From the NCBI GenBank assembly GCA_965230925.1, contig OZ246403.1, positions 138,455 to 202,454 on the forward strand: 64,000 nucleotides of DNA. The letters run 5' to 3'. The stretch comes from an uncultured Candidatus Saccharibacteria bacterium. Lineage in GTDB: Bacteria > Patescibacteriota > Minisyncoccia > Phycocordibacterales > JACOZG01. The notes under the pieces were generated by a model. It was not told the origin of the DNA, did not search any database, and saw nothing but the letters and a program-made list of their open reading frames with translations. The position numbers and the translations under genes are program-made. Of the stretch, positions 1 to 64,000 are shown piece after piece. Each line of letters begins with the position of its first letter. Within the stretch, counting starts at the first letter, position 1.

Positions 1-7
1 AAAAACC

Positions 8-637
8 ATGAAGGCAGGCTGGATTATTGTAGCGATCGTTATTATCATTGGCTTAATCTTCGTTTTCTCCGGTAAAAAAACAGAAACTCCTACTCCAGAA
101 CCTACTCCTATTAATAATGCTGCTAATAATCAAATTCCCAATAACACCATGACGTCAACTAACGTGACTTTAAAAACTAATCTTGGCGACATCACCATCG
201 AGCTTTACCCAGACAAGGCGCCAAAAACTGTTGAGAACTTCGTTAAACTCGCAAAGGAAGGCTTCTATAATGGCACGCTCTTCCACCGCGTGATTAAGGA
301 CTTCATGATCCAAGGCGGCGACCCAAACACCAAAAGTGAGCCGACAAATTGGGCGATCCACGGCACCGGCGGACCAGGTTACAAGTTCGCTGATGAATTT
401 AATGATGTGAAGATCGTAAACGGCGTCCTCGCGATGGCAAATAGCGGCCCCAACACCAATGGCTCACAATTCTTTATTGTTACCGCCGAGGCCACGCCAT
501 GGCTTGATGGTAAACACACCGCCTTCGGTCGCGTCACCGCCGGTATGGATATTGTCGACAAAATCGAAGCCGTCGCGACAGGAACAAACGATCACCCCAC
601 TCAGGACGTAATCTTGCAAGAAGTGGTGGTGAAGTGA
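8..637 (+). CDS. ppiB: membrane-anchored cyclophilin-type peptidyl-prolyl cis-trans isomerase
   Basis: N-terminal TM helix followed by cyclophilin signature FHRVIKDFMIQGGDP and a conserved C-terminal PPIase core. Confidence 0.85.
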   Translation: MKAGWIIVAIVIIIGLIFVFSGKKTETPTPEPTPINNAANNQIPNNTMTSTNVTLKTNLGDITIELYPDKAPKTVENFVKLAKEGFYNGTLFHRVIKDFMIQGGDPNTKSEPTNWAIHGTGGPGYKFADEFNDVKIVNGVLAMANSGPNTNGSQFFIVTAEATPWLDGKHTAFGRVTAGMDIVDKIEAVATGTNDHPTQDVILQEVVVK

Positions 638-856
638 TACTATTCGTCCAAATCTAGTACCTTGGTTATCAGTGGAAAGGTTGCGCGCTACTGCAACAAG
701 CGTGTCTGAAGGGCCAGCGACCCAAAACCGATCCAAACATGGTCACCAAGTTAAAGTTGTCTAAACGAAAGGAGACCAAACGCTAATAGTCAAAATGTTC
801 TGTCTCTCTTGAAGAGGGACCACGCCACGGGACCTCCAGAGACAGAAGGCCTTCAA

Positions 857-898
857 CACCCTGCGCACAAAGCCACGGCGGCGCAGGGTGTTTTTCTT
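857..898 (+). terminator. rho-independent terminator (caccctgcgc...gcgcagggtg + T-run), about 220 nt after the ppiB stop
   Basis: 10-bp GC-rich inverted repeat followed by TTTTTCTT. Confidence 0.6.
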
Positions 899-1742
899 AT
901 CCCCTCAAAAAATCTTCCCAACTCATTTCTTTTTTACCTTCGGGGAGGACACGAACGATAATAAACTTGTCGTCGCTAAGATGAGCTTCTTTCACAATGA
1001 CTCGAATCTTTTTGCCGTGACGGTAATGGAAAAAATAAGTCCCAGGCCAAGGAGTATAAGCTAAAAATTTCCGGTAATTTAGGTTCGGGTCGTCGCTCGA
1101 GCGGATCTCGCCGTCTTCTTTATTAATCTTTTTAGTAAACGTGGCTTTAGCGTGATCCTGCTCTATTGGTTTAATTTCCCCAGCCAACCATTTCGGCATA
1201 ATTTCTAAAAACAACTCAGCGCCAAACCTCGCAAGCCCATCACGCAACTCCGGGTATGTCTTTCCACTTTCAACTTTTAACTTCCCACTTTTAATTATTG
1301 GCCCATGATCCACTTCTTCATCCATGACCATAATTGTCACACCTGGGGTGGCGCCAGCAAGAATCGTATTTTGAATTGGCGCTGGACCGCGGAAAGCGGG
1401 GAGGAGCGAGGGATGAATATTAAGCGTGCCATGTTTCGGTAAATCAATCACTTCGCGGGGCAAAATTTTGCCGTAGGAGGCAACAAGAGCAAGATCGGGA
1501 TTAAGTTTCTGCAAATCTGGTAGGGCTTCTTTTAATTTATCCAGTTGAATAAATTCAAGCTTGTTTTTGAGAGCAAAGCTTTTTACTGCCGGGGAAGTCA
1601 TTACCGATTTTCGCCCCGCGGGCTTATCGGGCGTGGTAACAATAAGAGCTGGTCTCAAACCCCGTTCAAGCAGAGTGGCCAAGACGGCCACCGCAAACTC
1701 GTCCGTACCAAAGAAAATTAATTTAGTTTTTTCTAATATCAT
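897..1742 (-). CDS. fmt: methionyl-tRNA formyltransferase
   Basis: N-terminal formyltransferase fold motif IFFGTDEFAV..LL and C-terminal Fmt domain. Confidence 0.9.
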   Translation of the reverse strand: MILEKTKLIFFGTDEFAVAVLATLLERGLRPALIVTTPDKPAGRKSVMTSPAVKSFALKNKLEFIQLDKLKEALPDLQKLNPDLALVASYGKILPREVIDLPKHGTLNIHPSLLPAFRGPAPIQNTILAGATPGVTIMVMDEEVDHGPIIKSGKLKVESGKTYPELRDGLARFGAELFLEIMPKWLAGEIKPIEQDHAKATFTKKINKEDGEIRSSDDPNLNYRKFLAYTPWPGTYFFHYRHGKKIRVIVKEAHLSDDKFIIVRVLPEGKKEMSWEDFLRG

Positions 1743-2214
1743 GAATATCGGTGGCGTGGTCGATGAAAAGAACGCCGTCTAAGTGATCCGTCTCATGTTG
1801 GAAGATTTGGGCTAGTAACCCGGAACCAGAATGTTCAAATTTCTTACCATCTCGGTCGTAGGCCACTACGGTCACCTTCTCGGCTCGTTCCACGAGACCG
1901 TAAAGATGCGGCACACTAAGACAGCCTTCTTCGATCCGGCTCTTCTTGCGCGACGTTTTTTTAATTACCGGATTAATAAATTCTTGATCGGGTTTCTGCT
2001 CATTCTCATCAGAAAAAATTTTTCCCGAGACAATAAAAATCCGCTGACTCACCCCAATTTGCGGTGCCGCCAGCGCCACACCATCTTCCCGACTGGCCAA
2101 TGACTTACTCATCGCCCTAAGAGTTGCCTCTAGTTCAGGGGTAGAAAAAAGCTTCTCGGGTACCGGCTGGGCCACCGCGCGCAATACAGGACTATCGGTT
2201 AAAATTGGCTTCAT
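1723..2214 (-). CDS. def: peptide deformylase
   Basis: Def motifs EGCLSVP and QHETDHLDG; overlaps the fmt start in the classic def-fmt pair. Confidence 0.9.
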   Translation of the reverse strand: MKPILTDSPVLRAVAQPVPEKLFSTPELEATLRAMSKSLASREDGVALAAPQIGVSQRIFIVSGKIFSDENEQKPDQEFINPVIKKTSRKKSRIEEGCLSVPHLYGLVERAEKVTVVAYDRDGKKFEHSGSGLLAQIFQHETDHLDGVLFIDHATDIHDIRKN

Positions 2215-2223
2215 TGAGAGGTT

Positions 2224-4140
2224 TTAGAGAATAGTCTCGGGCTCGACATTAATAATAAATCGAGGCGGTAATGCCTTCAGACTAGCAAGTAATTCTTCCT
2301 CTGGCCACCGCTTGGGCTCGAGTTTAAGGAGCAGGTGCATGATGTATTCTCCCTTCACTTCCGAGGTAAAAGCGGGGAATGTTTCTGGTTCATAATCATT
2401 GAGTGAGGTCGCGAGGTGTTGGATCTCAGGAAGAATCTCGAGTCGTTTACCTTCCCGAGTAATTTTTAATAACAACTTAAACGGCGGATAACCAAAGCGC
2501 TCGCGATCAGTAATTTCTTTACGATAAAACTCAAGCAAGTTTCCGGTCATCGCTTGCTCAAAGAATGGCCAATCACCGTGCTTGGTCTGAACGAGAAATT
2601 GCTTGGTCGCCAGTTCCCGCGCGCGCAAGAGTAAGTTAAAAGCCTTCTCGCCAATGCGAAAATCGGGAATTGTAAACAATCCATCAAGCGACACCACCGC
2701 CACGTTCTCTACTTTATCTTTCAAGTAATGTAGCGCGAGCTCGGTCCCAAGAAGACAAGCTCCCGGCGTAGCAAAAAAACGTGAAATAATTTCTTTGGCT
2801 TTCTTGCCTGTCGGCGCCAAATCACTATCGAGCCGGAAAATTTCGAGGTCGGGGACCAGCTTCTTTAGTGCGAGCTCAACACCCTCGATAGCAATGCCGA
2901 GTTGCTCGAGCCGCCAGCCGCCGCAGTTGCGACAGCGTTCTTCTACCGCTCTTGTCTCACGACATTTATGGCAAACGAGGCGGTAATCGGCGGCCGCCCC
3001 ACCACCATCGGTGCGGAAGCGATGTAAGACCATTGGATTTGCGCAACGCCGACAGCGAATACTCTCGCCGCAATCACGACAAATAATGAGCGGCGATGTC
3101 CCTCGACGATTAACGAGAAAGAAGCTACGTTCGCCGCGGCGCATGGCTTGAGCCAAGAGCCACTCGAGACGCGCAGTGACAGGACGGAATTCCTCACCAG
3201 TTTCGCGCTCGAAGGGAATAATTTCTTGCCGCGCCGGAGAAAAGGCGCGGTGCTTCAACGGTGAGGCAGACATAATCTCGCCGCGCTCCACGCGGTGATT
3301 AGTTTCTGACCGCAACAAGGTGTCACCAAAATAAATTTTACAACCGAGCGCTGAAGCAAAAAATTCTCCAAACCGTCGATAATCAAGAAAGGGTCGCGAG
3401 AGTTGCTTATAACTTCCTGAACTCTCACGATCAAACACAATTGAACCGAGATCTGCCCGCGGGAGAGAAAGGAAGGCGGGTGTGGCTAAAACAAGCACCG
3501 GATGCGACTGGCTCACGGCGTCACGCCAATTTTCCCACAACACCTTCGAACCCAGTTTACTGTGGAGGATAAACATATATTCGCGAATCCCTTTCTCGAG
3601 AAGTGTCGCGGCGTGCTCGATCTCGGCCACCGTCGGAAGAATGAGAAAAACGGAAGCATTACGCGCAAACTCCGAGCGAATGAGGCTCTTGTAGAAAGCG
3701 AGTCGCTCAACTTCTGGTTCTTGAAGGGCAAAAAGTTCGGGATGCTTACGCGGCAAACGCTTAACTTCCTTTTTCACCGTGGGCAACTTTTCCTTCCCGC
3801 TCAAGTAACGATCAAGAACGGGCTGGCTAACCACGCTCTTTAACACCTGGCCCAAACTGGAAGCAAAATGATCCGACGCTCTCCGGGCGGCGTCAAGAAA
3901 GCTGGGCAACAGGAAATTACTAACCGACGCCGTGGGCAACTTCTTGAGCTGGAAACTGGCTCCCCGAAGGCTCGTTTTCTGCGCCGCGGCATCAGTAACC
4001 GCTGTAATAATCGCCGGCACCTTCTTGCCACGAACATTAACCTCGAGCAAAGAGCCGAGCATAGGGGGCTCTTTGGCAAAGTAAGACAGCCGATCTCTAA
4101 AAACACCGCGGGCAATGGGTAATACTTCCACTACTTTCAT
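2224..4140 (-). CDS. priA: primosomal protein N' (PriA helicase)
   Basis: Helicase domains plus Cys4 zinc-binding cluster CRDCG..CRRCANPMVLH. The ORF extends to 4221, but the PriA-typical N-terminus MKVVEVLPIA begins at 4140, so I take 4140 as the start. Confidence 0.85.
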   Translation of the reverse strand: MKVVEVLPIARGVFRDRLSYFAKEPPMLGSLLEVNVRGKKVPAIITAVTDAAAQKTSLRGASFQLKKLPTASVSNFLLPSFLDAARRASDHFASSLGQVLKSVVSQPVLDRYLSGKEKLPTVKKEVKRLPRKHPELFALQEPEVERLAFYKSLIRSEFARNASVFLILPTVAEIEHAATLLEKGIREYMFILHSKLGSKVLWENWRDAVSQSHPVLVLATPAFLSLPRADLGSIVFDRESSGSYKQLSRPFLDYRRFGEFFASALGCKIYFGDTLLRSETNHRVERGEIMSASPLKHRAFSPARQEIIPFERETGEEFRPVTARLEWLLAQAMRRGERSFFLVNRRGTSPLIICRDCGESIRCRRCANPMVLHRFRTDGGGAAADYRLVCHKCRETRAVEERCRNCGGWRLEQLGIAIEGVELALKKLVPDLEIFRLDSDLAPTGKKAKEIISRFFATPGACLLGTELALHYLKDKVENVAVVSLDGLFTIPDFRIGEKAFNLLLRARELATKQFLVQTKHGDWPFFEQAMTGNLLEFYRKEITDRERFGYPPFKLLLKITREGKRLEILPEIQHLATSLNDYEPETFPAFTSEVKGEYIMHLLLKLEPKRWPEEELLASLKALPPRFIINVEPETIL

Positions 4141-4176
4141 TGCTTTAGAAGATAACACGATGATAAAATAAACTGA

Positions 4177-4998
4177 ATGCCGAGCGAGAAGTACATCGGC
4201 GCTTTGGAAGTGGCGGGGCATGATGAAAAAAAGCTCGCCGCTCTTGAGTCTTTGTGCCGCGAAGGGAAGGTGAAAGCCAAACTCGTGGGTAATTCTTGGT
4301 ACGTGACTGAATCAGTGCGAGATAATCTCAAGGCGCATCTCTCAGAATTTAAGCCAAAAACAAACTATCTCCACCACGCCGAACCAGCTGGTCGAGCGGT
4401 GGCGGCGCTTGCGGTAGTCATTGCCCTTGGTATTGGCCTTGCGGCTGAAGGACAAGTTAGTTCTACAATCGCTACGCGCCTCAAAGAAAATGAGGTGGGT
4501 ACTCCAGCACTCACGGCAAGCCTTGCTCCCGTGTTCCGAGATGTTACCGAGGCGCTCGCGGCACTCTTTGAAGATATTTCTCGGATGAAAAATTATGTTA
4601 GTGATCAGTGGTTCTATTATGGTTCACGGATCAAGCTAGCTTGGGGAGGCTTCTTAACGGAAGAAGAAACGCAAAAAATAGAGCAGGTGGCTAACACCGT
4701 CAACACTGGCACCACAATTGATCGCGAACAATTGCGCGCGGAAATTCGAGAAGAATTAAGTGCGGCCCTGCGCGCGAGTGGCGTCCCAGCGGAAGTTACC
4801 CAGCAAGGCCTAATCGTCGTGCCTTCTACCGGCGATCCGGCCACCGACCGCCTGAGCATCTCGGAAATTAACGCTCTTTTCTCCGACGAGGTAAGCGTGC
4901 GCTTCGACGAAAGTGGTCGAGCGGGAGTCATTACACCCAAGTTTAAGACCGGGGAATCAAACGACTACCTCTTTCTCCTAACGCCGGTGAATCACTAA
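4177..4998 (+). CDS. hypothetical membrane protein (one TM helix near residue 80)
   Basis: Long ORF, divergent from priA; TM segment AVAALAVVIALGIGLAA; no recognisable domain. Confidence 0.5.
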   Translation: MPSEKYIGALEVAGHDEKKLAALESLCREGKVKAKLVGNSWYVTESVRDNLKAHLSEFKPKTNYLHHAEPAGRAVAALAVVIALGIGLAAEGQVSSTIATRLKENEVGTPALTASLAPVFRDVTEALAALFEDISRMKNYVSDQWFYYGSRIKLAWGGFLTEEETQKIEQVANTVNTGTTIDREQLRAEIREELSAALRASGVPAEVTQQGLIVVPSTGDPATDRLSISEINALFSDEVSVRFDESGRAGVITPKFKTGESNDYLFLLTPVNH

Positions 4999-5745
4999 AT
5001 GATCAGCCTCACGCCCGCTAAACTTGAATTCTCGGTGTCGCCCGGCCAAAGCGTAACTAAGCTGATTACGCTTAAAAACGAGAGCGCGGAGAACCTAGTG
5101 GGGGAAGTGTTGATCGAGAACTTCGGCCCCGAGCAATATGCGCTCAATCGCTTTCTCACACCTGGCGTACGCACCTTTGCGCTTGGGGCGGGAGAAACAC
5201 GCAGCCTACCCATCACCGTCAGCTTGCCTGCCAATCAAGGTCCGGGCGGCCTCTACACCTCGGTGGTCACCAGCTTTCGCCTCGCGAGCGAGACTGTAGC
5301 CAAAGCAGAAAGTCGCTTAGCCAGCCTCGTCTTTGTAAAAGTCCCTGGCCAAGCAAAAGAAGAGGGGCAACTAACCAACTTTCAAAAACAAGAAAACTCT
5401 CTGTATCTAACTTTCAAAAACACCGGCAATGTTTATCTCAATCCATATGGCGGTGTCAAAATCAAAAATTCAATTTCTGGCGCCGAACAAATTATTTCTG
5501 TCGATCCTTGGTTCGTGCTTCCTGGGGATACTCGGATTCGCGAAATCGAAATTAAAAACTCGCTAGGCCTTGGTCGCTGGCAAGCCACCGCAGAACTAAA
5601 CAGGGGTTATGGCGACCTCATCGACACCCGCGCCATCGCCTTCTGGATCTTACCGCCAATTTGGACGATGGTGGTTGTTGGACTTGTGATTTTGGCTGTC
5701 TTGTTTGGCCTTGGTTGGAAATTCTGGCGACGTGGTAAAATTTAA
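4999..5745 (+). CDS. hypothetical beta-rich protein with C-terminal TM anchor
   Basis: Starts immediately after the TAA of the preceding ORF in the same frame; Ig-like or chaperone-like beta-strand pattern; C-terminal TM plus basic tail WKFWRRGKI. Confidence 0.5.
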   Translation: MISLTPAKLEFSVSPGQSVTKLITLKNESAENLVGEVLIENFGPEQYALNRFLTPGVRTFALGAGETRSLPITVSLPANQGPGGLYTSVVTSFRLASETVAKAESRLASLVFVKVPGQAKEEGQLTNFQKQENSLYLTFKNTGNVYLNPYGGVKIKNSISGAEQIISVDPWFVLPGDTRIREIEIKNSLGLGRWQATAELNRGYGDLIDTRAIAFWILPPIWTMVVVGLVILAVLFGLGWKFWRRGKI

Positions 5746-5748
5746 AAT

Positions 5749-6489
5749 ATGAAATGGGGCTGGGGATTAATTATTTTGACCTGCTTACTCGGCGCACAAG
5801 GGGCGGCGGCGTATGTAGCCTCGAGCAATAATTATAGAATCCAAACCGACAGCGTTAATGTGGGCGGCGGACTTTCAACTTCGACTAATTACGCTATGGA
5901 AAGCACGGCGGGGGAAATTGCGAGTGGGGAATCAAGTAGTACTAATTACAAAATCAAGGCTGGTTATCAGCAAATGCTCGTGAGTTCAATCTCAATCTCA
6001 GCGCCAAGCGATGTGAGCTTGGGTTCTATTGATGGCACCACGGGCGGCAGTGCGCTTGGCTCAACCGCTTGGACCGTGATTACCGACAACGCTGCTGGTT
6101 ACATTTTAGCCGTCCGCTCAAGCACTAATCCGGCTCTCACTTCTGGTGGAAACAGCGTTAGCAATTACACACCCGCTGGCGCCACACCTGATTACACTTG
6201 GTCGGTGGCTGCGAGTGCCAGCGAATTCGGCTTTAGTCCTGAAGGCACGCACGTGGTCCAGCGTTATCTCGACAATGGATCAAGCTGTAATGCTGGCGCA
6301 AGCAACAACACCAACACTTGCTGGGATCCATTTTCCACCTCCAACACCACCGTAGCCTCAAGCGCAAGCGCCAACTCTCCCAGCGGCACGGCCACCACCC
6401 TTAAGCTCCAAGCCGAACTCGGCGCTGACCTCGAGCCCACCGACGGCGCCTACTCAGCCACCATTATTGCCACCGCCACCGCGCAATGA
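5749..6489 (+). CDS. secreted Ser/Thr/Asn-rich protein
   Basis: Signal peptide MKWGWGLIILTCLLGAQGAAA; repeated xTNY motifs; low-complexity S/T/A-rich C-terminus. Confidence 0.5.
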   Translation: MKWGWGLIILTCLLGAQGAAAYVASSNNYRIQTDSVNVGGGLSTSTNYAMESTAGEIASGESSSTNYKIKAGYQQMLVSSISISAPSDVSLGSIDGTTGGSALGSTAWTVITDNAAGYILAVRSSTNPALTSGGNSVSNYTPAGATPDYTWSVAASASEFGFSPEGTHVVQRYLDNGSSCNAGASNNTNTCWDPFSTSNTTVASSASANSPSGTATTLKLQAELGADLEPTDGAYSATIIATATAQ

Positions 6490-8516
6490 TTAAACTCGCC
6501 TCGCTCAAAATTATCGCCGCCGCCATTCTTCTTTTAATCGTCGGCGGCATCGGGCTCAGAACCTTCGCCGCTAACGATAGTGTAAATGTGAGCCTCGAAA
6601 TTGCTTGTCCGGGAGACGACTGCGCCCCCTCAGGAGGTGGTGGCGGGCCGCCCCCACCTCCTCCGCCGCCTCCGCCACCGAGCCCGATATTGGGCTGCAC
6701 CGACTCCGATGCCACCAATTACAACGCTTCAGCCACCCAAGATGATGGTTCTTGCGTGTACCCCAGCGACGCCGTTCCAAATGTCTCTGACTTCGACGGT
6801 GAATACGACGAGGATAATGAAGAAATTGATTTAAGCTGGACCAACCCCGATTTCCCCGAATTTGCCAGTGTTCGTATTATGCGAAGCACCAGCTTTTTCC
6901 CCACTAACCCAAGCAGTGGCGACCTTGTATACACCGGTAGCGGCGAAAGTGCCGTCGACAATGATGTAGAACCGGGCACCACCTACTATTACGCCATCTT
7001 TGTTCGCAATACCAATGGCGATTATTCATCAGGCGCAGTTACGAGCGTGAATGTGCCCGAGCCAGAAGAAGAGCCACCGGAAGAAGAACCAGAGGACGAA
7101 GAACCGCCGGTTGATGAGGACGGAAACGGTATTCCTGACGATGAGGAACCGCCGGACCCCTTCGCCGATCTACCACAAGCGCCAATTGTTGACCCTCTTG
7201 TGGAAGTTCTAAACTTTGGCGACTTTATCTTCGTTCAACCAGGCGAGGGGAGGCAATTCTTCGGTAGTGGCAGTGTGCTCCGGATTAATGGCAAAAAAGA
7301 TCTGACTGTTCTCCTGGAGGCAAACAAGGTACCGGGGAATCTAAAAACCATCGCTATAACTCTGCGCGACCCAAGCGATTGGAAAAAAACTTTTTCTTTT
7401 CTCCTTAAATTAAATGAAACGGGAACAGCCTACACCGCCACCATTGCTCCGCTTGGGAGATCGGGTAATTATCCGGTTTATATTTCTATCGTCGACTTCC
7501 AAAATCAAAGTATAAAAAGAATTGAGGGGCGCCTTCTCGTGGCCGCGGCCGGAGCCGCACCAATAGCGAATATCGCAGGAAGAATCGCTTCACCTTTTGT
7601 TGTCGCATCCGGTCTTATCCTTGGTGTGGCCGAAGGATTTTCGCTTGTTGCGCATATCAAATCATTTTCTGATCTCTATTGGCTTCTCCTTCACGGCTTC
7701 AACCTCATCACCCGCTTCTTCGGCTTCCGGAAAAAGGTTAAACCTTGGGGCGTGGTCTACGACTCAGTAACCAAGCGACCGCTTGACCCAGCTTACGTGA
7801 TCGTGAAGCAATCCGACAGCGACGTAAACACAGCCATCACCGACCTCGACGGCCGCTACGGCTTTTTACTCCAATCCGGAACCTACTCTCTGATGGCAAA
7901 CAAAACCCACTATCAATTTCCCTCGGTAAAGCTCGCAGGAAGAACGAGCGATGAGCTCTACGATAATCTCTACCATGGCGGCGACTTCCAAACCCTCACT
8001 GGTGAAGTGATTAATCGCAATATTCCGCTCGACCCAATTGCCTTCGACTGGAATGAATTTGCAAAAGATAAGCAGGGCTTCTTCATTCTCCACACCAAGA
8101 AGGAGAAGCGACGCGCGCGCCTTCTCAACGGCGTTTTCATTATCGGCTTTGCCCTCTCGGCCTACAACCTCGTGTTCAACCCGAGCTGGTTAAACATTCT
8201 CGCGATCGCCTTCTATCTCGCGACGCCACTCGGCCGTCTCTGGTGGCGCCACCGCCGACCCGTCGTACAAGTGAAAAGTCTCACAAGTGGCTTGCCTTCG
8301 CCGTACGCTATCGTGAAAGCGTTTATTCCGAAAGTTAATCAACAAGTGCGTCAGGTGGTGGCGGATCAATTGGGTCGCTTCTTCCTTCTCACCCCGCCAG
8401 GGGAATATTATCTCACCGTAGAAGAAAAACAGGATGATGGCACCTACAAAAAAGTTCTGGAGACTCCTCCGCTACTTCTCTCTCGCGGTGTGCTAGATAA
8501 AAACTTAGTTTTCTAG
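6486..8516 (+). CDS. large multidomain envelope protein (signal anchor, G5-P12 linker, FN3-like domain, acidic PE-rich linker, TM segments, CarboxypepD_reg-like modules)
   Basis: ATGA overlap with the upstream gene; poly-Pro encoded by mixed codons; FN3-like consensus DLSWTNP...TYYYAIFVRNTNGDYSS; CarbopepD-reg-like VYDSVTKRPLDPAYVIVKQ..DLDGRYGF. Confidence 0.6.
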   Translation: MIKLASLKIIAAAILLLIVGGIGLRTFAANDSVNVSLEIACPGDDCAPSGGGGGPPPPPPPPPPPSPILGCTDSDATNYNASATQDDGSCVYPSDAVPNVSDFDGEYDEDNEEIDLSWTNPDFPEFASVRIMRSTSFFPTNPSSGDLVYTGSGESAVDNDVEPGTTYYYAIFVRNTNGDYSSGAVTSVNVPEPEEEPPEEEPEDEEPPVDEDGNGIPDDEEPPDPFADLPQAPIVDPLVEVLNFGDFIFVQPGEGRQFFGSGSVLRINGKKDLTVLLEANKVPGNLKTIAITLRDPSDWKKTFSFLLKLNETGTAYTATIAPLGRSGNYPVYISIVDFQNQSIKRIEGRLLVAAAGAAPIANIAGRIASPFVVASGLILGVAEGFSLVAHIKSFSDLYWLLLHGFNLITRFFGFRKKVKPWGVVYDSVTKRPLDPAYVIVKQSDSDVNTAITDLDGRYGFLLQSGTYSLMANKTHYQFPSVKLAGRTSDELYDNLYHGGDFQTLTGEVINRNIPLDPIAFDWNEFAKDKQGFFILHTKKEKRRARLLNGVFIIGFALSAYNLVFNPSWLNILAIAFYLATPLGRLWWRHRRPVVQVKSLTSGLPSPYAIVKAFIPKVNQQVRQVVADQLGRFFLLTPPGEYYLTVEEKQDDGTYKKVLETPPLLLSRGVLDKNLVF

Positions 8517-8635
8517 TAAACTTTTTCTCGGAAAGTGTTCCAACATCTCCAACCCTCCTTTCACACATCACTTCTTGCCCAACCAAGATCTTACCGGGCA
8601 GATTGACGATCGGGAGGAACACACCCCAACCAGAT

Positions 8636-8686
8636 GGATCCCAACTTGCCGCGCCCGTTTTTGCAAGTTGGGATCCTTTTATTTTG
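8636..8686 (+). terminator. strong rho-independent terminator (14-bp stem ggatcccaacttgc/gcaagttgggatcc + T-run)
   Basis: Perfect inverted repeat followed by TTTTATTTT. Confidence 0.75.
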
Positions 8687-8773
8687 CTCAACCAACCTTG
8701 ACTTTTTTTAATAAAGTGATAGTTATTTAAATAGTTTCGTTTACGTTTTAGAGGACCTGTTAGGAGGTGAACC

Positions 8774-9319
8774 TTGAAATACTTGGCAGTCATAAGTTCC
8801 GTTATCGCCACATTGGCGATTTTGGCCTTCGGGGTACAAATCTGGAAAACCAACACCCCGCAAAATGTTGCTAGCTGGTTAATGTGGCTAATTCTCAACA
8901 CGATATTATTGTTCGCCTCGATTTCCGCAGGCAATAAGAAGTCATGGATGTTGAGTCTGGGCTACGTAATTGGAGGAGCAGCAGGAACAGCCGCGTTGCT
9001 TTTCCGAGGTCAATGGCATTGGGGAAAAACAGAAACAGTTTGTGCTGTTGGCGCAGCAGTTAGCATGATGGTGTGGAAAAAACTAGGTCCCAAAAAGGGC
9101 TTGGTCGTTAGTGCGATTGCAATCACCATGGCAGGAATACCCGCTCTGAGCGAAGCGTGGCAAACCCACAATCGTGAAAGCTGGTGGCTTTGGACAATCA
9201 TTGCTTTCTGCTGCCTCCTCACCACCATCGGCGCAGAGCGGTGGACTCTGCAAGATCGCTTGTTCCCTATTGTCAGTATGATTTTCAATGGCACGATGGC
9301 CGTCCTTGTTCTTTTGTAA
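8774..9319 (+). CDS. polytopic membrane protein, paralog 1 (possible PQ-loop/PnuC-like fold)
   Basis: TTG start with strong SD AGGAGGT; about 6 predicted TM helices; TPQ motif; homologous to the downstream ORF. Confidence 0.55.
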   Translation: MKYLAVISSVIATLAILAFGVQIWKTNTPQNVASWLMWLILNTILLFASISAGNKKSWMLSLGYVIGGAAGTAALLFRGQWHWGKTETVCAVGAAVSMMVWKKLGPKKGLVVSAIAITMAGIPALSEAWQTHNRESWWLWTIIAFCCLLTTIGAERWTLQDRLFPIVSMIFNGTMAVLVLL

Positions 9320-9324
9320 AACAA

Positions 9325-9372
9325 CCTGTTCTCGTACGCAGAAAAACCTGCTGAGGACAGGTTTTTCTTTTT
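9325..9372 (+). terminator. rho-independent terminator
   Basis: cctgttctc...gaggacagg hairpin + TTTTTCTTTTT. Confidence 0.65.
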
Positions 9373-9511
9373 AGTTATTGACTATTTGAAAGCCTTGACT
9401 TATTCCTTATAGAATGCTAGTCTGTTGGCAGTAAAAGATCGTTGATTTAAGCCAAAAGTGCGGGCTTTTCTAATACGCACTTAAACCATAAAGAGGAAGG
9501 AGGGCTGACAA

Positions 9512-10093
9512 TTGTCAGTAAAAGATATTCTTTCGGCAGCTGCCGGATTACTGTTCCTTGCAGGTTATGTTCCATATATCATTAGTATCTTTCGGGGTAA
9601 CAAGCCGGCAAAGGCCTCCTGGTTAATCTGGGTTAGCCTCGACACCATTAGTTTGGTCGCCATGTATTACGAGAAAACGGTAAACGGCCAAATTCTTGGT
9701 ACAGTAGCAGGAGCCTGGGTAGTTACGGCCCTCGCGATGAAGTACGGCAAACCGGGGTGGAGCAACCTTGATAAGTTCTGCTTGGTTGGGGCAGTCGTGG
9801 GAATCGCTTTGTGGCAATACTTCGATAGTCCAGTCTTGGGTTTGGTTACCAGTCAGGCGGTCACTTTTTTGGGGTCAGTTCCAACATTCGTTTCAGCTTG
9901 GAAAGATCCCTCGCAAGAAGACCGTTTTGCCTGGACTCTCTACTGGCTATCTTGTGTTGCTGCAATGTTTGCAATTCCCTCACCGACAATTGCCCACGTT
10001 ACTCAACCTACAACCTTCTTTATCATCGAGAGTGTCATGATGTACTTACTCTTTGTCAGAAAAAGAGTGAGAATCATTCCTGTTACCGATTAA
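9512..10093 (+). CDS. polytopic membrane protein, paralog 2
   Basis: TTG start with strong SD AGGAAGGAGGG; alignable to paralog 1 (ASWL.W..L.T, SAW..WT motifs). Confidence 0.55.
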   Translation: MSVKDILSAAAGLLFLAGYVPYIISIFRGNKPAKASWLIWVSLDTISLVAMYYEKTVNGQILGTVAGAWVVTALAMKYGKPGWSNLDKFCLVGAVVGIALWQYFDSPVLGLVTSQAVTFLGSVPTFVSAWKDPSQEDRFAWTLYWLSCVAAMFAIPSPTIAHVTQPTTFFIIESVMMYLLFVRKRVRIIPVTD

Positions 10094-10120
10094 GATCGCC
10101 CTCTAAAAATCGATCTGTGA

Positions 10121-10163
10121 GCCCGCTGTCAGTTCCAATGGAACGCGGCGGGCTTTTTCTTTT
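10121..10163 (+). terminator. rho-independent terminator
   Basis: gcccgc...gcgggc hairpin + TTTTTCTTTT. Confidence 0.65.
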
Positions 10164-10247
10164 CTTGGTTTTTATGATAAAAAGATTAGCTGTTGGATAG
10201 AACCTTCCCAAACCATTTTTTCTATAACACGAAAGGAGTCGACGTAA

Positions 10248-10438
10248 TGACAGACTATGACGGTTCCGACACCAGACGTCCCTACGAATGGCCATACATT
10301 GATGACGCAAGGCGAAACAGAAACGGAAGGGTTGAACTCGGGGCGCGACAACGAAAGACGAAAAGCTTTCTTGCCAGCCTTGTCGTGATCGGCGCAGTCG
10401 TTATCGTGTTTTGGAAAATATTTTGGCCTTCGGACTAA
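10248..10438 (+). CDS. small tail-anchored membrane protein (63 aa)
   Basis: ATG with SD AAAGGAG 9 nt upstream; C-terminal TM LASLVVIGAVVIVFW; the listed ORF begins earlier at 10193. Confidence 0.35.
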
Positions 10439-10465
10439 AGGAGGAAAATGGGTTGATAGTTAAGG

Positions 10466-10500
10466 CCTGCCTCGGGGCGGGCTTTATCTTTGTCTTTTTC
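10466..10500 (+). terminator. rho-independent terminator carrying the 22-nt tail CGGGCTTTATCTTTGTCTTTTT
   Basis: Hairpin cctgcc-tcgg-ggcggg + T-rich tail; the tail is identical to the one at 11686-11707. Confidence 0.6.
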
Positions 10501-10611
10501 AGTATGGAACTTGACGAAATCTATTTAATAAGCTAGTTTAATAACCAGTTCGGGCCTTGGCCTGAAAGAGTATGTCCTTTGTTGTTTTGTTGCTATTAGG
10601 GAGAAAAAGCA

Positions 10612-11619
10612 ATGGCAAAGAAAAGGAAGGCCTCCAAGCGTATGGGGGTCAAGGAAACGGGGGCGAGATCGCCCAGGAAAAGATCACCACAAAAGAGAAT
10701 GAGCACGGAAACAGATTCGGTAATTCCGGTCACCGTAGTGAAAACTCCTTCAACACCCCAAGTTGACGTGAAAGAAATGGCAAGGGAAACCGGAATTCCA
10801 CTCGACGCCATTAAGTTGGCGCTCGGTTTGCCGACTGACATCTCATTTTCTGATCAGATGTACTTTGGGGACCTCAAACACCTCGGTCCTCTGTGTCGAG
10901 GTCGGGTCCTCATCCAAACGAATCACTTCGCGGCAGAAGCCATCGACCCCGACAAGCTCGAGCGGGTCGTCCTTCCTCTTACACACCAACTGCACAAGCT
11001 AGCCTGTGCCGAATTGGAAAAGGCCAACACCGTTGGATGCAGCAGGGAACGTTGGCGAGAAATCGCCGACGCTCTCGAACCAGGGTCATCGACCTGGTTC
11101 AAAGCTCAAGCGAGAGTAGAAGACATGGGCTTCGAAGAAATTGTCAACGAAACCAATCTTCGCAATTTGATTACAACTCTGAATGGGGGCAAGATCCCCA
11201 TCGGCAGTGGGTTATGGAGCAGGGCAGTTGATGTCTTCCGGGGCTTACTCGAAACAGACTTGCGACGAGCTGGCACGAATGAAAACGTCGAATGGCTACT
11301 CGCACAACGCCAGGGGTTGGAACACCTTGTGTCATTGGATTTCTTTTACAATTGCATGGAGGAATGGTTCCGTGTCACCGACGATGCGGCTGCCCTCGCT
11401 GAAAAACTAGCGGGCAGCGACATCAACCAAAGAAGTCTCGCCTGGAAGGTGGGATCGCAAAAACTCAGTGGAATACTCAGTGATGAGATGAAAACGAACG
11501 ACGAGATTCCACTCGAACGACTCGTCGCAATCTATCAGATGGCTCCTGCAGGAAGCGAAGTCAAGCAGGAAGCGATCCTGAGAATGTCCGAACTCTTCCA
11601 AACATCGGCAGCGGCGTAA
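10612..11619 (+). CDS. hypothetical protein with Lys/Arg-rich N-terminus
   Basis: SD AGGGAG 8 nt upstream of the ATG; TTGACG -35-like box upstream; all-helical body without recognisable motifs. Confidence 0.5.
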   Translation: MAKKRKASKRMGVKETGARSPRKRSPQKRMSTETDSVIPVTVVKTPSTPQVDVKEMARETGIPLDAIKLALGLPTDISFSDQMYFGDLKHLGPLCRGRVLIQTNHFAAEAIDPDKLERVVLPLTHQLHKLACAELEKANTVGCSRERWREIADALEPGSSTWFKAQARVEDMGFEEIVNETNLRNLITTLNGGKIPIGSGLWSRAVDVFRGLLETDLRRAGTNENVEWLLAQRQGLEHLVSLDFFYNCMEEWFRVTDDAAALAEKLAGSDINQRSLAWKVGSQKLSGILSDEMKTNDEIPLERLVAIYQMAPAGSEVKQEAILRMSELFQTSAAA

Positions 11620-11657
11620 ACTGTCGGGAAGTTCCAATAGCACCAACCTTTAGCGAA

Positions 11658-11707
11658 GCCCGTCGTTTGTTCACCAGAACAGCGACGGGCTTTATCTTTG
11701 TCTTTTT
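11658..11707 (+). terminator. rho-independent terminator, second copy of the 22-nt tail
   Basis: 8-bp stem gcccgtcg/cgacgggc + the same tail CGGGCTTTATCTTTGTCTTTTT. Confidence 0.65.
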
Positions 11708-11735
11708 GGGTAAAAGAGACTAGAATATCGAAACT

Positions 11736-13049
11736 ATGGCAAGTAGTGGAAAATTTGTAATAAAGGGCTCAGCAAATAGCCGGAATTTGACGGGTGAGGT
11801 GAAGGTGAGCGGGGCGAAAAATGACGCCTTGCCGGCCTTTGCTTCGGCCTTATTGTTCAAAGACGAATTGAACTTGAGTAATGTGCCGGCGATTTCTGAC
11901 ATCGACGCGATGGCCAAACTCTTGAGTGGTCTGGGTGCCACAGTGGAAAGTGAGGGTGGAGAAAGTGGAAGGCCTGCCTTGCCGGCAGGCAGGTGGAAAG
12001 TAGTGTTGGGAAAAAAAATTAGTTCTACCCTCGATCCCGAGATTGCCAAGCGCTTCCGTGGTTCTATTACACTTCTTGGCCCAGTGCTCGCCCGGACACA
12101 TGAAGTAGTTTTTCCACACCCGGGCGGCTGCGTCATTGGCGAGCGGCCAATTGATATTTTCCTCAAAGGCTTCGAGGCGCTTGGCGCCACCGTAACGGAG
12201 CACGATAATCGCTATCACCTCAAGGCACCGGAAGGTCTACATGGTGCAGAGTTTTTCTTTAAATATCAAAGTGTCACCGCCACAGAAACCTTGATGATGG
12301 CCGCGGTTCTCGCGAAGGGAAAAACCGTTTTGAAAAACGCTGCCATGGAACCTGAGGTCATCGCCCTCGGCGAATTCTTGATCCAAGCGGGAGCAAAAAT
12401 TACAGGACTCGGCAGTAATACGATTGAAATTGTGGGTGGCGAATTATTGTCGGGTCAAAACCTTGTTCGCGAAATTATTCCCGATCGCATTGAGGCGGGA
12501 AGCTTCGTGATTCTCGGTGCCCTAGCGGGTAAAAACGTCGCAGTTAAAAATTTAAACGCTAATCATCTCCAATCTCTCACCAACACGCTGACCGAAATGG
12601 GCGTGCAGTTAGAAATTAAACCTGACCAAATTACTATTTTGGGCCGAGCAGAAAAATTGAAGCCGGTGAATCTCCGCACTCATGAATATCCGGGTTTTCC
12701 CACCGATCTCCAGGCACCAATGGCCGTGCTCCTCACTCAAGCGAGTGGCCGAAGCACCATCTTTGAAACTATTTTTGAAGGTCGACTCGGCTATTTAGAA
12801 ACGCTCAAAATGATGGGTGCGCAAGCCTGGATTCATGACCCTCATCAAGCTACGGTTGAAGGACCAACCCCGCTAAGTGGTCAAGAAGTGGTGAGTCCTG
12901 ACCTCCGCGCTGGTCTGGCCTATATTCTCGCGGGTATTGTCGCCAACGGTCAAACGATTGTACACAATGTGCATTACGTGGAGCGGGGATACGAAAAAAT
13001 TGAAGAAAAACTCGCTGGTCTTGGCGTTCAGATTGTTAAAGAAGGGTAA
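11736..13049 (+). CDS. murA: UDP-N-acetylglucosamine 1-carboxyvinyltransferase
   Basis: MurA motifs VSGAKNDALP and C-terminal EPT fold; 437 aa. Confidence 0.9.
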   Translation: MASSGKFVIKGSANSRNLTGEVKVSGAKNDALPAFASALLFKDELNLSNVPAISDIDAMAKLLSGLGATVESEGGESGRPALPAGRWKVVLGKKISSTLDPEIAKRFRGSITLLGPVLARTHEVVFPHPGGCVIGERPIDIFLKGFEALGATVTEHDNRYHLKAPEGLHGAEFFFKYQSVTATETLMMAAVLAKGKTVLKNAAMEPEVIALGEFLIQAGAKITGLGSNTIEIVGGELLSGQNLVREIIPDRIEAGSFVILGALAGKNVAVKNLNANHLQSLTNTLTEMGVQLEIKPDQITILGRAEKLKPVNLRTHEYPGFPTDLQAPMAVLLTQASGRSTIFETIFEGRLGYLETLKMMGAQAWIHDPHQATVEGPTPLSGQEVVSPDLRAGLAYILAGIVANGQTIVHNVHYVERGYEKIEEKLAGLGVQIVKEG

Positions 13050-14063
13050 ATGTCGATTTTCACCAGACAATTGGGCATTGACCTCGGGACAGCGAACACC
13101 TTGGTCTTCATGCCGGGCAAGGGAATTGTGCTCAATGAGCCGTCAGTCGTTGCCATTTCTCTCTTCGATAATAAAATTGTGGCGGTAGGCCTGGAAGCGA
13201 AGGACATGGTAGGCAAAACGCCTGACACGATTAAAGCCTATCGGCCGATGAGAGATGGAGTGATTGCCGATTATCGTGTGACGGAAGCCATGTTGCGCTA
13301 TTACATTAACAAGGCGCTCGGAAAATTTAATATTTGGAAGCCAGAAGTAATGATCTCCGTCCCAGCTGGCGTCACAAGCACCGAGCGGCGCGCGGTGGTG
13401 GAGGCGGCGATTAAGGCGGGAGCGAAAAACGCCTTCGTGGTGAAGGAACCAATTCTTGCGGCCATTGGCGCCGGTGTCCCAATTCAAGAAGCGCGAGGAC
13501 ACATGATTGTAGATATTGGCGGCGGAACCACGGATGTGGCCGTAATTTCTCTCGGCGGTATTGTGGCCGCAACTTCCGTGAAGCATGCGGGCAATAAGCT
13601 CGACCAAGCGATTGTGGACTATATTAAAAAGACTTTTAACCTCGCGATTGGCGACAAAACCGCGGAAGAAGTGAAAATAAAAATTGGCTCAGCCGTGCCG
13701 ATTGAAGATGAGCTCGTGCACACGATTAAAGGCCGCGACTTAATGACAGGCTTACCGCGCTTTGCCGAAGTGAAGACGAATGAAATTACAAAAGCAATTG
13801 AGCCAGAACTAAAAGAAATTATTAAAGCGATTCGCACCGTCTTCCAAGAAACGCCGCCCGAGCTCGCGGCAGATATTATTGACCACAGCATTATCATGAG
13901 TGGCGGTTCATCACTCTTGCGCAATCTTCCTGAACTCGTGTATCGCCGCACGGGGGTGAAGGCCACGGTGGCCGACGACGCTCTCTTTTGCGTAGTAAAG
14001 GGAACCGGCGTGGCTCTTGATCACCTCGGGACGTATAAAAAGAGTGTGCTCGCCAAGCGCTAA
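13050..14063 (+). CDS. mreB: rod-shape determining actin homolog MreB (copy 1)
   Basis: GIDLGTANTLVF phosphate-1 motif; MreB/Hsp70 actin-like fold throughout. Confidence 0.9.
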   Translation: MSIFTRQLGIDLGTANTLVFMPGKGIVLNEPSVVAISLFDNKIVAVGLEAKDMVGKTPDTIKAYRPMRDGVIADYRVTEAMLRYYINKALGKFNIWKPEVMISVPAGVTSTERRAVVEAAIKAGAKNAFVVKEPILAAIGAGVPIQEARGHMIVDIGGGTTDVAVISLGGIVAATSVKHAGNKLDQAIVDYIKKTFNLAIGDKTAEEVKIKIGSAVPIEDELVHTIKGRDLMTGLPRFAEVKTNEITKAIEPELKEIIKAIRTVFQETPPELAADIIDHSIIMSGGSSLLRNLPELVYRRTGVKATVADDALFCVVKGTGVALDHLGTYKKSVLAKR

Positions 14064-14681
14064 ATGAAACTCGAACATCATGCGTATTTGATAATTGGGG
14101 AAGCGGGGGAATTGATTGCTGATTTAAAAAATTCGCATCCGAGCGCGCGGCATCATAAATTTGAGAGGCTGGGCATTGACGATAGCCGCGCACTTGCCGC
14201 TGATCAAAGTCAAACGGCCTGGAGTGGCGAAATTAAGCTCTTTATTCTCGAAATTGTTGATGCTACAGTTGAGGCCCAAAACGCTCTTTTGAAAATGTTG
14301 GAGGAGCCAACAGCTGGAACTCACTTTATTCTCATCGTACCCTCGGCCGAGATTTTACTCTCAACAGTACGCTCACGATTACAAAAGATATCACCACCCC
14401 CTGCCTACCGGCAGGCAGGCCAACCCTCTTCCCAAAGGGGAGGGGAACACGCTCAAGAATTCCTGAAAATGATTCCCGCCAAGCGGCTTGAGTGGCTTAA
14501 GAACACTGAATTACCAAGTAATTTCCTCGACCAACTTGAGCAAGTGATAGCAGAAAAAAAAGACTTAACCGCTTACGCCGAACTCGCCTTGGTACGAAAA
14601 AAGTGGCACATACCAGGAGCGAGTCATAAATTACTTTTAGAACATTTGGCTGTTACTTTACCGGTTTTTGTATTAAGATAG
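14064..14681 (+). CDS. holB: DNA polymerase III delta-prime-like clamp-loader subunit (short)
   Basis: HAYLIIG with degenerate P-loop; LLKMLEEP..THFILI..STVRSR box typical of delta-prime. Confidence 0.65.
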   Translation: MKLEHHAYLIIGEAGELIADLKNSHPSARHHKFERLGIDDSRALAADQSQTAWSGEIKLFILEIVDATVEAQNALLKMLEEPTAGTHFILIVPSAEILLSTVRSRLQKISPPPAYRQAGQPSSQRGGEHAQEFLKMIPAKRLEWLKNTELPSNFLDQLEQVIAEKKDLTAYAELALVRKKWHIPGASHKLLLEHLAVTLPVFVLR

Positions 14682-14686
14682 CGGAT

Positions 14687-15241
14687 ATGGCATACGATTT
14701 TGGTAGTTTTAAGAGCAAAGTGAAAGAGGTCGAGACCTGGTTTAGTAAAGAACTTTCCTCGGTGCGGACGGGTCGGGCCACGCCCGCGATTCTTGATGGA
14801 ATTACGGTCAAGGCTTATGGCGGCGAGCGCACACCCGTGTCTCATCTCGCGAGCATTGCGGTCGAAGATGCGCGGACTTTGCGCGTGACCCCGTGGGACA
14901 AGGCTCAGATTAAAGAAATTGACGCCGCCATTGCCACCGCCAATTTGGGGGTCTCGGTCGCGGCTGACGGCACTGGCCTGCGGGTAATTTTTCCTTCGCT
15001 CACAGAAGAAAACCGCGGCACGCTGGCGAAGGTCGTGAGCAAAAAACTTGAAGAAGCTAGAATTAGTTTGCGCCGTGAGCGTGAAGAAGTGTGGAATGAT
15101 ATTCAGGCGAAGGAAAAGGAAGGGAAGTTAAGTGAGGACGAGAAATTTAAAGGTAAAACAGAACTTCAGAAACTGGTTGATGAGGGAAATGCAATGCTAG
15201 ATAAAATTGCGACCAGTAAAGAAACCGAGATTCGCGGCTAA
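14687..15241 (+). CDS. frr: ribosome recycling factor
   Basis: Full-length RRF similarity (VRTGRA...PWDK). Confidence 0.9.
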   Translation: MAYDFGSFKSKVKEVETWFSKELSSVRTGRATPAILDGITVKAYGGERTPVSHLASIAVEDARTLRVTPWDKAQIKEIDAAIATANLGVSVAADGTGLRVIFPSLTEENRGTLAKVVSKKLEEARISLRREREEVWNDIQAKEKEGKLSEDEKFKGKTELQKLVDEGNAMLDKIATSKETEIRG

Positions 15242-15247
15242 ATTATT

Positions 15248-16369
15248 ATGAATATTATTATCTTTCTAATCATTTTGGGTTTACTCGTCTTTACCCATGA
15301 ATTGGGACACTTTTTGGCCGCCAAGAAGTCGGGGATTCGCGTGGATGAATTTGGCCTCGGCTTCCCACCGCGCGTGTGGGGAGTAAAGCGCGGCGAAACT
15401 ATTTATTCGATCAACTGGCTACCGTTTGGCGGCTTCGTAAAAATCTTTGGCGAAAATCCGGATGAAGAATCAACTTCGGGCCCCGATTCGGGCCGAAGCA
15501 TGATTCATAAGCCAAAACATATTCAAGCAATGGTCTTGGTCGCTGGAGTTTTCTTCAACTTCCTTTTTGCTTGGATCTTGATCGCGCTAGGGTTCGCCAC
15601 GGTTGGCATTCCTACAGCAGAAAGTAATTTTGGTAATAATTATCCCCTCGAGAATGCCGCACTGGTGGTGACTGGCGTTCTCCCTGGTTCACCCGCCGAG
15701 ATGGCCGGCTTAGAAGTCGGTGATAAAGTTTTAAAAGTTAGCAATACTGACGGCACAAAGGTTCTCACCGAACCGAGCGCCGAAGAAACGCGACAATTCA
15801 TTGCGGGTTCAAACGGCAAGATAATAATGAGCTTGATCCGCCAACCTGAGCAAAGCACACAGGAAATCACGGTTGAACCCATCACCGGCCTCATTGCTGG
15901 CGAGCCAAACAAGTTCGCTGTTGGCATTGGCCTCGATCGGGCCGGGATTCTTAAATTACCTTTACACCTAGCTATCTGGGAAGGCGGGAGGGCGACAATT
16001 AACCTCACGGTGGCCACGGTGCTCGGCTTCGGCCAACTTATTTCTGAACTCATTAAAGGCGAGGGTAATTTACTCGCGCAAGTGACCGGGCCAGTCGGAC
16101 TCGTAGGTCTCGTAGGTGATGCCAGTCGGCTCGGGATTGCTTACTTACTCTCATTCACTGCGCTTATTTCCATTAACCTTGCCGTGCTCAATCTCGTCCC
16201 ATTCCCGGCGCTTGATGGCGGCCGCTTACTCTTCCTCTTGATTGAGAAAATTAAAGGCTCACCCATCACGCCCAAGATCGCCAATGCCGTTAATCTTGCC
16301 GGTTTTGCCCTCCTTCTCCTTCTCATGCTCGCCGTGACCTATAAAGATATTGTTCGACTCGTTTCTTAA
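15248..16369 (+). CDS. rseP: RIP zinc metalloprotease RseP (site-2 protease) with PDZ domain
   Basis: HELGH zinc motif in first TM region, PDZ domain, LDGG motif. Confidence 0.85.
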   Translation: MNIIIFLIILGLLVFTHELGHFLAAKKSGIRVDEFGLGFPPRVWGVKRGETIYSINWLPFGGFVKIFGENPDEESTSGPDSGRSMIHKPKHIQAMVLVAGVFFNFLFAWILIALGFATVGIPTAESNFGNNYPLENAALVVTGVLPGSPAEMAGLEVGDKVLKVSNTDGTKVLTEPSAEETRQFIAGSNGKIIMSLIRQPEQSTQEITVEPITGLIAGEPNKFAVGIGLDRAGILKLPLHLAIWEGGRATINLTVATVLGFGQLISELIKGEGNLLAQVTGPVGLVGLVGDASRLGIAYLLSFTALISINLAVLNLVPFPALDGGRLLFLLIEKIKGSPITPKIANAVNLAGFALLLLLMLAVTYKDIVRLVS

Positions 16370-16402
16370 TTGTTTGCTATTGTAAAGCTTTTTCAGTAAG
16401 AT

Positions 16403-17638
16403 TTGGGGGTAATGCGACAAACGCAGCTTTTTAGTAAAACGAGGAAAGAGGGGCCGAAGGATGAGGTGGCGAAGAATGCGTCGCTTCTGGTTCGGGCTGG
16501 TTTCGTCGACAAAGAAATGGCGGGTGTTTACTCTTACTTGCCGCTTGGTTTGCAAGTGTTAAAAAATATTGAAAACTTGATTCGGGAGGAAATGAACGCG
16601 CTCGGTGCTCAGGAAGTGTTGTTGCCATCGCTTCAACCAAAGGAAAATTGGCAAAAAACCGGTCGTTGGGACTCGATGGACGATCTCTATAAAATCCGCG
16701 ATTCGAGCGATCGCGAATTGGCGCTTGGTCCGACACATGAAGAAGTTGTCACGCCGCTAGTGGGACAATTCTTGAGCTCTTATCACGATTTACCATTCTC
16801 GGTTTACCAATTCCAGAATAAATTCCGGATGGAAAAGCGCGCTAAATCTGGCCTCCTGCGCGGGCGCGAGTTCTTGATGAAGGATCTTTACTCTTTCCAC
16901 CGTACGGAAGGTGATTTGAATGAATTTTACGAGCGTGCGATTACCGCGTATCAAAATATTTTTAAGGCTGTTGGTCTGGGTGAAAAAACGTATTTAACTC
17001 TCGCTTCTGGCGGTGCTTTCTCGAGCGAATTCTCACATGAATTCCAAACGGTCACTGATTCTGGTGAGGACACTATCCATCTGTGCGAATCATGCAAGGT
17101 CGCAATTAATGATGAAATTTTTGAGAATCAAAAAACTTGTCCGAAATGTGGTAGCGATAAATTAGAAACTAAAAAATCGATTGAGGTTGGTAATATTTTC
17201 AAACTGGGAACGAAGTATACCAGCGCCTTCGGCGTGAGTTACAAGGACGAATCGGGTACGAACCAAACGCCGATTATGGGCTGTTATGGCCTTGGCTTGG
17301 GCCGCCTCATGGGCACGGTGGCGGAAGTCTTAAGCGATGAAAAGGGCTTAGTGTGGCCGCAAAACATCTCACCGTTTGATCTACATGTTATCGAGTTGCC
17401 AGGCGGTGACGCAAAAATTGTTCAAGACTTAGAGGCTAAAGGTGTAACCATTCTTCATGACGATCGTGACAAGCGGGCGGGGGAAAAGTTTACCGAGAGC
17501 GAACTCCTTGGTCTCTCGTGGCGACTGGTAATAAGCGAAAAAAGTCGCGAAGGTAATTGGGAACTTAAGAATCGCCGCACGGGCGAAGTAATGACCGCAA
17601 AAAATGTGGAAGAAATTTTACGAATTATTCAGAAATGA
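16403..17638 (+). CDS. proS: prolyl-tRNA synthetase, short form lacking the INS editing domain
   Basis: Bacterial ProRS N-terminus (LLVRAGF..YSYLPLG), class II motifs, C-terminal anticodon-binding domain; 411 aa. Confidence 0.85.
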   Translation: MGVMRQTQLFSKTRKEGPKDEVAKNASLLVRAGFVDKEMAGVYSYLPLGLQVLKNIENLIREEMNALGAQEVLLPSLQPKENWQKTGRWDSMDDLYKIRDSSDRELALGPTHEEVVTPLVGQFLSSYHDLPFSVYQFQNKFRMEKRAKSGLLRGREFLMKDLYSFHRTEGDLNEFYERAITAYQNIFKAVGLGEKTYLTLASGGAFSSEFSHEFQTVTDSGEDTIHLCESCKVAINDEIFENQKTCPKCGSDKLETKKSIEVGNIFKLGTKYTSAFGVSYKDESGTNQTPIMGCYGLGLGRLMGTVAEVLSDEKGLVWPQNISPFDLHVIELPGGDAKIVQDLEAKGVTILHDDRDKRAGEKFTESELLGLSWRLVISEKSREGNWELKNRRTGEVMTAKNVEEILRIIQK

Positions 17639-18656
17639 TATCGGGATTGATCTCGGTACCGCCAACACTCTCGTGTATCTCAAGGGACACGGGATTGTGA
17701 TTAATGAACCGTCAATCGTCGCGCTTAATCAGAAAACGGGCCAACTCGTGGCCATCGGCAATGACGCCAAACAAATGGTGGGCCGCACGCCAAACCACAT
17801 CATGATCGCGCGGCCGCTCACCGACGGCGTGATCTCGAACTTCGAAGTAACGGAAGAAATGTTAGCCTACTTCCTACGCAAGGTGGCCAAGCTCGAGCCG
17901 CGCAAGTTCTTGCGCCCGCGCGTGGTAATTGGCGTCCCGTCTGGAATTACGAACGTGGAAATTCGCGCCGTCCGTGACGCCGCCGTGAGCGCGGGCGCGG
18001 GGGAAGTGCATACCATCGAGGAACCGGTGGCCGCGGCCATTGGTATTCGTTTACCAATCAATGATCCTGTCGGCAGCATGGTCATCGATATCGGCGGTGG
18101 AACTACCGACATTGCCGTCATCTCCCTCGGCGGCATTGTGCAAACGAAAAACCTAAGAATCGCTGGCGATAAACTTAATCAAGATATTATCAATTACATC
18201 CGAGATGAATTTAAAATTTTGCTCGGGGAGAAAACAGCGGAGGATGTGAAAATGGCAATCGGCGCCGTAACCAAACAACCAGAACCCTTGGAGGCCATGA
18301 TCCGCGGCCGCGACCTGGTGACCGGTCTACCAAAAGAAGTGGCGATTACTGATGCCGACATTATGGAAGCCATCGGGCCCTCAGTCGCACTTATCATGGA
18401 GGGGATTAAAGAGGTACTCGAGACCACGCCGCCAGAAGTAGTGTCCGACATTATGCATAAAGGAATTGTTTTTGTGGGTGGCGGATCACTTCTCCAAGGC
18501 CTCATTGATCTCGCGGAAAAGGAACTCAAAATTCCCGTTCATCTCGCGCCTGATCCGCTCACGGCCGTGGTTCGCGGCACTGGTTTAATTTTAGAAGATG
18601 TAGACACATATCGAAACGTTTTACTCGATGACGACAACAGCGTATCAGCGCAATAA
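17604..18656 (+). CDS. mreB: MreB (copy 2), first gene of mreBCD-PBP2 operon
   Basis: MWKKFYELFRNDIGIDLGTANTLVY matches the full-length MreB N-terminus; overlaps the proS 3' end by 35 nt. Confidence 0.85.
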   Translation: MWKKFYELFRNDIGIDLGTANTLVYLKGHGIVINEPSIVALNQKTGQLVAIGNDAKQMVGRTPNHIMIARPLTDGVISNFEVTEEMLAYFLRKVAKLEPRKFLRPRVVIGVPSGITNVEIRAVRDAAVSAGAGEVHTIEEPVAAAIGIRLPINDPVGSMVIDIGGGTTDIAVISLGGIVQTKNLRIAGDKLNQDIINYIRDEFKILLGEKTAEDVKMAIGAVTKQPEPLEAMIRGRDLVTGLPKEVAITDADIMEAIGPSVALIMEGIKEVLETTPPEVVSDIMHKGIVFVGGGSLLQGLIDLAEKELKIPVHLAPDPLTAVVRGTGLILEDVDTYRNVLLDDDNSVSAQ

Positions 18657-19443
18657 GGAAAGCTCGAATCGGCGGCGAAAAATCTTTTTCGCTATCGGCA
18701 CGGTGATAATTCTCATTCTCCTCGCTACCACTGCGCTCGGCACCTGGGCAAGTCGAGCGGCCACCGTGGCAACCCGACCAGTCTGGAGCGCTGGCGGCTT
18801 CTTCGGCCGTGAGATCGATGCTCTTATTGCTATTCTTTCCAGTAAAGTCCGTCTCGCTGAGGAAAATGAAACCTGGCGAACGGAAGTAGCGCGAGCGAGA
18901 GTCGCGCTTATTGGTCAAAATGCTTTACGCGCCGAGAATGAAGAACTTCGGGCTATCCTTGGACGCACAGGAACAAGCACGGCGCCCTTCTATGGTCGCG
19001 TTCTCAGCAAGCCCAATCAATCACCCTACGATATTCTCTTTGTTGATCTCGGCGCGGAAAATACTAACCGTCTCTTCAGGGCGGGTGATCGAGTAATGAC
19101 CAGCGAAGAATTGATTGTAGGTGAGGTCGCCGCGGTATATGGGAAAACGGCAAAAATTCGTCTCTTCTCAAGCCCTGGGGTCGAGCGACCAGTGCTTGTG
19201 GGCGAGAATGAAATTGCCTCGCTCTCGCATGGACAAGGCGGTGGCAACTTCTCGGTCAACTTGCCGCGTAGTCTGGAAGTAAAAGAAGGCGACCCGGTAA
19301 AAACAAATTTTAATGGCGAACTTTTCCTGATGGGTATTGTCACTAGACGGAAGAGCGACCCGAGCGACGCCTTCCAAGAAGTTAGCTTCAAGAATCCAGC
19401 CAATATCTACGAACTTAAGTCGGTCGAGATTTATCATGATTAA
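18628..19443 (+). CDS. mreC: rod shape-determining protein MreC
   Basis: N-terminal TM, coiled-coil, beta-rich C-terminal MreC domain. Confidence 0.8.
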   Translation: MTTTAYQRNKESSNRRRKIFFAIGTVIILILLATTALGTWASRAATVATRPVWSAGGFFGREIDALIAILSSKVRLAEENETWRTEVARARVALIGQNALRAENEELRAILGRTGTSTAPFYGRVLSKPNQSPYDILFVDLGAENTNRLFRAGDRVMTSEELIVGEVAAVYGKTAKIRLFSSPGVERPVLVGENEIASLSHGQGGGNFSVNLPRSLEVKEGDPVKTNFNGELFLMGIVTRRKSDPSDAFQEVSFKNPANIYELKSVEIYHD

Positions 19444-19711
19444 CCTCGACTGGAAACTTGTTCTCGCCTTGCTTCTTTCCATCATCTTTTTCCCGTGGTG
19501 GCTCAATCTTCTCTGCATGATCGTCTTGGCCTTGCTTCTGGAAAACAAGTGGTGGCTTTTGCCTTTCACTGTGCTCTGGGACATGATGTACGAGGATCCG
19601 AATGCGGCCTGGTTTTCGCGCTTCGGCCTCACCATTCTCACCCTGGTGATCATCTTGGGAGTTAACTATATATATGAAAACGTATCTTTCCCCGGACGAA
19701 ATCTTTCTTGA
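19436..19711 (+). CDS. mreD: MreD-like small membrane protein
   Basis: ATG overlapping the mreC stop (ATGATTAA); 91-aa hydrophobic protein in the canonical mreD position. The listed ORF starts at 19337 inside mreC. Confidence 0.45.
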   Translation: MINLDWKLVLALLLSIIFFPWWLNLLCMIVLALLLENKWWLLPFTVLWDMMYEDPNAAWFSRFGLTILTLVIILGVNYIYENVSFPGRNLS

Positions 19712-21329
19712 TTCGAGCAATCTCCCAGAGTTCAACACTCAGCAACTAGAGGGGCGCCTAGAGCGACCTATTAGTCGTAAGGCGCTCTACTTCTTCGGCC
19801 TTGTCTTTGGACTTGTTTGCTTGGCTTTCACCGTGCAGGCTGGGCGGCTAGAGATTAACCAGGGCGCCACCTTCGCCGAGCGAAGTAAAAATAATACCCT
19901 CAGACAAATTACCGTCTTCGCCGAGCGTGGAGTGGTATACGACAGAAATGGTGAAGAATTAGCCTGGAATGATCCTGGGCGCGTCTATCGGCCGGGCGAA
20001 GCTACCGCGCATGTGCTTGGCTACGTAAGTTATCCAAATCAAAAAGAGCTCGAAACTGGTTATCACCCACAAGACTTCATTGGCCGAGCGGGAGTAGAAA
20101 ATATTTATAATGAATGGCTAGCTGGCACACCGGGCAAGAAGATCGAGGAAGTAAATGTTCATGGTGAAATTTATTCCGACCATCTCTACCAAGAACCAGA
20201 GAACGGCGAGGATCTGACTCTCTCACTTGATGTCCGCCTGCAAGAAAAATTATTTGACCTAATTAAAACAACGGTTCACGAGCGCGGCTTCCACGGCGGA
20301 GCGGGGATTATTATGGACGTGGAAACTGGAGAACTCGTTAGTCTCACAAGCTATCCGGCCTATGACCCGAGCATAATGTCGACTGGTAAAGACGCCGCAA
20401 AAATTAAAGAATATCTAACTACCCCAAACAAACCATTTCTCAATCGCGCCGCGGCCGGACTATATCCACCCGGTTCAACCATTAAACCCATTATGGCTCT
20501 CGGCGCGCTCAGTGAGGGAATCATTACTCCAGAGAAAGAAATTCTCAGTACTGGCGCCCTCATTCTGCCAAATCCCTACAATCCCGATTTGCCTTCGGTC
20601 TTCAAAGACTGGAAGGCTCATGGCTGGGTAAACATGCGACGCGCTTTGGCTATTTCTTCCGACGTCTATTTCTATCAAATTGGTGGTGGCTTCGAGAGCC
20701 AGAAAGGTCTCGGAATTCAAAATATTAATAAATACGCCAAACTCTTCCATCTCGCTGAAGCAACGGGCTTCCCGCTTGAAGGTAATGATCCGGGGGTTAT
20801 TCCAAGTCCAGAGTGGAAAGAAAAAGTTTTCGGTGAGCCGTGGCGGGTGGGCAATACTTACCATACGGCAATTGGCCAATATGGCTTCCAAATCACACCG
20901 CTTCAGCTCGTGCGAGCCATTGGCGCCATTGCGACCAGTGGGAAATTAGTTACACCAACGCTCGCAAAAGGTGGCGGCTTGAGCAACAAATCTGAGCAAA
21001 TCAATCTTGATCCGGCCGACTTTCAAATTGTAAAAGATGGTATGCGGGCGGCGGTTACCGAGGGCACAGCTTCAGGCTTAAGCATTCCGCAAGTCCAAAT
21101 TGCGGCCAAAACCGGAACCGCTGAAATTGGCTCGACAAAAAAGGAAACTAACTCGTGGATCACCGGCTTTTTCCCATATCAGAAACCACGCTACGCCTTC
21201 GTTGTTCTTCTCGAGCGGGGACCAAGTACAAATCTTATTGGTGGTGTCTTCGTAATGCGCCAATTCCTCGATTGGCTCAAGGTTGAAGCCCCAGAATATA
21301 TCAGGTTGACTCAAGGACCCCAAATCTAG
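19674..21329 (+). CDS. mrdA: penicillin-binding protein 2 (elongasome transpeptidase)
   Basis: N-terminal TM, PBP dimerisation domain, transpeptidase motifs STIK, SSD, KTGTA. Confidence 0.85.
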   Translation: MKTYLSPDEIFLDSSNLPEFNTQQLEGRLERPISRKALYFFGLVFGLVCLAFTVQAGRLEINQGATFAERSKNNTLRQITVFAERGVVYDRNGEELAWNDPGRVYRPGEATAHVLGYVSYPNQKELETGYHPQDFIGRAGVENIYNEWLAGTPGKKIEEVNVHGEIYSDHLYQEPENGEDLTLSLDVRLQEKLFDLIKTTVHERGFHGGAGIIMDVETGELVSLTSYPAYDPSIMSTGKDAAKIKEYLTTPNKPFLNRAAAGLYPPGSTIKPIMALGALSEGIITPEKEILSTGALILPNPYNPDLPSVFKDWKAHGWVNMRRALAISSDVYFYQIGGGFESQKGLGIQNINKYAKLFHLAEATGFPLEGNDPGVIPSPEWKEKVFGEPWRVGNTYHTAIGQYGFQITPLQLVRAIGAIATSGKLVTPTLAKGGGLSNKSEQINLDPADFQIVKDGMRAAVTEGTASGLSIPQVQIAAKTGTAEIGSTKKETNSWITGFFPYQKPRYAFVVLLERGPSTNLIGGVFVMRQFLDWLKVEAPEYIRLTQGPQI

Positions 21330-21333
21330 TAAA

Positions 21334-21810
21334 ATGCCCGCGATGAACAAAGACAAGGATTACTTATCGAAGGAGAAATTTACTGAGCTTGAGAAAGAGC
21401 TCGAGGACCTTAAAACCACTAAACGCAAGGCTGTGGCCGAGCGCCTTGACTTTGCCAAGTCGATGGGTGATCTCTCCGAGAACGCTGAGTACCACGCCGC
21501 GCGTGATGAACAAGCCGAGATCGAAACACGGATTGCTCAAGTGGAAATAATTCTAAAAAGCGCCACCATTGTTACCGAACATCACAGCGTGAAGGTTGAG
21601 GTCGGTTCTACAATTCTGGTAAAGAAAGATGGCGCCAGAGAAGAACTGCAACTGACTATCGTTGGTTCTGAAGAAGCTGATATTAAGAAAGGGAAAATCT
21701 CTTACCAGTCGCCGCTTGGTGAGGCGCTTCTTGGCAAGAAAGCTGGGGACACCGTGGCCGTAAGCACGCCCAAAGGAGACATTTCCTACGAAATTGTTAA
21801 AATCAATTAA
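21334..21810 (+). CDS. greA: transcription elongation factor GreA
   Basis: GreA coiled-coil plus FKBP-like C-domain; acidic tip motif DLSENAEY. Confidence 0.9.
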   Translation: MPAMNKDKDYLSKEKFTELEKELEDLKTTKRKAVAERLDFAKSMGDLSENAEYHAARDEQAEIETRIAQVEIILKSATIVTEHHSVKVEVGSTILVKKDGAREELQLTIVGSEEADIKKGKISYQSPLGEALLGKKAGDTVAVSTPKGDISYEIVKIN

Positions 21811-23267
21811 TGGCGTCGATTGAAGAATTGCGCGCGGCGCGACTCGCAAAATTAGAGAAATTAAAGGCGGCAGGACGCGAACCGTACCCGGCTCGCCTTG
21901 GGCGGGACTTTTCTCTGGCTGAAACGATAGCGAAATTTGCCGAGCTTGAGTCAGAAAAGAAAACGGTCACTCTCGTCGGGCGCGTGATGGCCTTGCGCGG
22001 GCAGGGTGGTTTAATCTTTCTCGACTTCACTGATGGGTCAGGGAGTCTGCAGGCCATGCTCAAGCTCGGCGATACGCCGGAAAACGAGTTTAATCTGTTT
22101 ACCGAAACCGTAGACATTGGCGACTTCATCTCTTTCACCGGAGAACTCTTCACCGCCAAGCGGGGAGAGAAAAGCATTCTCGTAAAAAGCTGGCACATGG
22201 GCTCGAAGTCGCTCTTGCCTTTACCCGAGAAGTGGCACGGCTTGCAAGATCCGGACGAGCGCTATCGCTTGCGCTACTTGGATCTCTTGATGACACCCGA
22301 ACTCCGCGCAACCTTCGAGCGTAAAGCGAAATTTTGGGATGCGACCCGTACCTATCTTAAAACCCGCGGCTTCCTCGAGGTAGAAACGCCAACCCTCGAG
22401 CTCACCACCGGCGGTGCTGAGGCGAGACCGTTTAAAACTCACCACAATGACTTTGATCTCGATGTTTATTTGAGAATTTCTGTAGGGGAATTGTGGCAAA
22501 AGCGCTTGATGGCCGCGGGAATTCCGCGCACCTTCGAGATCGGCCGCGTCTTCCGCAATGAAGGCACCAGCGCCGAACACTTGCAGGAATTCACCAATAT
22601 GGAATTCTACGCGGCGTACATGGACTTTGCCGACGGAAAAAAGTTAATTCGCGATTTGTATATTACGCTCGCCCAAGAAGTCTTCGGCAAAACAAATTTT
22701 GAACACAAGGGTCACCAGTTCGACCTCGCGAGCGAGTGGCCAGATATTGATTATGTTTCGACGATTGAGAAAAATACGGGCGTGAATGTGCTCGAGGCTA
22801 CCGAAGTCGAGCTGGAGAACAAACTCAAAGAACTTGGGGTAGAATACACCGGGAAAACTCGCGAGCGCCTTACTGATTCGCTCTGGAAGCATTGCCGCAA
22901 ACAAATTGCCGGGCCAGCTTTCCTCGTTGGTCATCCCAAAATGGTGGCACCGCTCTCGAAGGTGAGAGAGGATGATCCGCGCCTGACCTACACCACGCAA
23001 GTCATTATCGCCGGGACCGAGATTGGTCGCGCGCACGCTGAACTTAATGATCCGCTCGACCAACGCACCCGGTTCGAAGAACAAGCCAAACTCATTGAAC
23101 GCGGGGATGAAGAAGCAATGATGCCTGACTTCGAATTTGTTGAGATGCTCGAGCACGGCATGCCGCCGACCTTCGGCTTCGGCTTCGGCGAACGCCTCTT
23201 CGCCACCCTCGAAGGCAAACCTATCCGCGAGACGCAACTATTTCCGCTGTTGAGGCCCAAAAAATAA
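21810..23267 (+). CDS. lysS: lysyl-tRNA synthetase (class II)
   Basis: OB-fold anticodon domain plus class II motifs (FRNEG, GGAERL-like). Confidence 0.9.
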   Translation: MASIEELRAARLAKLEKLKAAGREPYPARLGRDFSLAETIAKFAELESEKKTVTLVGRVMALRGQGGLIFLDFTDGSGSLQAMLKLGDTPENEFNLFTETVDIGDFISFTGELFTAKRGEKSILVKSWHMGSKSLLPLPEKWHGLQDPDERYRLRYLDLLMTPELRATFERKAKFWDATRTYLKTRGFLEVETPTLELTTGGAEARPFKTHHNDFDLDVYLRISVGELWQKRLMAAGIPRTFEIGRVFRNEGTSAEHLQEFTNMEFYAAYMDFADGKKLIRDLYITLAQEVFGKTNFEHKGHQFDLASEWPDIDYVSTIEKNTGVNVLEATEVELENKLKELGVEYTGKTRERLTDSLWKHCRKQIAGPAFLVGHPKMVAPLSKVREDDPRLTYTTQVIIAGTEIGRAHAELNDPLDQRTRFEEQAKLIERGDEEAMMPDFEFVEMLEHGMPPTFGFGFGERLFATLEGKPIRETQLFPLLRPKK

Positions 23268-23281
23268 TTTTAAAAAGTGGA

Positions 23282-23315
23282 AACCCGTCACGTGACAGTG
23301 ACGGGTTATTTGATT
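23282..23315. terminator. bidirectional hairpin terminator between lysS and the minus-strand ORF
   Basis: aacccgtcac-gtgaca-gtgacgggtt flanked by A-run and T-run. Confidence 0.6.
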
Positions 23316-23656
23316 GTGGCCCCACATTCGGTGCAGGCTCCGGAAACGTTACCAGTGAGACTGTAGCCGCACTTTAGGCATAAACCACTTACCTCCCGAT
23401 AATATGCCTCATATCTCTTAAAATCACGCCTTTTCATAAATGCACGGACGACAAAGGAAGCTGTCATAGCAAGACCAAAAGAGACAGCAAGAAAGGCATT
23501 TTTACGCGGGACATTCCCACCCAGAAAGCGACAGCTAATGAAAACACTTAAAAACATGAAAAACGTCGAGGTGGCTATACACATAGCCATATCAAACCGA
23601 ATCCACCAAAGATGGGTCTTAAACTGTTTTATCGTGTTATCCCTAAAACTCTTCAT
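23306..23656 (-). CDS. small membrane protein with C-terminal zinc ribbon
   Basis: Two TM helices and CLKCGYS...CTECG. Confidence 0.45.
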   Translation of the reverse strand: MKSFRDNTIKQFKTHLWWIRFDMAMCIATSTFFMFLSVFISCRFLGGNVPRKNAFLAVSFGLAMTASFVVRAFMKRRDFKRYEAYYREVSGLCLKCGYSLTGNVSGACTECGATIK

Positions 23657-23765
23657 TATTGACCTCCTTTCTGGTCAAAGAACCATCAACATCATACCCA
23701 ATAACAGTTTTCTGTCAACCTTGCTGAAAACTCACTTTCGAGACGTAAGTTATCCACTTTGGCGA

Positions 23766-23811
23766 GTGGGGAATAGTGGGATATACTTTCAGCCAAGTGG
23801 GATAAAGTGGG
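23766..23811 (+). promoter_or_regulatory. four GTGGG direct repeats (10-bp phased pairs) upstream of mraZ, candidate MraZ operator
   Basis: GTGGG at 23766, 23776, 23797 and 23807. MraZ is known to bind TGGGN direct repeats with 10-bp spacing in its own promoter. Confidence 0.55.
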
Positions 23812-23823
23812 AAATAAAAAATC

Positions 23824-24258
23824 ATGCTAATTGGCGAGTACCGACACACGATTGATGACAAGAAACGCCTCGCCATTCCCGCCAAGTTCCGCAAGGAGAT
23901 CGGCAAGAAGGTGGTAATCACCAACGGTCTCGATAATTGTTTGTTCCTTTACACCATGAAAGAGTGGGAGAGTGTGGCCGGTAAGCTCGGTGGCCTCGCC
24001 ATGGGTCAAGCTGATAGCCGCGGCTTCAATCGCTTTATGCTCGCGGGCGCGGTGGATACCGAAGTGGATGAACTCGGTCGCGTCTTGATCCCAGATTTCT
24101 TGCGCGAATTTGCTTGCCTCAAAACCAAGGTGGTTATCACGGGCGTGCACAACAGGCTCGAAATTTGGGATGAGAAACGCTGGACCGATTACAAAGCGCG
24201 CGTGGCGAGTCAAGCCGATCGCTTGGCCGAGAAGTTGGGCGAGATTGGTGTCTTCTAG
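23824..24258 (+). CDS. mraZ: transcriptional regulator MraZ
   Basis: Duplicated SpoVT/AbrB-like MraZ domains. Confidence 0.9.
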   Translation: MLIGEYRHTIDDKKRLAIPAKFRKEIGKKVVITNGLDNCLFLYTMKEWESVAGKLGGLAMGQADSRGFNRFMLAGAVDTEVDELGRVLIPDFLREFACLKTKVVITGVHNRLEIWDEKRWTDYKARVASQADRLAEKLGEIGVF

Positions 24259-24271
24259 ATTTATCCTGGGG

Positions 24272-25153
24272 ATGAAAATTCTGCATCAACCAGTTTTGCT
24301 CCAAGAAACGCTCGCGGCACTAGCGCCTAAGCCTGGCGATGTGATCGTGGACGGTACAGCCGGGAGCGCGGGGCATAGTGTTGAGATTGGGAAGGCTCTC
24401 GGCGAGAGCGGCCGCTTGATTCTCATTGACGCTGACCAAGCGGCACTTGAGCGAAGTAAAGCCAGACTCACAGACGCGAAATGTAAGCTTGATCTCGTTC
24501 ACGATAATTTCCGGAATTTAAATCAAATTTTGGAAAAACTTGGAGTGAATGAAATTAATAGTTTACTCCTCGACCTCGGTTTCAGCTCAGAAGAGATCGA
24601 GATCTCTGGTAGGGGATTTTCTTTCCAGAAAGACGAGCCTTTACTCATGACGCTTGCTAACAATCCTGGACCAGATGATCTTACCGCAGAAAAAATAGTA
24701 AACGAGTGGCCAGAAGAAGAGCTGGCGAATCTCATTTACGAATACGGTGAGGAGCGAAATTCGCGGAAGATTGCCAAGGCTATTGTTGAGGCGCGGCACA
24801 AGACAAGAATCACTCGCACAAGTGATCTAGTCCAGATCATCGAGAGCGTGGTGCCACGCCGCGGTCGCCTCCATCCAGCTACTAAGACCTTCCAAGCCTT
24901 ACGTGTTGCGGTCAATGACGAGCTCGGCGCTCTCCGCGAGACACTCAAAGCCGGTTGGTCACACCTAGCGCCTGGTGGCACTATCGCCGTAATCACCTTC
25001 CAGGGGCTCGAAGGCAAGATCTTTAAAGAATTTGGTAAATCGCTCAAGCAAAATAGCGAAGTGACACTAAAGAAGATCGCTCCCACTCGATCAGAAATTT
25101 TACAAAATCCTCGTTCCCGCAGCGCGCAGTTACGTTTAATTAAAAAAACATGA
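24272..25153 (+). CDS. rsmH: 16S rRNA (cytosine1402-N4)-methyltransferase RsmH
   Basis: MKILHQPVLL..DGTAGSAGHS SAM-binding motif. The listed ORF (24110) has an N-terminal extension overlapping mraZ; ATG at 24272 preferred. Confidence 0.9.
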   Translation: MKILHQPVLLQETLAALAPKPGDVIVDGTAGSAGHSVEIGKALGESGRLILIDADQAALERSKARLTDAKCKLDLVHDNFRNLNQILEKLGVNEINSLLLDLGFSSEEIEISGRGFSFQKDEPLLMTLANNPGPDDLTAEKIVNEWPEEELANLIYEYGEERNSRKIAKAIVEARHKTRITRTSDLVQIIESVVPRRGRLHPATKTFQALRVAVNDELGALRETLKAGWSHLAPGGTIAVITFQGLEGKIFKEFGKSLKQNSEVTLKKIAPTRSEILQNPRSRSAQLRLIKKT

Positions 25154-25470
25154 TGGCAAAAAAATTTTATTGGTATAGCTTACTCATGACCAACTTGGTC
25201 TTGGTTTTTGCCTATCTCTACTTGGTCAATCAAGTGGTTTTAAATATTGCGGAGAAGGAAAATTTGGAACGAGAAAGCAGCTCGCTGGTGGCCACCGTGG
25301 CCAAGCTCGAGTCTCGGCGGACCGAGCTCTCGCGGCAGTTCACCATCGACTTTGCCTACTCGCTCGGCTTTGAGGATGCGGCCGGGCGAACCCTCTTTGC
25401 TCGTCGCGACAATAATCCTAGTTTGTTCTCCTACGTCGAGAACAACCTCACGCTCGAGAATGGATTCTAA
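25150..25470 (+). CDS. ftsL: FtsL-like cell division protein (single TM + coiled coil)
   Basis: Position between rsmH and ftsI; TM then heptad-like leucine repeats. Confidence 0.5.
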   Translation: MMAKKFYWYSLLMTNLVLVFAYLYLVNQVVLNIAEKENLERESSSLVATVAKLESRRTELSRQFTIDFAYSLGFEDAAGRTLFARRDNNPSLFSYVENNLTLENGF

Positions 25471-27172
25471 GGGACGAGGACGGTTGCAATTAATCTCAGG
25501 TGTTATCTTTTTCTTTGCGGCCATTATTGTGGCCAAACTTTTTTTTGTTCAAGTTGTTCGCGGTGAATATTATCAAGAACTCTCTGATCGCCAGGCCGTG
25601 CCGCAACACAGCCTGTTTGATCGCGGAGACATCTTCTTTACCCGCAAGGATGGCACGCGCGCCGCGGCCGCCACAGTGCAAAATGGCTTCACTCTGGCGC
25701 TAAAGCCAGACAGCATTCCGTCTGGCACTGATCTGGAAAGTTTATACACCAAGATCAATGCCATCGTGCCACTTGATCGCGACAGTTTTCTCAAGAAAGC
25801 CCAAATGACCAATGACCCCTATGAGGCCCTCGCCGAGCGCCTCGACACCGCAACAGCGGAGAAAATTAAGATGCTCGAGCTTGAGGGTGTTGAGATCGCG
25901 AGTGAACGCTGGCGCTTCTACCCATCTAGTTCTCTGGCCTCTCATGTCATTGGCTTCATGGGTTATCAGGGTGATTACTTTGGCGGCCGGTACGGGCTTG
26001 AACGACAGTATGATAAAACACTAAGTCGCGAGGGAAATACGAGCTTTAGCAATTTCTTTGCTGAAGTTTTTTCTGGCATTAGCCGCACCTTTGCGGAAAA
26101 CAAGGAAGACCAAGAAGGGGATTTGGTCACGACCATTGAGCCGGAAGTTCAAAACTTTTTTGAAACTGAGCTCACGGCCCTTGCCGAGCGCTGGAGCACC
26201 AAGTCGGTGGGTGGCATCGTGATGGATCCGCAAACTGGGGAAATTGTGGCCATGGCGGCGCGACCCGACTTCGACCCCGGCAAACGCCAAGGTGACATTG
26301 CACCGCTCCCGAACCCGCTGGTGGAACGCGTGTTTGAAATGGGTTCAATTGTGAAGCCACTTACCATGGCGGCCGCCCTCGACGCTGGTGTGGTTACGCC
26401 CAGCACCACCTATGAGGATCGTGGCTCGGTGACCTTCAACCAAGCCACGCTCAAGAACTATGACGGCCGAGCGCACGGTCGCGTCTCGATGCAAGAGGTA
26501 CTCAATCTCTCGCTCAACACTGGTTCCGTTTTCGCTATGCAACAACTTGGCGGTGAGAAATTCAAAAATTATTTCCTTGGCTATCAACTTGGAGAATTAA
26601 CAGGAATTGATTTGCCAAATGAATCAAAAGGCCTGGTAAAAAATCTCCAAAGCGGTCGCGAAATTGATTATGCCACCGCTTCCTTCGGCCAAGGCATCGC
26701 CATGTCGCCCATCAACATCACCCGCGCGCTTGCCACGCTCGGTAATGGCGGCAAACTGGTGACACCTCATGTGGTCAAAGAATTATTGTATCGTCACGTT
26801 CCAGATAAAAAAACCGAGATTGATGCGCCTCGCTCGGTCTTAAAGCCCGAGACAAGTGAGACCATTACCAAAATGCTGGTGGAAGTGGTAGACAAGGCTC
26901 TCCTCGGCGGCACGGTGAAGCTCGAGCATTACCAAGTGGCGGCAAAAACGGGCACCGCGCAGATTGCTAAATCGGGCGGCGGTGGGTATTATGACGATCG
27001 CTTCTTGCACTCATTCTTTGGCTATTTCCCAGCTTCTAAGCCACGGTTTATCGTCTTTCTCTATGCCGAAGAGCCGCAAGGAGTAAATTATGCCGCCAAC
27101 ACCTTGACCGAACCATTTATGAACGTAAGCGAATTTCTTCTCAATTACTATAAAATTCCGCCCGATCGTTAA
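25460..27172 (+). CDS. ftsI: penicillin-binding protein (FtsI/PBP3-class transpeptidase)
   Basis: Start MDSKGRGRLQLISGVIFFFAAI (TM) preferred over the longer listed ORF; motifs SIVK, SLN, KTGTA. Confidence 0.8.
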   Translation: MDSKGRGRLQLISGVIFFFAAIIVAKLFFVQVVRGEYYQELSDRQAVPQHSLFDRGDIFFTRKDGTRAAAATVQNGFTLALKPDSIPSGTDLESLYTKINAIVPLDRDSFLKKAQMTNDPYEALAERLDTATAEKIKMLELEGVEIASERWRFYPSSSLASHVIGFMGYQGDYFGGRYGLERQYDKTLSREGNTSFSNFFAEVFSGISRTFAENKEDQEGDLVTTIEPEVQNFFETELTALAERWSTKSVGGIVMDPQTGEIVAMAARPDFDPGKRQGDIAPLPNPLVERVFEMGSIVKPLTMAAALDAGVVTPSTTYEDRGSVTFNQATLKNYDGRAHGRVSMQEVLNLSLNTGSVFAMQQLGGEKFKNYFLGYQLGELTGIDLPNESKGLVKNLQSGREIDYATASFGQGIAMSPINITRALATLGNGGKLVTPHVVKELLYRHVPDKKTEIDAPRSVLKPETSETITKMLVEVVDKALLGGTVKLEHYQVAAKTGTAQIAKSGGGGYYDDRFLHSFFGYFPASKPRFIVFLYAEEPQGVNYAANTLTEPFMNVSEFLLNYYKIPPDR

Positions 27173-27175
27173 ACC

Positions 27176-28498
27176 ATGCTTACCGCGTTTAAAAAAATTG
27201 TTAGTGCGATTTTAATCTTCGAGGCGCGACTCGTCCTCGCTAAGTATCACCCGAAAGTCATCGCCGTTACCGGCAGTGTGGGAAAAACGGGAACCAAAGA
27301 AGCAGTCTATCAAGCATTGAAAAATATTTATTCCATCCGTGAGAGTGAGAAGAGCTACAATAGCGAGATCGGCCTCCCGCTCACTGTGCTCGGGGCAAAA
27401 AATGCTTGGCATGACCCCTTAGGTTGGCTTGAAGTGTTTCTCCACGGTCTTGGTCTCATTTTCCGTAAGCGAGAATACCCGAAATGGCTGGTGGTAGAAG
27501 TTGGGGTTGATCGCCCCGGCGACATGCACGCGGTAACAAAGTGGCTCAAGACCGACATTGTGATCATTACGGCGCTGCCCGAAACACCGGTGCACGTGGA
27601 ATTCTTTCCTTCTAGCGAGAGTTTGATTAGAGAAAAAAGTTTAATCTTAGAAACCTTGCGCCACGGCGGCACCGCTATTTTAAACGGCGATGATGAACGG
27701 ATTCGCCAAGTGCGCGAGTGGAAGAAAGCCAATCTCATGGCCAAAAATGTTCGCGTTTTAACCTACGGCTTCGAGACCGGCAATGACTTGCAAGTAGAAG
27801 CTATCGGCCCGCTCTACGAGGGCGAAGAGGGGAATCAGCGGCCAGCGGGCTTGAACATCAGAATTGATTATCGTGGCAATTCTCTGCCCGTTAAGCTCCC
27901 CGGAATTCTTGGTCGTCATCAAGTTTACGCCGCTCTTGCCGCCCTCTCGGTTGGCCTCGCTCGCGATCTTAATCTTATCGAAATCATTTCCTCGCTTGAG
28001 CATTACACGGCACCGCCAGGTCGCTTGCGCCTAATTGCGGGGAAGGAAAACACCACCATTCTCGACGACACCTACAACTCTTCTCCCGCGGCGCTCACGG
28101 CAGCTCTTGAGACCTTGTCCTCGTTCGAAACTGGTGGAAGAAAAATCGCGGTCTTAGGCGACATGCTAGAGCTGGGCGAACACACCGTCGCCGCCCATCG
28201 CGCGGCAGGTAAACAAGCCGCAACTTTCCTTGATCTCTTAATCACCGTGGGACCGCGGGCGAAATTTATTTCTGACGAAGCCACCAAACGAAAAATGGGC
28301 AAGCGCAAACTCCGTCACTTCGATACTATCGCGAGCGTGATCACCGAGCTCCCGCCACTTCTCAAATCTGGTGATCTCATTCTGGTGAAGGGCTCACAAG
28401 GCGTAAGAATGGAAAAAATTGTGGCCGCACTTATGGCCAATCCCGACCAACAAAACACTCTCCTCTGCCGCCAAGACCCCGAGTGGCAAAAACGCTAA
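27176..28498 (+). CDS. murF: UDP-N-acetylmuramoyl-tripeptide--D-alanyl-D-alanine ligase
   Basis: Mur ligase P-loop VTGSVGKTGTKE, central and C-terminal Mur ligase domains. Confidence 0.85.
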   Translation: MLTAFKKIVSAILIFEARLVLAKYHPKVIAVTGSVGKTGTKEAVYQALKNIYSIRESEKSYNSEIGLPLTVLGAKNAWHDPLGWLEVFLHGLGLIFRKREYPKWLVVEVGVDRPGDMHAVTKWLKTDIVIITALPETPVHVEFFPSSESLIREKSLILETLRHGGTAILNGDDERIRQVREWKKANLMAKNVRVLTYGFETGNDLQVEAIGPLYEGEEGNQRPAGLNIRIDYRGNSLPVKLPGILGRHQVYAALAALSVGLARDLNLIEIISSLEHYTAPPGRLRLIAGKENTTILDDTYNSSPAALTAALETLSSFETGGRKIAVLGDMLELGEHTVAAHRAAGKQAATFLDLLITVGPRAKFISDEATKRKMGKRKLRHFDTIASVITELPPLLKSGDLILVKGSQGVRMEKIVAALMANPDQQNTLLCRQDPEWQKR

Positions 28499-28563
28499 AG
28501 GGCTGATATAGTCAGGCAAACCAGATCTTTTCACCTTAAACCCCAAGAAAGGAGGAAACTCGG

Positions 28564-29058
28564 GTGAGTGTTTACTGGAGCAGAGAATTAGAACAACGGT
28601 TAGACCGAGCAAGACACTATACCCACCTATGGTGGGTGGGACGAGAAGTACTCCGGCGAATGCCAACCCCGGTCGTGGCTGTTTCTGGTCCCATCTCAAC
28701 CGGAGGCTTTGGTTCGATTGATGAAAATTGTCGAGCTTTTGAGTTGGCAATAAGGTATCTTGAAGGGCGGGGGCATATTGTTTTCAACCCGCTACCGTTT
28801 CAAGACAAGATGATTGAGTTCATCAAAAAATTCCAGATAAACAATCCTGGCGTGTATGATATGAGGCTCTTGGAACGATTTTACGGACCATTCTTTGATT
28901 CAGGTCTTGTTGGTGCCGTGTACTTCTTGCCCGGATGGAGAAAATCAACGGGAGCCTCATGGGAACGAGAGCGAGTGAAATTACGAAAAATCCCAATGTT
29001 CAGGTTTCCATCAAGGGCATTCAGCACAATCAAGGACCGAATTCAACGAAGCGCCTAA
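28564..29058 (+). CDS. DUF4406-like (nucleoside 2-deoxyribosyltransferase-like) domain protein
   Basis: GTG start with SD AAAGGAGG; motifs VAVSGPISTGG...NCRAFELA..GHIVFNP and YFLPGWRKSTGASWERE match the family pattern as I remember it. Confidence 0.5.
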   Translation: MSVYWSRELEQRLDRARHYTHLWWVGREVLRRMPTPVVAVSGPISTGGFGSIDENCRAFELAIRYLEGRGHIVFNPLPFQDKMIEFIKKFQINNPGVYDMRLLERFYGPFFDSGLVGAVYFLPGWRKSTGASWERERVKLRKIPMFRFPSRAFSTIKDRIQRSA

Positions 29059-29189
29059 GTAGTGTTTTCTTGGAAGAACTTAAGCAAAGCCCCGGCTGCA
29101 AACGCACCGGGGCTCCATCATCTCTGGGCTGGCAAAAAGGGTGAAAAAGTGTTAGATTTTGTCGAACATTCGCCCCGCGAATGGTTCAA

Positions 29190-29261
29190 GGCCCTATCGT
29201 CTAACGGTTAGGACGGAAGCTTCTCAAGCTTTAAATCCGGGTTCGATTCCCGGTAGGGTCA
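29190..29261 (+). tRNA. tRNA-Glu (anticodon CTC)
   Basis: Manual fold: 7-bp acceptor stem, D-arm GTCT/GGAC, anticodon loop TTCTCAA, T-arm CCGGG-TTCGATT-CCCGG, discriminator A; CCA not encoded. Confidence 0.8.
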
Positions 29262-29446
29262 CATTCAGAAACTTGGTCGATAAAAAAACCAGAATAAGGC
29301 ATAATACTTATTATTCACTTAAGCTAAAATCATGATGTACACAACAATGTTTAGCTGGTCATCACCGGTTGGGTTGGGAATTTTTATCCTCTGCCTTGGC
29401 CTCGCCGTTTACTTCTTCAGCAAGTCCAGCAAACGGTAATAGAGTT

Positions 29447-30268
29447 TTATTTTTCCAACGCAGATCTTAATGCTCGATTGTGGTCTATTTTTTGCCCACC
29501 TTTTTTCACAAACTCAAACATATCTTTAAGAAACGCTGTCATGCTGTGATTGGTAATCTCGATTGCCACTTCTTCACGCCAATTGATTAAAAGAGAGGTG
29601 TTTTTAAAAAGCCACAATTCCGCATCGTGGTTAAAGTGATTGTCAGCAAAGCAAGTGTAATCGGCCATACGTCCTTCTAAACTTTGGACAGAGTCTTGAT
29701 ATTTTTTTGGGTTAGCACTGATCTCCTGCCGATAAGCCTTATAAGCACTCGCGTTTAACATTCCTTCAATAATGAGGTGGTTTTTGATAATAGCCTTATT
29801 GAAAGCAACTAACTGAGCGGGAGTTATTTTCTCCAGAAGTTCATTATATGAACGGTGATGCTGGATACCCTTAATACGCTCGTTCTTATTCTCAGAAGCA
29901 ATACGTGCGTAAGCGGGGATAATTTCTTTAGTTCCCACGTGAATAATAAATTCATCTTCCTTGGTGGTTTTTATCCGGGCACCTTTTTGATTGGTACTGC
30001 TAGTTCTTGCCTCGTTCAAAATCAATTGCAGGTGATCTATTAACTCGTTCTCTGTTAAGGCAATGTACGATTTTCTCTTACCTTCTCGGACCACGCGCAC
30101 CAGACCTCTTTTCTCCAGAATATTAAGCCGGTAAATAATCCCGGTTCTAGAGATTCCTGCTTCTAGAACCAAATTATTGATGTTTTTGACACCAGACAAA
30201 GCCTCAAGAATCTTCTTTTCGTTGGTACTTAAACCCAAGGCTTCATATATTCGTCTCCGGGTATTCAC
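29447..30268 (-). CDS. TrmB/MarR-like winged-HTH transcriptional regulator with uncharacterised C-terminal domain
   Basis: N-terminal wHTH (ILEALSGVKNINNLVLEAGISRTGIIYRLNILEKRGLV). Confidence 0.5.
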   Translation of the reverse strand: MNTRRRIYEALGLSTNEKKILEALSGVKNINNLVLEAGISRTGIIYRLNILEKRGLVRVVREGKRKSYIALTENELIDHLQLILNEARTSSTNQKGARIKTTKEDEFIIHVGTKEIIPAYARIASENKNERIKGIQHHRSYNELLEKITPAQLVAFNKAIIKNHLIIEGMLNASAYKAYRQEISANPKKYQDSVQSLEGRMADYTCFADNHFNHDAELWLFKNTSLLINWREEVAIEITNHSMTAFLKDMFEFVKKGGQKIDHNRALRSALEK

Positions 30269-30410
30269 ACGCTAGAGCATAGTGTATAACTAATTTTTAG
30301 TCAAACCACTAAAGACAATATAGCCATATTTAGAGCCATAAACTTGTAAAATCAAACCATTTTAAATCTAGCTCTATATAACAAACTCTTTAGCTTGTAT
30401 ACTACTCGTC

Positions 30411-31535
30411 ATGAATAAAAATAAAGTCATTTGGGTGGTTGTGGTCCTCGTCCTAATTGTAGTAGCTTTTGCGGTAATAGATTCTAAAAAGCCTAGCGGT
30501 CCCGAAGGGGATTTTAAGTTGGGAATTATTGCACCTCTAACAGGAGACTTTGGGGCCGTGGGGGAAAATGTAGTTAGGGGAATGAAAACCGCTCAAGCGG
30601 TATATGAAGCAGAAACGGGAAACAAACTTGATTTAATTATCGAGAACGATGAAGCCGACGCCGCCACCGGTTTGAGCGCGTATAAAAAATTGACTGAAAT
30701 TGACGAGGTAAAAGGTCTAATCAACACCTTCACCTCTACCATGGATGCTATTTATCAGCCAGCTAAATCACTTGGTTACCCGGTAATGATGGAGTTCCTG
30801 CAAGCCAACAACGTGGCTGACGATTATGTATTCCAGATGACCCTTGGCAATGACCATGTCTGGGATCGATATGCTAAATATATTTCTCAATCAAACTTTG
30901 ATCAATCCAAGGTCGTAGTGGTTCACTCCATTGATGCTGCTCAGGCCTCATTTGCCAACACTTTCACCCCTTCATATGGCAAACCCGTGACAACAATTGT
31001 GGCTTCTTCTGATAAAAACGGCCTACGCTCTGACGCAGCAAAAATTGCGGCCTTAAAACCCACCTTGGTAATCTTCTTCATGACCCCAGAAAACGGGGCA
31101 ATCTTAACGAAAGAACTTCTACCCTTGCTTAGCTCGTCAACCAAATTGGCCTACGACATCCAGTTAACTACCGGCATGTCCTACTACCAACAGCAACTAG
31201 GCGGGAACCTTTCTAAAATTGATGGTGCCATTGCGCTCATGTTTGAGGGCGACCAGACGAGCGAAGAATATAAACAATTCTTAGCTGAATATCAGAAACT
31301 CTATCCTGGAGAACAGCCGGGCTTCTTGGCAGATTATGGCTACGACACCTTGTTAACCTACATGAACACTTACGACAAAGATAATGCTAAATGGATTCAA
31401 AACCTTAAAGATTTTAGAAGTGGAGGAGCTAGCGGGGAAGTGATGTTTGATGAAAAGGGTGTTCGCATTTCTCCGCTGGTTATCAAAACAGTCGCAAACG
31501 GCGAGCTGCAAACCACCTCAAGACTGCCGTTTTAA
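30411..31535 (+). CDS. ABC transporter substrate-binding protein, LivJ/branched-chain-amino-acid-binding (Peripla_BP_6) type
   Basis: Signal anchor, KLGIIAPLTGDFGAVGE..GLSAYKKL type I PBP fold motifs; TATACT -10 seven nt before the ATG (leaderless). Confidence 0.75.
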   Translation: MNKNKVIWVVVVLVLIVVAFAVIDSKKPSGPEGDFKLGIIAPLTGDFGAVGENVVRGMKTAQAVYEAETGNKLDLIIENDEADAATGLSAYKKLTEIDEVKGLINTFTSTMDAIYQPAKSLGYPVMMEFLQANNVADDYVFQMTLGNDHVWDRYAKYISQSNFDQSKVVVVHSIDAAQASFANTFTPSYGKPVTTIVASSDKNGLRSDAAKIAALKPTLVIFFMTPENGAILTKELLPLLSSSTKLAYDIQLTTGMSYYQQQLGGNLSKIDGAIALMFEGDQTSEEYKQFLAEYQKLYPGEQPGFLADYGYDTLLTYMNTYDKDNAKWIQNLKDFRSGGASGEVMFDEKGVRISPLVIKTVANGELQTTSRLPF

Positions 31536-31765
31536 AAAAGAAAAAACCGCCCCGAGAGTTCGAGACGGCTTCGCCACATTCTGGGCAAACACCCGAGGTG
31601 TTGCCGGTCAGGTTGTAGCCCCCGGTTCAAGATTAACTTCTTTCACCCGAGGATCAATCAGAAATGATGCAAAAAATTCTTCTCCGGCCGAGAAGGCTGT
31701 TCCTGATAAAAACATTGCTCCAAGAAGGACCGCAATCAGAAACTTCCGCATGCTATAATTCTTGC

Positions 31766-34441
31766 ATGGTGGTAAAGCGGTGGCAAGAAATGAGGCCAAA
31801 AACCCAGCCGTGGTATCGGTTGGGTGCGGCTGATGTGGCGATGAAGTTGAGCACCGACGTCAAGGTCGGCCTCGCTGGTGAAGAAATTGAGAAGCGGCGC
31901 GAGCGCTTTGGCGAAAACACTTTCAAGAAAGGGCGGGAATTATTTTTCTTCGATTTGGTTTATAAGCAGGTTAAAAGCCCCCTCGTGCTCCTACTTTTCG
32001 GCGCGGCTTTACTTACTCTCATTCTCGCTGAGTTTGCCGATGCTCTGGTTATTTTTCTTGTGGCCGCCGCCAATGTTCTCCTCGGTGCACGGCAAGAAGG
32101 GCGGGCGAGTCAAGCGTTTAAGAAAATTGCCGCCGCTCATGAGAACTTTGCTACCGTCATTCGCGGCGGCGAGAAGTTGATTGTCCGAGCCGCGGAGCTC
32201 GTGCCTGGCGACCTCGTTATCCTCTCGGCGGGCGACGTGGTCCCCGCCGACGGCCGCTTGGTGGAGACAAATAATCTCTGGATCAGCGAGGCGGCGCTCA
32301 CGGGTGAGTGGCTCTCGGTGCCCAAGGATACCGAACGCATTGCCCGCGAAGTGAGGCTCACCGAGGCCAAGAACATGGTTTGGCTTGGGACCACCATCGC
32401 CTCCGGCACCGGCCTAGTGATCATTACCGAGACCGGTGAAAAGAGTGAGATGGGAAAAATTGCAGCCACGCTCGTGGATCCTCTCGAGCAAGAAACGCCG
32501 TTCCAGCGCGAGATTAAACGACTTTCTAAGATTATCAGCATCATTATTCTTGGACTTATTGTCATTCTCGCTATAGTGGGTCTGGCTCGGGGCCTCGGCT
32601 TCGGCGAGACGTTAACCTTAAGCATTGCCATGGCCGTGGCCGCACTACCGGCCGGCCTACCTGTTGTCGTTACCATCATTCTTGCCATTGGTCTTGAGCT
32701 TATTTTGCGCCGTGGCGGCTTGGTAAAGAACTTGGTCGCCGCCGAAACTTTAGGTAGCACCACGGTTATTCTCACCGATAAAACCGGCACTCTTACCCGC
32801 GCCGAGATGACGGTCTCCACTCTTCTCACGCGCGACAATGAACTCAAAGATAATCAGAAATTACTCGAGCTTGCCCTCCGCGCCACCGATGCCTTCATTG
32901 ATAAGAGTAAGGCCGAAGTGTACCCGCCGCCACTCGTGGGTCGCCCCATCGATCGCGCCATTCTCGCTCACGCCATTGAGCAAGGAAGACTTGAGGATCA
33001 TCAAGCGCTCGTGGAAGAACGCCTCGCCTATATTCCATTTGATTCCGCCCAACGCTTCGCCGGTGTTCTCTATCAGCCACAGAAGAAAGGGGCGAAGCGA
33101 ACTTTTTCTCTCATCGGTGCGCCAGAACTCTTGCTCCAACATTCCAAATTTTATTCGCGCCTTGGTCGCAACCGAGTGCTTAAGAAAGCCGATCGCGAAT
33201 ATTTTGAAAACTATCTCGCCACCGAGGCCAAGGCTGGGGCTCGCGTGGTCGCCGTAGCCTTCAAGCAAGTTGGCTGGGATCATCTTGATCATGATCGACC
33301 AGAACTCTTGTCTGAACTCACCTTCGCTGGATTGGTGGTTCTCACTGACCCCATTCGCGAGGATGTGAGCGAGGCCATTAGTCTCGCGCGTGGCGCGGGC
33401 CTTCGAGTGATTATGGTCACGGGTGATAATGCGGCCACCGCACTCTCAGTGGCTCAAGCCACAGGCATTGTGAGCGGCGATCATAAAGTTATTCTTGGTG
33501 ATGATCTGTCTAAATTTACTGAGGAAGAACTTGATAAATCGCTTGCCGAGCATCAAGTTTTTGCCCGGCTCTTACCAGAAGATAAGTTGCGAATTCTCCG
33601 CGCTTTGCAGAAGCAAGGCGAGATTGTGGCCATGACCGGCGATGGGGTCAACGATGCCCCAACCTTGCGTCACGCCGATATTGGCCTGGCGCTCGGCTCA
33701 GGCACCGATCTCGCTAAGGAAGCGGCAGATCTCGTACTCGTCGACAACAGCTTCAATGTCATCACGGCGGCGATTGAGGAGGGGAGACGCATTTTGGATA
33801 ATCTAAAAAAGGCGACGATTTATCTCTTCTCTACCAGCTTGAGTGAGATCGTACTGGTTGGTAGTGCTCTCGTACTAGGTTTAGGCCTCCCAATTCTCCC
33901 GACCCAAATTCTCTGGACCAATGTGATCGAACAGGGCTTCATGGCCCTTGCTTTTGCGTTTGAGCCGGCTGGCGCTTATTTACTGAAACGGAATCCGCGC
34001 TCGCGCGAAATGAAAAATATTATCACCCCACCGATTCTCGTTTTCATCATCGCCCTCACCGCTCTCTCTGGTCTCATGCTCTTCGGCTTCTTCTTCTGGG
34101 CCAAGGGTTTACTCGGAGTGGAGACGGCTCGCACGCTCATGTTTATTGCCCTCTCACTCGACTCGCTCTTCCTCGTCTTCTCGCTCAAGAATCTCGATAT
34201 TCCCATTTGGAAAATTAATCCGTTCTCCAACCGTCATCTAGTTCTTGCCTTCGGCGCTAGTATCTTCGCCCTCGTTCTCGCTCTCGCTTTGCCACCATTG
34301 CGAAATTTGCTCCATCTCACCACGCCTAAGTTCTGGGAAATTATGGCAGGTATTGGCTTCGGCCTCCTTGTGCTTGGTATCGCCGAAATGGTTAAATATC
34401 TTGTCTTCAAGCGAACCATGGGACAATCAAAACATGCTTAA
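31766..34441 (+). CDS. P-type cation-transporting ATPase (type IIA/IIB Ca2+/Mg2+-like)
   Basis: DKTGTLT phosphorylation motif, TGDGVNDAP, PEGL-like region, 10 TM architecture. Start at 31766 fits the typical N-terminus and a TGcTATAAT -10 six nt upstream. Confidence 0.85.
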   Translation: MVVKRWQEMRPKTQPWYRLGAADVAMKLSTDVKVGLAGEEIEKRRERFGENTFKKGRELFFFDLVYKQVKSPLVLLLFGAALLTLILAEFADALVIFLVAAANVLLGARQEGRASQAFKKIAAAHENFATVIRGGEKLIVRAAELVPGDLVILSAGDVVPADGRLVETNNLWISEAALTGEWLSVPKDTERIAREVRLTEAKNMVWLGTTIASGTGLVIITETGEKSEMGKIAATLVDPLEQETPFQREIKRLSKIISIIILGLIVILAIVGLARGLGFGETLTLSIAMAVAALPAGLPVVVTIILAIGLELILRRGGLVKNLVAAETLGSTTVILTDKTGTLTRAEMTVSTLLTRDNELKDNQKLLELALRATDAFIDKSKAEVYPPPLVGRPIDRAILAHAIEQGRLEDHQALVEERLAYIPFDSAQRFAGVLYQPQKKGAKRTFSLIGAPELLLQHSKFYSRLGRNRVLKKADREYFENYLATEAKAGARVVAVAFKQVGWDHLDHDRPELLSELTFAGLVVLTDPIREDVSEAISLARGAGLRVIMVTGDNAATALSVAQATGIVSGDHKVILGDDLSKFTEEELDKSLAEHQVFARLLPEDKLRILRALQKQGEIVAMTGDGVNDAPTLRHADIGLALGSGTDLAKEAADLVLVDNSFNVITAAIEEGRRILDNLKKATIYLFSTSLSEIVLVGSALVLGLGLPILPTQILWTNVIEQGFMALAFAFEPAGAYLLKRNPRSREMKNIITPPILVFIIALTALSGLMLFGFFFWAKGLLGVETARTLMFIALSLDSLFLVFSLKNLDIPIWKINPFSNRHLVLAFGASIFALVLALALPPLRNLLHLTTPKFWEIMAGIGFGLLVLGIAEMVKYLVFKRTMGQSKHA

Positions 34442-35492
34442 TCTTGGCTTAATCATTGGAGGAATTCTCGGCGGCCTACTAATAGCGGGCTTAATTTTCT
34501 ATTTTTTAAAGAAGCAACAACCGGCAACTGAAGAAAATAGTGGCGCCATGACTCTTCTCCAAAACCAGCTTCACGAACTCACTCGCGTTCTCGACACCAA
34601 GCTTACCGACTCCAGCACCAAACTTCATCAATCAATGCAAACACAGGCGAGCGAGTCGAACCGGATTATCCGCGATGTCACCGAGCGGCTCACTAAGCTC
34701 GACGAGACCAATAAACAAGTCATTGGCTTCACCGATCAACTTAAGTCGCTACAAGATGTGCTTAAGAATCCGAAACAGCGGGGGATTTTGGGTGAATACT
34801 TTTTAGAAACCTTGCTCAAGAATGTTTTGCCCACCGGTAGTTACCAGATGCAATACCCATTCCGCGACGGCAATATTGTGGACGCCGCCGTCTTCGTGAA
34901 AGATAAAATTGTGCCGATTGATTCCAAATTTTCGCTCGAGAATTACAACCGTCTCACGGAAGCAAGTGACCCAAGCGAGCGCGATCGGCTCGAGAAAGTC
35001 TTCGTTAGTGATTTAAAAAACAGAATTCTTGAAACATCAAAATATATTCGTCCCGAGGAGGGGACCATGGACTTCGCCTTCATGTTTATTCCACACGAGG
35101 CAATTTATTATGATCTTTTGGTCAACAAAATTGGGGCGGTAACAGAAGATACCGAGAATCTGATCCAGCGCGCGGCAGGAAAGTATCGGGTGATTATCGT
35201 CTCACCAACATCCTTCCTCGCTTACTTACAAACCGTATTACAAGGTTTGAAAGCGTTGCAAATTGAGGAATCAGCCAAAGAAATCCGGGCGCGAGTAGAA
35301 GAATTAGGCAAACACCTCGGCGCTTATGATCAATATATGAATAAGCTCGGCAATGCCCTCGGCACCACCGTGAATCATTACAACACCGCCTATAAAGAAT
35401 TAAAAAAGGTAGACAAAGACGTGCTCCGCATCGCCGGCACCAATAACGGTATCGAAACCCTCACTATTGATAAGCCAACCTTGGAGGAATGA
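34434..35492 (+). CDS. rmuC: DNA recombination protein RmuC
   Basis: N-terminal TM, long coiled-coil, C-terminal RmuC nuclease-like domain (IVSPTSFLAYLQ). Confidence 0.8.
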   Translation: MLNLGLIIGGILGGLLIAGLIFYFLKKQQPATEENSGAMTLLQNQLHELTRVLDTKLTDSSTKLHQSMQTQASESNRIIRDVTERLTKLDETNKQVIGFTDQLKSLQDVLKNPKQRGILGEYFLETLLKNVLPTGSYQMQYPFRDGNIVDAAVFVKDKIVPIDSKFSLENYNRLTEASDPSERDRLEKVFVSDLKNRILETSKYIRPEEGTMDFAFMFIPHEAIYYDLLVNKIGAVTEDTENLIQRAAGKYRVIIVSPTSFLAYLQTVLQGLKALQIEESAKEIRARVEELGKHLGAYDQYMNKLGNALGTTVNHYNTAYKELKKVDKDVLRIAGTNNGIETLTIDKPTLEE

Positions 35493-35510
35493 AATCGCGT
35501 TTGACGCGAT

Positions 35511-35541
35511 AGAAAAAGGGAACGCCATTACTGACGTTCCC
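35511..35541 (-). terminator. rho-independent terminator for a minus-strand transcript
   Basis: gggaacg..cgttccc hairpin followed on the minus strand by TTTTTCT. Confidence 0.6.
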
Positions 35542-35568
35542 CAAACTACTACGGCACCCAGAAACTGT

Positions 35569-35769
35569 TCAGATTCCGCTACCATCCGTGTGCATGGGTG
35601 GCGGGGTTTGTGGTTTAGTCCGAAAAGTTTTCCGGACAATCACTCGACCGCATATTGCACAAGATGTATCGTTCGGTTGCTTTTGTCTCGGTTGCGGGCA
35701 TTCGCAAGATGATCCACCTCGCGCCTGCGACTTATCTGATGTCCTGGCCATTGATTCGTCGTAACTCAT
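35569..35769 (-). CDS. small zinc-ribbon-like protein (66 aa)
   Basis: Strong SD GGGAGG 5 nt upstream of the ATG; CxC...CxxC; its own terminator downstream; palindromic motif upstream. Confidence 0.4.
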   Translation of the reverse strand: MSYDESMARTSDKSQARGGSSCECPQPRQKQPNDTSCAICGRVIVRKTFRTKPQTPPPMHTDGSGI

Positions 35770-35868
35770 ACGGACCTCCCTCGTTTATCCAGCATAATGA
35801 CGATTAGCCCACTGCCAACCGCGTTCAAATCCAAATTTAGGTTACCACAAGAGGGGAATTAGTCTAGA

Positions 35869-35910
35869 TGTTCAACATCCGATGTTGAACATTCAATGTC
35901 CAACAAAAGG
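35869..35910. promoter_or_regulatory. operator-like triple half-site palindrome TGTTCAACA-tccga-TGTTGAACA-ttcaa-TGTCCAACA
   Basis: Read directly; near-identical copy at 38105-38131. Confidence 0.5.
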
Positions 35911-35917
35911 GGAGGAG

Positions 35918-37018
35918 TTATGAGAGTCTCTCCCAAGCCATTTGGGCGGCGAGGTCAGAGAGGGGAAGGCCGGTTTTGGCGTGGCGGGCGAGGGCGGCGG
36001 AGACACTTTTGCCGATTTTTTCTTTCACCAATTTAAACATTTTGTCGGCGCTGTAGCCCTTGTGTTCGGCGAAGGAAGAAATCACGCCGCCAGCATTAGC
36101 GAGTACGCCAGGGACAATGAGCACACCGCGGTCGTGGAGCTTCTTCTCGGCTTCGGTGGTCATCGAGATATTGGCGCCTTCCACAATAATCTTTGCCTTC
36201 ACGGCATTCATGTTTTTCTCATTAATCACGTCGGGAAGCGCGGCGGGAATGAGCACATCGACGGGCAACTCAAAAATATCTTTGCCTGCCCTGAGCGAAG
36301 TCGAAGGGCCGTTTCGATAATTTGTCACCGAACCCGTTTTCTTTTTAGTCTTCATTAATTCAGCATAATTCAAGCCGTCGGCCGAATAAATCGTGCCCTT
36401 TGAGTCAGAAACAGCCACCACTTTTGCACCAAGCTCGGTGAGAAATTGCATCGCAAATGTCCCCACATTGCCAAAACCTTCGATCGCTACCGTCGCACCC
36501 TTAATATCAATTTTCTTAAATTTTAGCGCTAACTTCACGGCCTCCACCACGCCGTAGCCGGTCGAGCCGAGTTCGTGAGGCAGACCTTTGAGACGCTTCG
36601 GCTTACCCGTCGCGGCCTTGCGATCCTTAGCGGCGGCCACAAACCAAGCCATTTCTTCTTCGCCCATGTTTACGTCCGGGCCAGCAATATAAAATTTTGG
36701 TAAGAGCGGCTTAAGTTCCTTAGCGAACCATTCCACCAGCTTCTTCTTCGCTGCCTTATTAGCTGATCGAGGGTCGAAGGCAATACCAGACTTGGCACCA
36801 CCGAAAGCGATACCGGCGAGCGCATTTTTGAGCGTCATAGCCCGCGCCAAGCGACTCACTTCTTCTTCACTCACCGTCGGTGTCATCCGAATCCCTCCTT
36901 TACCCGGCCCGAGCTTGGTGTTATCGATCACCAGAAAGCCCCAAGCATCAAATTCTTTATTATAAACTTTCACCACATACCGCGGTCCGATCTTATCCCC
37001 TAGAATTTTATTTTCCAT
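35918..37018 (-). CDS. Glu/Leu/Phe/Val dehydrogenase family protein (short, GDH/LeuDH-like)
   Basis: Catalytic motif KGGIRMTP...GGAKSGI, Rossmann GFGNVG. Start MENKILGDK preferred (37018), with TACAAT -10 six nt upstream (leaderless). Confidence 0.8.
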   Translation of the reverse strand: MENKILGDKIGPRYVVKVYNKEFDAWGFLVIDNTKLGPGKGGIRMTPTVSEEEVSRLARAMTLKNALAGIAFGGAKSGIAFDPRSANKAAKKKLVEWFAKELKPLLPKFYIAGPDVNMGEEEMAWFVAAAKDRKAATGKPKRLKGLPHELGSTGYGVVEAVKLALKFKKIDIKGATVAIEGFGNVGTFAMQFLTELGAKVVAVSDSKGTIYSADGLNYAELMKTKKKTGSVTNYRNGPSTSLRAGKDIFELPVDVLIPAALPDVINEKNMNAVKAKIIVEGANISMTTEAEKKLHDRGVLIVPGVLANAGGVISSFAEHKGYSADKMFKLVKEKIGKSVSAALARHAKTGLPLSDLAAQMAWERLS

Positions 37019-37032
37019 CGCCGGATTGTAGC

Positions 37033-37057
37033 AAAAAGGCTCGACCAAAGTCGAGCC
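37033..37057 (-). terminator. rho-independent terminator for the upstream small minus-strand gene
   Basis: ggctcgac-caaa-gtcgagcc hairpin + T5 on the minus strand, immediately upstream of the gdh-like -10. Confidence 0.55.
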
Positions 37058-37092
37058 TTAAAAATCCACCTTTTGTTGCCAAACATTAACCC

Positions 37093-37302
37093 TCACTTCA
37101 CGAAACCCAAATGGAACCCTATTGGTGGAATCAACGCCACCAAAGCGCAAGCGCTCCAGCAACTTGAAGAACCAAAGGATCGTCCGTCCGTGGCCCAAGC
37201 AAGCAAAGGGGTAATTATCCCGAGGGTAACGAGGAACAACATGGCGTAAACCGCAACGCGACAACCGTTCCACTCTCCCTCTTTCTTTTTCTTTTTTCCC
37301 AC
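37093..37302 (-). CDS. small Lys-rich single-TM protein (about 69 aa)
   Basis: GTG start with SD GGGAGG 7 nt upstream; KKKKK then hydrophobic helix; terminator right after the stop. Confidence 0.3.
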   Translation of the reverse strand: MGKKKKKEGEWNGCRVAVYAMLFLVTLGIITPLLAWATDGRSFGSSSCWSACALVALIPPIGFHLGFVK

Positions 37303-37413
37303 AGCCAAGCCTCCCAAAAGAAGAACTGATTTACCGATACTACCCGAAGATTACCACTCTAATGTTAAACGTCAAGTAGCCAAAAACGGCTTAATGGTGT
37401 AGGATTCTGGGTT

Positions 37414-37734
37414 ATGAAAATGGCGGTAATTAAGACGGGTGGGAAGCAATATCTCGTCAAGGAAGGCGACATGGTCAAGATCGAGAAAATCGACGCGTCA
37501 GCGCGAGAAGGGAATGCCACCACCTTTCCCGAGGTTTTGCTCGTCTCTGATGAGGGTACGGTAAAAGTGGGCAACCCCACTGTCGCTGGCGCATCGGTAA
37601 CCGCCGAGATCGTCAAAGATGATCGTCACGACAAGATCACCGTCATCCACTACAAGGCCAAGGTTCGCCATCGCAAAAAAGCCGGCCACCGCCAACCCTA
37701 CACCGAGGTTAAAATCACAGGGATTAAGGGTTAA
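37414..37734 (+). CDS. rplU: 50S ribosomal protein L21
   Basis: MKMAVIKTGGKQYLVKEGD N-terminus and full-length L21 similarity. Confidence 0.9.
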   Translation: MKMAVIKTGGKQYLVKEGDMVKIEKIDASAREGNATTFPEVLLVSDEGTVKVGNPTVAGASVTAEIVKDDRHDKITVIHYKAKVRHRKKAGHRQPYTEVKITGIKG

Positions 37735-38064
37735 TTAACGCATCTCGAGCTTCTTCTCAATTTTCACTACACGTTCTTGAAGCTCGATTAAATCTACTTC
37801 AGAAAAAAGCTGGCGCAGGGTTTTGAGGCTGCTTTCCACATGGTCCATTCTTTCTTCCAAGGTACCCAATCTCGCATTAGTTATCTTTTGCTCCTGAACC
37901 AGCTTCTCCGTCGTATTTTCTAAAGAATCAAGTCGATTAACCACCCTGCCCATAGTCTGGTTCATCTCGTTCACCACTCGGATCTCGTCTCGAAACTCCT
38001 CAATCACGGCCATCAGGTGGTCGGGGTTTTTGGAATCAAGTTTCTTAGTTATTTTGGGCACCAT
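37735..38064 (-). CDS. hypothetical coiled-coil protein (109 aa)
   Basis: Heptad-rich; palindromic motif B lies 40-70 nt upstream of its start. Confidence 0.45.
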   Translation of the reverse strand: MVPKITKKLDSKNPDHLMAVIEEFRDEIRVVNEMNQTMGRVVNRLDSLENTTEKLVQEQKITNARLGTLEERMDHVESSLKTLRQLFSEVDLIELQERVVKIEKKLEMR

Positions 38065-38104
38065 ATTTACCTATAATCATATCAAGCACCCCTTGGTGGT
38101 CAAA

Positions 38105-38131
38105 TGTTGGACATTCAATGTTCAACAAAGG
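38105..38131. promoter_or_regulatory. second copy of the operator-like palindrome TGTTGGACA-ttcaa-TGTTCAACA
   Basis: 2 mismatches in 28 nt versus the 35883-35910 copy, same orientation. Confidence 0.5.
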
Positions 38132-38136
38132 ATAAA

Positions 38137-38178
38137 GGCCCGACTACGCATCCGTGCGCGTCGGGCCTTTCTCGTTTT
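38137..38178 (+). terminator. rho-independent terminator-like hairpin (ggcccgac...gtcgggcc + TTTCTCGTTTT)
   Basis: 8-bp GC stem and T-rich tail directly after motif B; no obvious plus-strand gene upstream. Confidence 0.45.
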
Positions 38179-38191
38179 GGTAAAACCAAGT

Positions 38192-38482
38192 TCATTCATC
38201 CTTGGCGATGGTAATGTGGACCCCACGAAGAGAAATCTGGGCGCCAACCTCAATTACTCCCGATCGTTCCAGAGCCTCTCTGACTTCAGGAGGCAAAGAA
38301 ATTACCGGAACTCCCAAAGCAGGATCTATTCGTTCGGCCGCTTTCTGTTCCGGTCCGGGACGGTGGGCATTGGTATCACCAAACCTCTTTGCTGCCCTTT
38401 CATACATGTCACGTTGCTGTGGGGTAACTGATGGAACTTTCGGCCCACCACCATCATCGTCATCCTTTACCAGTCTGAGCAT
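38192..38482 (-). CDS. hypothetical protein (about 96 aa)
   Basis: ATG at 38482 preceded by ACGGAG; Asp/Gly-rich N-terminus, conserved-looking C-terminus; the listed ORF extends to 38578. Confidence 0.4.
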   Translation of the reverse strand: MLRLVKDDDDGGGPKVPSVTPQQRDMYERAAKRFGDTNAHRPGPEQKAAERIDPALGVPVISLPPEVREALERSGVIEVGAQISLRGVHITIAKDE

Positions 38483-38582
38483 ATGCAAACTCCGTAACTC
38501 AAAATTTCCCAGTTCACACTCTTGGAAACTTCGAGTTTGGGTAACTCTCCAAGTTAACTTTATCTGAAAATAAACCATCTTG

Positions 38583-39182
38583 TCAACCCCTATTCTTCAG
38601 CGCACTCTTGAGCGTATCAGTGTCAGAATATTCGAGTTCGGTGCCGGTGGAAAGACCTCGGCCGAGGGTGGAAATTTTGAGGGTGGGAGAGGCAAGGACT
38701 TTTTTGAGATATTCTACGGTGTAATCGCCTTCGGTGGTGGCGCTAAGGGCGAGAATTAGTTCTTTTGTTTCACCTTTCGCCAACCGCGCTTTCAGTTCTT
38801 TGACCCGAACTTTCTCTTCGGGATTTTTCTCAAGAATTGGAATATTACCACCGAGAACAAAGAAGTGACCGTCGTAAATCCCGGCCTTGCGCACGGCTTC
38901 GAGATCAATATCTTTCTCCACAACCATCAAGAGTTCCCTATTTCTGTTTAAATCAGTGCAAATCAAGCAGGCACCTGCCCCGACAGTAGTGGAGGGGAAA
39001 AAGCGTCCACAATCCACACAGCGATTAATTTTATCTTTGAGCGCTAAGAGTTCGCTCGAGAGGCGAGTGATATAGCCTTCGCCCTCACCGAGCAAAAAGT
39101 AAACGAAGCGTCGCGCCTGCCGCGGACCAATACCCGGGAATTGCCTAAAGCTCTCAACAAGGCGATCAATGAGTTGATTCAC
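38583..39182 (-). CDS. recR: recombination protein RecR
   Basis: HhH motif GIGPRQARR, C4 zinc finger CVDCG..CLIC, Toprim domain. Confidence 0.9.
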   Translation of the reverse strand: MNQLIDRLVESFRQFPGIGPRQARRFVYFLLGEGEGYITRLSSELLALKDKINRCVDCGRFFPSTTVGAGACLICTDLNRNRELLMVVEKDIDLEAVRKAGIYDGHFFVLGGNIPILEKNPEEKVRVKELKARLAKGETKELILALSATTEGDYTVEYLKKVLASPTLKISTLGRGLSTGTELEYSDTDTLKSALKNRG

Positions 39183-39202
39183 CCTAACAATCTACCAAAC
39201 TT

Positions 39203-40687
39203 TTAGAATCCGCCAAAGTCTTGCTTCTCGAGATTAGTGAAGGAAACACGCTTGTCGTCGAAGTAGAGTTCCACCTTGCCGGTCGGGCCATTGCGATGCT
39301 TCTCAATTAAAATTTCGGCAATATTTTTCCGCTCACTTTCCTCATTGTTTCTGTCTTCGCGATGAATGAACATCACCACGTCGGCGTCTTGTTCAATAGA
39401 ACCAGAGTCGCGCAAGTCCGAGAGGCGAGGCCGGCCGCCACGTTGCTCCACCGAGCGATTAAGCTGGGAGAGAGCGAGCACCGGCACTTCAAGCTCGCGC
39501 GCCAATCCCTTTAAGGACCGCGAAATTTCGGTGACTTGTTGCACCAGCGAATCAGAATCCTTGCGCGGCACCATGAGCTGGAGATAGTCCACGATGATTA
39601 GGCCCAAACCATTTTCAGCTTTGAGCCGCCGTGCCACCGACTTCATCTTGAGAATATTGTTGGAAGAATCGTCGTCGATATAAAGCGGTGCCTTGGAGAG
39701 CGAGTCGAGGGTGTCGCGAATGCGAGCGAATTCTTCATCCGCCGTGAGCCGCCCGGTGCGCAGCTTCCACGAGTCCACCTTACTCTCCGCGGCAATCAGG
39801 CGATCGACGAGCTGTTGCGAGCTCATTTCGAGCGAGAAGATGCCAACCGGAATATTCTCGCGGCACGCCACGTGGCGGGCAATATCAAGCGCGAGCGAAG
39901 TCTTACCCACCGATGGCCGCGCGGCCAAGATCACCAGGTCGGACTTCTGCAAACCCGAGAGATGATTATCGAGATCTTTAAAGCCCGTCGGCACACCGCG
40001 CAAACCTTCTTTACTTTTATGCAAATTCTCGAAGCGCTCCCAGGCCTCCACTAAGCCATCTTTCAAGCTAATAAAACTTTTCTTCGAGAAATCAACAAGA
40101 TTAAAAATCGCTTTCTCCGCGCGGTCGAAGATCGAATCAATTTCTTCATTTTCCTCATAGCCGAGTCCGGAGATGTGATCTGCCGCGGCGATGAGATTAC
40201 GCAAGGCCGACTTCTTCCGCACCAGCTCGGCATAATATTTAAGATTCGCGGCCGAGGGCACCACACTGGTGAGTTCCGCGAGATAAGAAGAACCGCCAGC
40301 GCGCTCGAGCGATTTCTTATTCTTGAGTTCTGCCGTCACGGAGACGAGGTCGATCGGGTTGCTATCGGTCGCGAGGCGCAGCATAGCCTCGTAAATGAGC
40401 TTGTGGCGATCAGAATAGAAGTCCGCGGCCTTAATAATATCGAGCACATCTTGCATCGCGGCCGGGCGGATAAGAATAGAGCCCAAGAGCGCCTTCTCGG
40501 CGTCGAGATCTTGAGGCGGCAAGCGCACCGCCGTCGTCAAAAATGGGGCATCTTTTACAAGCATCACCCCGGATTTTACCATGATGGTGGTAAAACCGTT
40601 CAAGCCCCAACAGGGGATTAAAAGTGGATAAAGAAAACACCCCGCAACTAATTCATAGTTACGGGGCATTGAAATTACGAAGGGCAA
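39203..40687 (-). CDS. dnaB: replicative DNA helicase DnaB
   Basis: N-terminal DnaB domain (DAEKALLGSIL), Walker A GARPSVGKT, RecA-like C-domain; true start may be internal (MLVKDAPF). Confidence 0.85.
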   Translation of the reverse strand: MPFVISMPRNYELVAGCFLYPLLIPCWGLNGFTTIMVKSGVMLVKDAPFLTTAVRLPPQDLDAEKALLGSILIRPAAMQDVLDIIKAADFYSDRHKLIYEAMLRLATDSNPIDLVSVTAELKNKKSLERAGGSSYLAELTSVVPSAANLKYYAELVRKKSALRNLIAAADHISGLGYEENEEIDSIFDRAEKAIFNLVDFSKKSFISLKDGLVEAWERFENLHKSKEGLRGVPTGFKDLDNHLSGLQKSDLVILAARPSVGKTSLALDIARHVACRENIPVGIFSLEMSSQQLVDRLIAAESKVDSWKLRTGRLTADEEFARIRDTLDSLSKAPLYIDDDSSNNILKMKSVARRLKAENGLGLIIVDYLQLMVPRKDSDSLVQQVTEISRSLKGLARELEVPVLALSQLNRSVEQRGGRPRLSDLRDSGSIEQDADVVMFIHREDRNNEESERKNIAEILIEKHRNGPTGKVELYFDDKRVSFTNLEKQDFGGF

Positions 40688-40694
40688 GAACTAG

Positions 40695-40976
40695 CTACTT
40701 CCGTTCCTCTTTCACCCATTTCATGTCGCCTGTAAAATTGCGAAGGTCTTCATCGTCGTCTGACAAGAAGTGGGGTTTGAGCCATACGGCAAACTTCCCT
40801 TTGGAGTCTTCTGGCACTTCTGTCCAAAAGACACTAAGCACTTCGCAGGCACAGTGAGACTCATTGACAATTAAATTCATTTTCATTCCCACGGCAGGAA
40901 TGAAGTTTATTTCAACACCATGACGAGCGAAGACACCCCTAGTACCCAGATACACAACAAACTTAAAGGTATACAC
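40695..40976 (-). CDS. hypothetical protein (93 aa) immediately upstream of dnaB
   Basis: ORF only; no motif recognised. Confidence 0.35.
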   Translation of the reverse strand: MYTFKFVVYLGTRGVFARHGVEINFIPAVGMKMNLIVNESHCACEVLSVFWTEVPEDSKGKFAVWLKPHFLSDDDEDLRNFTGDMKWVKEERK

Positions 40977-41090
40977 GACTTCCTCCCTTTCTGGTTGTTA
41001 AGGAATTTTGAATTTCGAAAGCTGATTACATTAATAACCAGCAGGACTTTCTGCCGATATCCTAGCACACACTAGGTATATTTGTCAAGT

Positions 41091-42398
41091 TTAGCTTTTC
41101 CTCACCCTCGGACCATCAGATTTATCCTCAACCGTGTAGCCAAGCTTAGAAATTTCAGCTCTTAGTTCGTCGGCTTTGGTCCAATCATTGTTTTGGCGGG
41201 CAAGTTCGCGGTCAGCGACGAGTTTTTGGACATTTTCGGGGATTGGGGCAGCGTGGGTCGAGGCGGCGAGATTGAGACCGAAGACTTGGTCCCATTTGAG
41301 AAGCGTGGCGAGCTTGTCGGCCGGAGCAATGTTCTCGTCTTTAATTAATTCCCATACGAGAGCCAACGTTTGCGGCAGATTGAGATCATCTTCAAGGCAA
41401 GAAACAAATTTCTGATTCCAATCGGGTGAAACGAGGTCTTCTCTGGAGTCACCCTTACTGTCAACTAAATCGGAAACCGTGTTCAATAATTTCTGATACG
41501 CCGTTTGCGCGCCTTCTAGCGCTTCCCAGGTAAAGTTCGCAATTTTGCGATAATGCGTGCTCAAGAGGAAGTAGCGGTAAGCGAGGGGGCTAAACCCTTT
41601 TTCTTTAAGATCAGTCAGAGTGAAGATATTCCCGAGCGACTTACTCATCTTCTCTTCGGCAATGTTGAGGAAACCGCCGTGGAGCCAGAATTTGGCCAAG
41701 GTTTTCCCGCTCGCGCCTTCCGACTGCGCGATCTCGTTGGTATGATGAGGGAAAATGAGGTCACTGCCACCCACGTGGATATCAATGGTCTCGCCGAGCG
41801 TCTCTTTAATCATCGCCGAGCATTCTAAGTGCCAACCCGGCCGCCCTTTACCCCAAGGCGAATCCCAACTTACGTCGCCATCTTCGGCTTTATGTAATTT
41901 CCAAAGGGCAAAATCGCCCTCGGGATCAAAGTTGCCTGCCAACTTCCCATAATCCTCGCTCTTATTAATGGCAAAATAAACGCCATCTTCGGCTTGATAT
42001 GCCAAGCCTTTCGTCATTAAGGTCTCGATCAGTTTAATCATCGCCGGCACAAATTCGGTAGCATGAGGCAAGGCGTCGGGCTCAAGTAAATTTAATTCTC
42101 CGCGCTCGGCGAGATACACCTCTTCGTATTTTTTCGTGAACTCGGCGAGAGAAATCCCGGCTTCGTGTGCACCTTTTATTGTCTTATCATCTACGTCGGT
42201 AATATTAGTCACAAACTTTACGGTATAACCCAAGTAGGTGAGCGCGCGGCGCAACCAGTCATTAAAAATAAAGCTGCGCCAATTGCCGAGGTGTACCGGC
42301 GCATACACCGTTGGCCCGCACGCATAAATCTTCACCGCGCCATCGGCCGTGAATTCTTGCTCGGAGCGCGTTAAGGTGTTGTAAAGCTTTAGAGCCAC
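41091..42398 (-). CDS. cysS: cysteinyl-tRNA synthetase
   Basis: HLGN (HIGH) and KMSKS motifs; CysRS zinc-binding residues. Confidence 0.9.
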   Translation of the reverse strand: MALKLYNTLTRSEQEFTADGAVKIYACGPTVYAPVHLGNWRSFIFNDWLRRALTYLGYTVKFVTNITDVDDKTIKGAHEAGISLAEFTKKYEEVYLAERGELNLLEPDALPHATEFVPAMIKLIETLMTKGLAYQAEDGVYFAINKSEDYGKLAGNFDPEGDFALWKLHKAEDGDVSWDSPWGKGRPGWHLECSAMIKETLGETIDIHVGGSDLIFPHHTNEIAQSEGASGKTLAKFWLHGGFLNIAEEKMSKSLGNIFTLTDLKEKGFSPLAYRYFLLSTHYRKIANFTWEALEGAQTAYQKLLNTVSDLVDSKGDSREDLVSPDWNQKFVSCLEDDLNLPQTLALVWELIKDENIAPADKLATLLKWDQVFGLNLAASTHAAPIPENVQKLVADRELARQNNDWTKADELRAEISKLGYTVEDKSDGPRVRKS

Positions 42399-43324
42399 TT
42401 CTTATTCTTAGCAATTTGCCACATCACGGCGAGCACCGCAATCATGATAATAACGACAATATAAAAATCATATGGTCCGCCCACGAAGGGGAGGTGAGTA
42501 TTCATCCCGAAAATCTGACCAATCAAAGTGAGCGGGAAGAAGATGAAGGCCACCACCGTGAGCGTCTTCACCGTCTCATTGGTCTTAATGGAAAGCAAGG
42601 ATTCATTGGTCTCGCGCAAGTCTTGGAAGGTCTCGCGATTACTCTCGATCATCTGCCAAATTTTCTCATATTGCCCATTAATTGAACGCAAATAATAGCG
42701 GAATTTGTCGCCAAAGAAATCCTCGCCCGCGAGCTCCAAGGATCCCAACACCTCGCGATGCGATTTAAGCGCCCAACGGCAATCAAGGAGATCACGATTG
42801 ATCTCGGAAAGCACTTTGACCATGGGCTTTTCCTCGCCGGCAAAAATTCTACCCTCCGCACGTTTGAGGCGGTCATTAATGAAGTCGAGGCCCGTTTCGA
42901 GCGAGCGATACAATTCTTTGAGAATGCGAAAGAACATCATGCCGGCATGGACTTTACCATTCTTCGTTTTCTCCCAAGTACTATCGAGTTCAAAAATTTT
43001 TGAGAGTTCGTGGAGCGAATCCACTGTTTCGTAATGCGTGGTAATAAGAAAGTCTTTGCCGATCACAAAATCAACCTCCTGACTCACCGGGTCGCTGCCC
43101 TCGGGCACATTTGGACCTAAGCAAACCTTGCAGGGCGGGAAGTGAAGTATGAGATACAAATAATCGTTATACACATCCACCTTGGAGCGAGCGGAAGGAG
43201 AGAGGAGTTCGCTCGCCACGAGGGAATGGAGATTAAAATCGCGGGCCAGTGCCTCCACTTCCTCCTTGGTTGGCGCCTCGAGATCGATCCAGGTAATGTC
43301 GTGATACTTGAATTTCCGAAGCAT
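42389..43324 (-). CDS. corA: magnesium/cobalt transporter CorA
   Basis: C-terminal two-TM with signature GMN (IFGMNTHLPF). Confidence 0.85.
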   Translation of the reverse strand: MLRKFKYHDITWIDLEAPTKEEVEALARDFNLHSLVASELLSPSARSKVDVYNDYLYLILHFPPCKVCLGPNVPEGSDPVSQEVDFVIGKDFLITTHYETVDSLHELSKIFELDSTWEKTKNGKVHAGMMFFRILKELYRSLETGLDFINDRLKRAEGRIFAGEEKPMVKVLSEINRDLLDCRWALKSHREVLGSLELAGEDFFGDKFRYYLRSINGQYEKIWQMIESNRETFQDLRETNESLLSIKTNETVKTLTVVAFIFFPLTLIGQIFGMNTHLPFVGGPYDFYIVVIIMIAVLAVMWQIAKNKKWL

Positions 43325-43385
43325 GTCTGATTATAAACTGCTCTCCGATTGACCGCAATTGGCGGCTCTGCGATAATGCAGCGCA

Positions 43386-44648
43386 ATGTTGATAAAAGGA
43401 TTTCTAAAAGTTGTTGGGTATCTCTTCGGCGTCATCGTCATCATCGGCGGCACCTTGCTCGTCGGCATTTATCTCGGCTATGAGAACCGTCCTGCTATTG
43501 CCAAAGTCACCAATGTTATCGGCAAGGAGCAACCCGCTGATCTGGAACAAGTAGATTTTTCTCCCTTCTGGAAAGCGTGGGAAATCATCAATAATAAATA
43601 CGTAACGGTGGCCACTTCTACCGCCACCACCACGAGCCCGAAAGTTGTAACTGATGAAGAAAAGGTCTATGGCGCCATCGCCGGTCTCGTGGATTCGCTT
43701 GGCGATCCGTATTCTGTTTTTCTCCCACCAGTAGAGAATAAAATCTTCGAGGACGATATCTCTGGCAACTTTGGCGGTATTGGGGTTGAAATTGATTTGC
43801 GCGAGGGTGTCCCGACTGTGGTCTCACCCCTGGAGGGGAGTCCGGCCAAGAAGGCGGGAATGCTCCCTGGCGATCGAGTCATTATGGTAGACGATCACTC
43901 GGTGGTGAAAATTCCGCTCAACGAGGCAATTCGTTATATCCGCGGAGAAGTTGGGACTAAGGTCACGCTAACGGTCCGGCGCGAGGGAGTACGCGAGTCG
44001 CTTAAGTTTACCTTGACACGAGACAATATTCAGGTTCCAACGATTAAAACGCTCAAGCGCGAGAAAGAAAAAACTTTTGTTATCCAACTTTATAACTTTG
44101 GCGCAACTTCGTCCCAACTCTTCCGCACCGCGCTCAAAGAATTTGCCGGAACGGGTTGGAACCGTCTCGTTCTCGATCTGCGAGGTAATCCCGGTGGCTA
44201 TTTGGAAGCATCTGTAGACATGGCTAGCTGGTTCTTACCAGCCGGAGAAATTGTAGTCACAGAAGATCATGGTCCAAATGGAGTTCACAAAGAATACAAA
44301 AGCCGCGGCCACAGTGGTTTAAAAGATAAATTAAAACTCGTCGTTCTGGTAGACGGCGGTAGCGCCTCAGCCTCAGAAATTCTGGCTGGCGCAATTGTCG
44401 AGAACGGTCGAGGGACCTTAGTGGGGCAAAAAACGTTTGGCAAAGGCTCGGTTCAAGAATTAATTCCAGTTACCAAAGACACTTCTATTAAGATAACTAT
44501 CGCGCGCTGGCTCACTCCGCTCGGCCACTCACTCTCAGAAAATGGCTTAGTACCGGAAGTGGTGGTAGAACCAAACAAAGAGGACAAAGAAAAAGGCATT
44601 GACACTCAACTCGAGAAGGCAATTGAAGTTTTGTCTAAAATGAAGTAA
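43386..44648 (+). CDS. ctpA: carboxyl-terminal processing protease (S41) with PDZ domain
   Basis: N-terminal TM, PDZ (GDRVIMVDD), S41 catalytic region VVLVDGGSASASEILAGA. Confidence 0.85.
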   Translation: MLIKGFLKVVGYLFGVIVIIGGTLLVGIYLGYENRPAIAKVTNVIGKEQPADLEQVDFSPFWKAWEIINNKYVTVATSTATTTSPKVVTDEEKVYGAIAGLVDSLGDPYSVFLPPVENKIFEDDISGNFGGIGVEIDLREGVPTVVSPLEGSPAKKAGMLPGDRVIMVDDHSVVKIPLNEAIRYIRGEVGTKVTLTVRREGVRESLKFTLTRDNIQVPTIKTLKREKEKTFVIQLYNFGATSSQLFRTALKEFAGTGWNRLVLDLRGNPGGYLEASVDMASWFLPAGEIVVTEDHGPNGVHKEYKSRGHSGLKDKLKLVVLVDGGSASASEILAGAIVENGRGTLVGQKTFGKGSVQELIPVTKDTSIKITIARWLTPLGHSLSENGLVPEVVVEPNKEDKEKGIDTQLEKAIEVLSKMK

Positions 44649-44657
44649 AAATAAGGT

Positions 44658-45092
44658 ATGGAAGTAATCCTTTTACAAGATGTGGCCAAAGTAGGCCGTC
44701 GCAATGAGCTTAAAGAGGTAAAAGAAGGCTTCGCCCGTAACTTCTTGTTTAAGAAAGGTCTTGCAGTAGCCGCCACCGCGGCCACCAAAGAGGCCTTGGC
44801 TACTCGGATTAAACTAAACGCGGCCGAAGACGCAAAGAATCAAGAGCTAAAACAACTCGCCATGAAGAAACTAGCGGGGATTGTGGTAACCATAGGCGGT
44901 AAAGCGAGCGACAAAGGACACTTATTTGAAGGGATTAAAAAAGAAGAAATTCTCTCAACCCTAGAGCGCGACCATCGACTAATCTTAGAAGCCGCCGACC
45001 TCCTTCTAGATAAACCATTAAAGGCCGTAGGAGAAACAAAAATCCCCATCCAAGGGGGCGGGGAATTGAAGGTGAACGTGGTAGGGAAATAA
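44658..45092 (+). CDS. rplI: 50S ribosomal protein L9
   Basis: MEVILLQDV..G..GE...V N-terminus and L9 two-domain layout. Confidence 0.85.
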   Translation: MEVILLQDVAKVGRRNELKEVKEGFARNFLFKKGLAVAATAATKEALATRIKLNAAEDAKNQELKQLAMKKLAGIVVTIGGKASDKGHLFEGIKKEEILSTLERDHRLILEAADLLLDKPLKAVGETKIPIQGGGELKVNVVGK

Positions 45093-45096
45093 AAAC

Positions 45097-45369
45097 TTAG
45101 GCAACACTCACTGTTTTCAAGGTCTTGGTGCGGCCGTTGAAATTAGTTTTGCGACGTGAGCCAAATTTGACCGTACCGTCTTTGAGGGCAAATATGGTGT
45201 GGTCTTTACCAAGACCAACATTGGTACCGGGCAAGATCACGGTACCGCGCTGGCGGACAATAATATTGCCAGCAACAACCTTCTCGCCAGCAAACTTCTT
45301 AACCCCGAGGAACTTCGGGTTTGAGTCTCTTAAATTTCGCGCTGTTCCGCCTGCTTTCCGATGTGCCAT
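45097..45369 (-). CDS. rpmA: 50S ribosomal protein L27
   Basis: [20 protein letters not shown] conserved L27 N-terminus. Confidence 0.9.
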
Positions 45370-45371
45370 AA

Positions 45372-45776
45372 TTGGTTATAATTTACCCGATGAGTCTAGC
45401 AAACTGGCAAGAAAAGTTCAAGTCTCAGTCGCTAACTGTCGCGGTGAGCCTCATTACAATCCTCGGCTTTACCTTTGGCTTCGGCCTAGGCCGACTTTCT
45501 AAAATTGAAGAGGGGAGATCCCCGATTAAAATTGAGCAAGCCACCGCAACTGACACCTCTAGCCATCAAATTTCAGCCACAGGGTCCAAGCCCTTAGAAC
45601 TTAGTAAAACGACTGGGGGCAAACTGGTGGCTTCAAGGAATGGCAAAAAATATTATCTGCCGTGGTGCGGTGGAGTAGACCGAATCAAACCAGAAAACTT
45701 AATTAGCTTCGCTTCCGCCGCTGAGGCGCGGGCGAGGGGATATACACCAGCAGCTAATTGTCCTGGTCTCGAGTAG
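45372..45776 (+). CDS. membrane-anchored protein with Ada-like metal-binding domain
   Basis: TM anchor then C-terminal [10 protein letters not shown]...[23 protein letters not shown] resembling the Ada_Zn_binding pattern. Confidence 0.4.
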
Positions 45777-45860
45777 TTTAAGTTTACGGAAGGGGAAAGA
45801 TTAATATAACGTCGCACAATAATACTTTTGCGACGTTACCCTGGGGCTTTTTAAGAGGGC

Positions 45861-46343
45861 TTACTTTGCAAGCGCTAGCTCATGCTTACTCCAACAAGGC
45901 TTGCTGGCCTTCCAAGGCTTTGAACCAGAATGCTTCAGCATCCACATGGCATACCCAGTATTACCTTCAGCAGTATAAATATCGAATCCGAGCTCGGCGC
46001 TTTTCTTCTTATGGAATTGCTCGTTGATCTGGAAAAGACCGACGTCGTAGCGGTTTACCCGGCCACGGATCACTGAGCCGTCTTTCAAATGATGGGTTAA
46101 ACCACTTTCACAACGGGCAATAGCGAGAGCCAGATTAGCGTCTGTCTCGTATTTATGACTCAAGGCCACAATAAGGTCCTCGAGCTCAGGCTCAGGCAAG
46201 ACAACTTCTACTTTAGGGAAGATACTAGGTTCATCGGTAACGGACACAGCTAAAGACGCAACAGCTTCTTGGCTATCGGCAGAAAGGGGTAAATTGTCTT
46301 CAGGAGTGGCCGGGACGAACTGGCTGGCAAACTGTCCCGCCAA
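45861..46343 (-). CDS. lytic transglycosylase (SLT/lysozyme-like domain) protein
   Basis: IARCESG...DVGLFQIN catalytic Glu-Ser motif; apparent TTG start; no signal peptide in the ORF as delimited. Confidence 0.6.
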   Translation of the reverse strand: MAGQFASQFVPATPEDNLPLSADSQEAVASLAVSVTDEPSIFPKVEVVLPEPELEDLIVALSHKYETDANLALAIARCESGLTHHLKDGSVIRGRVNRYDVGLFQINEQFHKKKSAELGFDIYTAEGNTGYAMWMLKHSGSKPWKASKPCWSKHELALAK

Positions 46344-46383
46344 TATGAGGCTTGTGAGACCTATTTTTGAGATCGTGGTAAAA

Positions 46384-46440
46384 ATAAGGAAAAGTGTCGG
46401 TTTTAAGCCATTTTCTGACCTTACTGCACTACAGCAACCG
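46384..46440 (-). terminator. hairpin terminator downstream of nrnA (minus strand)
   Basis: gtgtcggtt...aaccgacac 9-bp stem followed by TTTTCCTTATTTTT on the minus strand. Confidence 0.45.
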
Positions 46441-46519
46441 ACACTACGTCAAGACTATAGCATACTTGACAAAACCTGTCTAGACCCTGAAAAAGTTATC
46501 CACAGGTACCAGAAATAAG

Positions 46520-47530
46520 TCAATTTTCCCTTTCTCCTGCCAAAACAGGATAAATCTTTGGTAAAATTTCTCTGAGCTTGGCTTTTGCCGTCGCAATGTC
46601 CCCCACAATCCTGGCACCCGCCGCTGCCCTATGCCCTCCCCCGCCCAAAGCAGTGGCTAATTTAGAAACATCAAACTTTTCCGGATCTCGCGTGCGTGAA
46701 GAAACTTTCACTATTCCTGGCTCTATTTCATGCATGGCGATACCAAGATCCCACCCAACCACAGATTTAAGTTTAGTACTCATACCAACGGCTCCCACAT
46801 GCTCAGGTCTAACACCTTGTGAAGCCATTTCAGCAAAACTTACTGATGACACCGCCACTTTGCCAAATATCACCTCTATACTGTTTAGTGCCAAAGCTTC
46901 GTAGTAAAGGGTTTCTGGTTGGCGGTTATTATCAAGAGTAAAAATAATTTTGGAAAAATCTGGTATCAGCTCCACCAACTTGGCTACAGTAGCAAAGGTC
47001 TGCGCGCTCGTACCCAGATATCGGAACCCTCCGGTGTCGCCATACATACCGAGGAAAAGACAGGTGGCAATATTACGGTTCAGTTTTATCTCCCAATCAG
47101 CAAAGAGGTCAAACAAAAGCTGGCAGTTGGCTGGATAATCTGGTCGGACTAGATTAATCTTCCCGAAAGCCGTATTACTTTTGTGGTGGTCAATTACGAT
47201 AGTATTAAGATCTTCAGGAAATCTTACTTCTCCTTGAGTAGAAACCATCTGTGGTGAGCCAGAGTCAAGGATGATCATCAGATCATAGTCGGCAAGCGTA
47301 ATTTCAAAAAAGTTTTTTGGTAAGATCTCTTCATAACCAGGAAAAAGGGGCGCGAAGTCAGGTAACTCAGAGTCACCGCGGATAACCGTCGGGTTTTTAC
47401 CAAGCTGTTTGATCGCCCAAGCCATACCCAAAGCGCTACCCATGCTATCGAGATCAGGTCCGGGGTGCAGGTGGAGAAGAATCTTATTCGCCTTCTCAAC
47501 AATTGCTCTAATTTCCTTTGAATTTTCCAT
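46520..47530 (-). CDS. nrnA: DHH-family phosphoesterase (NrnA-like oligoribonuclease/pAp phosphatase)
   Basis: DHH motifs (HPGPDLDSMGS, DHH) and DHHA1 C-domain with GGGH. Confidence 0.8.
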   Translation of the reverse strand: MENSKEIRAIVEKANKILLHLHPGPDLDSMGSALGMAWAIKQLGKNPTVIRGDSELPDFAPLFPGYEEILPKNFFEITLADYDLMIILDSGSPQMVSTQGEVRFPEDLNTIVIDHHKSNTAFGKINLVRPDYPANCQLLFDLFADWEIKLNRNIATCLFLGMYGDTGGFRYLGTSAQTFATVAKLVELIPDFSKIIFTLDNNRQPETLYYEALALNSIEVIFGKVAVSSVSFAEMASQGVRPEHVGAVGMSTKLKSVVGWDLGIAMHEIEPGIVKVSSRTRDPEKFDVSKLATALGGGGHRAAAGARIVGDIATAKAKLREILPKIYPVLAGEREN

Positions 47531-47658
47531 ACAACTCTATCAGATAGTCTACCCACCCCCGCACGTCCACTTTGAAATAGTAAAGCAGCGCGACACCAAT
47601 AATGATAATGATGATTAGTTTAAAAAATCCTCCTTTGTTTGTCTGATTCATAACTTTA

Positions 47659-48921
47659 TTATAGATAATCCATTGGGTTTAGATAAGCTTTCGGATCAGC
47701 AATAGGCATGGTGTAGGTGCCAGCGCAAACCGTACTTTGACGAGAAGAAATTTGCACTCCTTGAGTAGCGTAGACCGTGAAGTGAAGGTGTGGACCCGTA
47801 GCATATCCAGTGTTCCCAGAATAGGCAATGGTACTCCCCACCATTACGGCATCACCGGGTTTTACTTTAATCAAAGACAAGTGCGCATACAAAGTGGAAA
47901 GGCCATTCGCATGACGCAAGAGAATCCATTTGCCGTAGGAAGCGCGGCGGCAAACCGTGTCGGTGTCACCAATCCCCACCACCACGCCAGAAGCGGCCGC
48001 TCGTATAGGCGTACCCACAGAAGCCCGCAAATCAATACCATTATGGCTACCAGAAGTGTAGAGTCGCTTAGAATCAGCCGTAACCCCAAAAGCTTGGGTG
48101 ATAAAGTGGTCAGCAATAGGCCACATAAGAGGCTTTGTCCCCAAGGTGGGCAATAAGCTTGGGTCAATCGCAATTTTAAGCTGGGATTCAAAATCAAATA
48201 ATTCTTTCTCAAAAGCTTGTTTTCGCGCCACGCTTTCCGAAAGAAGTTTTTTATAATTTGATTCTTTGTTGCTCGTGTCTTTCAGAAGCTTGTCTTTATT
48301 TGCCTTTTCTTTATCGGCTAAATATTTTTCATCTGCGAGATCCTCTTTAAAATTTGAGAGCTTGCTCTTCTCGGTAGTAACTGTGGCTTGATCAACCTCC
48401 AAAGCCCCTTTTAACTCCTCAAGCTCCTCTCTGTTCTCTTCCACTCGATCGGCGTATTGAAGTAACGATGTTTGTTCTTGCCAGAAATCGGCAAGGGTTG
48501 GCGTCACCAGCATCACTTCGAGCCAACTGTCCGCCGAGCGCCGCTGCATGAGACGCGCCGCCTCAGCAATCGCTTCTTTATTGCGCTTAATTCCTGCTTC
48601 TTTATCACCAATCTGAGAACCAAGCTGCTGAAGCTTCAGCGAAGTGGCCGAGATTTTATTTTCCGTTAATTTAATATCCGCTGCAAGCTTCTGACGATTT
48701 GTTTCTACCAGCTTGATAGCCCTCTGAAGCGAGTCCTTCTCGGCCGAAGTAAGATTAACTGCGGCTTGATATTTCTTGATCTCGCCCTCGAGCTTTTTTA
48801 TTTCTTCATTGTGGGCTGAGATCTTGGCTTGGAGCTGGTCCACGATTGCTTGCCCCGAGCAAAGCCGCGGAGCCACCGCAAATACGAGAATCAATAATAA
48901 AAACTTAAAGCTTCGCCGCAT
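47659..48921 (-). CDS. M23 family metallopeptidase with long N-terminal coiled coil (EnvC-like)
   Basis: Signal peptide, coiled coil, M23 motifs HNGIDL and GPHLHF. Confidence 0.8.
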   Translation of the reverse strand: MRRSFKFLLLILVFAVAPRLCSGQAIVDQLQAKISAHNEEIKKLEGEIKKYQAAVNLTSAEKDSLQRAIKLVETNRQKLAADIKLTENKISATSLKLQQLGSQIGDKEAGIKRNKEAIAEAARLMQRRSADSWLEVMLVTPTLADFWQEQTSLLQYADRVEENREELEELKGALEVDQATVTTEKSKLSNFKEDLADEKYLADKEKANKDKLLKDTSNKESNYKKLLSESVARKQAFEKELFDFESQLKIAIDPSLLPTLGTKPLMWPIADHFITQAFGVTADSKRLYTSGSHNGIDLRASVGTPIRAAASGVVVGIGDTDTVCRRASYGKWILLRHANGLSTLYAHLSLIKVKPGDAVMVGSTIAYSGNTGYATGPHLHFTVYATQGVQISSRQSTVCAGTYTMPIADPKAYLNPMDYL

Positions 48922-50110
48922 AGTCTAAACGCTTAAGCGTTTCTTGCTTACCGAGCATCTCGGCGAGGGCAAAAGGGTCAGGCGACTTCTCGCGACCAGA
49001 GAGAGCCACGCGCATTGGCCACAAGACCTCTCCCCTCCCCACTTCTGTAGCGTAATCCCAAATCGCGGCCTTAATATTTTCGACAGTAAAATCATCTTCT
49101 GGCAGAGCCATAATTAATTCTTGTAACTTCGCGAGATGGGCTTGATTTTTCAACAATTCCTTATCGTAACTTGGCTGGGCCGTAAGATAATTAAATTCTC
49201 CCGCGCGCGCGAGTGATTGCTCGAGATATTCTTTCTGCTTATCAAGCGGCAAGGCCTGCACATAATGCCGATTGAACCAATCGAGCTTTTTCTGATCAAA
49301 CACTGCCCCACCCTTTTGCACACGCTCGAGTTGAAACTCTTTCACCAGCTCATCGAGACTAAAAACTTCTTTATCGTTCTCTGGGTGCCAACCAATAAGC
49401 GCCAGAAAATTAATCATTGCTTCCGGCAAATAACCCTGATCGCGATAGTCGGTAAGGGCCACGGCGCCGTGACGCTTACTGAGCTTAGAGCGGTCGGTTC
49501 CAAGGATAAAAGGTAAATGACAGTAAACGGGTCGCGGGGCACCAAGTGCTTCTTGGATTAAAATTTGCCGTGGCGTATTCGCGATACCATCTTCGCCACG
49601 AATTACATGCGTCACCCCCGAGAGCCAGTCATCAGTTACAACCGCAAAGTGATAGAGGGGTGTCTCTGGAGTTTTTGCAATTACCATGTCCCCCAAATCA
49701 CTAATGTCTGTAACAATTTCCCCCCGCAAAAGATCAGTAAAAGTGATACTCCCGCCGGGATTCCGGAAGCGAATAACTTTCGAGAGACTACCGTCTTCGC
49801 GTTTTTCTTCTGCCCAATAAACCTTGTCACTCTCCAGCAATCTATTTATTTCCTTCGCATAAATTTCACCTCGTTCAGACTGACGGCAAAAGTCATCATA
49901 ATTAAGCCCGAGCCAGGCAAGACCGTCGAGAATGTTTTGCTCGAACTCTTTTGTTGAGCGAGTACGGTCGGTATCTTCACTCCGCAAAATAAATTTTCCC
50001 CCATTCTGCCGAGCAAAAAGCCAGTTAAAAAGCGCCGTGCGAGCACTACCAACATGAAGAGTGCCGGTAGGACTTGGCGGAAAACGAGTAACGACTTGAT
50101 TATTCTTCAT
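48905..50110 (-). CDS. gltX: glutamyl-tRNA synthetase (short form)
   Basis: PSPTGTLHVG (HIGH) and KLSKR (KMSKS) motifs; 401 aa, C-terminal anticodon-binding region shortened. Confidence 0.75.
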   Translation of the reverse strand: MKNNQVVTRFPPSPTGTLHVGSARTALFNWLFARQNGGKFILRSEDTDRTRSTKEFEQNILDGLAWLGLNYDDFCRQSERGEIYAKEINRLLESDKVYWAEEKREDGSLSKVIRFRNPGGSITFTDLLRGEIVTDISDLGDMVIAKTPETPLYHFAVVTDDWLSGVTHVIRGEDGIANTPRQILIQEALGAPRPVYCHLPFILGTDRSKLSKRHGAVALTDYRDQGYLPEAMINFLALIGWHPENDKEVFSLDELVKEFQLERVQKGGAVFDQKKLDWFNRHYVQALPLDKQKEYLEQSLARAGEFNYLTAQPSYDKELLKNQAHLAKLQELIMALPEDDFTVENIKAAIWDYATEVGRGEVLWPMRVALSGREKSPDPFALAEMLGKQETLKRLDYAAKL

Positions 50111-51224
50111 GTTCTAAACCAAGTTCGAGGATAGCTTCCGCAATGAGTCGACCGGCTTCTGGTCGGGCGAAGGTCTTGGCGCCGCGTTTCATCTCTTCTT
50201 GAACTCGGACATCGCCTAAAATCCGCAGAATTTCGGAAAGCAAAACTGATGGTGTTAAATTTTCTTGCTCAATCACTGTCGCGCCACCCGAGCGGGCGTA
50301 AGTAAAGGCGTTGGTCCGTTGGTCATGACTAATTGATTCGGGAATAGGAATAATAATGGCCGGCAAACTCCAAACCGCAAACTCAAACATGGCTGAGCCG
50401 GCGCGCGAGATCACGAGCTTGGCCACACCAGCCACCATTCGTAACGACGACTCATTGAGATAATCAAACACCTTGTAGCGACCGTGCATATCTGCCGGTA
50501 ACACCAAGCCAGAACGCTTAGTCACCTCTTCAAGATTCTGCGCGCCCACCTGATGAATGATCTGGGTGTGTTTGACGAGCTCGGGTAAAATCGCGAGCAC
50601 AGTGTCATTAATAGTTTGCGCCCCTTGTGAACCGCCGGTGATAAAAATAATTGGCAATTCTGGCGTGAGCGCAAGAAATTCGTGAGCCCCTGTGTGAATC
50701 GGTCGGAGAAGTTCTTGTCGAAGTGGATTCCCCGTCACTGCCGTCTTGGTGGCAGGAAAAAACTTTAACGCTTCAGGATACGAAACAGCAACGCGACGAG
50801 CAAATTTACCCGACCAGCGGTTGACTCGACCAGGCCGAGAATCTGACTCATGAATCACTACCGGAATACGCAAAATTCGCGCTGCGACGAGAATGGGAAA
50901 GCTCGCATACCCACCCTTACTGAAAACAACATCTGGATAAAGCAAATAAACTTTCCAAGTGGCGCGAATAATCCCCCACAAGGTACGGAACCCATCAAAA
51001 AAGTTAAGGATTGAGAAATAGCGCCGGACCTTGCCCGCCGGAATGTGACTGAAGGTAATATTGTTTTCAAACAACAGCCGCTCATCGTAAGGCGTATTGG
51101 CAAAGTAATAAAGTTGCGGTGGCACCAGCTTCCGCTCTTTGGCAATAAGGTTAATTTCTTGCGCCACCGCAATTAGTGGGTTGAAGTGCCCCCCCGTTCC
51201 CCCGCCTGTTAAGAGAATTTTCAT
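50100..51224 (-). CDS. murG: undecaprenyldiphospho-muramoylpentapeptide beta-N-acetylglucosaminyltransferase
   Basis: GGTGGH N-terminal motif and GT28 C-domain. Confidence 0.9.
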   Translation of the reverse strand: MKILLTGGGTGGHFNPLIAVAQEINLIAKERKLVPPQLYYFANTPYDERLLFENNITFSHIPAGKVRRYFSILNFFDGFRTLWGIIRATWKVYLLYPDVVFSKGGYASFPILVAARILRIPVVIHESDSRPGRVNRWSGKFARRVAVSYPEALKFFPATKTAVTGNPLRQELLRPIHTGAHEFLALTPELPIIFITGGSQGAQTINDTVLAILPELVKHTQIIHQVGAQNLEEVTKRSGLVLPADMHGRYKVFDYLNESSLRMVAGVAKLVISRAGSAMFEFAVWSLPAIIIPIPESISHDQRTNAFTYARSGGATVIEQENLTPSVLLSEILRILGDVRVQEEMKRGAKTFARPEAGRLIAEAILELGLEHEE

Positions 51225-51353
51225 AAAAACGAAGTATATCAGCCCTAATTAAGCTTATCTATTGACAGGAAAAAATGGTTGTGCTATTCTAGCACTCGGA
51301 AATAAGCAAGCCGCGTTGGTTTGCAACTTGATAAAAAAGGAAGGAGAATTGAG

Positions 51354-51833
51354 ATGCCGAAGCTAATGGAGTGGTTCCGAAACGAGATGGAAGAGATCGG
51401 AAGTAAGGACATCACCCCCCCCAACCATGAGATACAAGCTGGTGAAGTGGTGATCGGACAACTTACCGACCCGGAACTGAAAAAAATGTTTACCCTGAAC
51501 AGCGCCCTGAAGGATGGGGTAACGCAAGTGTTGCGAGAAATCCAGCACCAGATCATCGATCATGAACGAGGTTCGGAAAGCCCAGAAGATCACGAGCGAC
51601 GCTGCCCCGCGTGTTCACAAGCCCACAAAAACTCGCGCACTGTCGGCAGGGCCAAGTTTGTCGACGTTCTGTTTTGGGAAAGCGTCCGACAGGAATTAGA
51701 TGATGAGGGACTCAAAAAACTGATGCGCATTGAGATGAGGGGTGGGACCATCGGCCTTACGAAAAAATGGGAAATCGTGGCCGTTCCTCCGGAACCGAGA
51801 CCATCCCTCATTGAACTGCTCGGCCTCCGTTAA
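51354..51833 (+). CDS. hypothetical protein (159 aa), orphan gene inserted in opposite orientation within the murG-ftsW-mraY block
   Basis: Strong SD AAGGAAGGAG 7 nt before the ATG; own terminator; no recognisable motif. Confidence 0.45.
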   Translation: MPKLMEWFRNEMEEIGSKDITPPNHEIQAGEVVIGQLTDPELKKMFTLNSALKDGVTQVLREIQHQIIDHERGSESPEDHERRCPACSQAHKNSRTVGRAKFVDVLFWESVRQELDDEGLKKLMRIEMRGGTIGLTKKWEIVAVPPEPRPSLIELLGLR

Positions 51834-51858
51834 CCTTTCCGAAGAATTTGAACTCACA

Positions 51859-51900
51859 AGCCCAGGGATTATTGAATTATCCCTGGGCTGTTTTTTGTTT
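51859..51900 (+). terminator. rho-independent terminator
   Basis: agcccaggg...ccctgggct hairpin + TGTTTTTTGTTTT. Confidence 0.75.
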
Positions 51901-53012
51901 TACGCTGATTTTGAAATATTGAGGAGGATACCGATCTCGAGCAGAGTCGCAAGAAGGGCCGTGCCACCATGAGAGACAAAAGAAAGTGGTACACCAACAA
52001 TAGGTAAAAGTCCGACCATCGAGGCAATATTTACAAAAGCCCCGGCCGCGATGAGTGACACAATACCCGCCGCGAGAAGGCGACCAAACTGGTCTGTAGC
52101 ACCAGCCGCTAGCTTGAATCCCCAGAGAGCAAAAACAAGAAAGAGAGCGATGAGAAGGGTAGCGCCCAGGAAGCCGAACTCTTCACCCGCAACCGAGAAA
52201 ATAGAGTCACCGATCGGTTCCGGCAAAAATCGAAACTTCTGCGTACTCTGACCAAAGCCGCGACCAAACACACCTCCAGAACCAAGCGCAATGAGCGACT
52301 GATTAATCTGATACGCCGAACCCTGAATATCACGTGACGGGTCCCACAGGGTCATTAAGCGGTCGCGGACATACGGCTTAAAGTAGGCCATGGTAGCAAC
52401 AGTAACAAAAGAAAGTAAAACAATAAGCACCACCTGCTTCCACGGTGCGCCAGCTACAAAGAAAATTACAAAGGCCGCTGAGAACGCTACCAGAAAAGTC
52501 CCGAGATCAGGTTGAAGCAAAATAAGAATGGCCGGAAAAACGAGAATTAAAAGATAGGGCAAAAAGGTTTCTTGCCAATTATCGATCTTGGCTCGAGGCC
52601 TGGAAAACCAAGCAGCAAGATATAAAATGAGACCGAATTTGAGAAATTCTGAAGGCTGAAGCGAGAAAAACCCCAGATCAAGCCAACGCCGCGCCCCACC
52701 GAAAGCAAAACCAAGTCCGGGTATAAACACCGCCGCCGTGAGCGCTAGGGCACCGAGAAAAATGGGTAAAGCAAAGGAACGCAAACGCTTATAAGGAAAA
52801 CGAGCACAAGCTAAGAGGCCAAGAAAACCAAGAACAAGCACCCCCAACTGCTTCGTCACCACATGGAAAAAAGTGGCGCCGTCACGGCCATGGAGACCGA
52901 GGGCAGCAGAAGAAAAAATGAAGAAGCCCGCGCCAGCGAGCGCGAGAATGAAGATGAAAAACCATTTGTTCGCTCGCCGGCGCATCACTAAATTAGCGGC
53001 CAATGAGGACAA
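51900..53012 (-). CDS. ftsW: SEDS-family peptidoglycan glycosyltransferase (FtsW/RodA)
   Basis: 10-TM SEDS architecture, conserved loop motifs. Confidence 0.85.
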   Translation of the reverse strand: MSSLAANLVMRRRANKWFFIFILALAGAGFFIFSSAALGLHGRDGATFFHVVTKQLGVLVLGFLGLLACARFPYKRLRSFALPIFLGALALTAAVFIPGLGFAFGGARRWLDLGFFSLQPSEFLKFGLILYLAAWFSRPRAKIDNWQETFLPYLLILVFPAILILLQPDLGTFLVAFSAAFVIFFVAGAPWKQVVLIVLLSFVTVATMAYFKPYVRDRLMTLWDPSRDIQGSAYQINQSLIALGSGGVFGRGFGQSTQKFRFLPEPIGDSIFSVAGEEFGFLGATLLIALFLVFALWGFKLAAGATDQFGRLLAAGIVSLIAAGAFVNIASMVGLLPIVGVPLSFVSHGGTALLATLLEIGILLNISKSA

Positions 53013-54051
53013 CAGTCATCCCCAGTACGGCCATAATGATGCTAATAATCCAATACCGCATTACCACCTTGTATGACGGCCAGCCAATGGCCTCAAAGTG
53101 ATGATGAATCGGCGCAACCAGAAACACCTTCTTCCCGTTCCGTAATTTCTTGGAAGTCAGTTGAATCACATTAGCTACCACGGTAGCAAGAAGAGGGAAA
53201 GCAATAATAGGAAGCACGAGCACAGAGTCGGTGAGAAAGGCTACCACCGTGAGCGCGGTGGTTAACCCAAGAATTCCTGTCTCAGACATGTAAAAGCGCG
53301 CGGGTGGAATATTGAACCACAAGAAGGCGAGAATGCCGCCAGTAACAACGGCGCAGAAAGCCGCCAGATCAATCTGCTGTTGGAAAAAAGCAATGCCGGC
53401 ATAAGCGGCAAAAATGGTGGCCATTACCCCACCAGCAAGACCATCGAGACCGTCAATGACGCTTGAAGAAAAAAGACCAATCATCGTAAGCACAAAAAGT
53501 GGCATAATCCACCAGCCGATATCAACGAGGCCATCAAACGGAAGAGAAATTTCAGAAAGATCGAGCTTGTAATAGAACCACCAAGCGCCAATCACGGCGA
53601 TCACCAGCACAACGAATAAGCGCTTCTTAAACGAGAGACCACCTGAAATATATTTCCCTTGCCCACTGACCTCCAACCAGTCGTCGAGCAAACCTACAAG
53701 CGACGCGGCCACGAGCGTAAAGAGCGGCAACCAGGTTTGATTACGGCTCAAAAAGTTAAGCTTGGCTGTGGTATCAGATGGGAAAATTACGGAAACAAGC
53801 CAAACCGCCAGCATGGTGAGCAATACGCTTCCCCAAATAATAATGCCGCCCATACGCGGCGTACCCACCTCTTTGTGTTCGTGAAGCTTGTTAAAAATCG
53901 GTGTCTCGCGACCATCGGGCGCAATCTTGCCCGCCTTCTTCTTCCAACACTCATGCTTATAAAGGTAATGCGTCAAAATTGGCGTGATGGCAATACCCAC
54001 CGCGAAGGCAAAGATGCTCGGGGCAAAAACCTTGACGACATCGATAAACAT
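52993..54051 (-). CDS. mraY: phospho-N-acetylmuramoyl-pentapeptide transferase
   Basis: MraY signature PIHHHFE and polytopic layout. Confidence 0.9.
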   Translation of the reverse strand: MFIDVVKVFAPSIFAFAVGIAITPILTHYLYKHECWKKKAGKIAPDGRETPIFNKLHEHKEVGTPRMGGIIIWGSVLLTMLAVWLVSVIFPSDTTAKLNFLSRNQTWLPLFTLVAASLVGLLDDWLEVSGQGKYISGGLSFKKRLFVVLVIAVIGAWWFYYKLDLSEISLPFDGLVDIGWWIMPLFVLTMIGLFSSSVIDGLDGLAGGVMATIFAAYAGIAFFQQQIDLAAFCAVVTGGILAFLWFNIPPARFYMSETGILGLTTALTVVAFLTDSVLVLPIIAFPLLATVVANVIQLTSKKLRNGKKVFLVAPIHHHFEAIGWPSYKVVMRYWIISIIMAVLGMTVVLIGR

Positions 54052-54065
54052 TGCAGGTAGTATAG

Positions 54066-54959
54066 CTAAATTGGCTGAGAATAGTAAGTGTAAGCCGCCC
54101 GAACCAGTTTGGTCATGTCGACAAAGCGTTCTTCAGGAGTCGAACCAAGAATCACGGCGACAACCGGCTGATTGAGGCCACGGTCGAAGACGGTGACCAA
54201 GTTTGCGCCAGCAAGCGGCGTGGTCCCGGTTTTAGAAGCGAGTAAATCAGGAATCTGGGCCACGGCTTTATTGGTATTCTCGGGATAATACAAACTGCCT
54301 CCAGAAGCGCGGATAATCAGGCCACTCTCTTTGGTCGCCTCAAGTAAAACGGGTTGTTCTTTAAGCACATATGCAAACAAAGTGGCAAGATCCTGGGCGG
54401 AGCTGTAACCACCAGCAAAGTTGTCTGACCAATCAAGACCGGAAGCATCGAGGAAAAAAGTTTGAGTAAGACCAAGCTCGCGGGCTCTAGAGTTCATGAG
54501 ATCAGTGAAAGACTGCTGCGTTTTCTCCCCCACTGCGGTGGCAATGACTTCGGCGGCCTCATTACTTGAGACTAAAAGCATAAGATTAATCATTTTCTGT
54601 AACGGGAAAGTATCAGCACCAAGAGTGAGTTCAGTCGTGGGTGGTAAATTCTCTACCGCTAGAAGTGCCGTCATCACCTTACCCACGGAGGCCGTGGCAA
54701 GCGGCGTGGTGGAAAATTGTTGATACAGATTCTTACCCGTTTCTACATCGTAAATAAGGGCAGCTTTAGCAGCGAGCTTGGTCGGTAGTGCAAAAACCGG
54801 CTTAGCCAACACTGCTTCTGGTGTAATTTCAATTGTTGATAAAGCCTTCCGGGAAGTAAAGAAAAACGGTAAGAAAAAAAACACCGCAAGGAGAAAGGCG
54901 GAAACTATAGCGAGCGCTTTAAGCTTGTTGGCCATTGGATGTTTGAATAAACGAGGCAA
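54066..54959 (-). CDS. dacA: D-alanyl-D-alanine carboxypeptidase (S11, PBP5-like)
   Basis: SVGK (SxxK), SSN and KTGTT motifs; N-terminal signal anchor. Confidence 0.75.
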   Translation of the reverse strand: MPRLFKHPMANKLKALAIVSAFLLAVFFFLPFFFTSRKALSTIEITPEAVLAKPVFALPTKLAAKAALIYDVETGKNLYQQFSTTPLATASVGKVMTALLAVENLPPTTELTLGADTFPLQKMINLMLLVSSNEAAEVIATAVGEKTQQSFTDLMNSRARELGLTQTFFLDASGLDWSDNFAGGYSSAQDLATLFAYVLKEQPVLLEATKESGLIIRASGGSLYYPENTNKAVAQIPDLLASKTGTTPLAGANLVTVFDRGLNQPVVAVILGSTPEERFVDMTKLVRAAYTYYSQPI

Positions 54960-55461
54960 GCTTCTCCTTCACCAACGCGAAATCCGGTGCATCTTCGAGT
55001 TTACTAATACCCAAGTGACTCAAGAGTTGGAAGGTTGGCCGGTAGAGAAAACTGCGGGCATCGTCCGGATTTGGTACTTTCTCTACAAGGCCACGGACCA
55101 GCAAGTGCCGCACAATGAAGCTCGAGTTCACCCCGCGAATATAATCAATCTGCGCGCGCGACACTGGTCCTTGATAGATAATTACCGCGAGCGTTTCGAG
55201 CCCGGCCTTACCAATATCCCGCGAGAGTTCCTCGCGCGTCAACTTCTCAATTAACTCGCCCACTTCTGGCGCAGTGCCGAGCATCACTTCATCGTCTTTC
55301 TTAACCAATCTTAATCCCCTCCCCGCCAGTGCAGTTTCTAAATTATTTAGCGCCTCCTGAACTTCAACTACTCCCACGCCCAACATCTTCGCGAGTTCGG
55401 CCGAACTCGCTGGTTCAGCTTTCCAAAACAAAATGGCCTCAATGTTATTTTCTAAACTCAT
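54919..55461 (-). CDS. scpB: segregation and condensation protein B
   Basis: Tandem winged-helix ScpB N-terminus (IEAILFWKAEP). Confidence 0.85.
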   Translation of the reverse strand: MSLENNIEAILFWKAEPASSAELAKMLGVGVVEVQEALNNLETALAGRGLRLVKKDDEVMLGTAPEVGELIEKLTREELSRDIGKAGLETLAVIIYQGPVSRAQIDYIRGVNSSFIVRHLLVRGLVEKVPNPDDARSFLYRPTFQLLSHLGISKLEDAPDFALVKEKLASFIQTSNGQQA

Positions 55462-56226
55462 CTAATTATATTTGGGCACGCCGGGATTAATTGTTTCCAT
55501 CTTTATATCATGAAAGTGCGCTTCTTGCCGCACATCGAGGAGACCGCGGCGCACGAGCTCCAGCATCCCGAGGAAGCTCACAATCACATTCACCTTCTCT
55601 TTTTTATCCTTCACAAATTCGCGGAAGCTAAGGTTAAGCGCGCGCTCGGCACGCGAGGCGAGATCGGTAATCACTTCTTCGAGACTAATCACTTTCTTAA
55701 TCACCACCTGCGCGAGCTTCTCGGGCACGGGCAAAGCTTGGAGCAAACTTTTAATCGCTTGCGCCAAGTTACTCAAAATAATTTCTGGCGTCACCGTAAA
55801 GACAGGTTCAACATTTCTCGCTTCCTGCTTGAAAAAAATAGGTTGCGCGCCCCAGGCCTCCTTCAACCTCGGCACAGCATCACGAATCGCCTGATACATC
55901 TTGAGCCGTCGCTCGAGTTCCTCCACACTCGCCTTCTCTTCTTCACTCAATTGCAGCGTGGGCAAAAGCGTGACTGACTTAATGAGCATCAACGTTGCGG
56001 CCACGAGAATAAAATCCGCAATCGCCGACATGTTGGCCGTAGACTCAAACCGCTTCAAATATTCCACATAATCATCCGTCACCTTGGCGAGCGCCACTTC
56101 GCTCACATGCAACTTCTTCCGCTCAATCAAATCAAGAATGAGCTCGAGCGGCCCCTCATATTCCCCCACCTTCACACTAAAATCATTAGTCATTTTTACC
56201 CCAGAACTATAACTTTTTTTCACCAC
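55462..56226 (-). CDS. scpA: segregation and condensation protein A (kleisin)
   Basis: EGPLELILDLIERKKL kleisin N-terminal motif. Confidence 0.85.
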   Translation of the reverse strand: MVKKSYSSGVKMTNDFSVKVGEYEGPLELILDLIERKKLHVSEVALAKVTDDYVEYLKRFESTANMSAIADFILVAATLMLIKSVTLLPTLQLSEEEKASVEELERRLKMYQAIRDAVPRLKEAWGAQPIFFKQEARNVEPVFTVTPEIILSNLAQAIKSLLQALPVPEKLAQVVIKKVISLEEVITDLASRAERALNLSFREFVKDKKEKVNVIVSFLGMLELVRRGLLDVRQEAHFHDIKMETINPGVPKYN

Positions 56227-56237
56227 CTATTCGAGGG

Positions 56238-56402
56238 TTGACAAAAAAATTTGATGTGATAGTTTAAAAGGAGCTCGAATTGAGTCCTCGACACCTCGTT
56301 TCCGAGCGGCTAAGTGAGATTAGTGCCTCGTTTTCCCTTTGAGGTGTCCAGTGATTCTGACCCCCGTGTGCTGTGAACCAGCCGCGGGGTGTTTTATTTT
56401 TT
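56238..56402 (+). ncRNA. candidate small RNA (about 130 nt) with promoter-like TTGACA-N16-TAGTTT and intrinsic terminator, antisense-convergent to the aspS 3' end
   Basis: No protein ORF; internal long-range pairing cgacacctc/gaggtgtc; terminal hairpin ccccgtg..cgcgggg + TGTTTTATTTTTT. Confidence 0.25.
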
Positions 56403-57821
56403 GATGTTTAAACCCAACTCTTTAAGTTGCTTGTCTTCAATCTCGCTCGGCGCGTCCATCATGAGGTCGCGGCCTTCGCCGGTTTTGGGGAAGGCAATTA
56501 CTTCGCGGATATTCGGTTCACCGAGGAGCAAGGTCACAAGGCGATCTAAGCCCCATGCAATGCCCCCATGCGGCGGGCAACCCGAACCGAGCGCTGCGAG
56601 CATATGACCAAAGTTGCGCTCGATCCGATCATTTTCATATCCCAAAATTTCAAACACTTTCCGCAAAGCTTCCGGTGCGTGATTGCGAATACTGCCACCA
56701 CCAATTTCAAAGCCATTGAGCGCCACGTCGTATTGGCTCGTGAGAATCTCACCAATTTTTTCTTTATTCACCAGCCAGTCTTTATGCTCCGGCTGCGGCG
56801 CGGAGAATGGATTGTGCGTAAAGGTCCAAGAGCCGTCTTCAGCTTTCTCGAAGAATGGGAAGTCTACAACCCAACAAAAGGCGAGCAAATTTGGATCTTC
56901 TTTATTCTCCCGCAAATCCGGTCTATCCGTCCCATATTTCTCCATCGCCTCTTTGTAAGTGAGCCGCGGGAAAGGCTTCTCCTGAATCTTCTTCTCGGGG
57001 AAGAGTGTCTCCACAATCTTGATCAACAGTTCTTCATTGAGCGCCATCACATCCTCGCGCGTAGGGAAGCTCATCTCGAGGTCAAGCTGAGTAAACTCGG
57101 GCTGGCGATCGCCGCGCGTGTCTTCATCGCGGAAGCAACGCGCAATTTGGAAATATTTCTCTAGACCGGCGGCCATCAGGAGCTGCTTGTATTGCTGGGG
57201 CGATTGCGGCAAGGCATAAAACTTGCCTTGGTAAAGGCGAGACGGTACCACGTAATCGCGCGCGCCTTCGGGCGTACTCTTGGTGAGAATCGGCGTCTCC
57301 ACTTCGGTAAAACTTTTCTCAGACAAGTGATCGCGAATCAACTTCACCACCGCGTGACGACTACGCAAATTGTTTTGTAAACGCGCTCGGCGCAAGTCTA
57401 AGTAACGATATTTTAGCCGTGTCTCCTCGCCCACCTCGCGACCGTCGGTCGAGATATCAAGCGCCGGCGTCTCGGCTTCATTGAGAATTTCAATTTCCAA
57501 AAGTTCAATCTCGATATCGCCGTTCATCGCGCCAGCTTTCACGTTTTTCTCCGGGCGCTTATTGACCTTCCCGCGCACGGCGATCACCCATTCCGGCCGC
57601 ACCTTATCTGCCGTCGCAAGTGCCTCGCTCTTAGGAAGCGCGACCATCTGCACCTTGCCCGTCATGTCGCGCAAATCGAGGAAAATCATTTTCCCTTGAT
57701 CCCGCCGCACATCCACCCACCCCGCGAGCCGCACCTCCTCGCCCACATGAGCGCTTAAGTCTTTAGTATAGATTCTTTCCTTCATCGCGAGCATGATAGC
57801 AAAAACCCGTTTGAGACACAA
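56394..57821 (-). CDS. aspS: aspartyl-tRNA synthetase (short, lacking bacterial GAD insertion)
   Basis: OB-fold N-domain, class II motifs incl. FRDE, QLDLEMSF; about 465 aa. Confidence 0.85.
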   Translation of the reverse strand: MCLKRVFAIMLAMKERIYTKDLSAHVGEEVRLAGWVDVRRDQGKMIFLDLRDMTGKVQMVALPKSEALATADKVRPEWVIAVRGKVNKRPEKNVKAGAMNGDIEIELLEIEILNEAETPALDISTDGREVGEETRLKYRYLDLRRARLQNNLRSRHAVVKLIRDHLSEKSFTEVETPILTKSTPEGARDYVVPSRLYQGKFYALPQSPQQYKQLLMAAGLEKYFQIARCFRDEDTRGDRQPEFTQLDLEMSFPTREDVMALNEELLIKIVETLFPEKKIQEKPFPRLTYKEAMEKYGTDRPDLRENKEDPNLLAFCWVVDFPFFEKAEDGSWTFTHNPFSAPQPEHKDWLVNKEKIGEILTSQYDVALNGFEIGGGSIRNHAPEALRKVFEILGYENDRIERNFGHMLAALGSGCPPHGGIAWGLDRLVTLLLGEPNIREVIAFPKTGEGRDLMMDAPSEIEDKQLKELGLNIKK

Positions 57822-57876
57822 AAGAGGGGGAAGCGCGCAGCTTCCCCCGTGGTTTCATCTTCCCGCCCAACTTTCG

Positions 57877-58398
57877 TCAGGCTGCCAACCCCATCGCTCC
57901 CGCCATTATCTCAACCGTCTGGTTAACGGTCAGATAAGTGGTGTTGATAATTAGATCATAGTGATCTGGATCAGCCCAATTACGAATCTTGTAGAACCTC
58001 TTGTACCGCCTGGCGATAGATGCCTCACGGGCCAAGGTTTGCCGTTTTGCCTTCGCAAAAGAGATTTTCTCACGACTCGCAACACGCCAGAATCGCACCT
58101 CGTCGTTGCAAACAAGGAGAATACGAAGGGTGTGTCTGCCGCGCTTCAGTGCTCTCCAAGACAAACGCCCATCAAGCGCTCGTTTACCACGACCCCGGAA
58201 AAATCGTTCCGAACGCTCATCAACTTGTGTGTCGACGCTTGAATCGTTCTCGGTTGATTCTTCAAACTCGGTAAAATCACTGTAACCAGATTCCCGGAAT
58301 ATCTGACGGAAGTAACCCCCGGCAGATTTAACCTGACAACCAAGTTTGGCGAGCTTGTCTAAAGCCGCACTCTTGCCAACCCCGGCACCACCGCTCAC
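57877..58398 (-). CDS. cytidylate-kinase-like P-loop NMP kinase (archaeal-type Cmk-like)
   Basis: GTG start; P-loop SGGAGVGKS; overall NMP-kinase layout with LID-region arginines. Confidence 0.5.
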   Translation of the reverse strand: MSGGAGVGKSAALDKLAKLGCQVKSAGGYFRQIFRESGYSDFTEFEESTENDSSVDTQVDERSERFFRGRGKRALDGRLSWRALKRGRHTLRILLVCNDEVRFWRVASREKISFAKAKRQTLAREASIARRYKRFYKIRNWADPDHYDLIINTTYLTVNQTVEIMAGAMGLAA

Positions 58399-58519
58399 CG
58401 AAATGAGCCTGATTTGGGAACGAGGCTGGTGAGCCTTCGTCTTTGTTTTTATGCGTTTTTTGAAGACGCACCTCCTCTCTCTAAAAACAACGTTCTAGTT
58501 AAACTGGCTCTAAACTAAT

Positions 58520-59398
58520 ATGCTGTGGCGGTCTTGTCAAACAGTAACTCGCCTGGTACGCTGGCGGGACTTTATTCTGATGACCAAAATTCTCGATGGA
58601 AAAATGTTGAGTCAAAGCATTGCGGCCAAGTTGCGCCAAGCAATTAAAAAGCGTGGCAAGATCCCCACCCTCGCAATTATTCAAGTGGGCGACGTTCGTG
58701 CCTCCACCGCGTTTATCAATCGCAAGAAAGCGTTCGGCGAGCAGATTGGCGCGCGCGTACTTCATCGCCAATTCCCTGCGCGCGCTACCGAGCGGCAAGT
58801 TCTTGATGTCATTAAGAATTACAATGAAGACCGAACAGTTCACGGCATTATTGTGCAATTGCCTTTGCCATCTCATCTCGATAAAACCCGGATTATCGAG
58901 GCTATCGACCCGCAGAAAGACGTGGACGGTCTCACAAGCGCGAATATGAAGCTCCTCCTCGAAGGCAAGCCGGGCATCGTGCCGGCCACCACGCGCGGCA
59001 TTCTTACCCTTCTTGATCATTATCACCTCCCGCTCGCGGGTAAGCGCGTGGTGATCATTGGTCGTTCAACCTTAGTAGGCAAGCCTACCGCGATCGCTTT
59101 CCTTAATCACCATGCCACGGTCACCCTTTGCCACCGCCAAACGCGCAATCTAGCTCAAATTACCAAAACCGCTGATATTCTCATCGTTGCCGCAGGCCAC
59201 GCCAAGCTCATTACTCCGCGCCATGTTTCGCCGAAGCAAATTATTATTGATGTGGGAATTAATCCTCAAACCAAAGGCGTAATTGGTGACGTGGATCCGC
59301 GGGTAAGAACTCTGGTTCGCGCCATTAGCCCCGTCCCCAGCGGCGTTGGTCCCATGACCATCGCTTCTCTCTTCCAAAACTTAGTCGAGAACTATTGA
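58520..59398 (+). CDS. folD: bifunctional methylenetetrahydrofolate dehydrogenase/cyclohydrolase
   Basis: FolD catalytic and NAD(P)-binding motifs (DVDGL, GRSTLVGKP); true start probably MTKILDG about 58580. Confidence 0.85.
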   Translation: MLWRSCQTVTRLVRWRDFILMTKILDGKMLSQSIAAKLRQAIKKRGKIPTLAIIQVGDVRASTAFINRKKAFGEQIGARVLHRQFPARATERQVLDVIKNYNEDRTVHGIIVQLPLPSHLDKTRIIEAIDPQKDVDGLTSANMKLLLEGKPGIVPATTRGILTLLDHYHLPLAGKRVVIIGRSTLVGKPTAIAFLNHHATVTLCHRQTRNLAQITKTADILIVAAGHAKLITPRHVSPKQIIIDVGINPQTKGVIGDVDPRVRTLVRAISPVPSGVGPMTIASLFQNLVENY

Positions 59399-61185
59399 TG
59401 CAAACCAATTTGCAGTTCGTAGAGATGGCGATAGACGCCGTCTTTTTTCTTCACCAATTCATCATGCGTTCCCGATTCCACAATTTCCCCTTCTTGGAAG
59501 ACGAGAATCCGATCAGCGCGACGCACCGTGCTCAAGCGGTGAGCGATAATGAAAGTTGTGCGACCAGCCATCAGTTCCGCGAGCGATTCGGTAATTAATT
59601 TTTCTGATTCAGCATCAAGAGCCGACGTCGGCTCATCGAGAATCAAGATTTTTGGATCGCGTAAAATGGCCCTCGCAATTGCCACGCGTTGTTTCTGACC
59701 TACCGAGAGTTTAATCCCCCGCTCACCCACCAAAGTCCCATAACCTTGGGGCAATTTCTCCACAAATTCGGTTAAGTGCGCCTTCTCGGCCGCCGCTTTA
59801 ATTTGCTCATCGGTAACGGCGAAGGATCCGTAATGAATATTGGTTTTTAGGCTGTCATTGAAGAGTGCCACTTCTTGCGGCACCACCGCAATCTGCTGAC
59901 GAAGTTCCGTAAGACTCACCTGCGCCGTGTTCTTGCCATCAATCAAAACTTCCCCCGCAGTAGGGAAATAGTAGCCGGAGATGAGTGAGATAAATGTACT
60001 CTTGCCTACACCCGATTTGCCGACCAAGGCAATCACCTCGCCTGGCTTCACTTCCAAATTAATGTTCTTCAACACCGGCGGCTGATCTGCACCGTAACCG
60101 AAAGAAGCATTCTTGAACGCAATAGCCCCAGAAATTTTCCCCAGCGCCACCGCATTTTCCGGCTCGTATTTCTCTTCCGGCTCTTGGAAAATCTCTTCAG
60201 CATGAGCCGCAGCAATCACTCCGTTTTGCATGACTTGCCAGCTATAACCCAAGGAAACAAACGGACCAAAGAACATGGCCGCATAGCTATTAAGAGCCAC
60301 CAATTCACCAATAGAAATTGACCCAGACGCCACAAACTTAACGGAAAAAATAAAAATAGTGAGCTGGGTTAAGAAAACGATAAACCGCTGAAAGAATCCA
60401 ACATTACTCCAAATATGATCGAGCTTTGACCAGATTGATCTCGTTCTTCGAAGAAGCGCATCATCAACTTTTTTCATTTCGTATTCCTCCGTGGCCGCCT
60501 GTTTAACACTCTCAATTTGGTGAACAGCCGCGGCTGCCTCGTCCCACCCTTCATTCCACGATCGATGAGACTCCGAATCAACCCTGGCAACGGAACGCAA
60601 AATCTTGAAGAGCAAGAGAAGATACAAAATCACACCAACCACCAAAACGGCCGACAAAAAAGCGTTGATGCTAGCAGCAAGCACTAAACCCACCACCACA
60701 CTGAGAAGTTGTGGAACAATATTAACTAGATTTCTGAGAATTGCCGCCACTCGCCAACCGGCCTGGCTAATTTTCTGCAAAGCACCGTTCACATGAACAT
60801 TCTTGTGGTAAGACAAAGGCAGACGGAAAAGATGAGAAAAGGCGTTCACCTGAATGCCGATGTGAGATTCAAGATCAATTTTACGCTTGCGGCGATCCAT
60901 GAACCAGTCATTCAAGGTTGTGATGATTTGAACTATGGCCCAAAAACCCAAAATGACTTGCCACAAGGGAATAGATCGCCACACATTTAGTTCTCCTTGA
61001 GAAATCTGGATCAAAATATCAAAAAATCTCCCGGTAATGTATGGCACGGAACCGTTGACGATAGCTGAAACGACGCCCAACACAGACAAAATCACCACTT
61101 GTGATTTAAATGGTTGAAGGTGGCGCCATACGGCGCGGATTCCGGCCCGGATCTCGCCGGGTTTTATTTCATAATCTTGAGTCAT
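59392..61185 (-). CDS. ABC exporter, fused permease/ATPase (MsbA/type I exporter-like)
   Basis: 6-TM domain plus NBD with Walker A GKSGVGKST, signature LSVGQKQR, Walker B ILILDE. Confidence 0.85.
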   Translation of the reverse strand: MTQDYEIKPGEIRAGIRAVWRHLQPFKSQVVILSVLGVVSAIVNGSVPYITGRFFDILIQISQGELNVWRSIPLWQVILGFWAIVQIITTLNDWFMDRRKRKIDLESHIGIQVNAFSHLFRLPLSYHKNVHVNGALQKISQAGWRVAAILRNLVNIVPQLLSVVVGLVLAASINAFLSAVLVVGVILYLLLLFKILRSVARVDSESHRSWNEGWDEAAAAVHQIESVKQAATEEYEMKKVDDALLRRTRSIWSKLDHIWSNVGFFQRFIVFLTQLTIFIFSVKFVASGSISIGELVALNSYAAMFFGPFVSLGYSWQVMQNGVIAAAHAEEIFQEPEEKYEPENAVALGKISGAIAFKNASFGYGADQPPVLKNINLEVKPGEVIALVGKSGVGKSTFISLISGYYFPTAGEVLIDGKNTAQVSLTELRQQIAVVPQEVALFNDSLKTNIHYGSFAVTDEQIKAAAEKAHLTEFVEKLPQGYGTLVGERGIKLSVGQKQRVAIARAILRDPKILILDEPTSALDAESEKLITESLAELMAGRTTFIIAHRLSTVRRADRILVFQEGEIVESGTHDELVKKKDGVYRHLYELQIGLHQ

Positions 61186-61188
61186 AAT

Positions 61189-62181
61189 TTAATCTAGACC
61201 AACCAACTTCCGAACTTCTTGCATCTTCGCTCCCGCCACGGCTCGTGCTTTCTCGGCACCAGCGGCCAAAATTTCTTTCACTCTCTCGGGATTCTTCACA
61301 ATCTCCTTTCGCTTCTCGCGGAGTGGTGCCAAGTAAGCATTCATATTGTTGAACAAGATTTCTTTCGACTCCGCGTAACCAATTCCGCCTTCTTTGTACC
61401 GCCGCGTCAGCTCAGGCAAATCTTTCTCACTGAAAAGTTTATGGAAGGCAAAGACATTGCACGTTTCCGGATCCTTCACTTCCTCCACACCTTTCGAGTC
61501 CGTTTTGATACTCATGACCAATTTCTTCATTTCTTCAGGCTCAGAGAAAAGCGGGATGGTATTACCATAACTCTTACTCATCTTCTCACCGTCGAGACCC
61601 ATCACCGTTTTTACATTCTCCTCAATTAGGGGGGCAGGGAGTTTGAACGCTTCGCCATACACGCGATTAAATTTCTCCGCAATATCGCGCGTAATCTCGA
61701 GGTGTTGCTTCTGATCTTGACCCACCGGCACCACGTCGGGACTGTAGAGCAAGATATCGGTCGCCATCAGCACCGGGTAATCGAAGAGACCCATATTCAC
61801 TTCCTTATTCCGTGCCTCAGCGTCCTTGAAGGCGTGAGCCCGAGAAAGATAAGGCACCGTCACGAGACAATTGAAAATCCAAGCAAGCTCAGCGTGCGCC
61901 GGCACGGCCGATTGACGGAAGAGAACAACACGTTCAGGGTCGAGGCCAATGGTGAGGTAATCAATCGCGAGATCAAGCGTTGACTGCTGAAGCACCGCGG
62001 CATCACTCACCGTAGTGAGCGCATGGAGATCAGCAAGCATGATGAAAGAACGGTACTCGTTTTGAAGATCGACAAATTGCTTCATCGCGCCAAAATAATT
62101 ACCGATATGCGGCCGACCGGTCGGCTTCACGCCCGACAGTAAAATTTTCTGTTCTTTATTCATTTTTAACTCCCAGATCAT
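61189..62181 (-). CDS. trpS: tryptophanyl-tRNA synthetase
   Basis: HIGN (HIGH) and KMSKS motifs; TrpRS length and layout. Confidence 0.9.
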   Translation of the reverse strand: MIWELKMNKEQKILLSGVKPTGRPHIGNYFGAMKQFVDLQNEYRSFIMLADLHALTTVSDAAVLQQSTLDLAIDYLTIGLDPERVVLFRQSAVPAHAELAWIFNCLVTVPYLSRAHAFKDAEARNKEVNMGLFDYPVLMATDILLYSPDVVPVGQDQKQHLEITRDIAEKFNRVYGEAFKLPAPLIEENVKTVMGLDGEKMSKSYGNTIPLFSEPEEMKKLVMSIKTDSKGVEEVKDPETCNVFAFHKLFSEKDLPELTRRYKEGGIGYAESKEILFNNMNAYLAPLREKRKEIVKNPERVKEILAAGAEKARAVAGAKMQEVRKLVGLD

Positions 62182-62294
62182 ATCAAATTACTAAAGACTT
62201 GACAAACAATGTTTAAAAGGTTAATTTACCCATCAGGTTGTACACCCCAGGCTGTCTGGGAGCTCTAAATTCCGGTTTTCAACAAGGGAGTGTT

Positions 62295-62459
62295 GTGGTG
62301 AAGATTTCAGGGAAGCTTATCTTAACGGTAATAGCAACAATCGCCATCGGCCTGCTGACCGCGCAAGGGGTTCGAGAGATTATTTTGGACCAGCTTTACG
62401 AGCACCACTGCTTCGATGATGAAGGGTTCGAAGTGGTCGTGGTGCTAGCGACTAATTAG
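62295..62459 (+). CDS. small single-TM protein (about 54 aa)
   Basis: GTG start with SD AAGGGAG; hydrophobic helix LILTVIATIAIGLL; strong terminator follows. Confidence 0.3.
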   Translation: MVKISGKLILTVIATIAIGLLTAQGVREIILDQLYEHHCFDDEGFEVVVVLATN

Positions 62460-62493
62460 CGAGCGTCAACCCTCGGGAGGGAATATCCCCGGA

Positions 62494-62532
62494 CCCGGCG
62501 TCACATGAAGTGACGCCGGGCGTTTTGTGTTT
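62494..62532 (+). terminator. rho-independent terminator
   Basis: cccggcgtcac-atgaa-gtgacgccggg + CGTTTTGTGTTT. Confidence 0.7.
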
Positions 62533-62639
62533 GCTGATTATAAACAAATAAGCTAGACTAAATCGGCTAGTGGGTCTTTGAAAGACATTCGCCTGTAGGC
62601 AATGCAAGAGATCCGCGCTTATCAATTGGGAGGAACTTA

Positions 62640-63293
62640 ATGTTTCCTAAACTGTTTAGTGTTCTCCTGGTCTCGATCACCAGCTTAGCAAGTCTAAGCG
62701 GGAAGGAAGCGGTCGAGAAAAACGAAAGGACCACACCTCAAAAACTTGGAGGCATCGAACTACCCTTCGTCGGCGAAGGTTCCCTCGGTATGGTTGAGAA
62801 CGAGGATGGATCACGCGAGTGGATCATCGGAGTAAAAGTCAGCGAAGCAGAAAAGGCGGAGCTGGCTTGGTTCTTTGATCCTGGCGAAGGAACTCTCGAC
62901 GGCAACGGGCTCCCCAAGGAAGAGTTCGTTTTCGCGGGAGGGTTAGATATCGCCGTTGATGAAGATGGGACACTAACCATCGGCATACTCAACGAGGAAA
63001 CGAACGCCTTCCACGAACTCCGAACCAGTTTCTGGTCAGACACTGGTGACGGAGGATACCGAGTGACCGACAACGAGCAAGGTCAGGTGTTAGTAACAAC
63101 ACCAAGTGGCCCAATCGAAAACAATTCGGAGCTCTTCGCCGACAGTGGCGAGAGTTGTGCGGGTGGCAGCTGTTCATGCGAAGGAAAATGCAAGGCGTGT
63201 TGCCCGTCTGGCACAACGGCATATTGCAATTGTTCCGGGTCCGGCACATGCAGGTGCCCCGCGAATAAGGAGATCAACACCCCCTCACAGTAG
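62640..63293 (+). CDS. secreted protein with C-terminal cysteine-rich tail (12 Cys in about 35 aa)
   Basis: SD GGGAGG 7 nt before the ATG; signal peptide MFPKLFSVLLVSITSLASLSG; tail SCAGGSCSCEGKCKACCPSGTTAYCNCSGSGTCRCP. Confidence 0.5.
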   Translation: MFPKLFSVLLVSITSLASLSGKEAVEKNERTTPQKLGGIELPFVGEGSLGMVENEDGSREWIIGVKVSEAEKAELAWFFDPGEGTLDGNGLPKEEFVFAGGLDIAVDEDGTLTIGILNEETNAFHELRTSFWSDTGDGGYRVTDNEQGQVLVTTPSGPIENNSELFADSGESCAGGSCSCEGKCKACCPSGTTAYCNCSGSGTCRCPANKEINTPSQ

Positions 63294-63321
63294 TTAAGGA
63301 GGTGATCGAGTATCTAGGTTG

Positions 63322-63358
63322 GCCCCCGCGCTTTTTGCGCCGGGGGTCATCTTTTTTA
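63322..63358. terminator. GC-rich hairpin + T-run between convergent genes
   Basis: gcccccgcgc...gcgccggggg then TCATCTTTTTT. Confidence 0.5.
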
Positions 63359-64000
63359 TCCCAACTCAACAATAAATGTGCTCCCCTTGCCCTGCCCTTC
63401 TGATTCGGCCCAGATTTTGCCGCCATGCGCCTCCACAATTTGCTTGGCCACATAGAGCCCGAGGCCAGTGCCAATAATATTTGTCTTACCTGCATCGTGA
63501 GCACGAGAGAATTTTTCAAAAAGTTTTGGCATCGTCTCTGGCGCAATGCCAATACCCGTATCTGTGACCAATAATCTATTTTTCCCTCCTAATTTTTCTA
63601 ATCTCACCTTAATAGAGCCCGCGTGGGTATACTTCATCGCATTATCAATTAAATTAGAGACCACCTGACTAATCTTGCCCGAATCAGCCTTAACCTTAAA
63701 TTCCTCTGGCGCCGCTTCAAAACTAATCTTCAGCTTATTGCGCTCCACCGTTGGTTTAACGTCCCTCACAATCGCCTCCGTGAGCGCCTTAAAGTCGATC
63801 TCTGCCATCTCATACTTCATCGTCCCCAGCTCAATGCGTGTAATGTTAAGAAAGTCCTCAATCACCACCACCAGCTTCTGACTCGACTGGAAGATCCTCC
63901 CCACCGCCTCCGCCGCCTTCTCCGAGAGCGGACCAAATGACCCCTCAAGAAGCATTGACGCATACCCCTTCACCGAAGTCAGTGGACTCCTTAGCTGGTG
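63356..64000 (-). CDS. sensor histidine kinase, C-terminal HisKA + HATPase_c portion (5' part beyond window end)
   Basis: H-box region, N, G1 (DTGIGI) and G2 (GTGLGL) boxes. Confidence 0.8.
   Translation of the reverse strand, partial: HQLRSPLTSVKGYASMLLEGSFGPLSEKAAEAVGRIFQSSQKLVVVIEDFLNITRIELGTMKYEMAEIDFKALTEAIVRDVKPTVERNKLKISFEAAPEEFKVKADSGKISQVVSNLIDNAMKYTHAGSIKVRLEKLGGKNRLLVTDTGIGIAPETMPKLFEKFSRAHDAGKTNIIGTGLGLYVAKQIVEAHGGKIWAESEGQGKGSTFIVELG

Follow-up and report, generated by a model that had tools for sequence, protein, structure and literature searches.

A conserved CPR surface locus, related to the Pam pilus and WxL clusters, with a probable usher-less donor-strand assembly

Related surface assembly systems

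The Pam pilus was described in the CPR bacterium Ca. Mycosynbacter amalyticus (Troman et al. 2026, bioRxiv 10.64898/2026.03.03.709456) and was reported mainly in Saccharimonadia and Microgenomatia. Its chaperones bear C-terminal transmembrane (TM) helices, PamT is proposed to form the tip, and PamR, which combines an N-terminal strand, FnIII domains and a TM segment, is proposed to be the anchor (bioRxiv 10.64898/2026.03.03.709456). In the WxL/Csc clusters of Lactobacillales and Bacillales, the WxLIP protein consists of DUF916, DUF3324 and a TM helix (PDB 9i1y, 9i25). One of its strands completes the sandwich of the WxL protein (PMC10599100).

The four-gene locus discussed here, located in a 64,000-nucleotide stretch of contig OZ246403.1 (the window), is a reduced, hitherto undescribed relative of the CPR Pam pilus and of the Gram-positive WxL clusters. 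Like Pam, it is CPR-specific and includes neither an usher nor an ATPase. The Pam chaperones are PapD/FimC-like and share with ORF2 a C-terminal TM helix; ORF3 is related in sequence to the single-domain PamT; and ORF4 resembles PamR in its layout of N-terminal strand, FnIII-type domains and TM segment. Paired cysteines occur in the secreted parts of both systems. The initial annotation of this DNA overlooked PamT of the Pam pilus as the closest named relative.

The two systems also differ. Pam filaments are real, whereas any filament of Paceibacteria carrying this locus is hypothetical, and the PamA, PamB, PamC, PamD, PamE and PamR models gave no match to the locus proteins; both points weigh against the assembly proposed below. 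Two-domain pilins of the PamA/PamB/PamE type, with an internal linker strand, are absent here, and the extra pilins present in other lineages of this locus family, unlike those of Pam, have a single domain and bear their donor strand at the N-terminus in the classical way. Pam employs two chaperones rather than one, lacks the multi-pass CarboxypepD_reg module added in ORF4, and has no described counterpart of ORF1 with its HTH_17 domain and TM segment. Moreover, the neighbourhood is priA/mreB instead of ATP synthase, and the host lineage is Paceibacteria-type, in contrast to the mainly Saccharimonadia and Microgenomatia hosts of Pam.

The logic of the WxL clusters is the same as that seen here, comprising an anchored two-Ig protein, a small secreted beta-sandwich protein and a large multidomain protein. 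WxLIP and ORF2 share their fold, weak sequence similarity and a C-terminal TM helix. In WxL clusters, the Ig protein donates a strand that completes its partner's sandwich, and by analogy the same may occur here. However, the WxL domain and its Trp-x-Leu motifs are absent, DUF3324 was not recognised by sequence, ORF4 is an integral membrane protein and not attached to the wall as WxL proteins are, a signal peptide is missing from ORF2 of the window, and the phylum is different.

More distant parallels are provided by archaic chaperone-usher pili, such as Csu of Acinetobacter and CupE of Pseudomonas, with only 10-16% sequence identity. These employ an usher in the outer membrane, whereas this locus has neither usher nor periplasm, its chaperone is membrane-tethered and its anchor is a membrane protein. 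Unlike TasA and TasA-like (TLP) fibres and the archaeal donor-strand fibres (AbpA bundling pili, cannulae), the locus contains a dedicated chaperone-like gene. No Pfam TasA/camelysin match was found, and a SipW-type signal peptidase is absent.

Organization of the locus

The four tightly packed plus-strand genes reported by the initial annotation were confirmed in coordinates and size: ORF1 (4177-4998, 273 aa), ORF2 (4999-5745, 248 aa), ORF3 (5749-6489, 246 aa) and ORF4 (6486-8516, 676 aa). The ATG of ORF2 directly follows the ORF1 stop codon (TAA, 4996-4998), 3 nt separate ORF2 from ORF3, and ORF3 and ORF4 share an ATGA overlap at 6486-6489. The four genes are flanked by priA and murA/mreB, a setting with wide synteny in several genomes.

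The priA gene was likewise found to be divergent from ORF1, as claimed, on the minus strand at 2224-4140 (or 4221); gene callers place its start at 4140, and its PriA_3primeBD matches are weak. A consensus promoter scan of the 36-nt gap between priA and ORF1 (4141-4176) found none. On the plus strand, this gap contains TTTAGA at 4144-4149 and TGATAAAAT at 4161-4169, the latter ending 7 nt 5' of the ORF1 ATG. Judged from sequence, TTTAGA...TGATAAAAT (4144-4169) is a possible candidate promoter, which would give a near-leaderless ORF1 transcript.

About 120-170 nt 3' of the ORF4 stop, the plus strand contains an intrinsic-terminator-like hairpin (8636-8685), composed of a 14-bp stem (8636-8649 / 8663-8676), a 13-nt loop and UUUUAUUUU at 8677-8685. 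RNA folding gave a dG of -26.9 kcal/mol (z = -4.3), and 0/200 shuffles were as stable. The hairpin probably closes the four-gene transcription unit, inside which a terminator scan gave no signal above chance.

ORF2 as a candidate membrane-anchored chaperone

ORF2, previously noted as a beta-rich protein with a C-terminal TM segment only, consists of two tandem Ig-like beta-sandwiches (residues 1-217), followed by its sole TM helix (residues 221-246, nt 5659-5736) with the basic tail WKFWRRGKI. Its AF2 monomer model (pLDDT 95.9) displays a two-Ig PapD-like chaperone fold with a C-terminal TM helix. Foldseek, which the initial annotation had proposed for AlphaFold models, was run with ORF2 against the PDB. 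The best match was E. faecium WxLIP (9i1y/9i25, E = 1e-10), followed by the chaperone-usher chaperones CfaA, FimC, CsuC, DraB and Caf1M (E = 1e-9 to 1e-7). Because WxLIP is the best structural match and weak matches to Pfam WxLIP_PGBD/DUF916 (PF06030) occur in 30/43 family members, ORF2 is a distant homolog of WxLIP. The earlier view of the Csc/WxL likeness as architectural analogy only is therefore superseded for ORF2, whereas the initial annotation was right that ORF3 is not a WxL protein.

Position 8 is K/R in all 43 family members, and position 114 is R/K in 41 of the 43, inside the conserved G1-like strand S-R-L-x-S-L-x-F-V-[RK]-V. On the strength of the model, ORF2 is a candidate membrane-anchored PapD-like/WxLIP-like chaperone. 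This reading is weakened by the unrelated CEP192, hydin and RbmA, which also carry tandem Ig folds. In addition, ORF2 of the window is devoid of a signal peptide, a clade-specific oddity overlooked by the initial annotation, and its export is thus unexplained, which counts against the assembly proposed below; all more distant ORF2 homologs do possess a signal peptide.

The kinship with WxLIP also brings in a rather unlikely alternative, in which the proteins form a static WxL-type complex, with ORF2 as the permanent anchor of ORF3, much as WxLIP is proposed to keep WxL proteins attached to the Gram-positive wall, and ORF4 separately co-displayed, with no polymerisation or strand exchange. In its favour, WxLIP, the nearest structural relative of ORF2, was solved bound to a WxL protein, and its role in the literature is stabilising and non-chaperone (PMC10599100).

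ORF3 as a pilin-like subunit

The Sec-secreted, Ser/Thr/Asn-rich character and xTNY repeats noted earlier for ORF3 were borne out. It has a signal peptide (residues 1-21, nt 5749-5811, cleavage AAA|Y), a composition of 16% Ser, 12% Thr and 6.5% Asn, and SNNY/STNY/STNY at residues 26, 45 and 64. These belong to three conserved repeats, S-S-T-N-Y-x-I-x-x-D-S-I-N-x-G-G (residues 22-76, nt 5812-5976), which are unplaced in the monomer model. The remainder (residues 77-246, nt 5977-6486) is a pilin-like beta-sandwich with invariant C180 and C191 and the C-terminal strand G-x-Y-x-A-T-x-T-x-T-A. Dsb or thioredoxin genes lie nearby in two loci.

The structure model and fold matches identify a pilin fold that resembles chaperone-usher pilins. 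PamT relatedness was found in 38/40 family members, and the window's ORF3 scores 43.5 bits against the PamT model (NCBIfam NF058579), whose cutoff is 240 bits. ORF3 is a PamT-like acceptor-type subunit. No Pfam WxL match was obtained, and WxL was not among the top fold matches; the lack of WxL domain and motifs in a chaperone-usher pilin-like protein argues against a static WxL-type complex, and so do the real filaments formed by the system that includes its PamT relatives. On the other hand, ORF3 identity of 50-60% across orders is high for an adhesin and counts against that role, and such conservation would be expected of a structural partner in a static complex.

ORF4 and the donor-strand-like motif

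ORF4, rightly annotated before as a multidomain envelope protein, has an N-terminal signal peptide (residues 1-28) and further TM segments. The leader is followed by the donor-strand-like motif DSVNVSLEI (residues 31-39, nt 6576-6602), which the initial annotation had missed, and then by CPGDDC and a Gly5-Pro12 linker. Next come the disulfide motif GCTD..NYN..DDGSC (residues 70-90), an FnIII-like domain (about residues 100-190, nt 6783-7055), an acidic Pro/Glu linker, a beta domain (about residues 240-355, nt 7203-7550), a TM segment (about residues 363-389, nt 7572-7652), a very strongly conserved domain of the CarboxypepD_reg type (residues 421-527, nt 7746-8066), a TM hairpin (about residues 546-588, nt 8121-8249) and a C-terminal beta domain (residues 595-676). 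Pfam matches comprise CarboxypepD_reg (E = 1e-11) and, weakly, Pur_ac_phosph_N. There are 633 clusters of full-length homologs, with fn3 in relatives, and short ORF4-like proteins elsewhere match HMM positions 5-360 only. Invariant columns cluster in residues 421-527, and this best conserved part is probably cytoplasmic. By analogy with PamR, ORF4 is proposed to serve as a stalk anchored in the membrane, with an N-terminal strand that would plug the pilin groove.

Of the extra pilin paralogs, 44/53 carry the donor-strand-like motif after the leader, as do 48/70 ORF4-like proteins; it occurs in 0/80 ORF3, 1/70 ORF2 and 0/45 ORF1 proteins, against a background of 0.4-7% per 30-residue window. 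Such an N-terminal motif common to ORF4 and the extra pilins is hard to explain by a static complex without strand donation.

Gene order, fusions and lineage variants

Gene-order conservation across CPR genomes, suggested earlier as a check, was assessed in 80 species-representative genomes. In 71/74 loci with room, ORF3 is immediately preceded by an ORF2 homolog, and in 60/66 it is immediately followed by an ORF4 homolog, which lies farther downstream in another 3. This arrangement is far beyond chance. ORF2 and ORF3 are, moreover, fused into one gene in five species genomes, with a self-consistent topology of signal peptide, Ig domains, TM segment, basic loop, second signal peptide (AxA site) and mature ORF3. 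Although fusions suit a stable pair, as a static complex requires, the fused ORF3 keeps its own cleavable signal peptide and would therefore be released from ORF2.

That four unrelated hypothetical genes are adjacent by accident, with no joint function, is effectively refuted by the co-linearity and the fusions. Sequence libraries do give weak or no matches for the window's own proteins, but this notion, now of negligible probability, is also opposed by complementary folds, shared motif logic, the close spacing of the genes, two of which overlap by 4 nt, and the presence of just one terminator.

A further reading assigns the proteins to a housekeeping envelope scaffold, a core part of the envelope or cell-shape machinery (for example, wall-spanning or S-layer-anchoring) rather than a host-contact appendage. 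It would explain the strong conservation and the place among priA, murA and mreB with wide synteny, and it agrees with the large, conserved ORF3 and ORF4 families (911 and 633 clusters) and with the probably cytoplasmic location of the best conserved ORF4 part. Part of the co-linearity may likewise be inherited from these surroundings rather than selected. However, the ORF2-ORF3-ORF4 triad is found in unrelated gene neighbourhoods as well (lspA/thioredoxin, SecA/DsbA, others), and the pilin and chaperone folds indicate fibre biology, making such a role improbable. This reading concerns the biological role and fits the same donor-strand mechanism.

One or two extra single-domain pilins, with the motif at the N-terminus, are encoded in other lineages. 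A shaft pilin paralog is absent in 12/13 long-ORF4 loci and present in 32/41 short-ORF4 loci (Fisher p = 9e-6, phylogeny ignored). The window locus has a long ORF4 and no shaft pilin, an absence that suits a static complex.

Proposed assembly

The best explanation, and a probable one, is an usher-less surface assembly by donor-strand complementation, operating on the principle of chaperone-usher and Pam pili but suited to a cell without an outer membrane. The four genes most likely represent a conserved surface assembly kit of the ultra-small CPR bacteria, made up of chaperone, pilin-like subunit, anchor and possible sensor. The dedicated surface assembly (adhesin or appendage) envisaged by the initial annotation is thereby supported by the ORF2 chaperone fold, the ORF3 pilin fold, the co-linearity across CPR and the five fusions.

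ORF3 would be exported via Sec, its C-terminal Ig-like pilin domain needing a strand from another protein. ORF2, tethered on the outer membrane face by its C-terminal helix, would capture it with a strand of its first domain (a long F1-G1-like hairpin), in parallel to PapD/FimC with pilins and WxLIP with WxL. The mature N-terminal D-x-V-x-V-x-L-x-V of ORF4, followed by a flexible Gly/Pro linker, would then oust the chaperone strand and fill the ORF3 groove, thereby fixing ORF3 to the long membrane-held ORF4 stalk of FnIII-like and beta domains. We infer these contacts, the assembly order and a visible appendage, with strand insertion suggested by the motifs and by analogy. In other lineages, extra motif-bearing pilins may polymerise into a shaft linking the ORF3 tip with the ORF4 base, giving a true pilus. 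For the window variant, ORF3 as a tip on a stalk appears more likely than a long pilus; alternatively, ORF3 might polymerise via its STNY repeats.

ORF1, a putative membrane-bound regulator

The single TM segment reported earlier for ORF1 maps to residues 74-92 (nt 4396-4452). On its N-terminal, cytoplasmic side lies an HTH_17-like domain (about residues 5-55), overlooked by the initial annotation. On its C-terminal side, a variable linker leads to an extracytoplasmic domain of about 65 aa (residues 208-272, nt 4798-4992), which is conserved and has the consensus GLVVVPSTGD..FSD.V.V.FD.SG.AGVITP.F..YLF.LTP. Many of the 712 homologs contain this domain 2-3 times, and Pfam HTH_17 matches 8/25 family members (best E = 1e-9). 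The layout is ToxR-like, which makes ORF1 a putative sensor/regulator or an accessory of assembly. In 30/68 loci an ORF1-like gene is present upstream, and Nomurabacteria-type loci encode a small HTH and TM-only protein downstream of ORF4.

Organization of the locus

The four plus-strand ORFs described at 4177-8516 are present as claimed, and the proposal that they form a dedicated cell-surface assembly is supported by the folds of ORF2 and ORF3, by conserved gene order and by gene fusions. The stop codon of ORF1 (4177-4998), which encodes an HTH_17-TM protein, directly adjoins the start of ORF2 (4999-5745), the chaperone candidate. A spacing of 3 nt separates ORF2 from the pilin-like ORF3 (5749-6489), which is followed by ORF4 (6486-8516), the candidate anchor. 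The tight packing reported in the initial annotation, with an ATGA overlap in the last pair, holds for ORF3/ORF4, and transmembrane (TM) and signal analysis agreed with all of the topology features assigned there to the four products. The divergent orientation of priA relative to ORF1 was likewise confirmed, with a gap of 36 nt by the gene callers' start. A candidate promoter stretch between priA and ORF1, TTTAGA...TGATAAAAT, can be read at 4144-4169, and scans for promoter and terminator consensus sequences gave nothing above chance inside the locus. RNA folding revealed a strong hairpin with a U-tract behind it (8636-8685; dG -26.9 kcal/mol, z -4.3), which probably closes the four-gene unit; Rfam contains no RNA family matching in or near the locus. 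One flank comprises ppiase, fmt, def and priA, the opposite one murA, mreB, holB and frr.

ORF2, a putative chaperone

The AF2 model of ORF2, based on a 43-sequence alignment, consists of two beta-sandwich domains and a C-terminal helix (residues 221-246), with a pLDDT of 95.9. Its best PDB matches in Foldseek are the 2026 structures 9i1y and 9i25 ('bound to long WxL') of E. faecium WxLIP, a protein of Gram-positive WxL clusters (E = 1e-10). They are followed by dozens of chaperone-usher chaperones, including CfaA, FimC, CsuC, DraB and Caf1M (E = 1e-9 to 1e-7). At the sequence level, PF06030 (WxLIP_PGBD/DUF916) is weakly matched by 30/43 family members (best E = 5.9e-6), the window's own ORF2 not being among them, and PF11797 (DUF3324) by none of the 43. 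The likeness to WxL loci had been regarded as one of architecture only. This view stands as far as the WxL motifs are concerned, which are indeed absent, but not for ORF2, whose fold, with the weak PF06030 matches of its family, makes it a probable distant homolog of WxLIP.

PapD has a pair of conserved basic cleft residues, Arg8 and Lys112, and a G1 donor strand. Among ORF2 family members, position 8 is K/R in 43/43 and position 114 is R/K in 41/43, the latter lying within a conserved S-R-L-x-S-L-x-F-V-[RK]-V strand. We take these two residues and their strand to be reminiscent of the PapD arrangement.

In the window and its closest clade (P0003-P0007), ORF2 starts at the first beta-strand (MISLTPAKLE), without a signal peptide, whereas all of the more distant homologs carry a classic one. 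Even so, the N-terminal domain of about 220 aa is predicted to face outward because of the charge distribution, in which a basic tail follows the C-terminal TM segment.

ORF1, ORF2 and ORF3 of the window share one frame, ORF1/ORF2 being split by a single TAA and ORF2/ORF3 by TAA-AAT. A readthrough or fusion of ORF1 and ORF2, which could supply the missing signal peptide, was considered and rejected, since the two genes show three different frame relationships in close relatives (for instance, they overlap by 4 nt in locus L008 and lie 2 nt apart, in a different frame, in L009). For the same reason, the one-frame arrangement of ORF1-ORF3 looks incidental; it makes fusion via stop-codon loss easy.

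ORF3, a pilin-like subunit

The ORF3 product begins with a signal peptide bearing an AxA site, followed by three conserved S-S-T-N-Y-x-I-x-x-D-S-I-N-x-G-G repeats (residues 22-76), a beta-sandwich with two invariant Cys residues, and a C-terminal G-x-Y-x-A-T-x-T-x-T-A strand. AF2 modelled residues 77-246 with confidence (pLDDT >90) and left the repeat region unplaced (<50). Nearly all of the best Foldseek matches are chaperone-usher pilins (probability up to 0.98, E 0.009-0.3), namely, the pilin domains of PapG and FimH, as well as FimA, PapE, CfaB and CsuA/B; TasA is also matched. Two other identities were rejected: a WxL-domain protein, as there is no Pfam WxL match and WxL is absent from the top fold matches, and a lipoprotein, given the conserved AxA cleavage site and the lack of a conserved lipobox.

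The sole library match of ORF3 is the NCBIfam model 'CPR-type pilus protein PamT' (NF058579; E = 2.5e-11), in an alignment that covers only profile positions 10-141 of 241. This model is matched by 38/40 ORF3 family members (best E = 5e-15), all far under its cutoff. Because ORF3 scores 43.5 bits against a curated equivalog cutoff of 240 bits, it is, as judged by profile matching, a member of a family related to PamT and not a PamT equivalog.

In five species genomes, ORF2 and ORF3 form a single reading frame (L012:6113-7735, L013:6077-7708, L015:2994-4640, L016:3862-5523 and L038:6032-7726). The order within these fusions is signal peptide, Ig domains, TM segment, short basic loop, second hydrophobic helix with AxA site, and mature ORF3. 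In effect, a helical hairpin arises from the ORF2 TM helix together with the signal peptide of ORF3, and the cleavage site is retained. This predicted topology places both globular parts outside the membrane and thereby argues for a direct functional link between ORF2 and ORF3.

ORF4, a candidate anchor

The ORF4 family comprises 633 clusters and is conserved over its full length. The window's protein opens with a leader and a short strand, after which come CPGDDC and a Gly5-Pro12 linker. A disulfide motif precedes an FnIII-like domain, and an acidic linker leads on to a beta domain and the first TM segment; the CarboxypepD_reg domain lies between this segment and a TM hairpin, and a further beta domain ends the protein. 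Most of the invariant columns (W421, G422, Y425, D426 ... P514, D516, P517, F520-E524) lie in the CarboxypepD_reg domain and its extension, residues 421-527 (7746-8066). Basic flanking residues suggest that the last two soluble domains are cytoplasmic, a location that, if true, would be unusual for a CarboxypepD_reg domain.

The family-conserved disulfide motif, G-C-T-D-x-x-A-x-N-Y-N-x-x-A-x-x-D-D-G-S-C, occupies residues 70-90 (6693-6755) and weakly matches residues 327-359 of macrophage-expressed gene 1 protein (perforin-2, MPEG1; E = 0.03). Beyond this match, PDB sequence searches for ORF1-ORF4 with single proteins and family profiles gave nothing useful. Profile-profile comparisons of ORF4/ORF3, ORF1/ORF4 and ORF2/ORF3 detected no cryptic shared domain (all probabilities <10%).

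The ORF4-like genes of other lineages are shorter (410-540 aa); their products match the first 360 HMM positions only and stop at the first TM segment. The CarboxypepD_reg module is confined to the long-ORF4 locus type. One short protein (L043:7689-8996) weakly matches NCBIfam NF053819 (E = 0.017) over its C-terminal 45 residues. This model describes the EF2685/EF0750 sortase-dependent surface protein family, named after E. faecalis loci, and the match may reflect the hydrophobic anchor only.

Proposed strand donors and acceptors

Two kinds of proteins in related loci share a particular N-terminus. ORF4-like proteins, although very divergent, begin in their mature form with a short alternating-hydrophobic strand and a flexible linker. 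Similarly, 42/68 loci carry, just 5' of ORF2, one or two extra ORF3-like paralogs (about 215 aa, single-domain), which lack STNY repeats and begin with such a strand. A donor-strand pattern, [DENQST]-x-[VIFL]-x-[VIL]-x-[VILAQTGF]-x-[VI] within 28 residues after the leader, was found in 44/53 of the extra paralogs and 48/70 ORF4-like proteins, compared with 0/80 main ORF3, 1/70 ORF2 and 0/45 ORF1 proteins (background, 0.4-7% per 30-residue window). The N-terminal donor strands of chaperone-usher pilins look like the corresponding motif of the window's ORF4, DSVNVSLEI (residues 31-39). As the motif opens the paralogs and ORF4 and never the main ORF3, this distribution marks the former as putative strand donors and ORF3 as a putative acceptor only.

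The loci fall into types that differ in these components. Shaft-type paralogs are present in 32/41 loci of the short-ORF4 type and absent in 12/13 of the long-ORF4 type, to which the window belongs (Fisher p = 9e-6, with loci treated as independent of phylogeny). An HMM scan of the 64-kb window found no second ORF3-like or Pam-like protein.

Conservation across CPR genomes

All named homologs of ORF2, ORF3 and ORF4 belong to Patescibacteria/CPR, namely, to Vogelbacteria, Paceibacterota, Nomura-, Zambryski-, Magasanik-, Buchanan- and Roizmanbacteria. The system is spread over hundreds of protein clusters, and a single search pattern retrieved it from more than 100 species genomes. Gene order, proposed earlier as a check, was assessed with own HMMs of the four families in 80 species-representative loci with an ORF3 relative, and it is kept. 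An ORF2 homolog lies immediately 5' of ORF3 in 71/74 loci with room, and an ORF4 homolog immediately 3' in 60/66, with 3 more farther off; the three are on the same strand in all scanned loci.

A rival reading is that of a housekeeping envelope scaffold, for which the neighboring murA and mreB genes might speak. The ORF2-ORF3-ORF4 triad is also flanked by lspA/thioredoxin in Buchananbacteria and by SecA/DsbA in Roizmanbacteria, and because it is found in such unrelated contexts, its order is more than inherited genome synteny. Moreover, genome AAB468 is split, with ORF1-ORF2 beside priA (L009:5186-6816) and ORF3-ORF4 beside mreB (L090:7001-9714), the latter pair preceded by an unrelated 302-aa protein. 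The two pairs are therefore separable, yet both are kept.

Four locus-carrying MAGs are labelled Burkholderiales (L079), Gammaproteobacteria (L083 and L089) and Nanoarchaeia (L075). Presence outside CPR was rejected, as their flanks share 66-90% protein identity with loci of Nomurabacteria, Magasanikbacteria and other CPR bacteria; these labels are therefore wrong.

Comparison with known systems

The Pam pilus was described only in 2026, for Saccharimonadia and Microgenomatia only, and its PamC/PamD are FimC/PapD-like chaperones with C-terminal TM helices (bioRxiv 10.64898/2026.03.03.709456). Going by that description, ORF2 shares this chaperone type. ORF4 may be likened in layout to PamR, which has an N-terminal beta-strand, tandem FnIII-like domains and a C-terminal TM helix: the strand motif of ORF4 is followed by an FnIII-like segment, another beta domain and a TM segment, but the protein has about 290 extra residues. 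The short ORF4-like proteins of other lineages show the layout described for PamR. The role of ORF3 as acceptor only would agree with PamT as the proposed tip. On the other hand, two-domain pilins like PamA/PamB/PamE (N-terminal sandwich, linker donor strand, C-terminal truncated Ig) were not found in the 64-kb window, and the extra pilins of related loci, being single-domain, differ from them. The other NCBIfam Pam models are matched by neither ORF2, ORF4, the extra pilin paralogs nor the short ORF4 forms. The conserved ATP synthase neighborhood of Pam is absent as well, the locus lying beside priA and murA/mreB. Pam is a related system in which filaments are known.

A static WxL-like complex is a second rival reading, consistent with the probable distant homology of ORF2 to WxLIP. 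That protein comprises DUF916, DUF3324 and a TM helix and has a signal peptide, unlike the window's ORF2. WxL/Csc loci encode at least two WxL-domain proteins, whereas the WxL domain (dual Trp-x-Leu motif) has no Pfam match in 40 ORF3 family members or in ORF4, and the counterpart segment of ORF3 reads W-T-V..G-Y-x-L. With respect to chaperone-usher systems, in which a donated strand completes the incomplete Ig fold of the pilin, the modelled fold of ORF3 is closest to CsuA/B, FimG and the pilin domains of FimH and PapG. The outer-membrane usher (PF00577) has no match in the four ORFs or their neighbors, and the TM segments of ORF4 are alpha-helical, with no beta-barrel. TasA/camelysin shows likeness at fold level only (8aur, 9ikk), and neither PF12389 nor a SipW-type signal peptidase gave Pfam matches.

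The best-supported interpretation, drawn by analogy, is that the locus works like Pam and chaperone-usher pili, its chaperone being a probable WxLIP homolog. It stands outside each known family because the PamT cutoff is not reached and PamA/B-type pilins, WxL domains and an usher were not found in the respective searches. WxL, DUF916 and Paceibacteria do not occur in the text of the Pam preprint (bioRxiv 10.64898/2026.03.03.709456), and a literature search found no paper connecting WxL with donor-strand systems.

ORF1

In the ORF1 protein, a single TM segment follows the N-terminal domain, and a variable linker then leads to a conserved C-terminal domain of 65 aa, which recurs as repeats in many other CPR proteins. 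HTH_17 is matched by 8/25 family members (best E = 1e-9), and Nomurabacteria-type loci have a small gene encoding only HTH and TM after ORF4. The ToxR-like layout suggests a membrane-bound regulator, which is the weakest assignment.

Proposed mechanism and significance

The best-supported mechanism is usher-less donor-strand assembly, for which we infer all contacts. ORF2 would act as a membrane-tethered chaperone, ORF3 as the acceptor (tip) subunit and ORF4 as a strand-bearing membrane anchor. In other lineages, shaft pilins would be inserted between the ORF3 tip and the ORF4 anchor. For the window variant, ORF3 as a tip on a stalk is favored over its self-polymerization through the repeats.

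A broader reading, which we consider possible but rather unlikely, is that these loci constitute a distinct, Paceibacteria-wide class of usher-less donor-strand appendages defined by pilins, chaperone and window-type anchor together. Its pilins would have classical N-terminal donor strands, unlike Pam with its internal linker strand. The chaperone, tethered to the membrane, would be the evolutionary bridge between WxLIP, PamC/D and PapD-like proteins; if true, this would put the origin of chaperone-usher chaperones in monoderm-type cells. Finally, the window type would have swapped the shaft pilin for a long anchor, whose highly conserved and probably cytoplasmic CarboxypepD_reg module could, if true, act together with ORF1 in contact sensing by linking what happens at the surface tip to the cytoplasm.

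CPR/Patescibacteria account for a large share of bacterial diversity, and they live in attachment to other cells; to our knowledge, their attachment machinery is barely known. A putative donor-strand system related to Pam and built differently is widespread in Paceibacteria-type lineages. Its design is clearly modular: a chaperone and a proposed acceptor subunit are combined with a candidate strand-bearing anchor and, optionally, with shaft pilins, and at least two architectural variants occur. One chaperone fold and one mechanism would tie together the WxL clusters of Firmicutes, the Pam pili of CPR bacteria and chaperone-usher pili, which the literature searched treats apart. Additionally, the locus yields testable predictions on how fibers may be built without an usher in cells lacking an outer membrane.

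Neighboring genes

An ORF of 173 aa on the minus strand (8413-8934) extends over the end of ORF4 and the terminator region and is probably spurious, since a gene was called there on the related contig L002 and none on L001. Between murA and two small membrane proteins lies a gene (10612-11619) for a 335-aa protein with a Lys/Arg-rich N-terminus and no Pfam match. The two small multi-pass membrane proteins just 3' of the terminator (8774-9319 and 9512-10093) have no convincing Pfam family and are paralogs of each other (27% identity, E = 2e-15). Vogelbacteria (L003) and L008 have a gene of comparable size after the ORF4 homolog.

Follow-up and report, generated by a model that had tools for sequence, protein, structure and literature searches.

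Two adjacent paralogous genes of a Patescibacteria bacterium encode predicted membrane proteins of the SWEET superfold, possibly transporters of small solutes

In a stretch of 64,000 nucleotides from an ultra-small bacterium of the Patescibacteria (CPR), called the window in the following, two neighbouring genes on the same strand, here named A and B, raise the question of what kind of membrane proteins they encode, whether they belong together, and what such proteins could contribute to the cell. An earlier note, made from the letters of the DNA, had described them as tandem duplicates which are transcribed individually, and had guessed at a small transporter of the SWEET/PQ-loop/PnuC type with an accessory function in uptake or export. 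We have examined gene structure, relationship, predicted fold, distribution and surroundings of the two genes.

The features of the locus are collected in Table 1. Both genes begin with TTG behind a strong Shine-Dalgarno sequence, as had been stated, and the N-termini agree with those of homologs: relatives of B start at the equivalent position, and P0122, the closest relative of A (44% identity), is equal to A in length. One public gene call shortened A to 123 amino acids and predicted an antisense ORF instead; the long form is supported, since homology to B begins at residue 21 of A, and the start of ORF A, which was miscalled in the public annotation, is corrected here. A terminator of its own, consisting of a hairpin and a U-run, was confirmed for each gene. 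That of A was independently picked up by a scan at 9340-9368, and the stretch of 77 nt from 10094 to 10170, which holds that of B, folds at -28.6 kcal/mol (z -3.74); the terminator of the upstream gene forms the left boundary of the A transcription unit. The proposal of a separate promoter for each gene held for B, where the promoter scan reported TTGAAA-18-TAGAAT, but not quite for A, where the hexamer TTGACT lacks a good -10 and was not reported by the scan; the number of promoter-like matches in the A-B region was no higher than in shuffled sequences. Judged by these signals, i.e., Shine-Dalgarno sequences, promoter-like sites and terminators, A and B are predicted to be separate monocistronic transcription units.

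Table 1. Features of the A-B locus, numbered from the first nucleotide of the window
Feature	Positions	Strand	Remarks
Intrinsic terminator of the upstream 676-aa gene	8632..8688	+	hairpin 8632-8680, then U-rich tail; -24.9 kcal/mol, z -5.05
-35-like hexamer TTGACT, 5' of A	8698..8703	+	read from the sequence; no good -10
Shine-Dalgarno sequence AGGAGGT of ORF A	8762..8768	+	read from the sequence; 5 nt ahead of TTG 8774
ORF A	8774..9319	+	181 aa, TTG start; predicted 7-TM, SWEET/PQ-loop/KDELR fold; divergent paralog clade (A, P0122, P0266)
Intrinsic terminator of A	9325..9372	+	hairpin 9325-9361, -19 kcal/mol, z -4.57, then UUUUUCUUUUU
Promoter-like site of B, TTGAAA-18-TAGAAT	9386..9415	+	promoter scan, 10/12 matches; consensus match only
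Small hairpin in the leader of B, flagged earlier	9456..9482	+	-9.3 kcal/mol, z -1.8; no sign of a function
Shine-Dalgarno sequence GGAAGGAGGG of ORF B	9495..9504	+	read from the sequence; 7-8 nt ahead of TTG
ORF B	9512..10093	+	193 aa, TTG start; predicted 7-TM, SWEET/PQ-loop/KDELR fold; member of the core clade
Intrinsic terminator of B	10119..10168	+	hairpin 10119-10155, then UUUUUCUUUUCUU

A and B are true paralogs, with a similarity far above chance (27% identity over 162 aa, E 2e-15 in BLASTP), in agreement with the earlier note. Of the two sequence blocks from which paralogy had been deduced, ASWL.W..L.T is exact in both proteins; the other, given as SAW..WT, reads SAW...AWT in B and departs from it in A (EAW...LWT). 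A phylogeny had been recommended for dating the duplication. The identity of A to its neighbour B (27%) lies within the 25-30% found for other B-type proteins, and in a neighbour-joining tree A, P0122 and P0266 formed a separate deep and long branch outside the tight clade of B; a third clade of P0273-like proteins was also distinct from the others. The duplication should therefore be old, or else A is evolving fast; a recent tandem copy it is not.

AlphaFold2 models, calculated with the family alignment, were confident and contained seven helices for both proteins (pLDDT 91.9 and pTM 0.85 for B, pLDDT 92.7 and pTM 0.86 for A). When these were compared with solved structures by Foldseek, the top PDB matches all belonged to one superfold, comprising cystinosin, the KDEL receptor (KDELR), AtSWEET13 and OsSWEET2b, with TM values of 0.56-0.68. 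The best match of B was cystinosin (7zkz, E 0.011, TM 0.62; also 8dke, TM 0.62, and 8dyp, TM 0.63), besides several KDEL-receptor structures (TM about 0.6) and AtSWEET13; the best match of A was the KDEL receptor (7rxc, E 8e-4; TM 0.66-0.68, with 0.68 for 6i6j), besides AtSWEET13 (5xpd, E 2.3e-3), OsSWEET2b (5cth) and cystinosin. An internal repeat was weak but in register, G18/P21/W37 being aligned with G121/P124/W141 (hhalign E 0.08). Lysine and arginine are concentrated in loops 1-2 and 3-4 as well as at the C-terminus (K+R 2.5, 0.9 and 1.4, respectively, versus 0.2-0.55 in the other loops), and this positive-inside pattern argues for an N-out/C-in topology of the seven helices, the outcome of a topology check which had been suggested. 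According to the models, A and B are inner membrane proteins of the 3+1+3 SWEET/PQ-loop/KDEL-receptor superfold, with a predicted location of the N-terminus outside and the C-terminus inside. A rhodopsin- or GPCR-like arrangement of seven helices was rejected, as fold matches were poor for both proteins (TM < 0.4, Foldseek).

The earlier fold guess was thus right with respect to SWEET and PQ-loop proteins and wrong with respect to PnuC, for which Foldseek gave only a poor superposition (4qtn, TM 0.32-0.38, rmsd about 15 A, E about 0.7-1.4). The family profile reached an hhalign probability of 1.9% against PnuC of E. coli and of 0.2% against E. coli YgjV (Imp-YgjV), which we take to belong to the same Pfam clan. 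The tripeptide TPQ of A, which had been regarded as a PQ-loop signature, had to be abandoned as such; it occupies residues 28-30 in the loop between TM1 and TM2 and is aligned with KPA in B. The equivalents of the hinge are P21-Y22 and P124-T125 in B, so that Y and T, not Q, follow the prolines of TM1 and TM5; P21 occurs in most members of the family and P124 in 92-100%, and the TM1 proline is absent from A.

At the sequence level the family of A and B is new within a known fold class. No Pfam or NCBIfam model matched A, B, 46 relatives, 5 diverged paralogs and 7 longer members above cut-off, and scans of A, B and relatives with PADLOC and PHROGs likewise gave nothing above cut-off. For MtN3_slv (PF03083) there was no match at E<=10 among A, B, the 46 relatives and the 5 diverged paralogs, and neither the PQ-loop model (PF04193) nor NMN_transporter (PF04973) matched A, B or the relatives scanned. 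PDB sequence searches with three family profiles yielded nothing reproducible: there were spurious matches to designed armadillo proteins and PsaM, and a match to SemiSWEET chains (E 0.48) which did not recur. Since no model of Pfam, NCBIfam, PADLOC or PHROGs matches, the similarity of fold is the only tie to known families, and because every sequence-based test of membership failed, A and B are not filed in the SWEET or PQ-loop families.

The family is large and almost confined to Patescibacteria. By word index, more than 240 homologs of B were retrieved with 55-66% identity, all of them unnamed or "hypothetical"; in the few cases where an organism was named, it belonged to a Patescibacteria lineage. 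A search of 1.84 billion cluster representatives with the family profile retrieved 4190 clusters (50% identity) at E<=1e-3 and 2334 at E<=1e-10. A scan of GTDB with three core-clade peptide patterns, using one genome per species, yielded 74 loci. Apart from one on a chromosome of Solirubrobacteraceae and one on a contig of Acidobacteriota, they came from Patescibacteria of the Parcubacteria type, of the Peregrinibacteria type or without classification. Gene contexts in two non-CPR genomes were uninformative about neighbours. Among 131 divergent representatives, 18 positions were conserved to at least 80%, namely (in the numbering of B) Y22, P32, W37, W40, D44, M51, G67, G79, W83, W101, P124, T125, P133, E136, W141, Q165, P166 and F169. 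B carries all 18 and is placed by its sequence in a tightly conserved core clade, which is almost exclusive to Patescibacteria. A has kept 10 of the 18; the replacements are Y22F, P32Q, D44N, M51S, T125A, P133H, Q165F and F169S, including both intramembrane polar residues of the signature (D44N, Q165F). The C-terminal extensions of longer family members contained no Pfam domain, so no fusion partner was found; the only fusion of two units, P0141, lacks a linker helix and could be an artefact of assembly.

In the survey of Meheust et al. (2019; PMC6744442), 106 families were enriched in CPR bacteria, and 76 of these had one or more TM helices; of eight CPR-enriched families with no known function, in which the TM helices number more than four, it was stated that they "may be involved in transport". 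The family of A and B fits this description and may be one of the eight; the survey gives no fold or function for such families. Full-text searches of the literature found nothing that links Patescibacteria or CPR bacteria to PQ-loop, SemiSWEET or PnuC proteins.

Homologs usually carry their own consensus promoter (of the type TTGACA-17-TATAAT) and their own terminator, and these mark the limits of an unusual similarity of DNA. B-type genes are 75-91% identical at the DNA level between species-level genomes of different candidate phyla, as assigned by the depositors, and the shared DNA begins at the promoter and ends just past the terminator. Examples are the loci L015 (Azambacteria) and L016 (Ryanbacteria), with 91% identity over 940 bp, L019 (Moraniibacteriota) and L024 (Harrisonbacteria), with 82%, and L012 and L023 (Andersenbacteria), also with 82%. 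The 4-kb flanks of the sharing loci had nothing in common, neither as DNA nor as protein. In those sharing pairs that were scored, dS was 0.26-0.6 and thus far below saturation; dN/dS among B-type genes was 0.07-0.2, indicating purifying selection. Identity confined to the segment from promoter through terminator, unrelated flanks and low dS point to horizontal exchange, and the simplest reading of the sequences would be that the B-type gene is passed among Patescibacteria as a self-contained, selected single-gene unit. For the B gene of the window there is no DNA relative of this closeness; its identity to an ortholog from Moranbacteria (63% at the protein level) is equal to that of MreB between these two organisms. 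A viral origin was rejected, as the viral contigs of IMG/VR contained neither the B-type gene nor relatives. The accessory rather than housekeeping character which had been supposed for the two genes fits with variable contexts and with this cassette-like conservation.

Several known systems share features with A and B. Common to SWEET and SemiSWEET uniporters (MtN3_slv) and the two proteins are seven helices in 3+1+3 order, two triple-helix bundles, the N-out/C-in orientation, proline kinks in TM1 and TM5, and paired tryptophans with residues of the Asn/Gln type in equivalent helices of the repeat, and AtSWEET13 and OsSWEET2b were among the top Foldseek matches. A and B differ from them in the missing match to the Pfam model, in the hinge dipeptides PY and PT instead of PQ, and in the conserved acidic residues D44, E136, D162 and E173 of their family, which to our knowledge are not features of SWEETs. 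The PQ-loop family (cystinosin, PQLC2) has likewise seven helices, an internal duplication and the cystinosin fold; cystinosin is proton-coupled, and the intramembrane acidic residues in the family of A and B would be compatible with proton coupling. Here the differences are the absence of a PF04193 match and of PQ at the hinge, and a bacterial instead of a lysosomal origin. The KDEL receptor (PF00810), of similar length (about 200 aa), is the best fold match of A; it is a eukaryotic trafficking receptor without sequence similarity to A and B. PnuC shares the 3+1+3 superfold, bacterial occurrence and richness in tryptophan, but differs by its poor superposition and lack of profile similarity.

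From the 3+1+3 fold, the proline kinks of TM1 and TM5 and the pseudo-symmetric tryptophan and polar residues we infer transport of a small solute, as well as its mechanism and the roles of residues. A and B would then be independent monocistronic genes for proteins of the SWEET superfold which move a small solute by alternating access, a reading that we consider somewhat better than even (probability roughly 0.55). Its movement could be facilitated or proton-coupled, in the alternating-access manner of SemiSWEET, SWEET and cystinosin. The proline kinks of TM1 (P21) and TM5 (P124) would act as pivots for the rocking of the two triple-helix bundles, and the path would be lined by the tryptophan pairs of TM2 and TM6 (W37/W40 and W141/W145) and by the polar residues D44, N58/Q60, D162/Q165 and E173. 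A would be expected to differ from B in specificity or coupling. The substrate of A and B cannot be named, because no informative neighbour, fusion or riboswitch points to it; this also speaks against the transporter reading, as does the absence of any tie at the sequence level to a transporter family.

A further point of this kind is that the best solved-structure match of A, the KDEL receptor, is a receptor and not a transporter. A and B might then be membrane receptors or anchors which bind a ligand or a cytoplasmic partner and do not transport, comparable to the KDEL receptor or to PQLC2, for which the term transceptor has been used (bioRxiv 10.64898/2026.09.18.752389). The KDEL receptor is also among the top structural matches of B, and the most invariant stretches of the family are cytoplasmic loops (with KPAKASW, GxPGW and WKDPxxE), whose residues could equally mean a surface for binding a partner. 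We nevertheless regard a receptor as unlikely: the flanking ORFs of 75 loci contained no co-inherited partner gene, the bacterial members of the superfold known to us, SemiSWEET and PnuC, are transporters, and conserved polar and aromatic residues within the membrane, such as D44, W40, Q165 and E173, are typical of substrate paths.

Gene contexts were compared in 75 loci, including the window. It had been expected that the pair would be conserved in relatives, and this was not found: the B-type gene was single in about 69 of the 75 loci, and a second family member adjoined it in six (the window, L018, L024, L032, L035 and L081), where the partners were of differing types and stood on either side of the B-type gene. 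P0122, the closest relative of A, is located alone between grpE and dnaK. All-versus-all clustering of the flanking ORFs of the 75 loci revealed no recurrent neighbour gene. In the window, about 1.6 kb separate B from murA-mreB downstream of it, and the Moranbacteria ortholog of B lies less than 6 kb from murA-mreB-GT4. This proximity could perhaps suggest a translocase for lipid-linked sugars or polyprenyl phosphate, or a helper in envelope synthesis; roles of this sort have been proposed for PQ-loop-type proteins such as MPDU1 and the LAB_N domain, and one diverged paralog of A and B gave a faint match to LAB_N. The superfold includes such families, and a family of lipid-linked sugar translocases was placed in the TOG superfamily (PMC7176098). 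We would still judge a function of this kind to be distinctly unlikely, since murA or mreB is close in few loci only (an MreB-like ORF was nearby in 4 of the 75) and no neighbour is conserved overall, the LAB_N match (E 0.35) is far under significance, and sporadic occurrence together with horizontal exchange fits poorly with housekeeping of the envelope.

Some of the loci are near genes for restriction-modification, terminase or GIY-YIG proteins. Together with the occurrence of B-type genes as self-contained single-gene units, 75-91% identical in unrelated contexts, such surroundings are what might be seen with a protective accessory membrane protein, for example for immunity to a toxin that targets membranes or for exclusion of phages or DNA, which would spread by protecting its carrier. 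Viral proteins of equal size and fold exist: the predicted viral structures of BFVD included a matching "PQ loop repeat protein", besides several matching proteins without a name (192-231 aa), and there was a weak full-length match to phrog_2642 (E 0.11). A protective role is nonetheless quite improbable in our view; PADLOC models of defence systems did not match, the absence from IMG/VR viral contigs stands against it, no toxin gene is consistently adjoining, and we know of no precedent for immunity in the SWEET/PQ-loop superfold.

The leader of B (9375-9510) had been suspected to contain a riboswitch-like structure. Rfam showed no family at a meaningful score between 8500 and 10300, by gathering and E-value thresholds, the leader of B folded no better than shuffled sequence (z 0.02), and neither the leader of A nor that of B resembled the upstream regions of 69 homologs; on these three grounds a riboswitch at the A-B locus was rejected. 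Upstream of homologs, too, no riboswitch was found in the 39 loci searched. A riboswitch-controlled importer of the PnuC type for a vitamin (nicotinamide riboside or similar), which might have suited auxotrophic CPR bacteria and proteins that are rich in tryptophan, carry WxxW in TM2 and have PnuC in their Foldseek lists, is therefore very improbable, membership in that family being largely refuted by the structural and profile comparisons, the missing NMN_transporter match and the lack of a riboswitch.

Returning to transport of a small solute as the preferred reading, a further and more tentative step can be taken for the B-type clade. It may perhaps consist of unrecognised SWEET-like transporters which spread as promoter-to-terminator units, between distant lineages of Patescibacteria and occasionally into Acidobacteriota and Actinomycetota, and which serve for a metabolite of the host or the environment that is needed by these auxotrophic episymbionts.

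Patescibacteria make up a large part of bacterial diversity and live as scavengers, and a role has been assigned to only a minority of their membrane proteins. With the predictions presented here, a well-understood transporter fold is given to about 4000 sequence clusters which lack an entry in the four curated libraries searched, and the signature residues of the family can be offered as targets for mutation. The branch with the strongest conservation has the character of an accessory gene that is exchanged horizontally and kept under purifying selection, which makes it a tractable target for heterologous screening of substrates. If the reading of the B-type clade is true, its substrate would reveal a key dependency of CPR bacteria.

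For the B-type genes, i.e., members of the tightly conserved core clade of ORF B, which stem nearly all from Patescibacteria (CPR), heuristic start assignment at 72 homolog loci gave ATG in 38, GTG in 23 and TTG in 11 cases; thus, about half of the starts are non-ATG. Strong AGGAGG sites were present upstream of most of the GTG and TTG starts. ORF A, the paralog of ORF B, was called differently by public gene callers: one assembly contains the 181-aa form, and in another the gene is cut to 123 aa and accompanied by an antisense ORF, which is probably spurious. The 63-aa ORF in the window is preceded by an AGGAG Shine-Dalgarno (SD)-like site and is annotated as a gene in public assemblies; neither this ORF nor the three ORFs ahead of the 676-aa gene matched any Pfam family. 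The 676-aa protein, which showed a weak match to CarboxypepD_reg, is probably a surface protein.

Coordinates of features in the window and at homolog loci (L-numbers).
Feature	Location	Strand	Remarks
Three ORFs	window 4177-6489		
676-aa protein	window 6486-8516		Signal-anchor-like N-terminus, eleven-proline run, acidic repeats, several C-terminal hydrophobic helices
Antisense ORF	window 8413-8934	-	173 aa
ORF A, short form	window 8948-9319	+	From Met59
Small ORF	window 10248-10438		63 aa; C-terminal hydrophobic helix
Terminator-like hairpin	window 10461-10486		Downstream of small ORF
Shared B-type unit	L015:799-1738		
Shared B-type unit	L016:3754-4692		
Shared B-type unit	L019:1493-2550		
Multi-branched hairpin	L016:3845-4003		~130 nt, very stable; directly 5' of SD of B-type gene
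LOOT RNA	L027:1071-1202		62.6 bits; CPR locus
Cobalamin riboswitch	L039:8361-8518		41.4 bits; CPR locus
tRNA gene upstream of B-type gene	L017, L021, L034, L049, L050, L053, L060	same as B-type gene	
Cluster with B-type gene, Solirubrobacteraceae	L061:2304-8116		B-type gene: 48% identity
B-type gene, contig labelled Acidobacteriota	L041:3992-4573		54% identity
Acido-Lenti-1 RNA	L041:6985-7032		Same contig
P0141	L086:3220-4422		400-aa ORF

In P0141 a diverged family unit is joined directly to a B-type unit without a linker helix, and therefore the topology of the second unit would be inverted; this fusion, known from a single 5-kb contig, is possibly an artefact of the assembly or of a frameshift. 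The B-type protein P0145 (293 aa) carries an N-terminal extension (residues 1-105). This extension includes GFPAQIHKNW, is similar to a three-helix unit of the PQ type and had no match in Pfam.

The B-type gene of the Solirubrobacteraceae chromosome (60% GC) is part of a tight same-strand cluster with genes for a Rieske oxygenase, a metallo-beta-lactamase-fold protein, a 609-aa polytopic membrane protein and a methyltransferase. The neighbours at L041 (esterase, cupin, OTCase) were uninformative. P0344, from the P0273-like clade, which is distinct from the A and B types, bears the source label of a Nanoarchaeia (DPANN) archaeon, a member of another ultra-small symbiont lineage; mis-binning is possible.

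Folding of the hairpin at L016 (Ryanbacteria) gave -69.9 kcal/mol (z -8.6), with the SD of the B-type gene predicted to pair with its 5' arm. The hairpin, which matched no Rfam family, is found also at L015 (Azambacteria) and partly at L019 (Moraniibacteriota); its appearance is that of a palindrome inserted into a leader common to L017 and L019. The window contains no counterpart. The LOOT RNA and the cobalamin riboswitch lie kilobases away from the B-type genes and are unrelated to them. Same-strand tRNA genes were located at most ~400 nt upstream in 7 of 60 loci.

Comparison of locus DNA revealed 75-91% identity among B-type genes, limited to the stretch from promoter through terminator; besides the three tabulated units, this applies to L011, L012, L013, L017, L023, L024, L025, L028 and L056. 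The flanks showed no similarity at the DNA or protein level, and dS between the shared genes was 0.26-0.6; their source genomes carry different candidate phylum labels. Taken together, the confinement of identity to the unit, the unrelated flanks and these dS values suggest that the B-type gene has been exchanged horizontally as a single-gene transcription unit.

Follow-up and report, generated by a model that had tools for sequence, protein, structure and literature searches.

In the Bacteroidota ("group B" of GeneMarkS-2), the core is nearly free of SDs and a small minority of genes carries strong ones; a few genes, rpsU for example, retain an SD. These genomes have a canonical anti-SD tail, and a single non-SD motif stands before all genes, internal ones included. 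"Group C" of the same scheme comprises leaderless-rich genomes, among them most Actinobacteria and Deinococcus-Thermus (PMC6028130). There, a Pribnow box lies 6-8 nt before the starts of first genes, mixed with SD-led genes at similar distances, and the remaining genes, internal or leadered, generally have an SD (PMC6028130). CPR genomes are not discussed in that paper (PMC6028130). Loss of the anti-SD has been reported only in a Parcubacteria subgroup (PMC9297842).

In this report, we describe a stretch of 64,000 nucleotides from an uncultured Candidatus Saccharibacteria bacterium (GCA_965230925.1 OZ246403.1:138455-202454), called the window hereafter, that resembles both groups in part. It shares with group C the start-proximal hexamer, with the same 7-nt peak and matching -35 and TGn elements. 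However, the internal and coupled core genes of the window have no SD, and SDs are limited to stand-alone accessory cassettes. The nearly SD-free core with its strong-SD minority recalls group B, but the motif of the window is a promoter -10 element paired with a -35, and the SD-bearing minority is accessory or ORFan, not ribosomal. The canonical anti-SD tail of group B is seen here only in L025, another CPR contig, whose complete 16S ends in GGATCACCTCCTTTCT; no rRNA was found within the window or the flanks searched.

The two-way split in initiation signals is real, and it is stronger than the original prediction put it. The 20 nt before the start (-20 to -1) of each of 66 called genes were scored against the anti-SD ACCUCCUUU with duplexfold; an SD was taken to be a purine-rich site complementary to the 16S 3' tail, 4-9 nt 5' of the start and above chance. 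Duplex energies in these 66 genes fall into two modes, separated by an empty interval from -7.9 to -6.8 kcal/mol. At a spacing of 3-9 nt, 10 of the 66 reach -7.9 kcal/mol or lower, whereas 1.3% of control start codons do (n = 6,056; binomial p = 2e-8). The window holds 12 strong-SD genes in all, each with a canonical SD 4-8 nt 5' of its start: nine larger ones with duplexes of -7.9 to -12.8 kcal/mol, and three small ORFs preceded by GGGAGG(T) or GGGAG. Strong SDs are found on none of the 45 Pfam-annotated genes, so that the annotated core has no functional one, and on 12 of the 25 others (p = 5e-7). Only one SD-led gene passes the Pfam threshold (DUF4406), and 11 are without Pfam. Non-ATG starts occur in four of nine SD-led genes versus six of 58 others (p = 0.02); their scarcity outside the SD set accords with leaderless initiation, which depends strictly on AUG. 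TM or signal segments are present in 7 of the 12 SD-led proteins, and several are Cys-rich; those of 335, 159 and 93 aa are soluble ORFans, and the DUF4406 protein is nucleotide-metabolism-like.

The original prediction spoke of seven strong-SD genes and listed nine. Every listed site does bear a strong SD, with minor corrections of coordinate or strand, and the list was incomplete by three genes, at 23656 (-), 28564 (+) and 40976 (-). The SDs at 51354 and 62640 stand as described, as do those of the small ORFs at 35769 and 37302, both of which lie on the minus strand. The TTG starts at 8774 and 9512 are preceded by AGGAGGTGA and GAAGGAGGG, respectively, and the ATG at 10612 only by GGGAG, the weakest of the set. 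Two sites were right in their SD and slightly off in their start: AAAGGAG serves an ATG at 10247 rather than 10248, and the start placed at 62295 is a GTG at 62298.

Among core genes, the absence of an SD from murA, frr, rseP, greA, lysS, mraZ, rplU and cysS, as predicted, was borne out. Eleven more genes just beyond the window, including hpf, dnaK, dnaJ, grpE, rpsI and rplM, also have no strong SD. Moderate SD-like sites occur on a few core genes, such as GGGAG 6 nt upstream of trpS/tyrS (-6.8 kcal/mol). Two candidate SD-led core genes were rejected: the AAGGAG of dacA belongs to a doubtful TTG start, and starting instead at the ATG at 54935, further downstream, yields a normal signal peptide; the GGGGGTA before an aaRS gene directly abuts its ATG, at a spacing of zero.

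What precedes many of these genes instead is a promoter-like motif. Of 57 non-SD genes, 19 have a TANNNT 5-9 nt before the start, peaking at 7 nt, whereas 4.4% of control ATGs do (p = 2e-12) and none of the nine larger SD genes tested does. At 16-18 nt from these hexamers, -35 matches of at least 4/6 positions are enriched (47%, controls 12%; p = 3e-6), and a TGn extension is present on 7 of the 19 hexamers. This is the arrangement of a leaderless promoter, a -10 ending some 5-9 nt before the start with a -35 or an extended -10, and the hexamers behave as promoter elements would. The feature is far wider than the four genes for which it had been proposed. Three of those hold, namely gdh (TACAAT+6), the LivJ-like gene (TATACT+7) and a 47-aa ORF (TATAAT+6); the P-type ATPase does not, as its ATCAAT matches only 3/6 positions and lacks the key A2. 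Judged by the position of the motif, the core first genes are probably leaderless. In a related Saccharibacteria locus (L006), the orthologues of murA, the aaRS gene, frr and three conserved hypothetical genes (638, 273 and 246 aa) likewise lack an SD, and their -10 box is retained at 6-9 nt; that of murA reads TAGAAT, 6 nt, ATG. One divergent gene pair (4141..4176) keeps its layout there, and divergent start codons in the window are as little as 20-36 nt apart. The literature yielded one TSS set for Saccharibacteria, that of N. lyticus, which was reportedly derived from RNA-seq coverage (PMC12641261).

A further 24 non-SD genes are of the coupled type, starting between -38 and +13 nt relative to the stop of the gene before. 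Fourteen match neither type; cmk-like, folD, aspS, scpA, mraZ and the P-type ATPase gene have a long upstream gap and no SD or well-placed -10. A third route, SD-independent and leadered, must therefore exist.

The SD-led genes are monocistronic, and a promoter and a leader of ~30-110 nt can be read for each (Table 1). The leaders are unstructured (z from -1.1 to +1.4), with no Rfam match. The 116-aa protein combines two TM segments with a zinc-ribbon-like C-terminus, and the terminator of the 69-aa ORF shares sequence with the promoter of gdh, which is of the leaderless type. Copies of a 27-nt direct repeat (10478-10504 and 11686-11712) flank the cassette of the 335-aa ORFan. The sole match of that protein among 5.8 billion sequences and 1.84 billion representatives is its own shorter call on an identical contig. 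The cluster resembles hot-spot accretion in genomic islands, as four small same-strand genes sit in a slot between conserved genes, the content of the slot differs in a relative, and terminator-tail repeats recur at junctions in the window. An integron gene-cassette array was considered and rejected: the hairpins of the window are simple terminators, the Pfam calls include no integrase, and no attC-like site, integron integrase or transposase was found in the window. Further, integron cassettes are promoterless, whereas each cassette here has its own promoter and 10 of the 12 have a terminator.

Table 1. Features of the window read from its sequence; promoters, terminators and folds are predictions.
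Feature	Coordinates	Strand	Details
Gap between divergent start codons, 36 nt	4141..4176	.	Back-to-back -10 boxes TATCTT and TAAAAT; no space for leaders
Terminator closing upstream conserved operon	8636..8685	+	Inverted repeat GGATCCCAACTTGC/GCAAGTTGGGATCC, then T-run TTTTATTTT
Putative promoter, short leader, SD	8698..8770	+	-35 TTGACT 8698-8703; weak -10 candidates 8720-8737
SD AGGAGGTGA of 181-aa gene	8762-8770	+	Duplex -11.5 kcal/mol
181-aa membrane protein, TTG start, SD-led	8774..9319	+	Paralogue of 193-aa protein
Intrinsic terminator of 181-aa gene	9340..9368	+	11-bp stem, then T-run
Promoter of 193-aa gene	9386..9415	+	TTGAAA, 18-nt spacer, TAGAAT; 10/12 consensus matches; implied leader ~90 nt
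SD GAAGGAGGG, 7 nt 5' of TTG start	9496..9504	+	-12.8 kcal/mol
193-aa 7-TM protein, SD-led	9512..10093	+	PQ-loop/SWEET/cystinosin/KDEL-receptor-like predicted fold
Terminator of 193-aa gene	10119..10162	+	One of three copies of terminator-tail motif (CGGGCTTT.TCTTT)
SD AAAGGAG (10232-10238) and 63-aa single-pass membrane protein, ATG 10247	10232..10438	+	-8.5 kcal/mol
Orphan SD and 2-codon mini-ORF (AGGAGGAAAATGGGTTGA), terminator 10461-10486, repeat copy 10478-10504	10439..10504	+	
Putative promoter, leader ~70 nt, weak SD	10511..10603	+	-35 TTGACG, 17-nt spacer, TAGTTT
Weak SD AGGGAG of 335-aa gene	10598-10603	+	-7.9 kcal/mol
335-aa soluble ORFan, SD-led, ATG start	10612..11619	+	
Terminator of 335-aa gene and copy 2 of 27-nt direct repeat (11686-11712)	11658..11712	+	
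murA, leaderless-type start, no SD	11698..13049	+	-35 TTGTCT, 17-nt spacer, TAGAAT, 9 nt, ATG
116-aa SD-led gene	23306..23656	-	AGAAAGGAGGT, 6 nt, ATG; -12.6 kcal/mol
164-aa DUF4406 protein, SD-led	28564..29058	+	AGAAAGGAGGA, GTG start; related to nucleoside deoxyribosyltransferases
66-aa Cys-rich ORF	35569..35769	-	GGGAGGT, 5 nt, ATG; own terminator
69-aa ORF, two TM segments	37093..37302	-	GGGAGG, 7 nt, GTG; promoter TTGACG/TAATCT
93-aa SD-led gene	40695..40976	-	AGAAAGGGAGGA, GTG start; 25 nt upstream of dnaB
Gap between divergent rpmA and 128-aa gene, 20 nt	45370..45389	.	Single TTATAAT region for both directions
159-aa SD-led gene	51354..51833	+	AAGGAAGGAG, 7 nt, ATG; monocistronic, own terminator
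53-aa SD-led ORF	62298..62459	+	GGGAG, 7 nt, GTG; promoter TTGACA, 17-nt spacer, TAATTT; own terminator
217-aa secreted protein, Cys-rich tail	62640..63293	+	GGGAGGA, 5 nt, ATG

In the 8.7-11.7 kb cluster, which is all that the synteny comparison covers, the four SD-led genes (8774-11619) are all absent from L006, whereas none of 16 neighbouring non-SD genes, Pfam-less ones included, is absent (Fisher p = 2e-4). The same slot in L006 is occupied by another gene, likewise SD-led. In their fit to core codon preferences, the 12 SD-led genes average -0.056 and core genes +0.082 (AUC 0.97); non-SD hypothetical genes lie in between, at 0.016. Each of the 12 departs individually (P <= 0.021 against length-matched resampling), with the 93-aa and 159-aa genes almost neutral in codon use, and the contrast is reproduced in L006. 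It could stem from low expression or from a lack of translational selection rather than from foreign origin. Of the two comparisons of the gene sets that had been suggested, codon use shows a difference and GC3 in the window shows none (0.520 vs 0.526).

No integrase, transposase or phage gene is present in the window; island-type neighbours (integrase, restriction-modification genes, Terminase_2) occur only in other genomes. The SD-led set has no matches in PHROGs other than weak DUF4406 hits, none in viral contigs or a phage collection, and only one weak partial match (24.8% identity) in a plasmid collection. The original prediction that these genes were possibly acquired draws support from the synteny gap, the codon misfit and the similarity and GC3 of the TM family; the equal GC3 and the absence of an SD-rich donor tell against it. 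The other possibility it named, special translation, would also agree with the data. Its "different genomic background" found no support: we found no source that uses SDs generally, and the Parcubacteria-type genomes with the closest homologues have an SD-less core. Horizontal transfer is a probable origin of the SD-led genes, and they seem to derive from a shared pool of accessory genes rather than from an SD-rich donor lineage. Given the equal GC3, the missing donor, an SD kept at native composition in L025 and the near-neutral 93-aa and 159-aa genes, SD use tracks leadered stand-alone architecture at least as well as recent arrival.

The 193-aa protein has 240 homologues at 55-66% identity, and its AF2 model comprises seven helices (pLDDT 92.5). 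Foldseek ranks cystinosin, the KDEL receptor and SWEET highest (probability 0.99-1.0, TM 0.5-0.63). BLASTP reveals an internal 3-TM duplication, giving the 3+1+3 layout that marks the PQ-loop/SWEET fold. Sequence identity is only 10-14%, and no PF04193 PQ-loop or MtN3 match appears even at E <= 1. On the strength of the model, the protein is a predicted 7-TM PQ-loop/SWEET-like transporter. The 181-aa protein, which has no family match in searches, joins it by homology (27% identity, E = 2e-15 by BLASTP). The family is 62-66% identical to homologues of the Parcubacteria type, from distant CPR classes; the corresponding figures for MurA, MreB and the P-type ATPase are 40%, 46% and 35%. Beyond the CPR, the family has so far a single weak match, to a Burkholderia plasmid (24.8% identity over 61%). 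The gene is SD-led in six of the seven genomes examined, and in the seventh, L011, it has a weaker GGGG (-7.6 kcal/mol). Its GC3 is foreign in two AT-rich hosts, L021 (0.49 vs 0.14-0.42 in native genes) and L014 (0.67, with an SD-led neighbour at 0.62, vs 0.23-0.38), and not in L024 or L025; in L025, GC3 and codon fit are native, yet the gene is SD-led. These facts suggest movement of at least this family between CPR classes, with strong conservation as an alternative account of the cross-class similarity.

We propose, and consider reasonably probable, that the organism employs two initiation routes, with transcript architecture setting the route for each gene and gene history setting the architecture. 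Conserved genes would lie in tight operons, the first and many internal genes of which are under a sigma-70-type promoter; with the -10 ending 5-9 nt ahead of the AUG, transcripts would begin no more than a few bases from the start codon, giving leaderless initiation. Downstream operon genes, beginning near or overlapping the preceding stop, would depend on termination-reinitiation or coupling. Neither route would need an SD, and none is found there. About 12 genes in the 64 kb would be stand-alone cassettes, each made of a promoter, an unstructured leader of ~30-110 nt, a very strong SD, a short ORF and a terminator. Their SDs, up to AGAAAGGAGGT, would pair with the canonical ...CACCUCCUUUCU-3' tail of 16S, and GTG or TTG starts would be frequent. 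Cassette genes appear to vary between relatives, to encode mostly membrane, secreted or Cys-rich proteins, and to be without core codon bias. A leadered stand-alone gene would be translatable here only if it carried a strong SD. The sequences themselves establish the motifs with their spacing and statistics, the synteny, the codon and GC3 contrasts and the recurrence of the pattern in six more CPR loci; the transcription start sites, ribosomal reliance on the SD, the horizontal origin and the need for a strong SD are inferences.

The SD-led genes might instead be mere relics of horizontal transfer, recent arrivals from organisms in which all genes have SDs, with the signal carried over and silent on how the host translates. 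Codon use is atypical in 12 of 12, the cluster is missing from the syntenic locus, GC3-rich TM copies sit in the AT-rich L014 and L021, and a direct repeat surrounds the ORFan cassette. We nevertheless think such a relic unlikely, because no SD-rich donor was found and the homologue-bearing CPR loci are all SD-less in their core. Further, SDs of 9-11 nt are optimally spaced where decay would wear them down, and the TM-family SD stays strong in all genomes but L011. Its retention, even where composition is native as in L025, points to selection on the SD rather than to inertia. Another reading would make origin irrelevant, with the SD marking mostly small membrane or secreted proteins that need a 30S-binding route for high or condition-specific output, for example upon host contact. 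The conserved SD of the TM family (strong in six genomes, weaker in L011), the TM or signal segments and Cys-rich character of the set, and extreme SD strength in an otherwise SD-less genome are consistent with this reading. We find it quite improbable, as it must accommodate the soluble ORFans and the DUF4406 protein and leaders without regulatory structure, and it leaves the codon-use and synteny signals unexplained.

Annotation itself could mislead if core starts were miscalled and the SD-led ORFs were chance ORFs favoured by a gene caller that rewards SDs. Identical DNA has indeed received differing start calls (181 vs 123 aa, and 335 vs 306 aa), and the SD of dacA hinges on its doubtful TTG. 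An artefact is very hard to credit, however, given that core starts align at residue 1 with their L006 orthologues (offset 0 in 11 of 16) and that the short divergent gaps permit no alternative start. The SD-led ORFs reach 335 codons with promoters and terminators on their flanks, and the 193-aa protein has homologues with matching N-termini and a confident fold.

In six other CPR loci, a strong SD is found on 1 of 43 Pfam genes and 11 of 32 Pfam-less genes (p = 2e-4), a count that leaves out the TM gene that selected each locus; having been picked for this homologue, the loci are not a random sample. Every CPR locus with a homologue also has SD-less core genes. We offer tentatively, and with more doubt than confidence, an extension across CPR: the vertical core would be essentially SD-free, self-contained SD-dependent cassettes would circulate between classes with a strong SD as the expression passport of incoming genes, the anti-SD tail of the reduced ribosomes would be kept largely for accessory genes, and the 7-TM PQ-loop-like transporter would be the clearest marker family. 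Elsewhere, the 53-aa ORF at 62298 is annotated as a gene in L005, and the MurA of the window shares 71% identity with its counterpart in an uncultured Candidatus Saccharibacteria MAG.

CPR bacteria make up a large portion of bacterial diversity, have reduced ribosomes and are nearly all uncultured; to our knowledge, there is hardly any description of how they initiate translation. The window (GC ~49%) carries a compact set of housekeeping genes: def/fmt, murA, two mreB genes, mreC, PBP2, frr, rseP, dnaB, recR, several aminoacyl-tRNA synthetases, an mraZ-rsmH-ftsI-mur cluster, ribosomal protein genes and others. Among GTDB species representatives, its MurA has a sole close relative (71% identity), in the uncultured Candidatus Saccharibacteria MAG that provides L006, a related, syntenic locus; this places the window in a genome of Saccharibacteria (TM7, CPR/Patescibacteria). 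Gene calls and Pfam assignments for the entire window came from exact-protein matches on the 100-kb Logan contig SRR12822863 (bases 29,686-93,685). We found that none of the 45 Pfam-annotated genes has a strong Shine-Dalgarno (SD) sequence at working distance, as against 12 of 25 others (p = 5e-7). This result bears out the original prediction that most core genes lack SDs. Further, a strong SD is absent from all 11 genes just upstream of the window, which include hpf, dnaK, dnaJ, grpE, rpsI and rplM.

For this scoring, the 20 nt upstream of 66 starts were folded against ACCUCCUUU, and an SD was called strong at <= -7.9 kcal/mol with a spacing of 3-9 nt. The duplex energies are bimodal, with a gap from -7.9 to -6.8 kcal/mol, and 10 of the 66 genes have a strong SD, compared with 1.3% of 6,056 other ATG/GTG/TTG positions (p = 2e-8). 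We rejected dacA as an SD-led core gene: its SD hinges on a doubtful TTG start, and an in-frame ATG, with a textbook signal peptide and no SD, is preferred. With dacA removed, and with three small ORFs added that gene callers had mostly missed, the window holds 12 SD-led genes. All nine genes originally listed as strong-SD are among them, with small slips in coordinate or strand, but that list was incomplete, having overlooked three (Table). Several of the SDs are very long; AGAAAGGAGG(T), a perfect complement to the canonical CCUCCUUUCU-3' tail, occurs three times. GGAGG shows no depletion within genes (100 occurrences, 88 expected).

Table. Positions of the features discussed, in the window or in the locus named.
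Feature	Positions	Strand	Remark
181-aa gene, SD-led	8774-9319	plus	paralogue of the 193-aa gene
193-aa gene, SD-led	9512-10093	plus	seven transmembrane (TM) segments
335-aa ORFan, SD-led	10612-11619	plus	
Small SD-led ORF	35769-35569	minus	GGAGG-type motif scan
Small SD-led ORF	37302-37093	minus	GGAGG-type motif scan
Small SD-led ORF	62298-62459	plus	GGAGG-type motif scan
SD-led gene overlooked originally	23656	minus	
SD-led gene overlooked originally	28564		
SD-led gene overlooked originally	40976	minus	
dacA, preferred ATG	54935		
27-nt direct repeat	10478-10504		
27-nt direct repeat, distal copy	11686-11712		
Shorter repeat copy	10144-10162		
Orphan SD and mini-ORF	10439-10456		3' of 63-aa gene
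Orphan SD	63296-63305		3' of 217-aa gene
Divergent start codons	4141-4176		36 nt
Divergent start codons	45370-45389		20 nt
Divergent start codons, L007	13817-13837		21 nt
cmk-like gene, stretch with leader	58400-58580	minus	
Spurious 61-aa ORF, probable	35400-35585	minus	L008 call
Five-gene cluster	2224-8516		
Region of low GC	29000-31600		
tRNA-Glu(CTC)	29190-29262		
mreB paralogue	13050-14063		directly 3' of murA
mreB paralogue	17604-18656		before mreC
L006 island	12940-15450		between holB and frr
L025 16S rRNA	5635-7143		

How, then, do the remaining genes start? A TANNNT hexamer lies 5-9 nt before the start of 19 of 57 non-SD genes, peaking at 7 nt; the rate at other ATGs is 4.4% (p = 2e-12), and the nine larger SD-led genes tested all lack one. 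These hexamers could have been a non-SD ribosome-binding motif. Because 47% of them, compared with 12% of random TANNNT sites (p = 3e-6), have a -35 partner at 16-18 nt that matches in four or more of six positions, and because 7 of the 19 carry a TGn extension, their sequence context argues that they are promoters instead. In three divergent pairs, one of them in locus L007, the start codons are 20-36 nt apart, the -10 boxes lie back-to-back or overlap, and each -35 element is within the opposite gene; there is thus no space for leaders. Of the four -10 boxes first proposed, those of the gdh-like gene, the LivJ-like gene and a 47-aa ORF held, but that of the P-type ATPase is unsupported. Another 24 non-SD genes begin -38 to +13 nt from the preceding stop, several at TAAATG or ATGA junctions, and 14 match neither pattern. 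The cmk-like gene, which belongs to the core but is leadered, has no recognizable initiation signal: its leader of ~110 nt precedes a GTG start that lacks an SD, and an SD-like GAGAGGAGGTGCGT...ACGCA in that leader lies within a hairpin.

Start calling is unreliable in genomes of this kind. On the 100% identical DNA of L008, from another sample, callers gave 123 rather than 181 aa for the gene at 8774 and 306 rather than 335 aa for the ORFan, and a probably spurious 61-aa ORF replaced an SD-led 66-aa ORF. The shorter ORFs reflect differences in start choice only, and we rejected variation between strains, or decay of these accessory genes, as their source.

The SD-led genes are stand-alone cassettes of common layout. 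In all 12, a recognizable -35/-10 promoter 30-110 nt upstream is followed by a leader, the SD and an ORF of 53-335 aa. A hairpin with a T-run closes ten of them; the 93-aa gene continues into dnaB, and the hairpin of the DUF4406 gene lacks the T-run. The terminator tail CGGGCTTT.TCTTT was found 3' of three cassettes. GTG or TTG starts occur in 4 of the 9 larger SD-led genes and in 6 of 58 other genes (p = 0.02). No leader is significantly structured (folding z-scores of -1.1 to +1.4), and riboswitch leaders were rejected, as Rfam searches at the gathering threshold and at E <= 0.5 returned just one tRNA and one sub-threshold chance match. Only the DUF4406 protein passed the Pfam threshold, and the 12 proteins had no meaningful match in PHROGs, NCBIfam or PADLOC. 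A simple hydropathy scan placed TM or signal segments in seven. Cysteine makes up 2.0% of residues in the set, against 0.3% in the core, and several of the proteins are Cys-rich. Two perfect SDs are orphans before terminators: AGGAGGAAAATGGGTTGA, with a 2-codon mini-ORF, directly follows the 63-aa gene's stop, and AAGGAGGTGA, with no start codon within working distance, directly follows that of the 217-aa gene.

The 16 L006 orthologues of non-SD genes, five of them Pfam-less, also lack SDs (all above -3.5 kcal/mol), and -10 boxes are retained at similar offsets. All four SD-led genes at 8774-11619 lack an L006 counterpart, compared with 0 of 16 non-SD neighbors (p = 2e-4). In their place between the 669-aa gene and murA, L006 has one unrelated 162-aa gene with GGAGG 7 nt from a GTG start. 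A metagenome survey of this slot gave five loci, one a duplicate of L006 (99.94% identity) and the others short or distant. A 27-nt direct repeat (CGGGCTTTATCTTTGTCTTTTT..., 93% identical) flanks the 335-aa ORFan; its distal copy includes murA's -35 element, and a third, shorter copy lies 3' of the 193-aa gene. These repeats hint that cassettes were inserted one after another at a single terminator/promoter junction. L006 also holds a 2.5-kb island that the window lacks, encoding a 243-aa unknown protein, a 283-aa ParB-like protein and a RelE-type toxin/antitoxin pair; its genes are leadered, with weaker SD-like sites (GGAGA, GGGGGTG). Upstream of the SD-led genes, an SD-less cluster of five (638, 273, 248, 246 and 676 aa), conserved in L006 at 34-79% identity and matching only a weak CarboxypepD_reg, is probably a lineage-specific surface/envelope system.

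The original prediction held that the strong-SD genes may have been acquired from a different genomic background, or may be specially translated, and proposed GC3 and codon usage as checks. GC3 does not separate the sets (0.520 for SD-led genes, 0.526 for the comparison), but synonymous choice does (AUC 0.97). Relative synonymous codon usage, SD-led against core, is 0.59 and 2.56 for Arg CGC, 1.19 and 0.28 for Arg AGG, 1.50 and 0.85 for Ile ATC, 1.14 and 0.46 for Ala GCA, and 0.88 and 1.71 for Val GTG. The fit to core codon usage, on which uniform usage scores -0.106, is negative in all 12 SD-led genes (mean -0.056; each P <= 0.021 against length-matched resampling), with means of +0.082 for core and +0.016 for non-SD hypothetical genes. 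The variable genes of L006 are biased in the same direction. This atypical usage fits recent arrival; weak expression without translational selection would fit too. An integron-like array was rejected, with no attC site or integrase found and the hairpins being plain terminators, as was a phage or plasmid origin, since the TM-family, 335-aa, 217-aa and DUF4406 proteins match no viral contig, no informative PHROG or phage match was found, and plasmids gave one weak Burkholderia match. Beside tRNA-Glu(CTC), GC falls to 0.41-0.42 (against ~0.49), and yet the genes there, for a 273-aa unknown protein and for the LivJ-like binding protein, are preceded by leaderless-type -10 boxes rather than by SDs, a possible exception to the pairing of atypical composition with SDs.

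In a small, non-random set from other CPR genomes, the neighborhoods of six homologs of the 193-aa TM gene, that gene is monocistronic throughout and has a strong SD in five. In L025, a Veblenbacteria-type metagenome contig, the SD is strong only from an in-frame TTG, as in the window, 9 nt upstream of the annotated ATG; L011 has just GGGG (-7.6 kcal/mol). With the TM gene excluded, strong SDs precede 1 of 43 annotated neighbors and 11 of 32 Pfam-less ones (p = 2e-4). At several loci the neighbors are of island type (integrase, restriction-modification, Terminase_2, LAGLIDADG). Compared with a Moranbacteria contig, the window's TM protein has 62% identity, against 40% for MurA, 46% for MreB and 35% for the P-type ATPase. 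Of the window's two MreB paralogs, that encoded directly 3' of murA shares 63% identity with the lone MreB of a Moranbacteria contig, and that encoded before mreC shares 46%. The TM gene is GC3-rich in both AT-rich hosts tested: 0.49 in L021, against 0.14-0.42 for native genes, and 0.67 in L014, where an SD-led neighbor has 0.62 and native genes 0.23-0.38. L024 and L025 retain the SD even though the gene there is native in composition. The SD thus seems to be maintained, beyond mere inheritance. L025 also includes a complete 16S rRNA ending in GGATCACCTCCTTTCT; therefore, an intact anti-SD and an SD-less core coexist in at least one CPR genome. The order there is 16S, tRNA and a gene for a GIY-YIG endonuclease, with the SD-led TM homolog immediately downstream. 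"Acquired" is thus partly right: the genes are variable and atypical, and some appear to have been exchanged, but we found no SD-rich donor background, and the split is common to the CPR loci examined.

The simplest account is that transcript architecture would set the initiation route. Conserved compact operons would use leaderless starts and stop-start coupling, and leadered stand-alone genes would require, and possess, a strong SD. On the sequence evidence, the genes in this SD-dependent class would be variable and atypical in composition, with lateral exchange behind some of them. Leaderless-rich (GeneMarkS-2 group C) and SD-poor (group B) genomes are well known (PMC6028130), and anti-SD loss has been reported for some Parcubacteria (PMC9297842). 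Our literature search found no analysis of how leaderless starts or SDs are distributed among gene classes in Saccharibacteria, Patescibacteria or CPR. If true, a clean partition between an SD-free core and SD-dependent accessory genes would provide a simple sequence signature by which to recognize accessory genes or new arrivals in CPR genomes whose GC content tells nothing. It would also improve start-codon calling and help in designing expression constructs for those few Saccharibacteria that are genetically tractable (with the -10 box set 7 nt before the ATG, or with AGAAAGGAGG), and it would bear on why lineages that scarcely use SDs retain the anti-SD.

The 335-aa protein has no homolog among 5.8 billion sequences or 1.84 billion representatives. 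The 181- and 193-aa proteins are paralogs (27% identity, E = 2e-15), and the latter has 240 homologs at 55-66% identity, those named being from Harrison-, Moran-, Staskawicz-, Veblen- and Nomurabacteria; an NCBI contig of 715,934 bp encodes an identical 193-aa protein. This widespread, well-folded family of predicted 7-TM transporters occurs in organisms dependent on imported host metabolites. An AlphaFold model of the 193-aa protein (36 sequences) has seven helices at a pLDDT of 92.5, and the PDB structures that it resembles most are those of cystinosin, the KDEL receptor and SWEET (probability 0.99-1.0, TM 0.5-0.63). Given this confident model and these matches, the protein is predicted to be a PQ-loop/SWEET-fold transporter.
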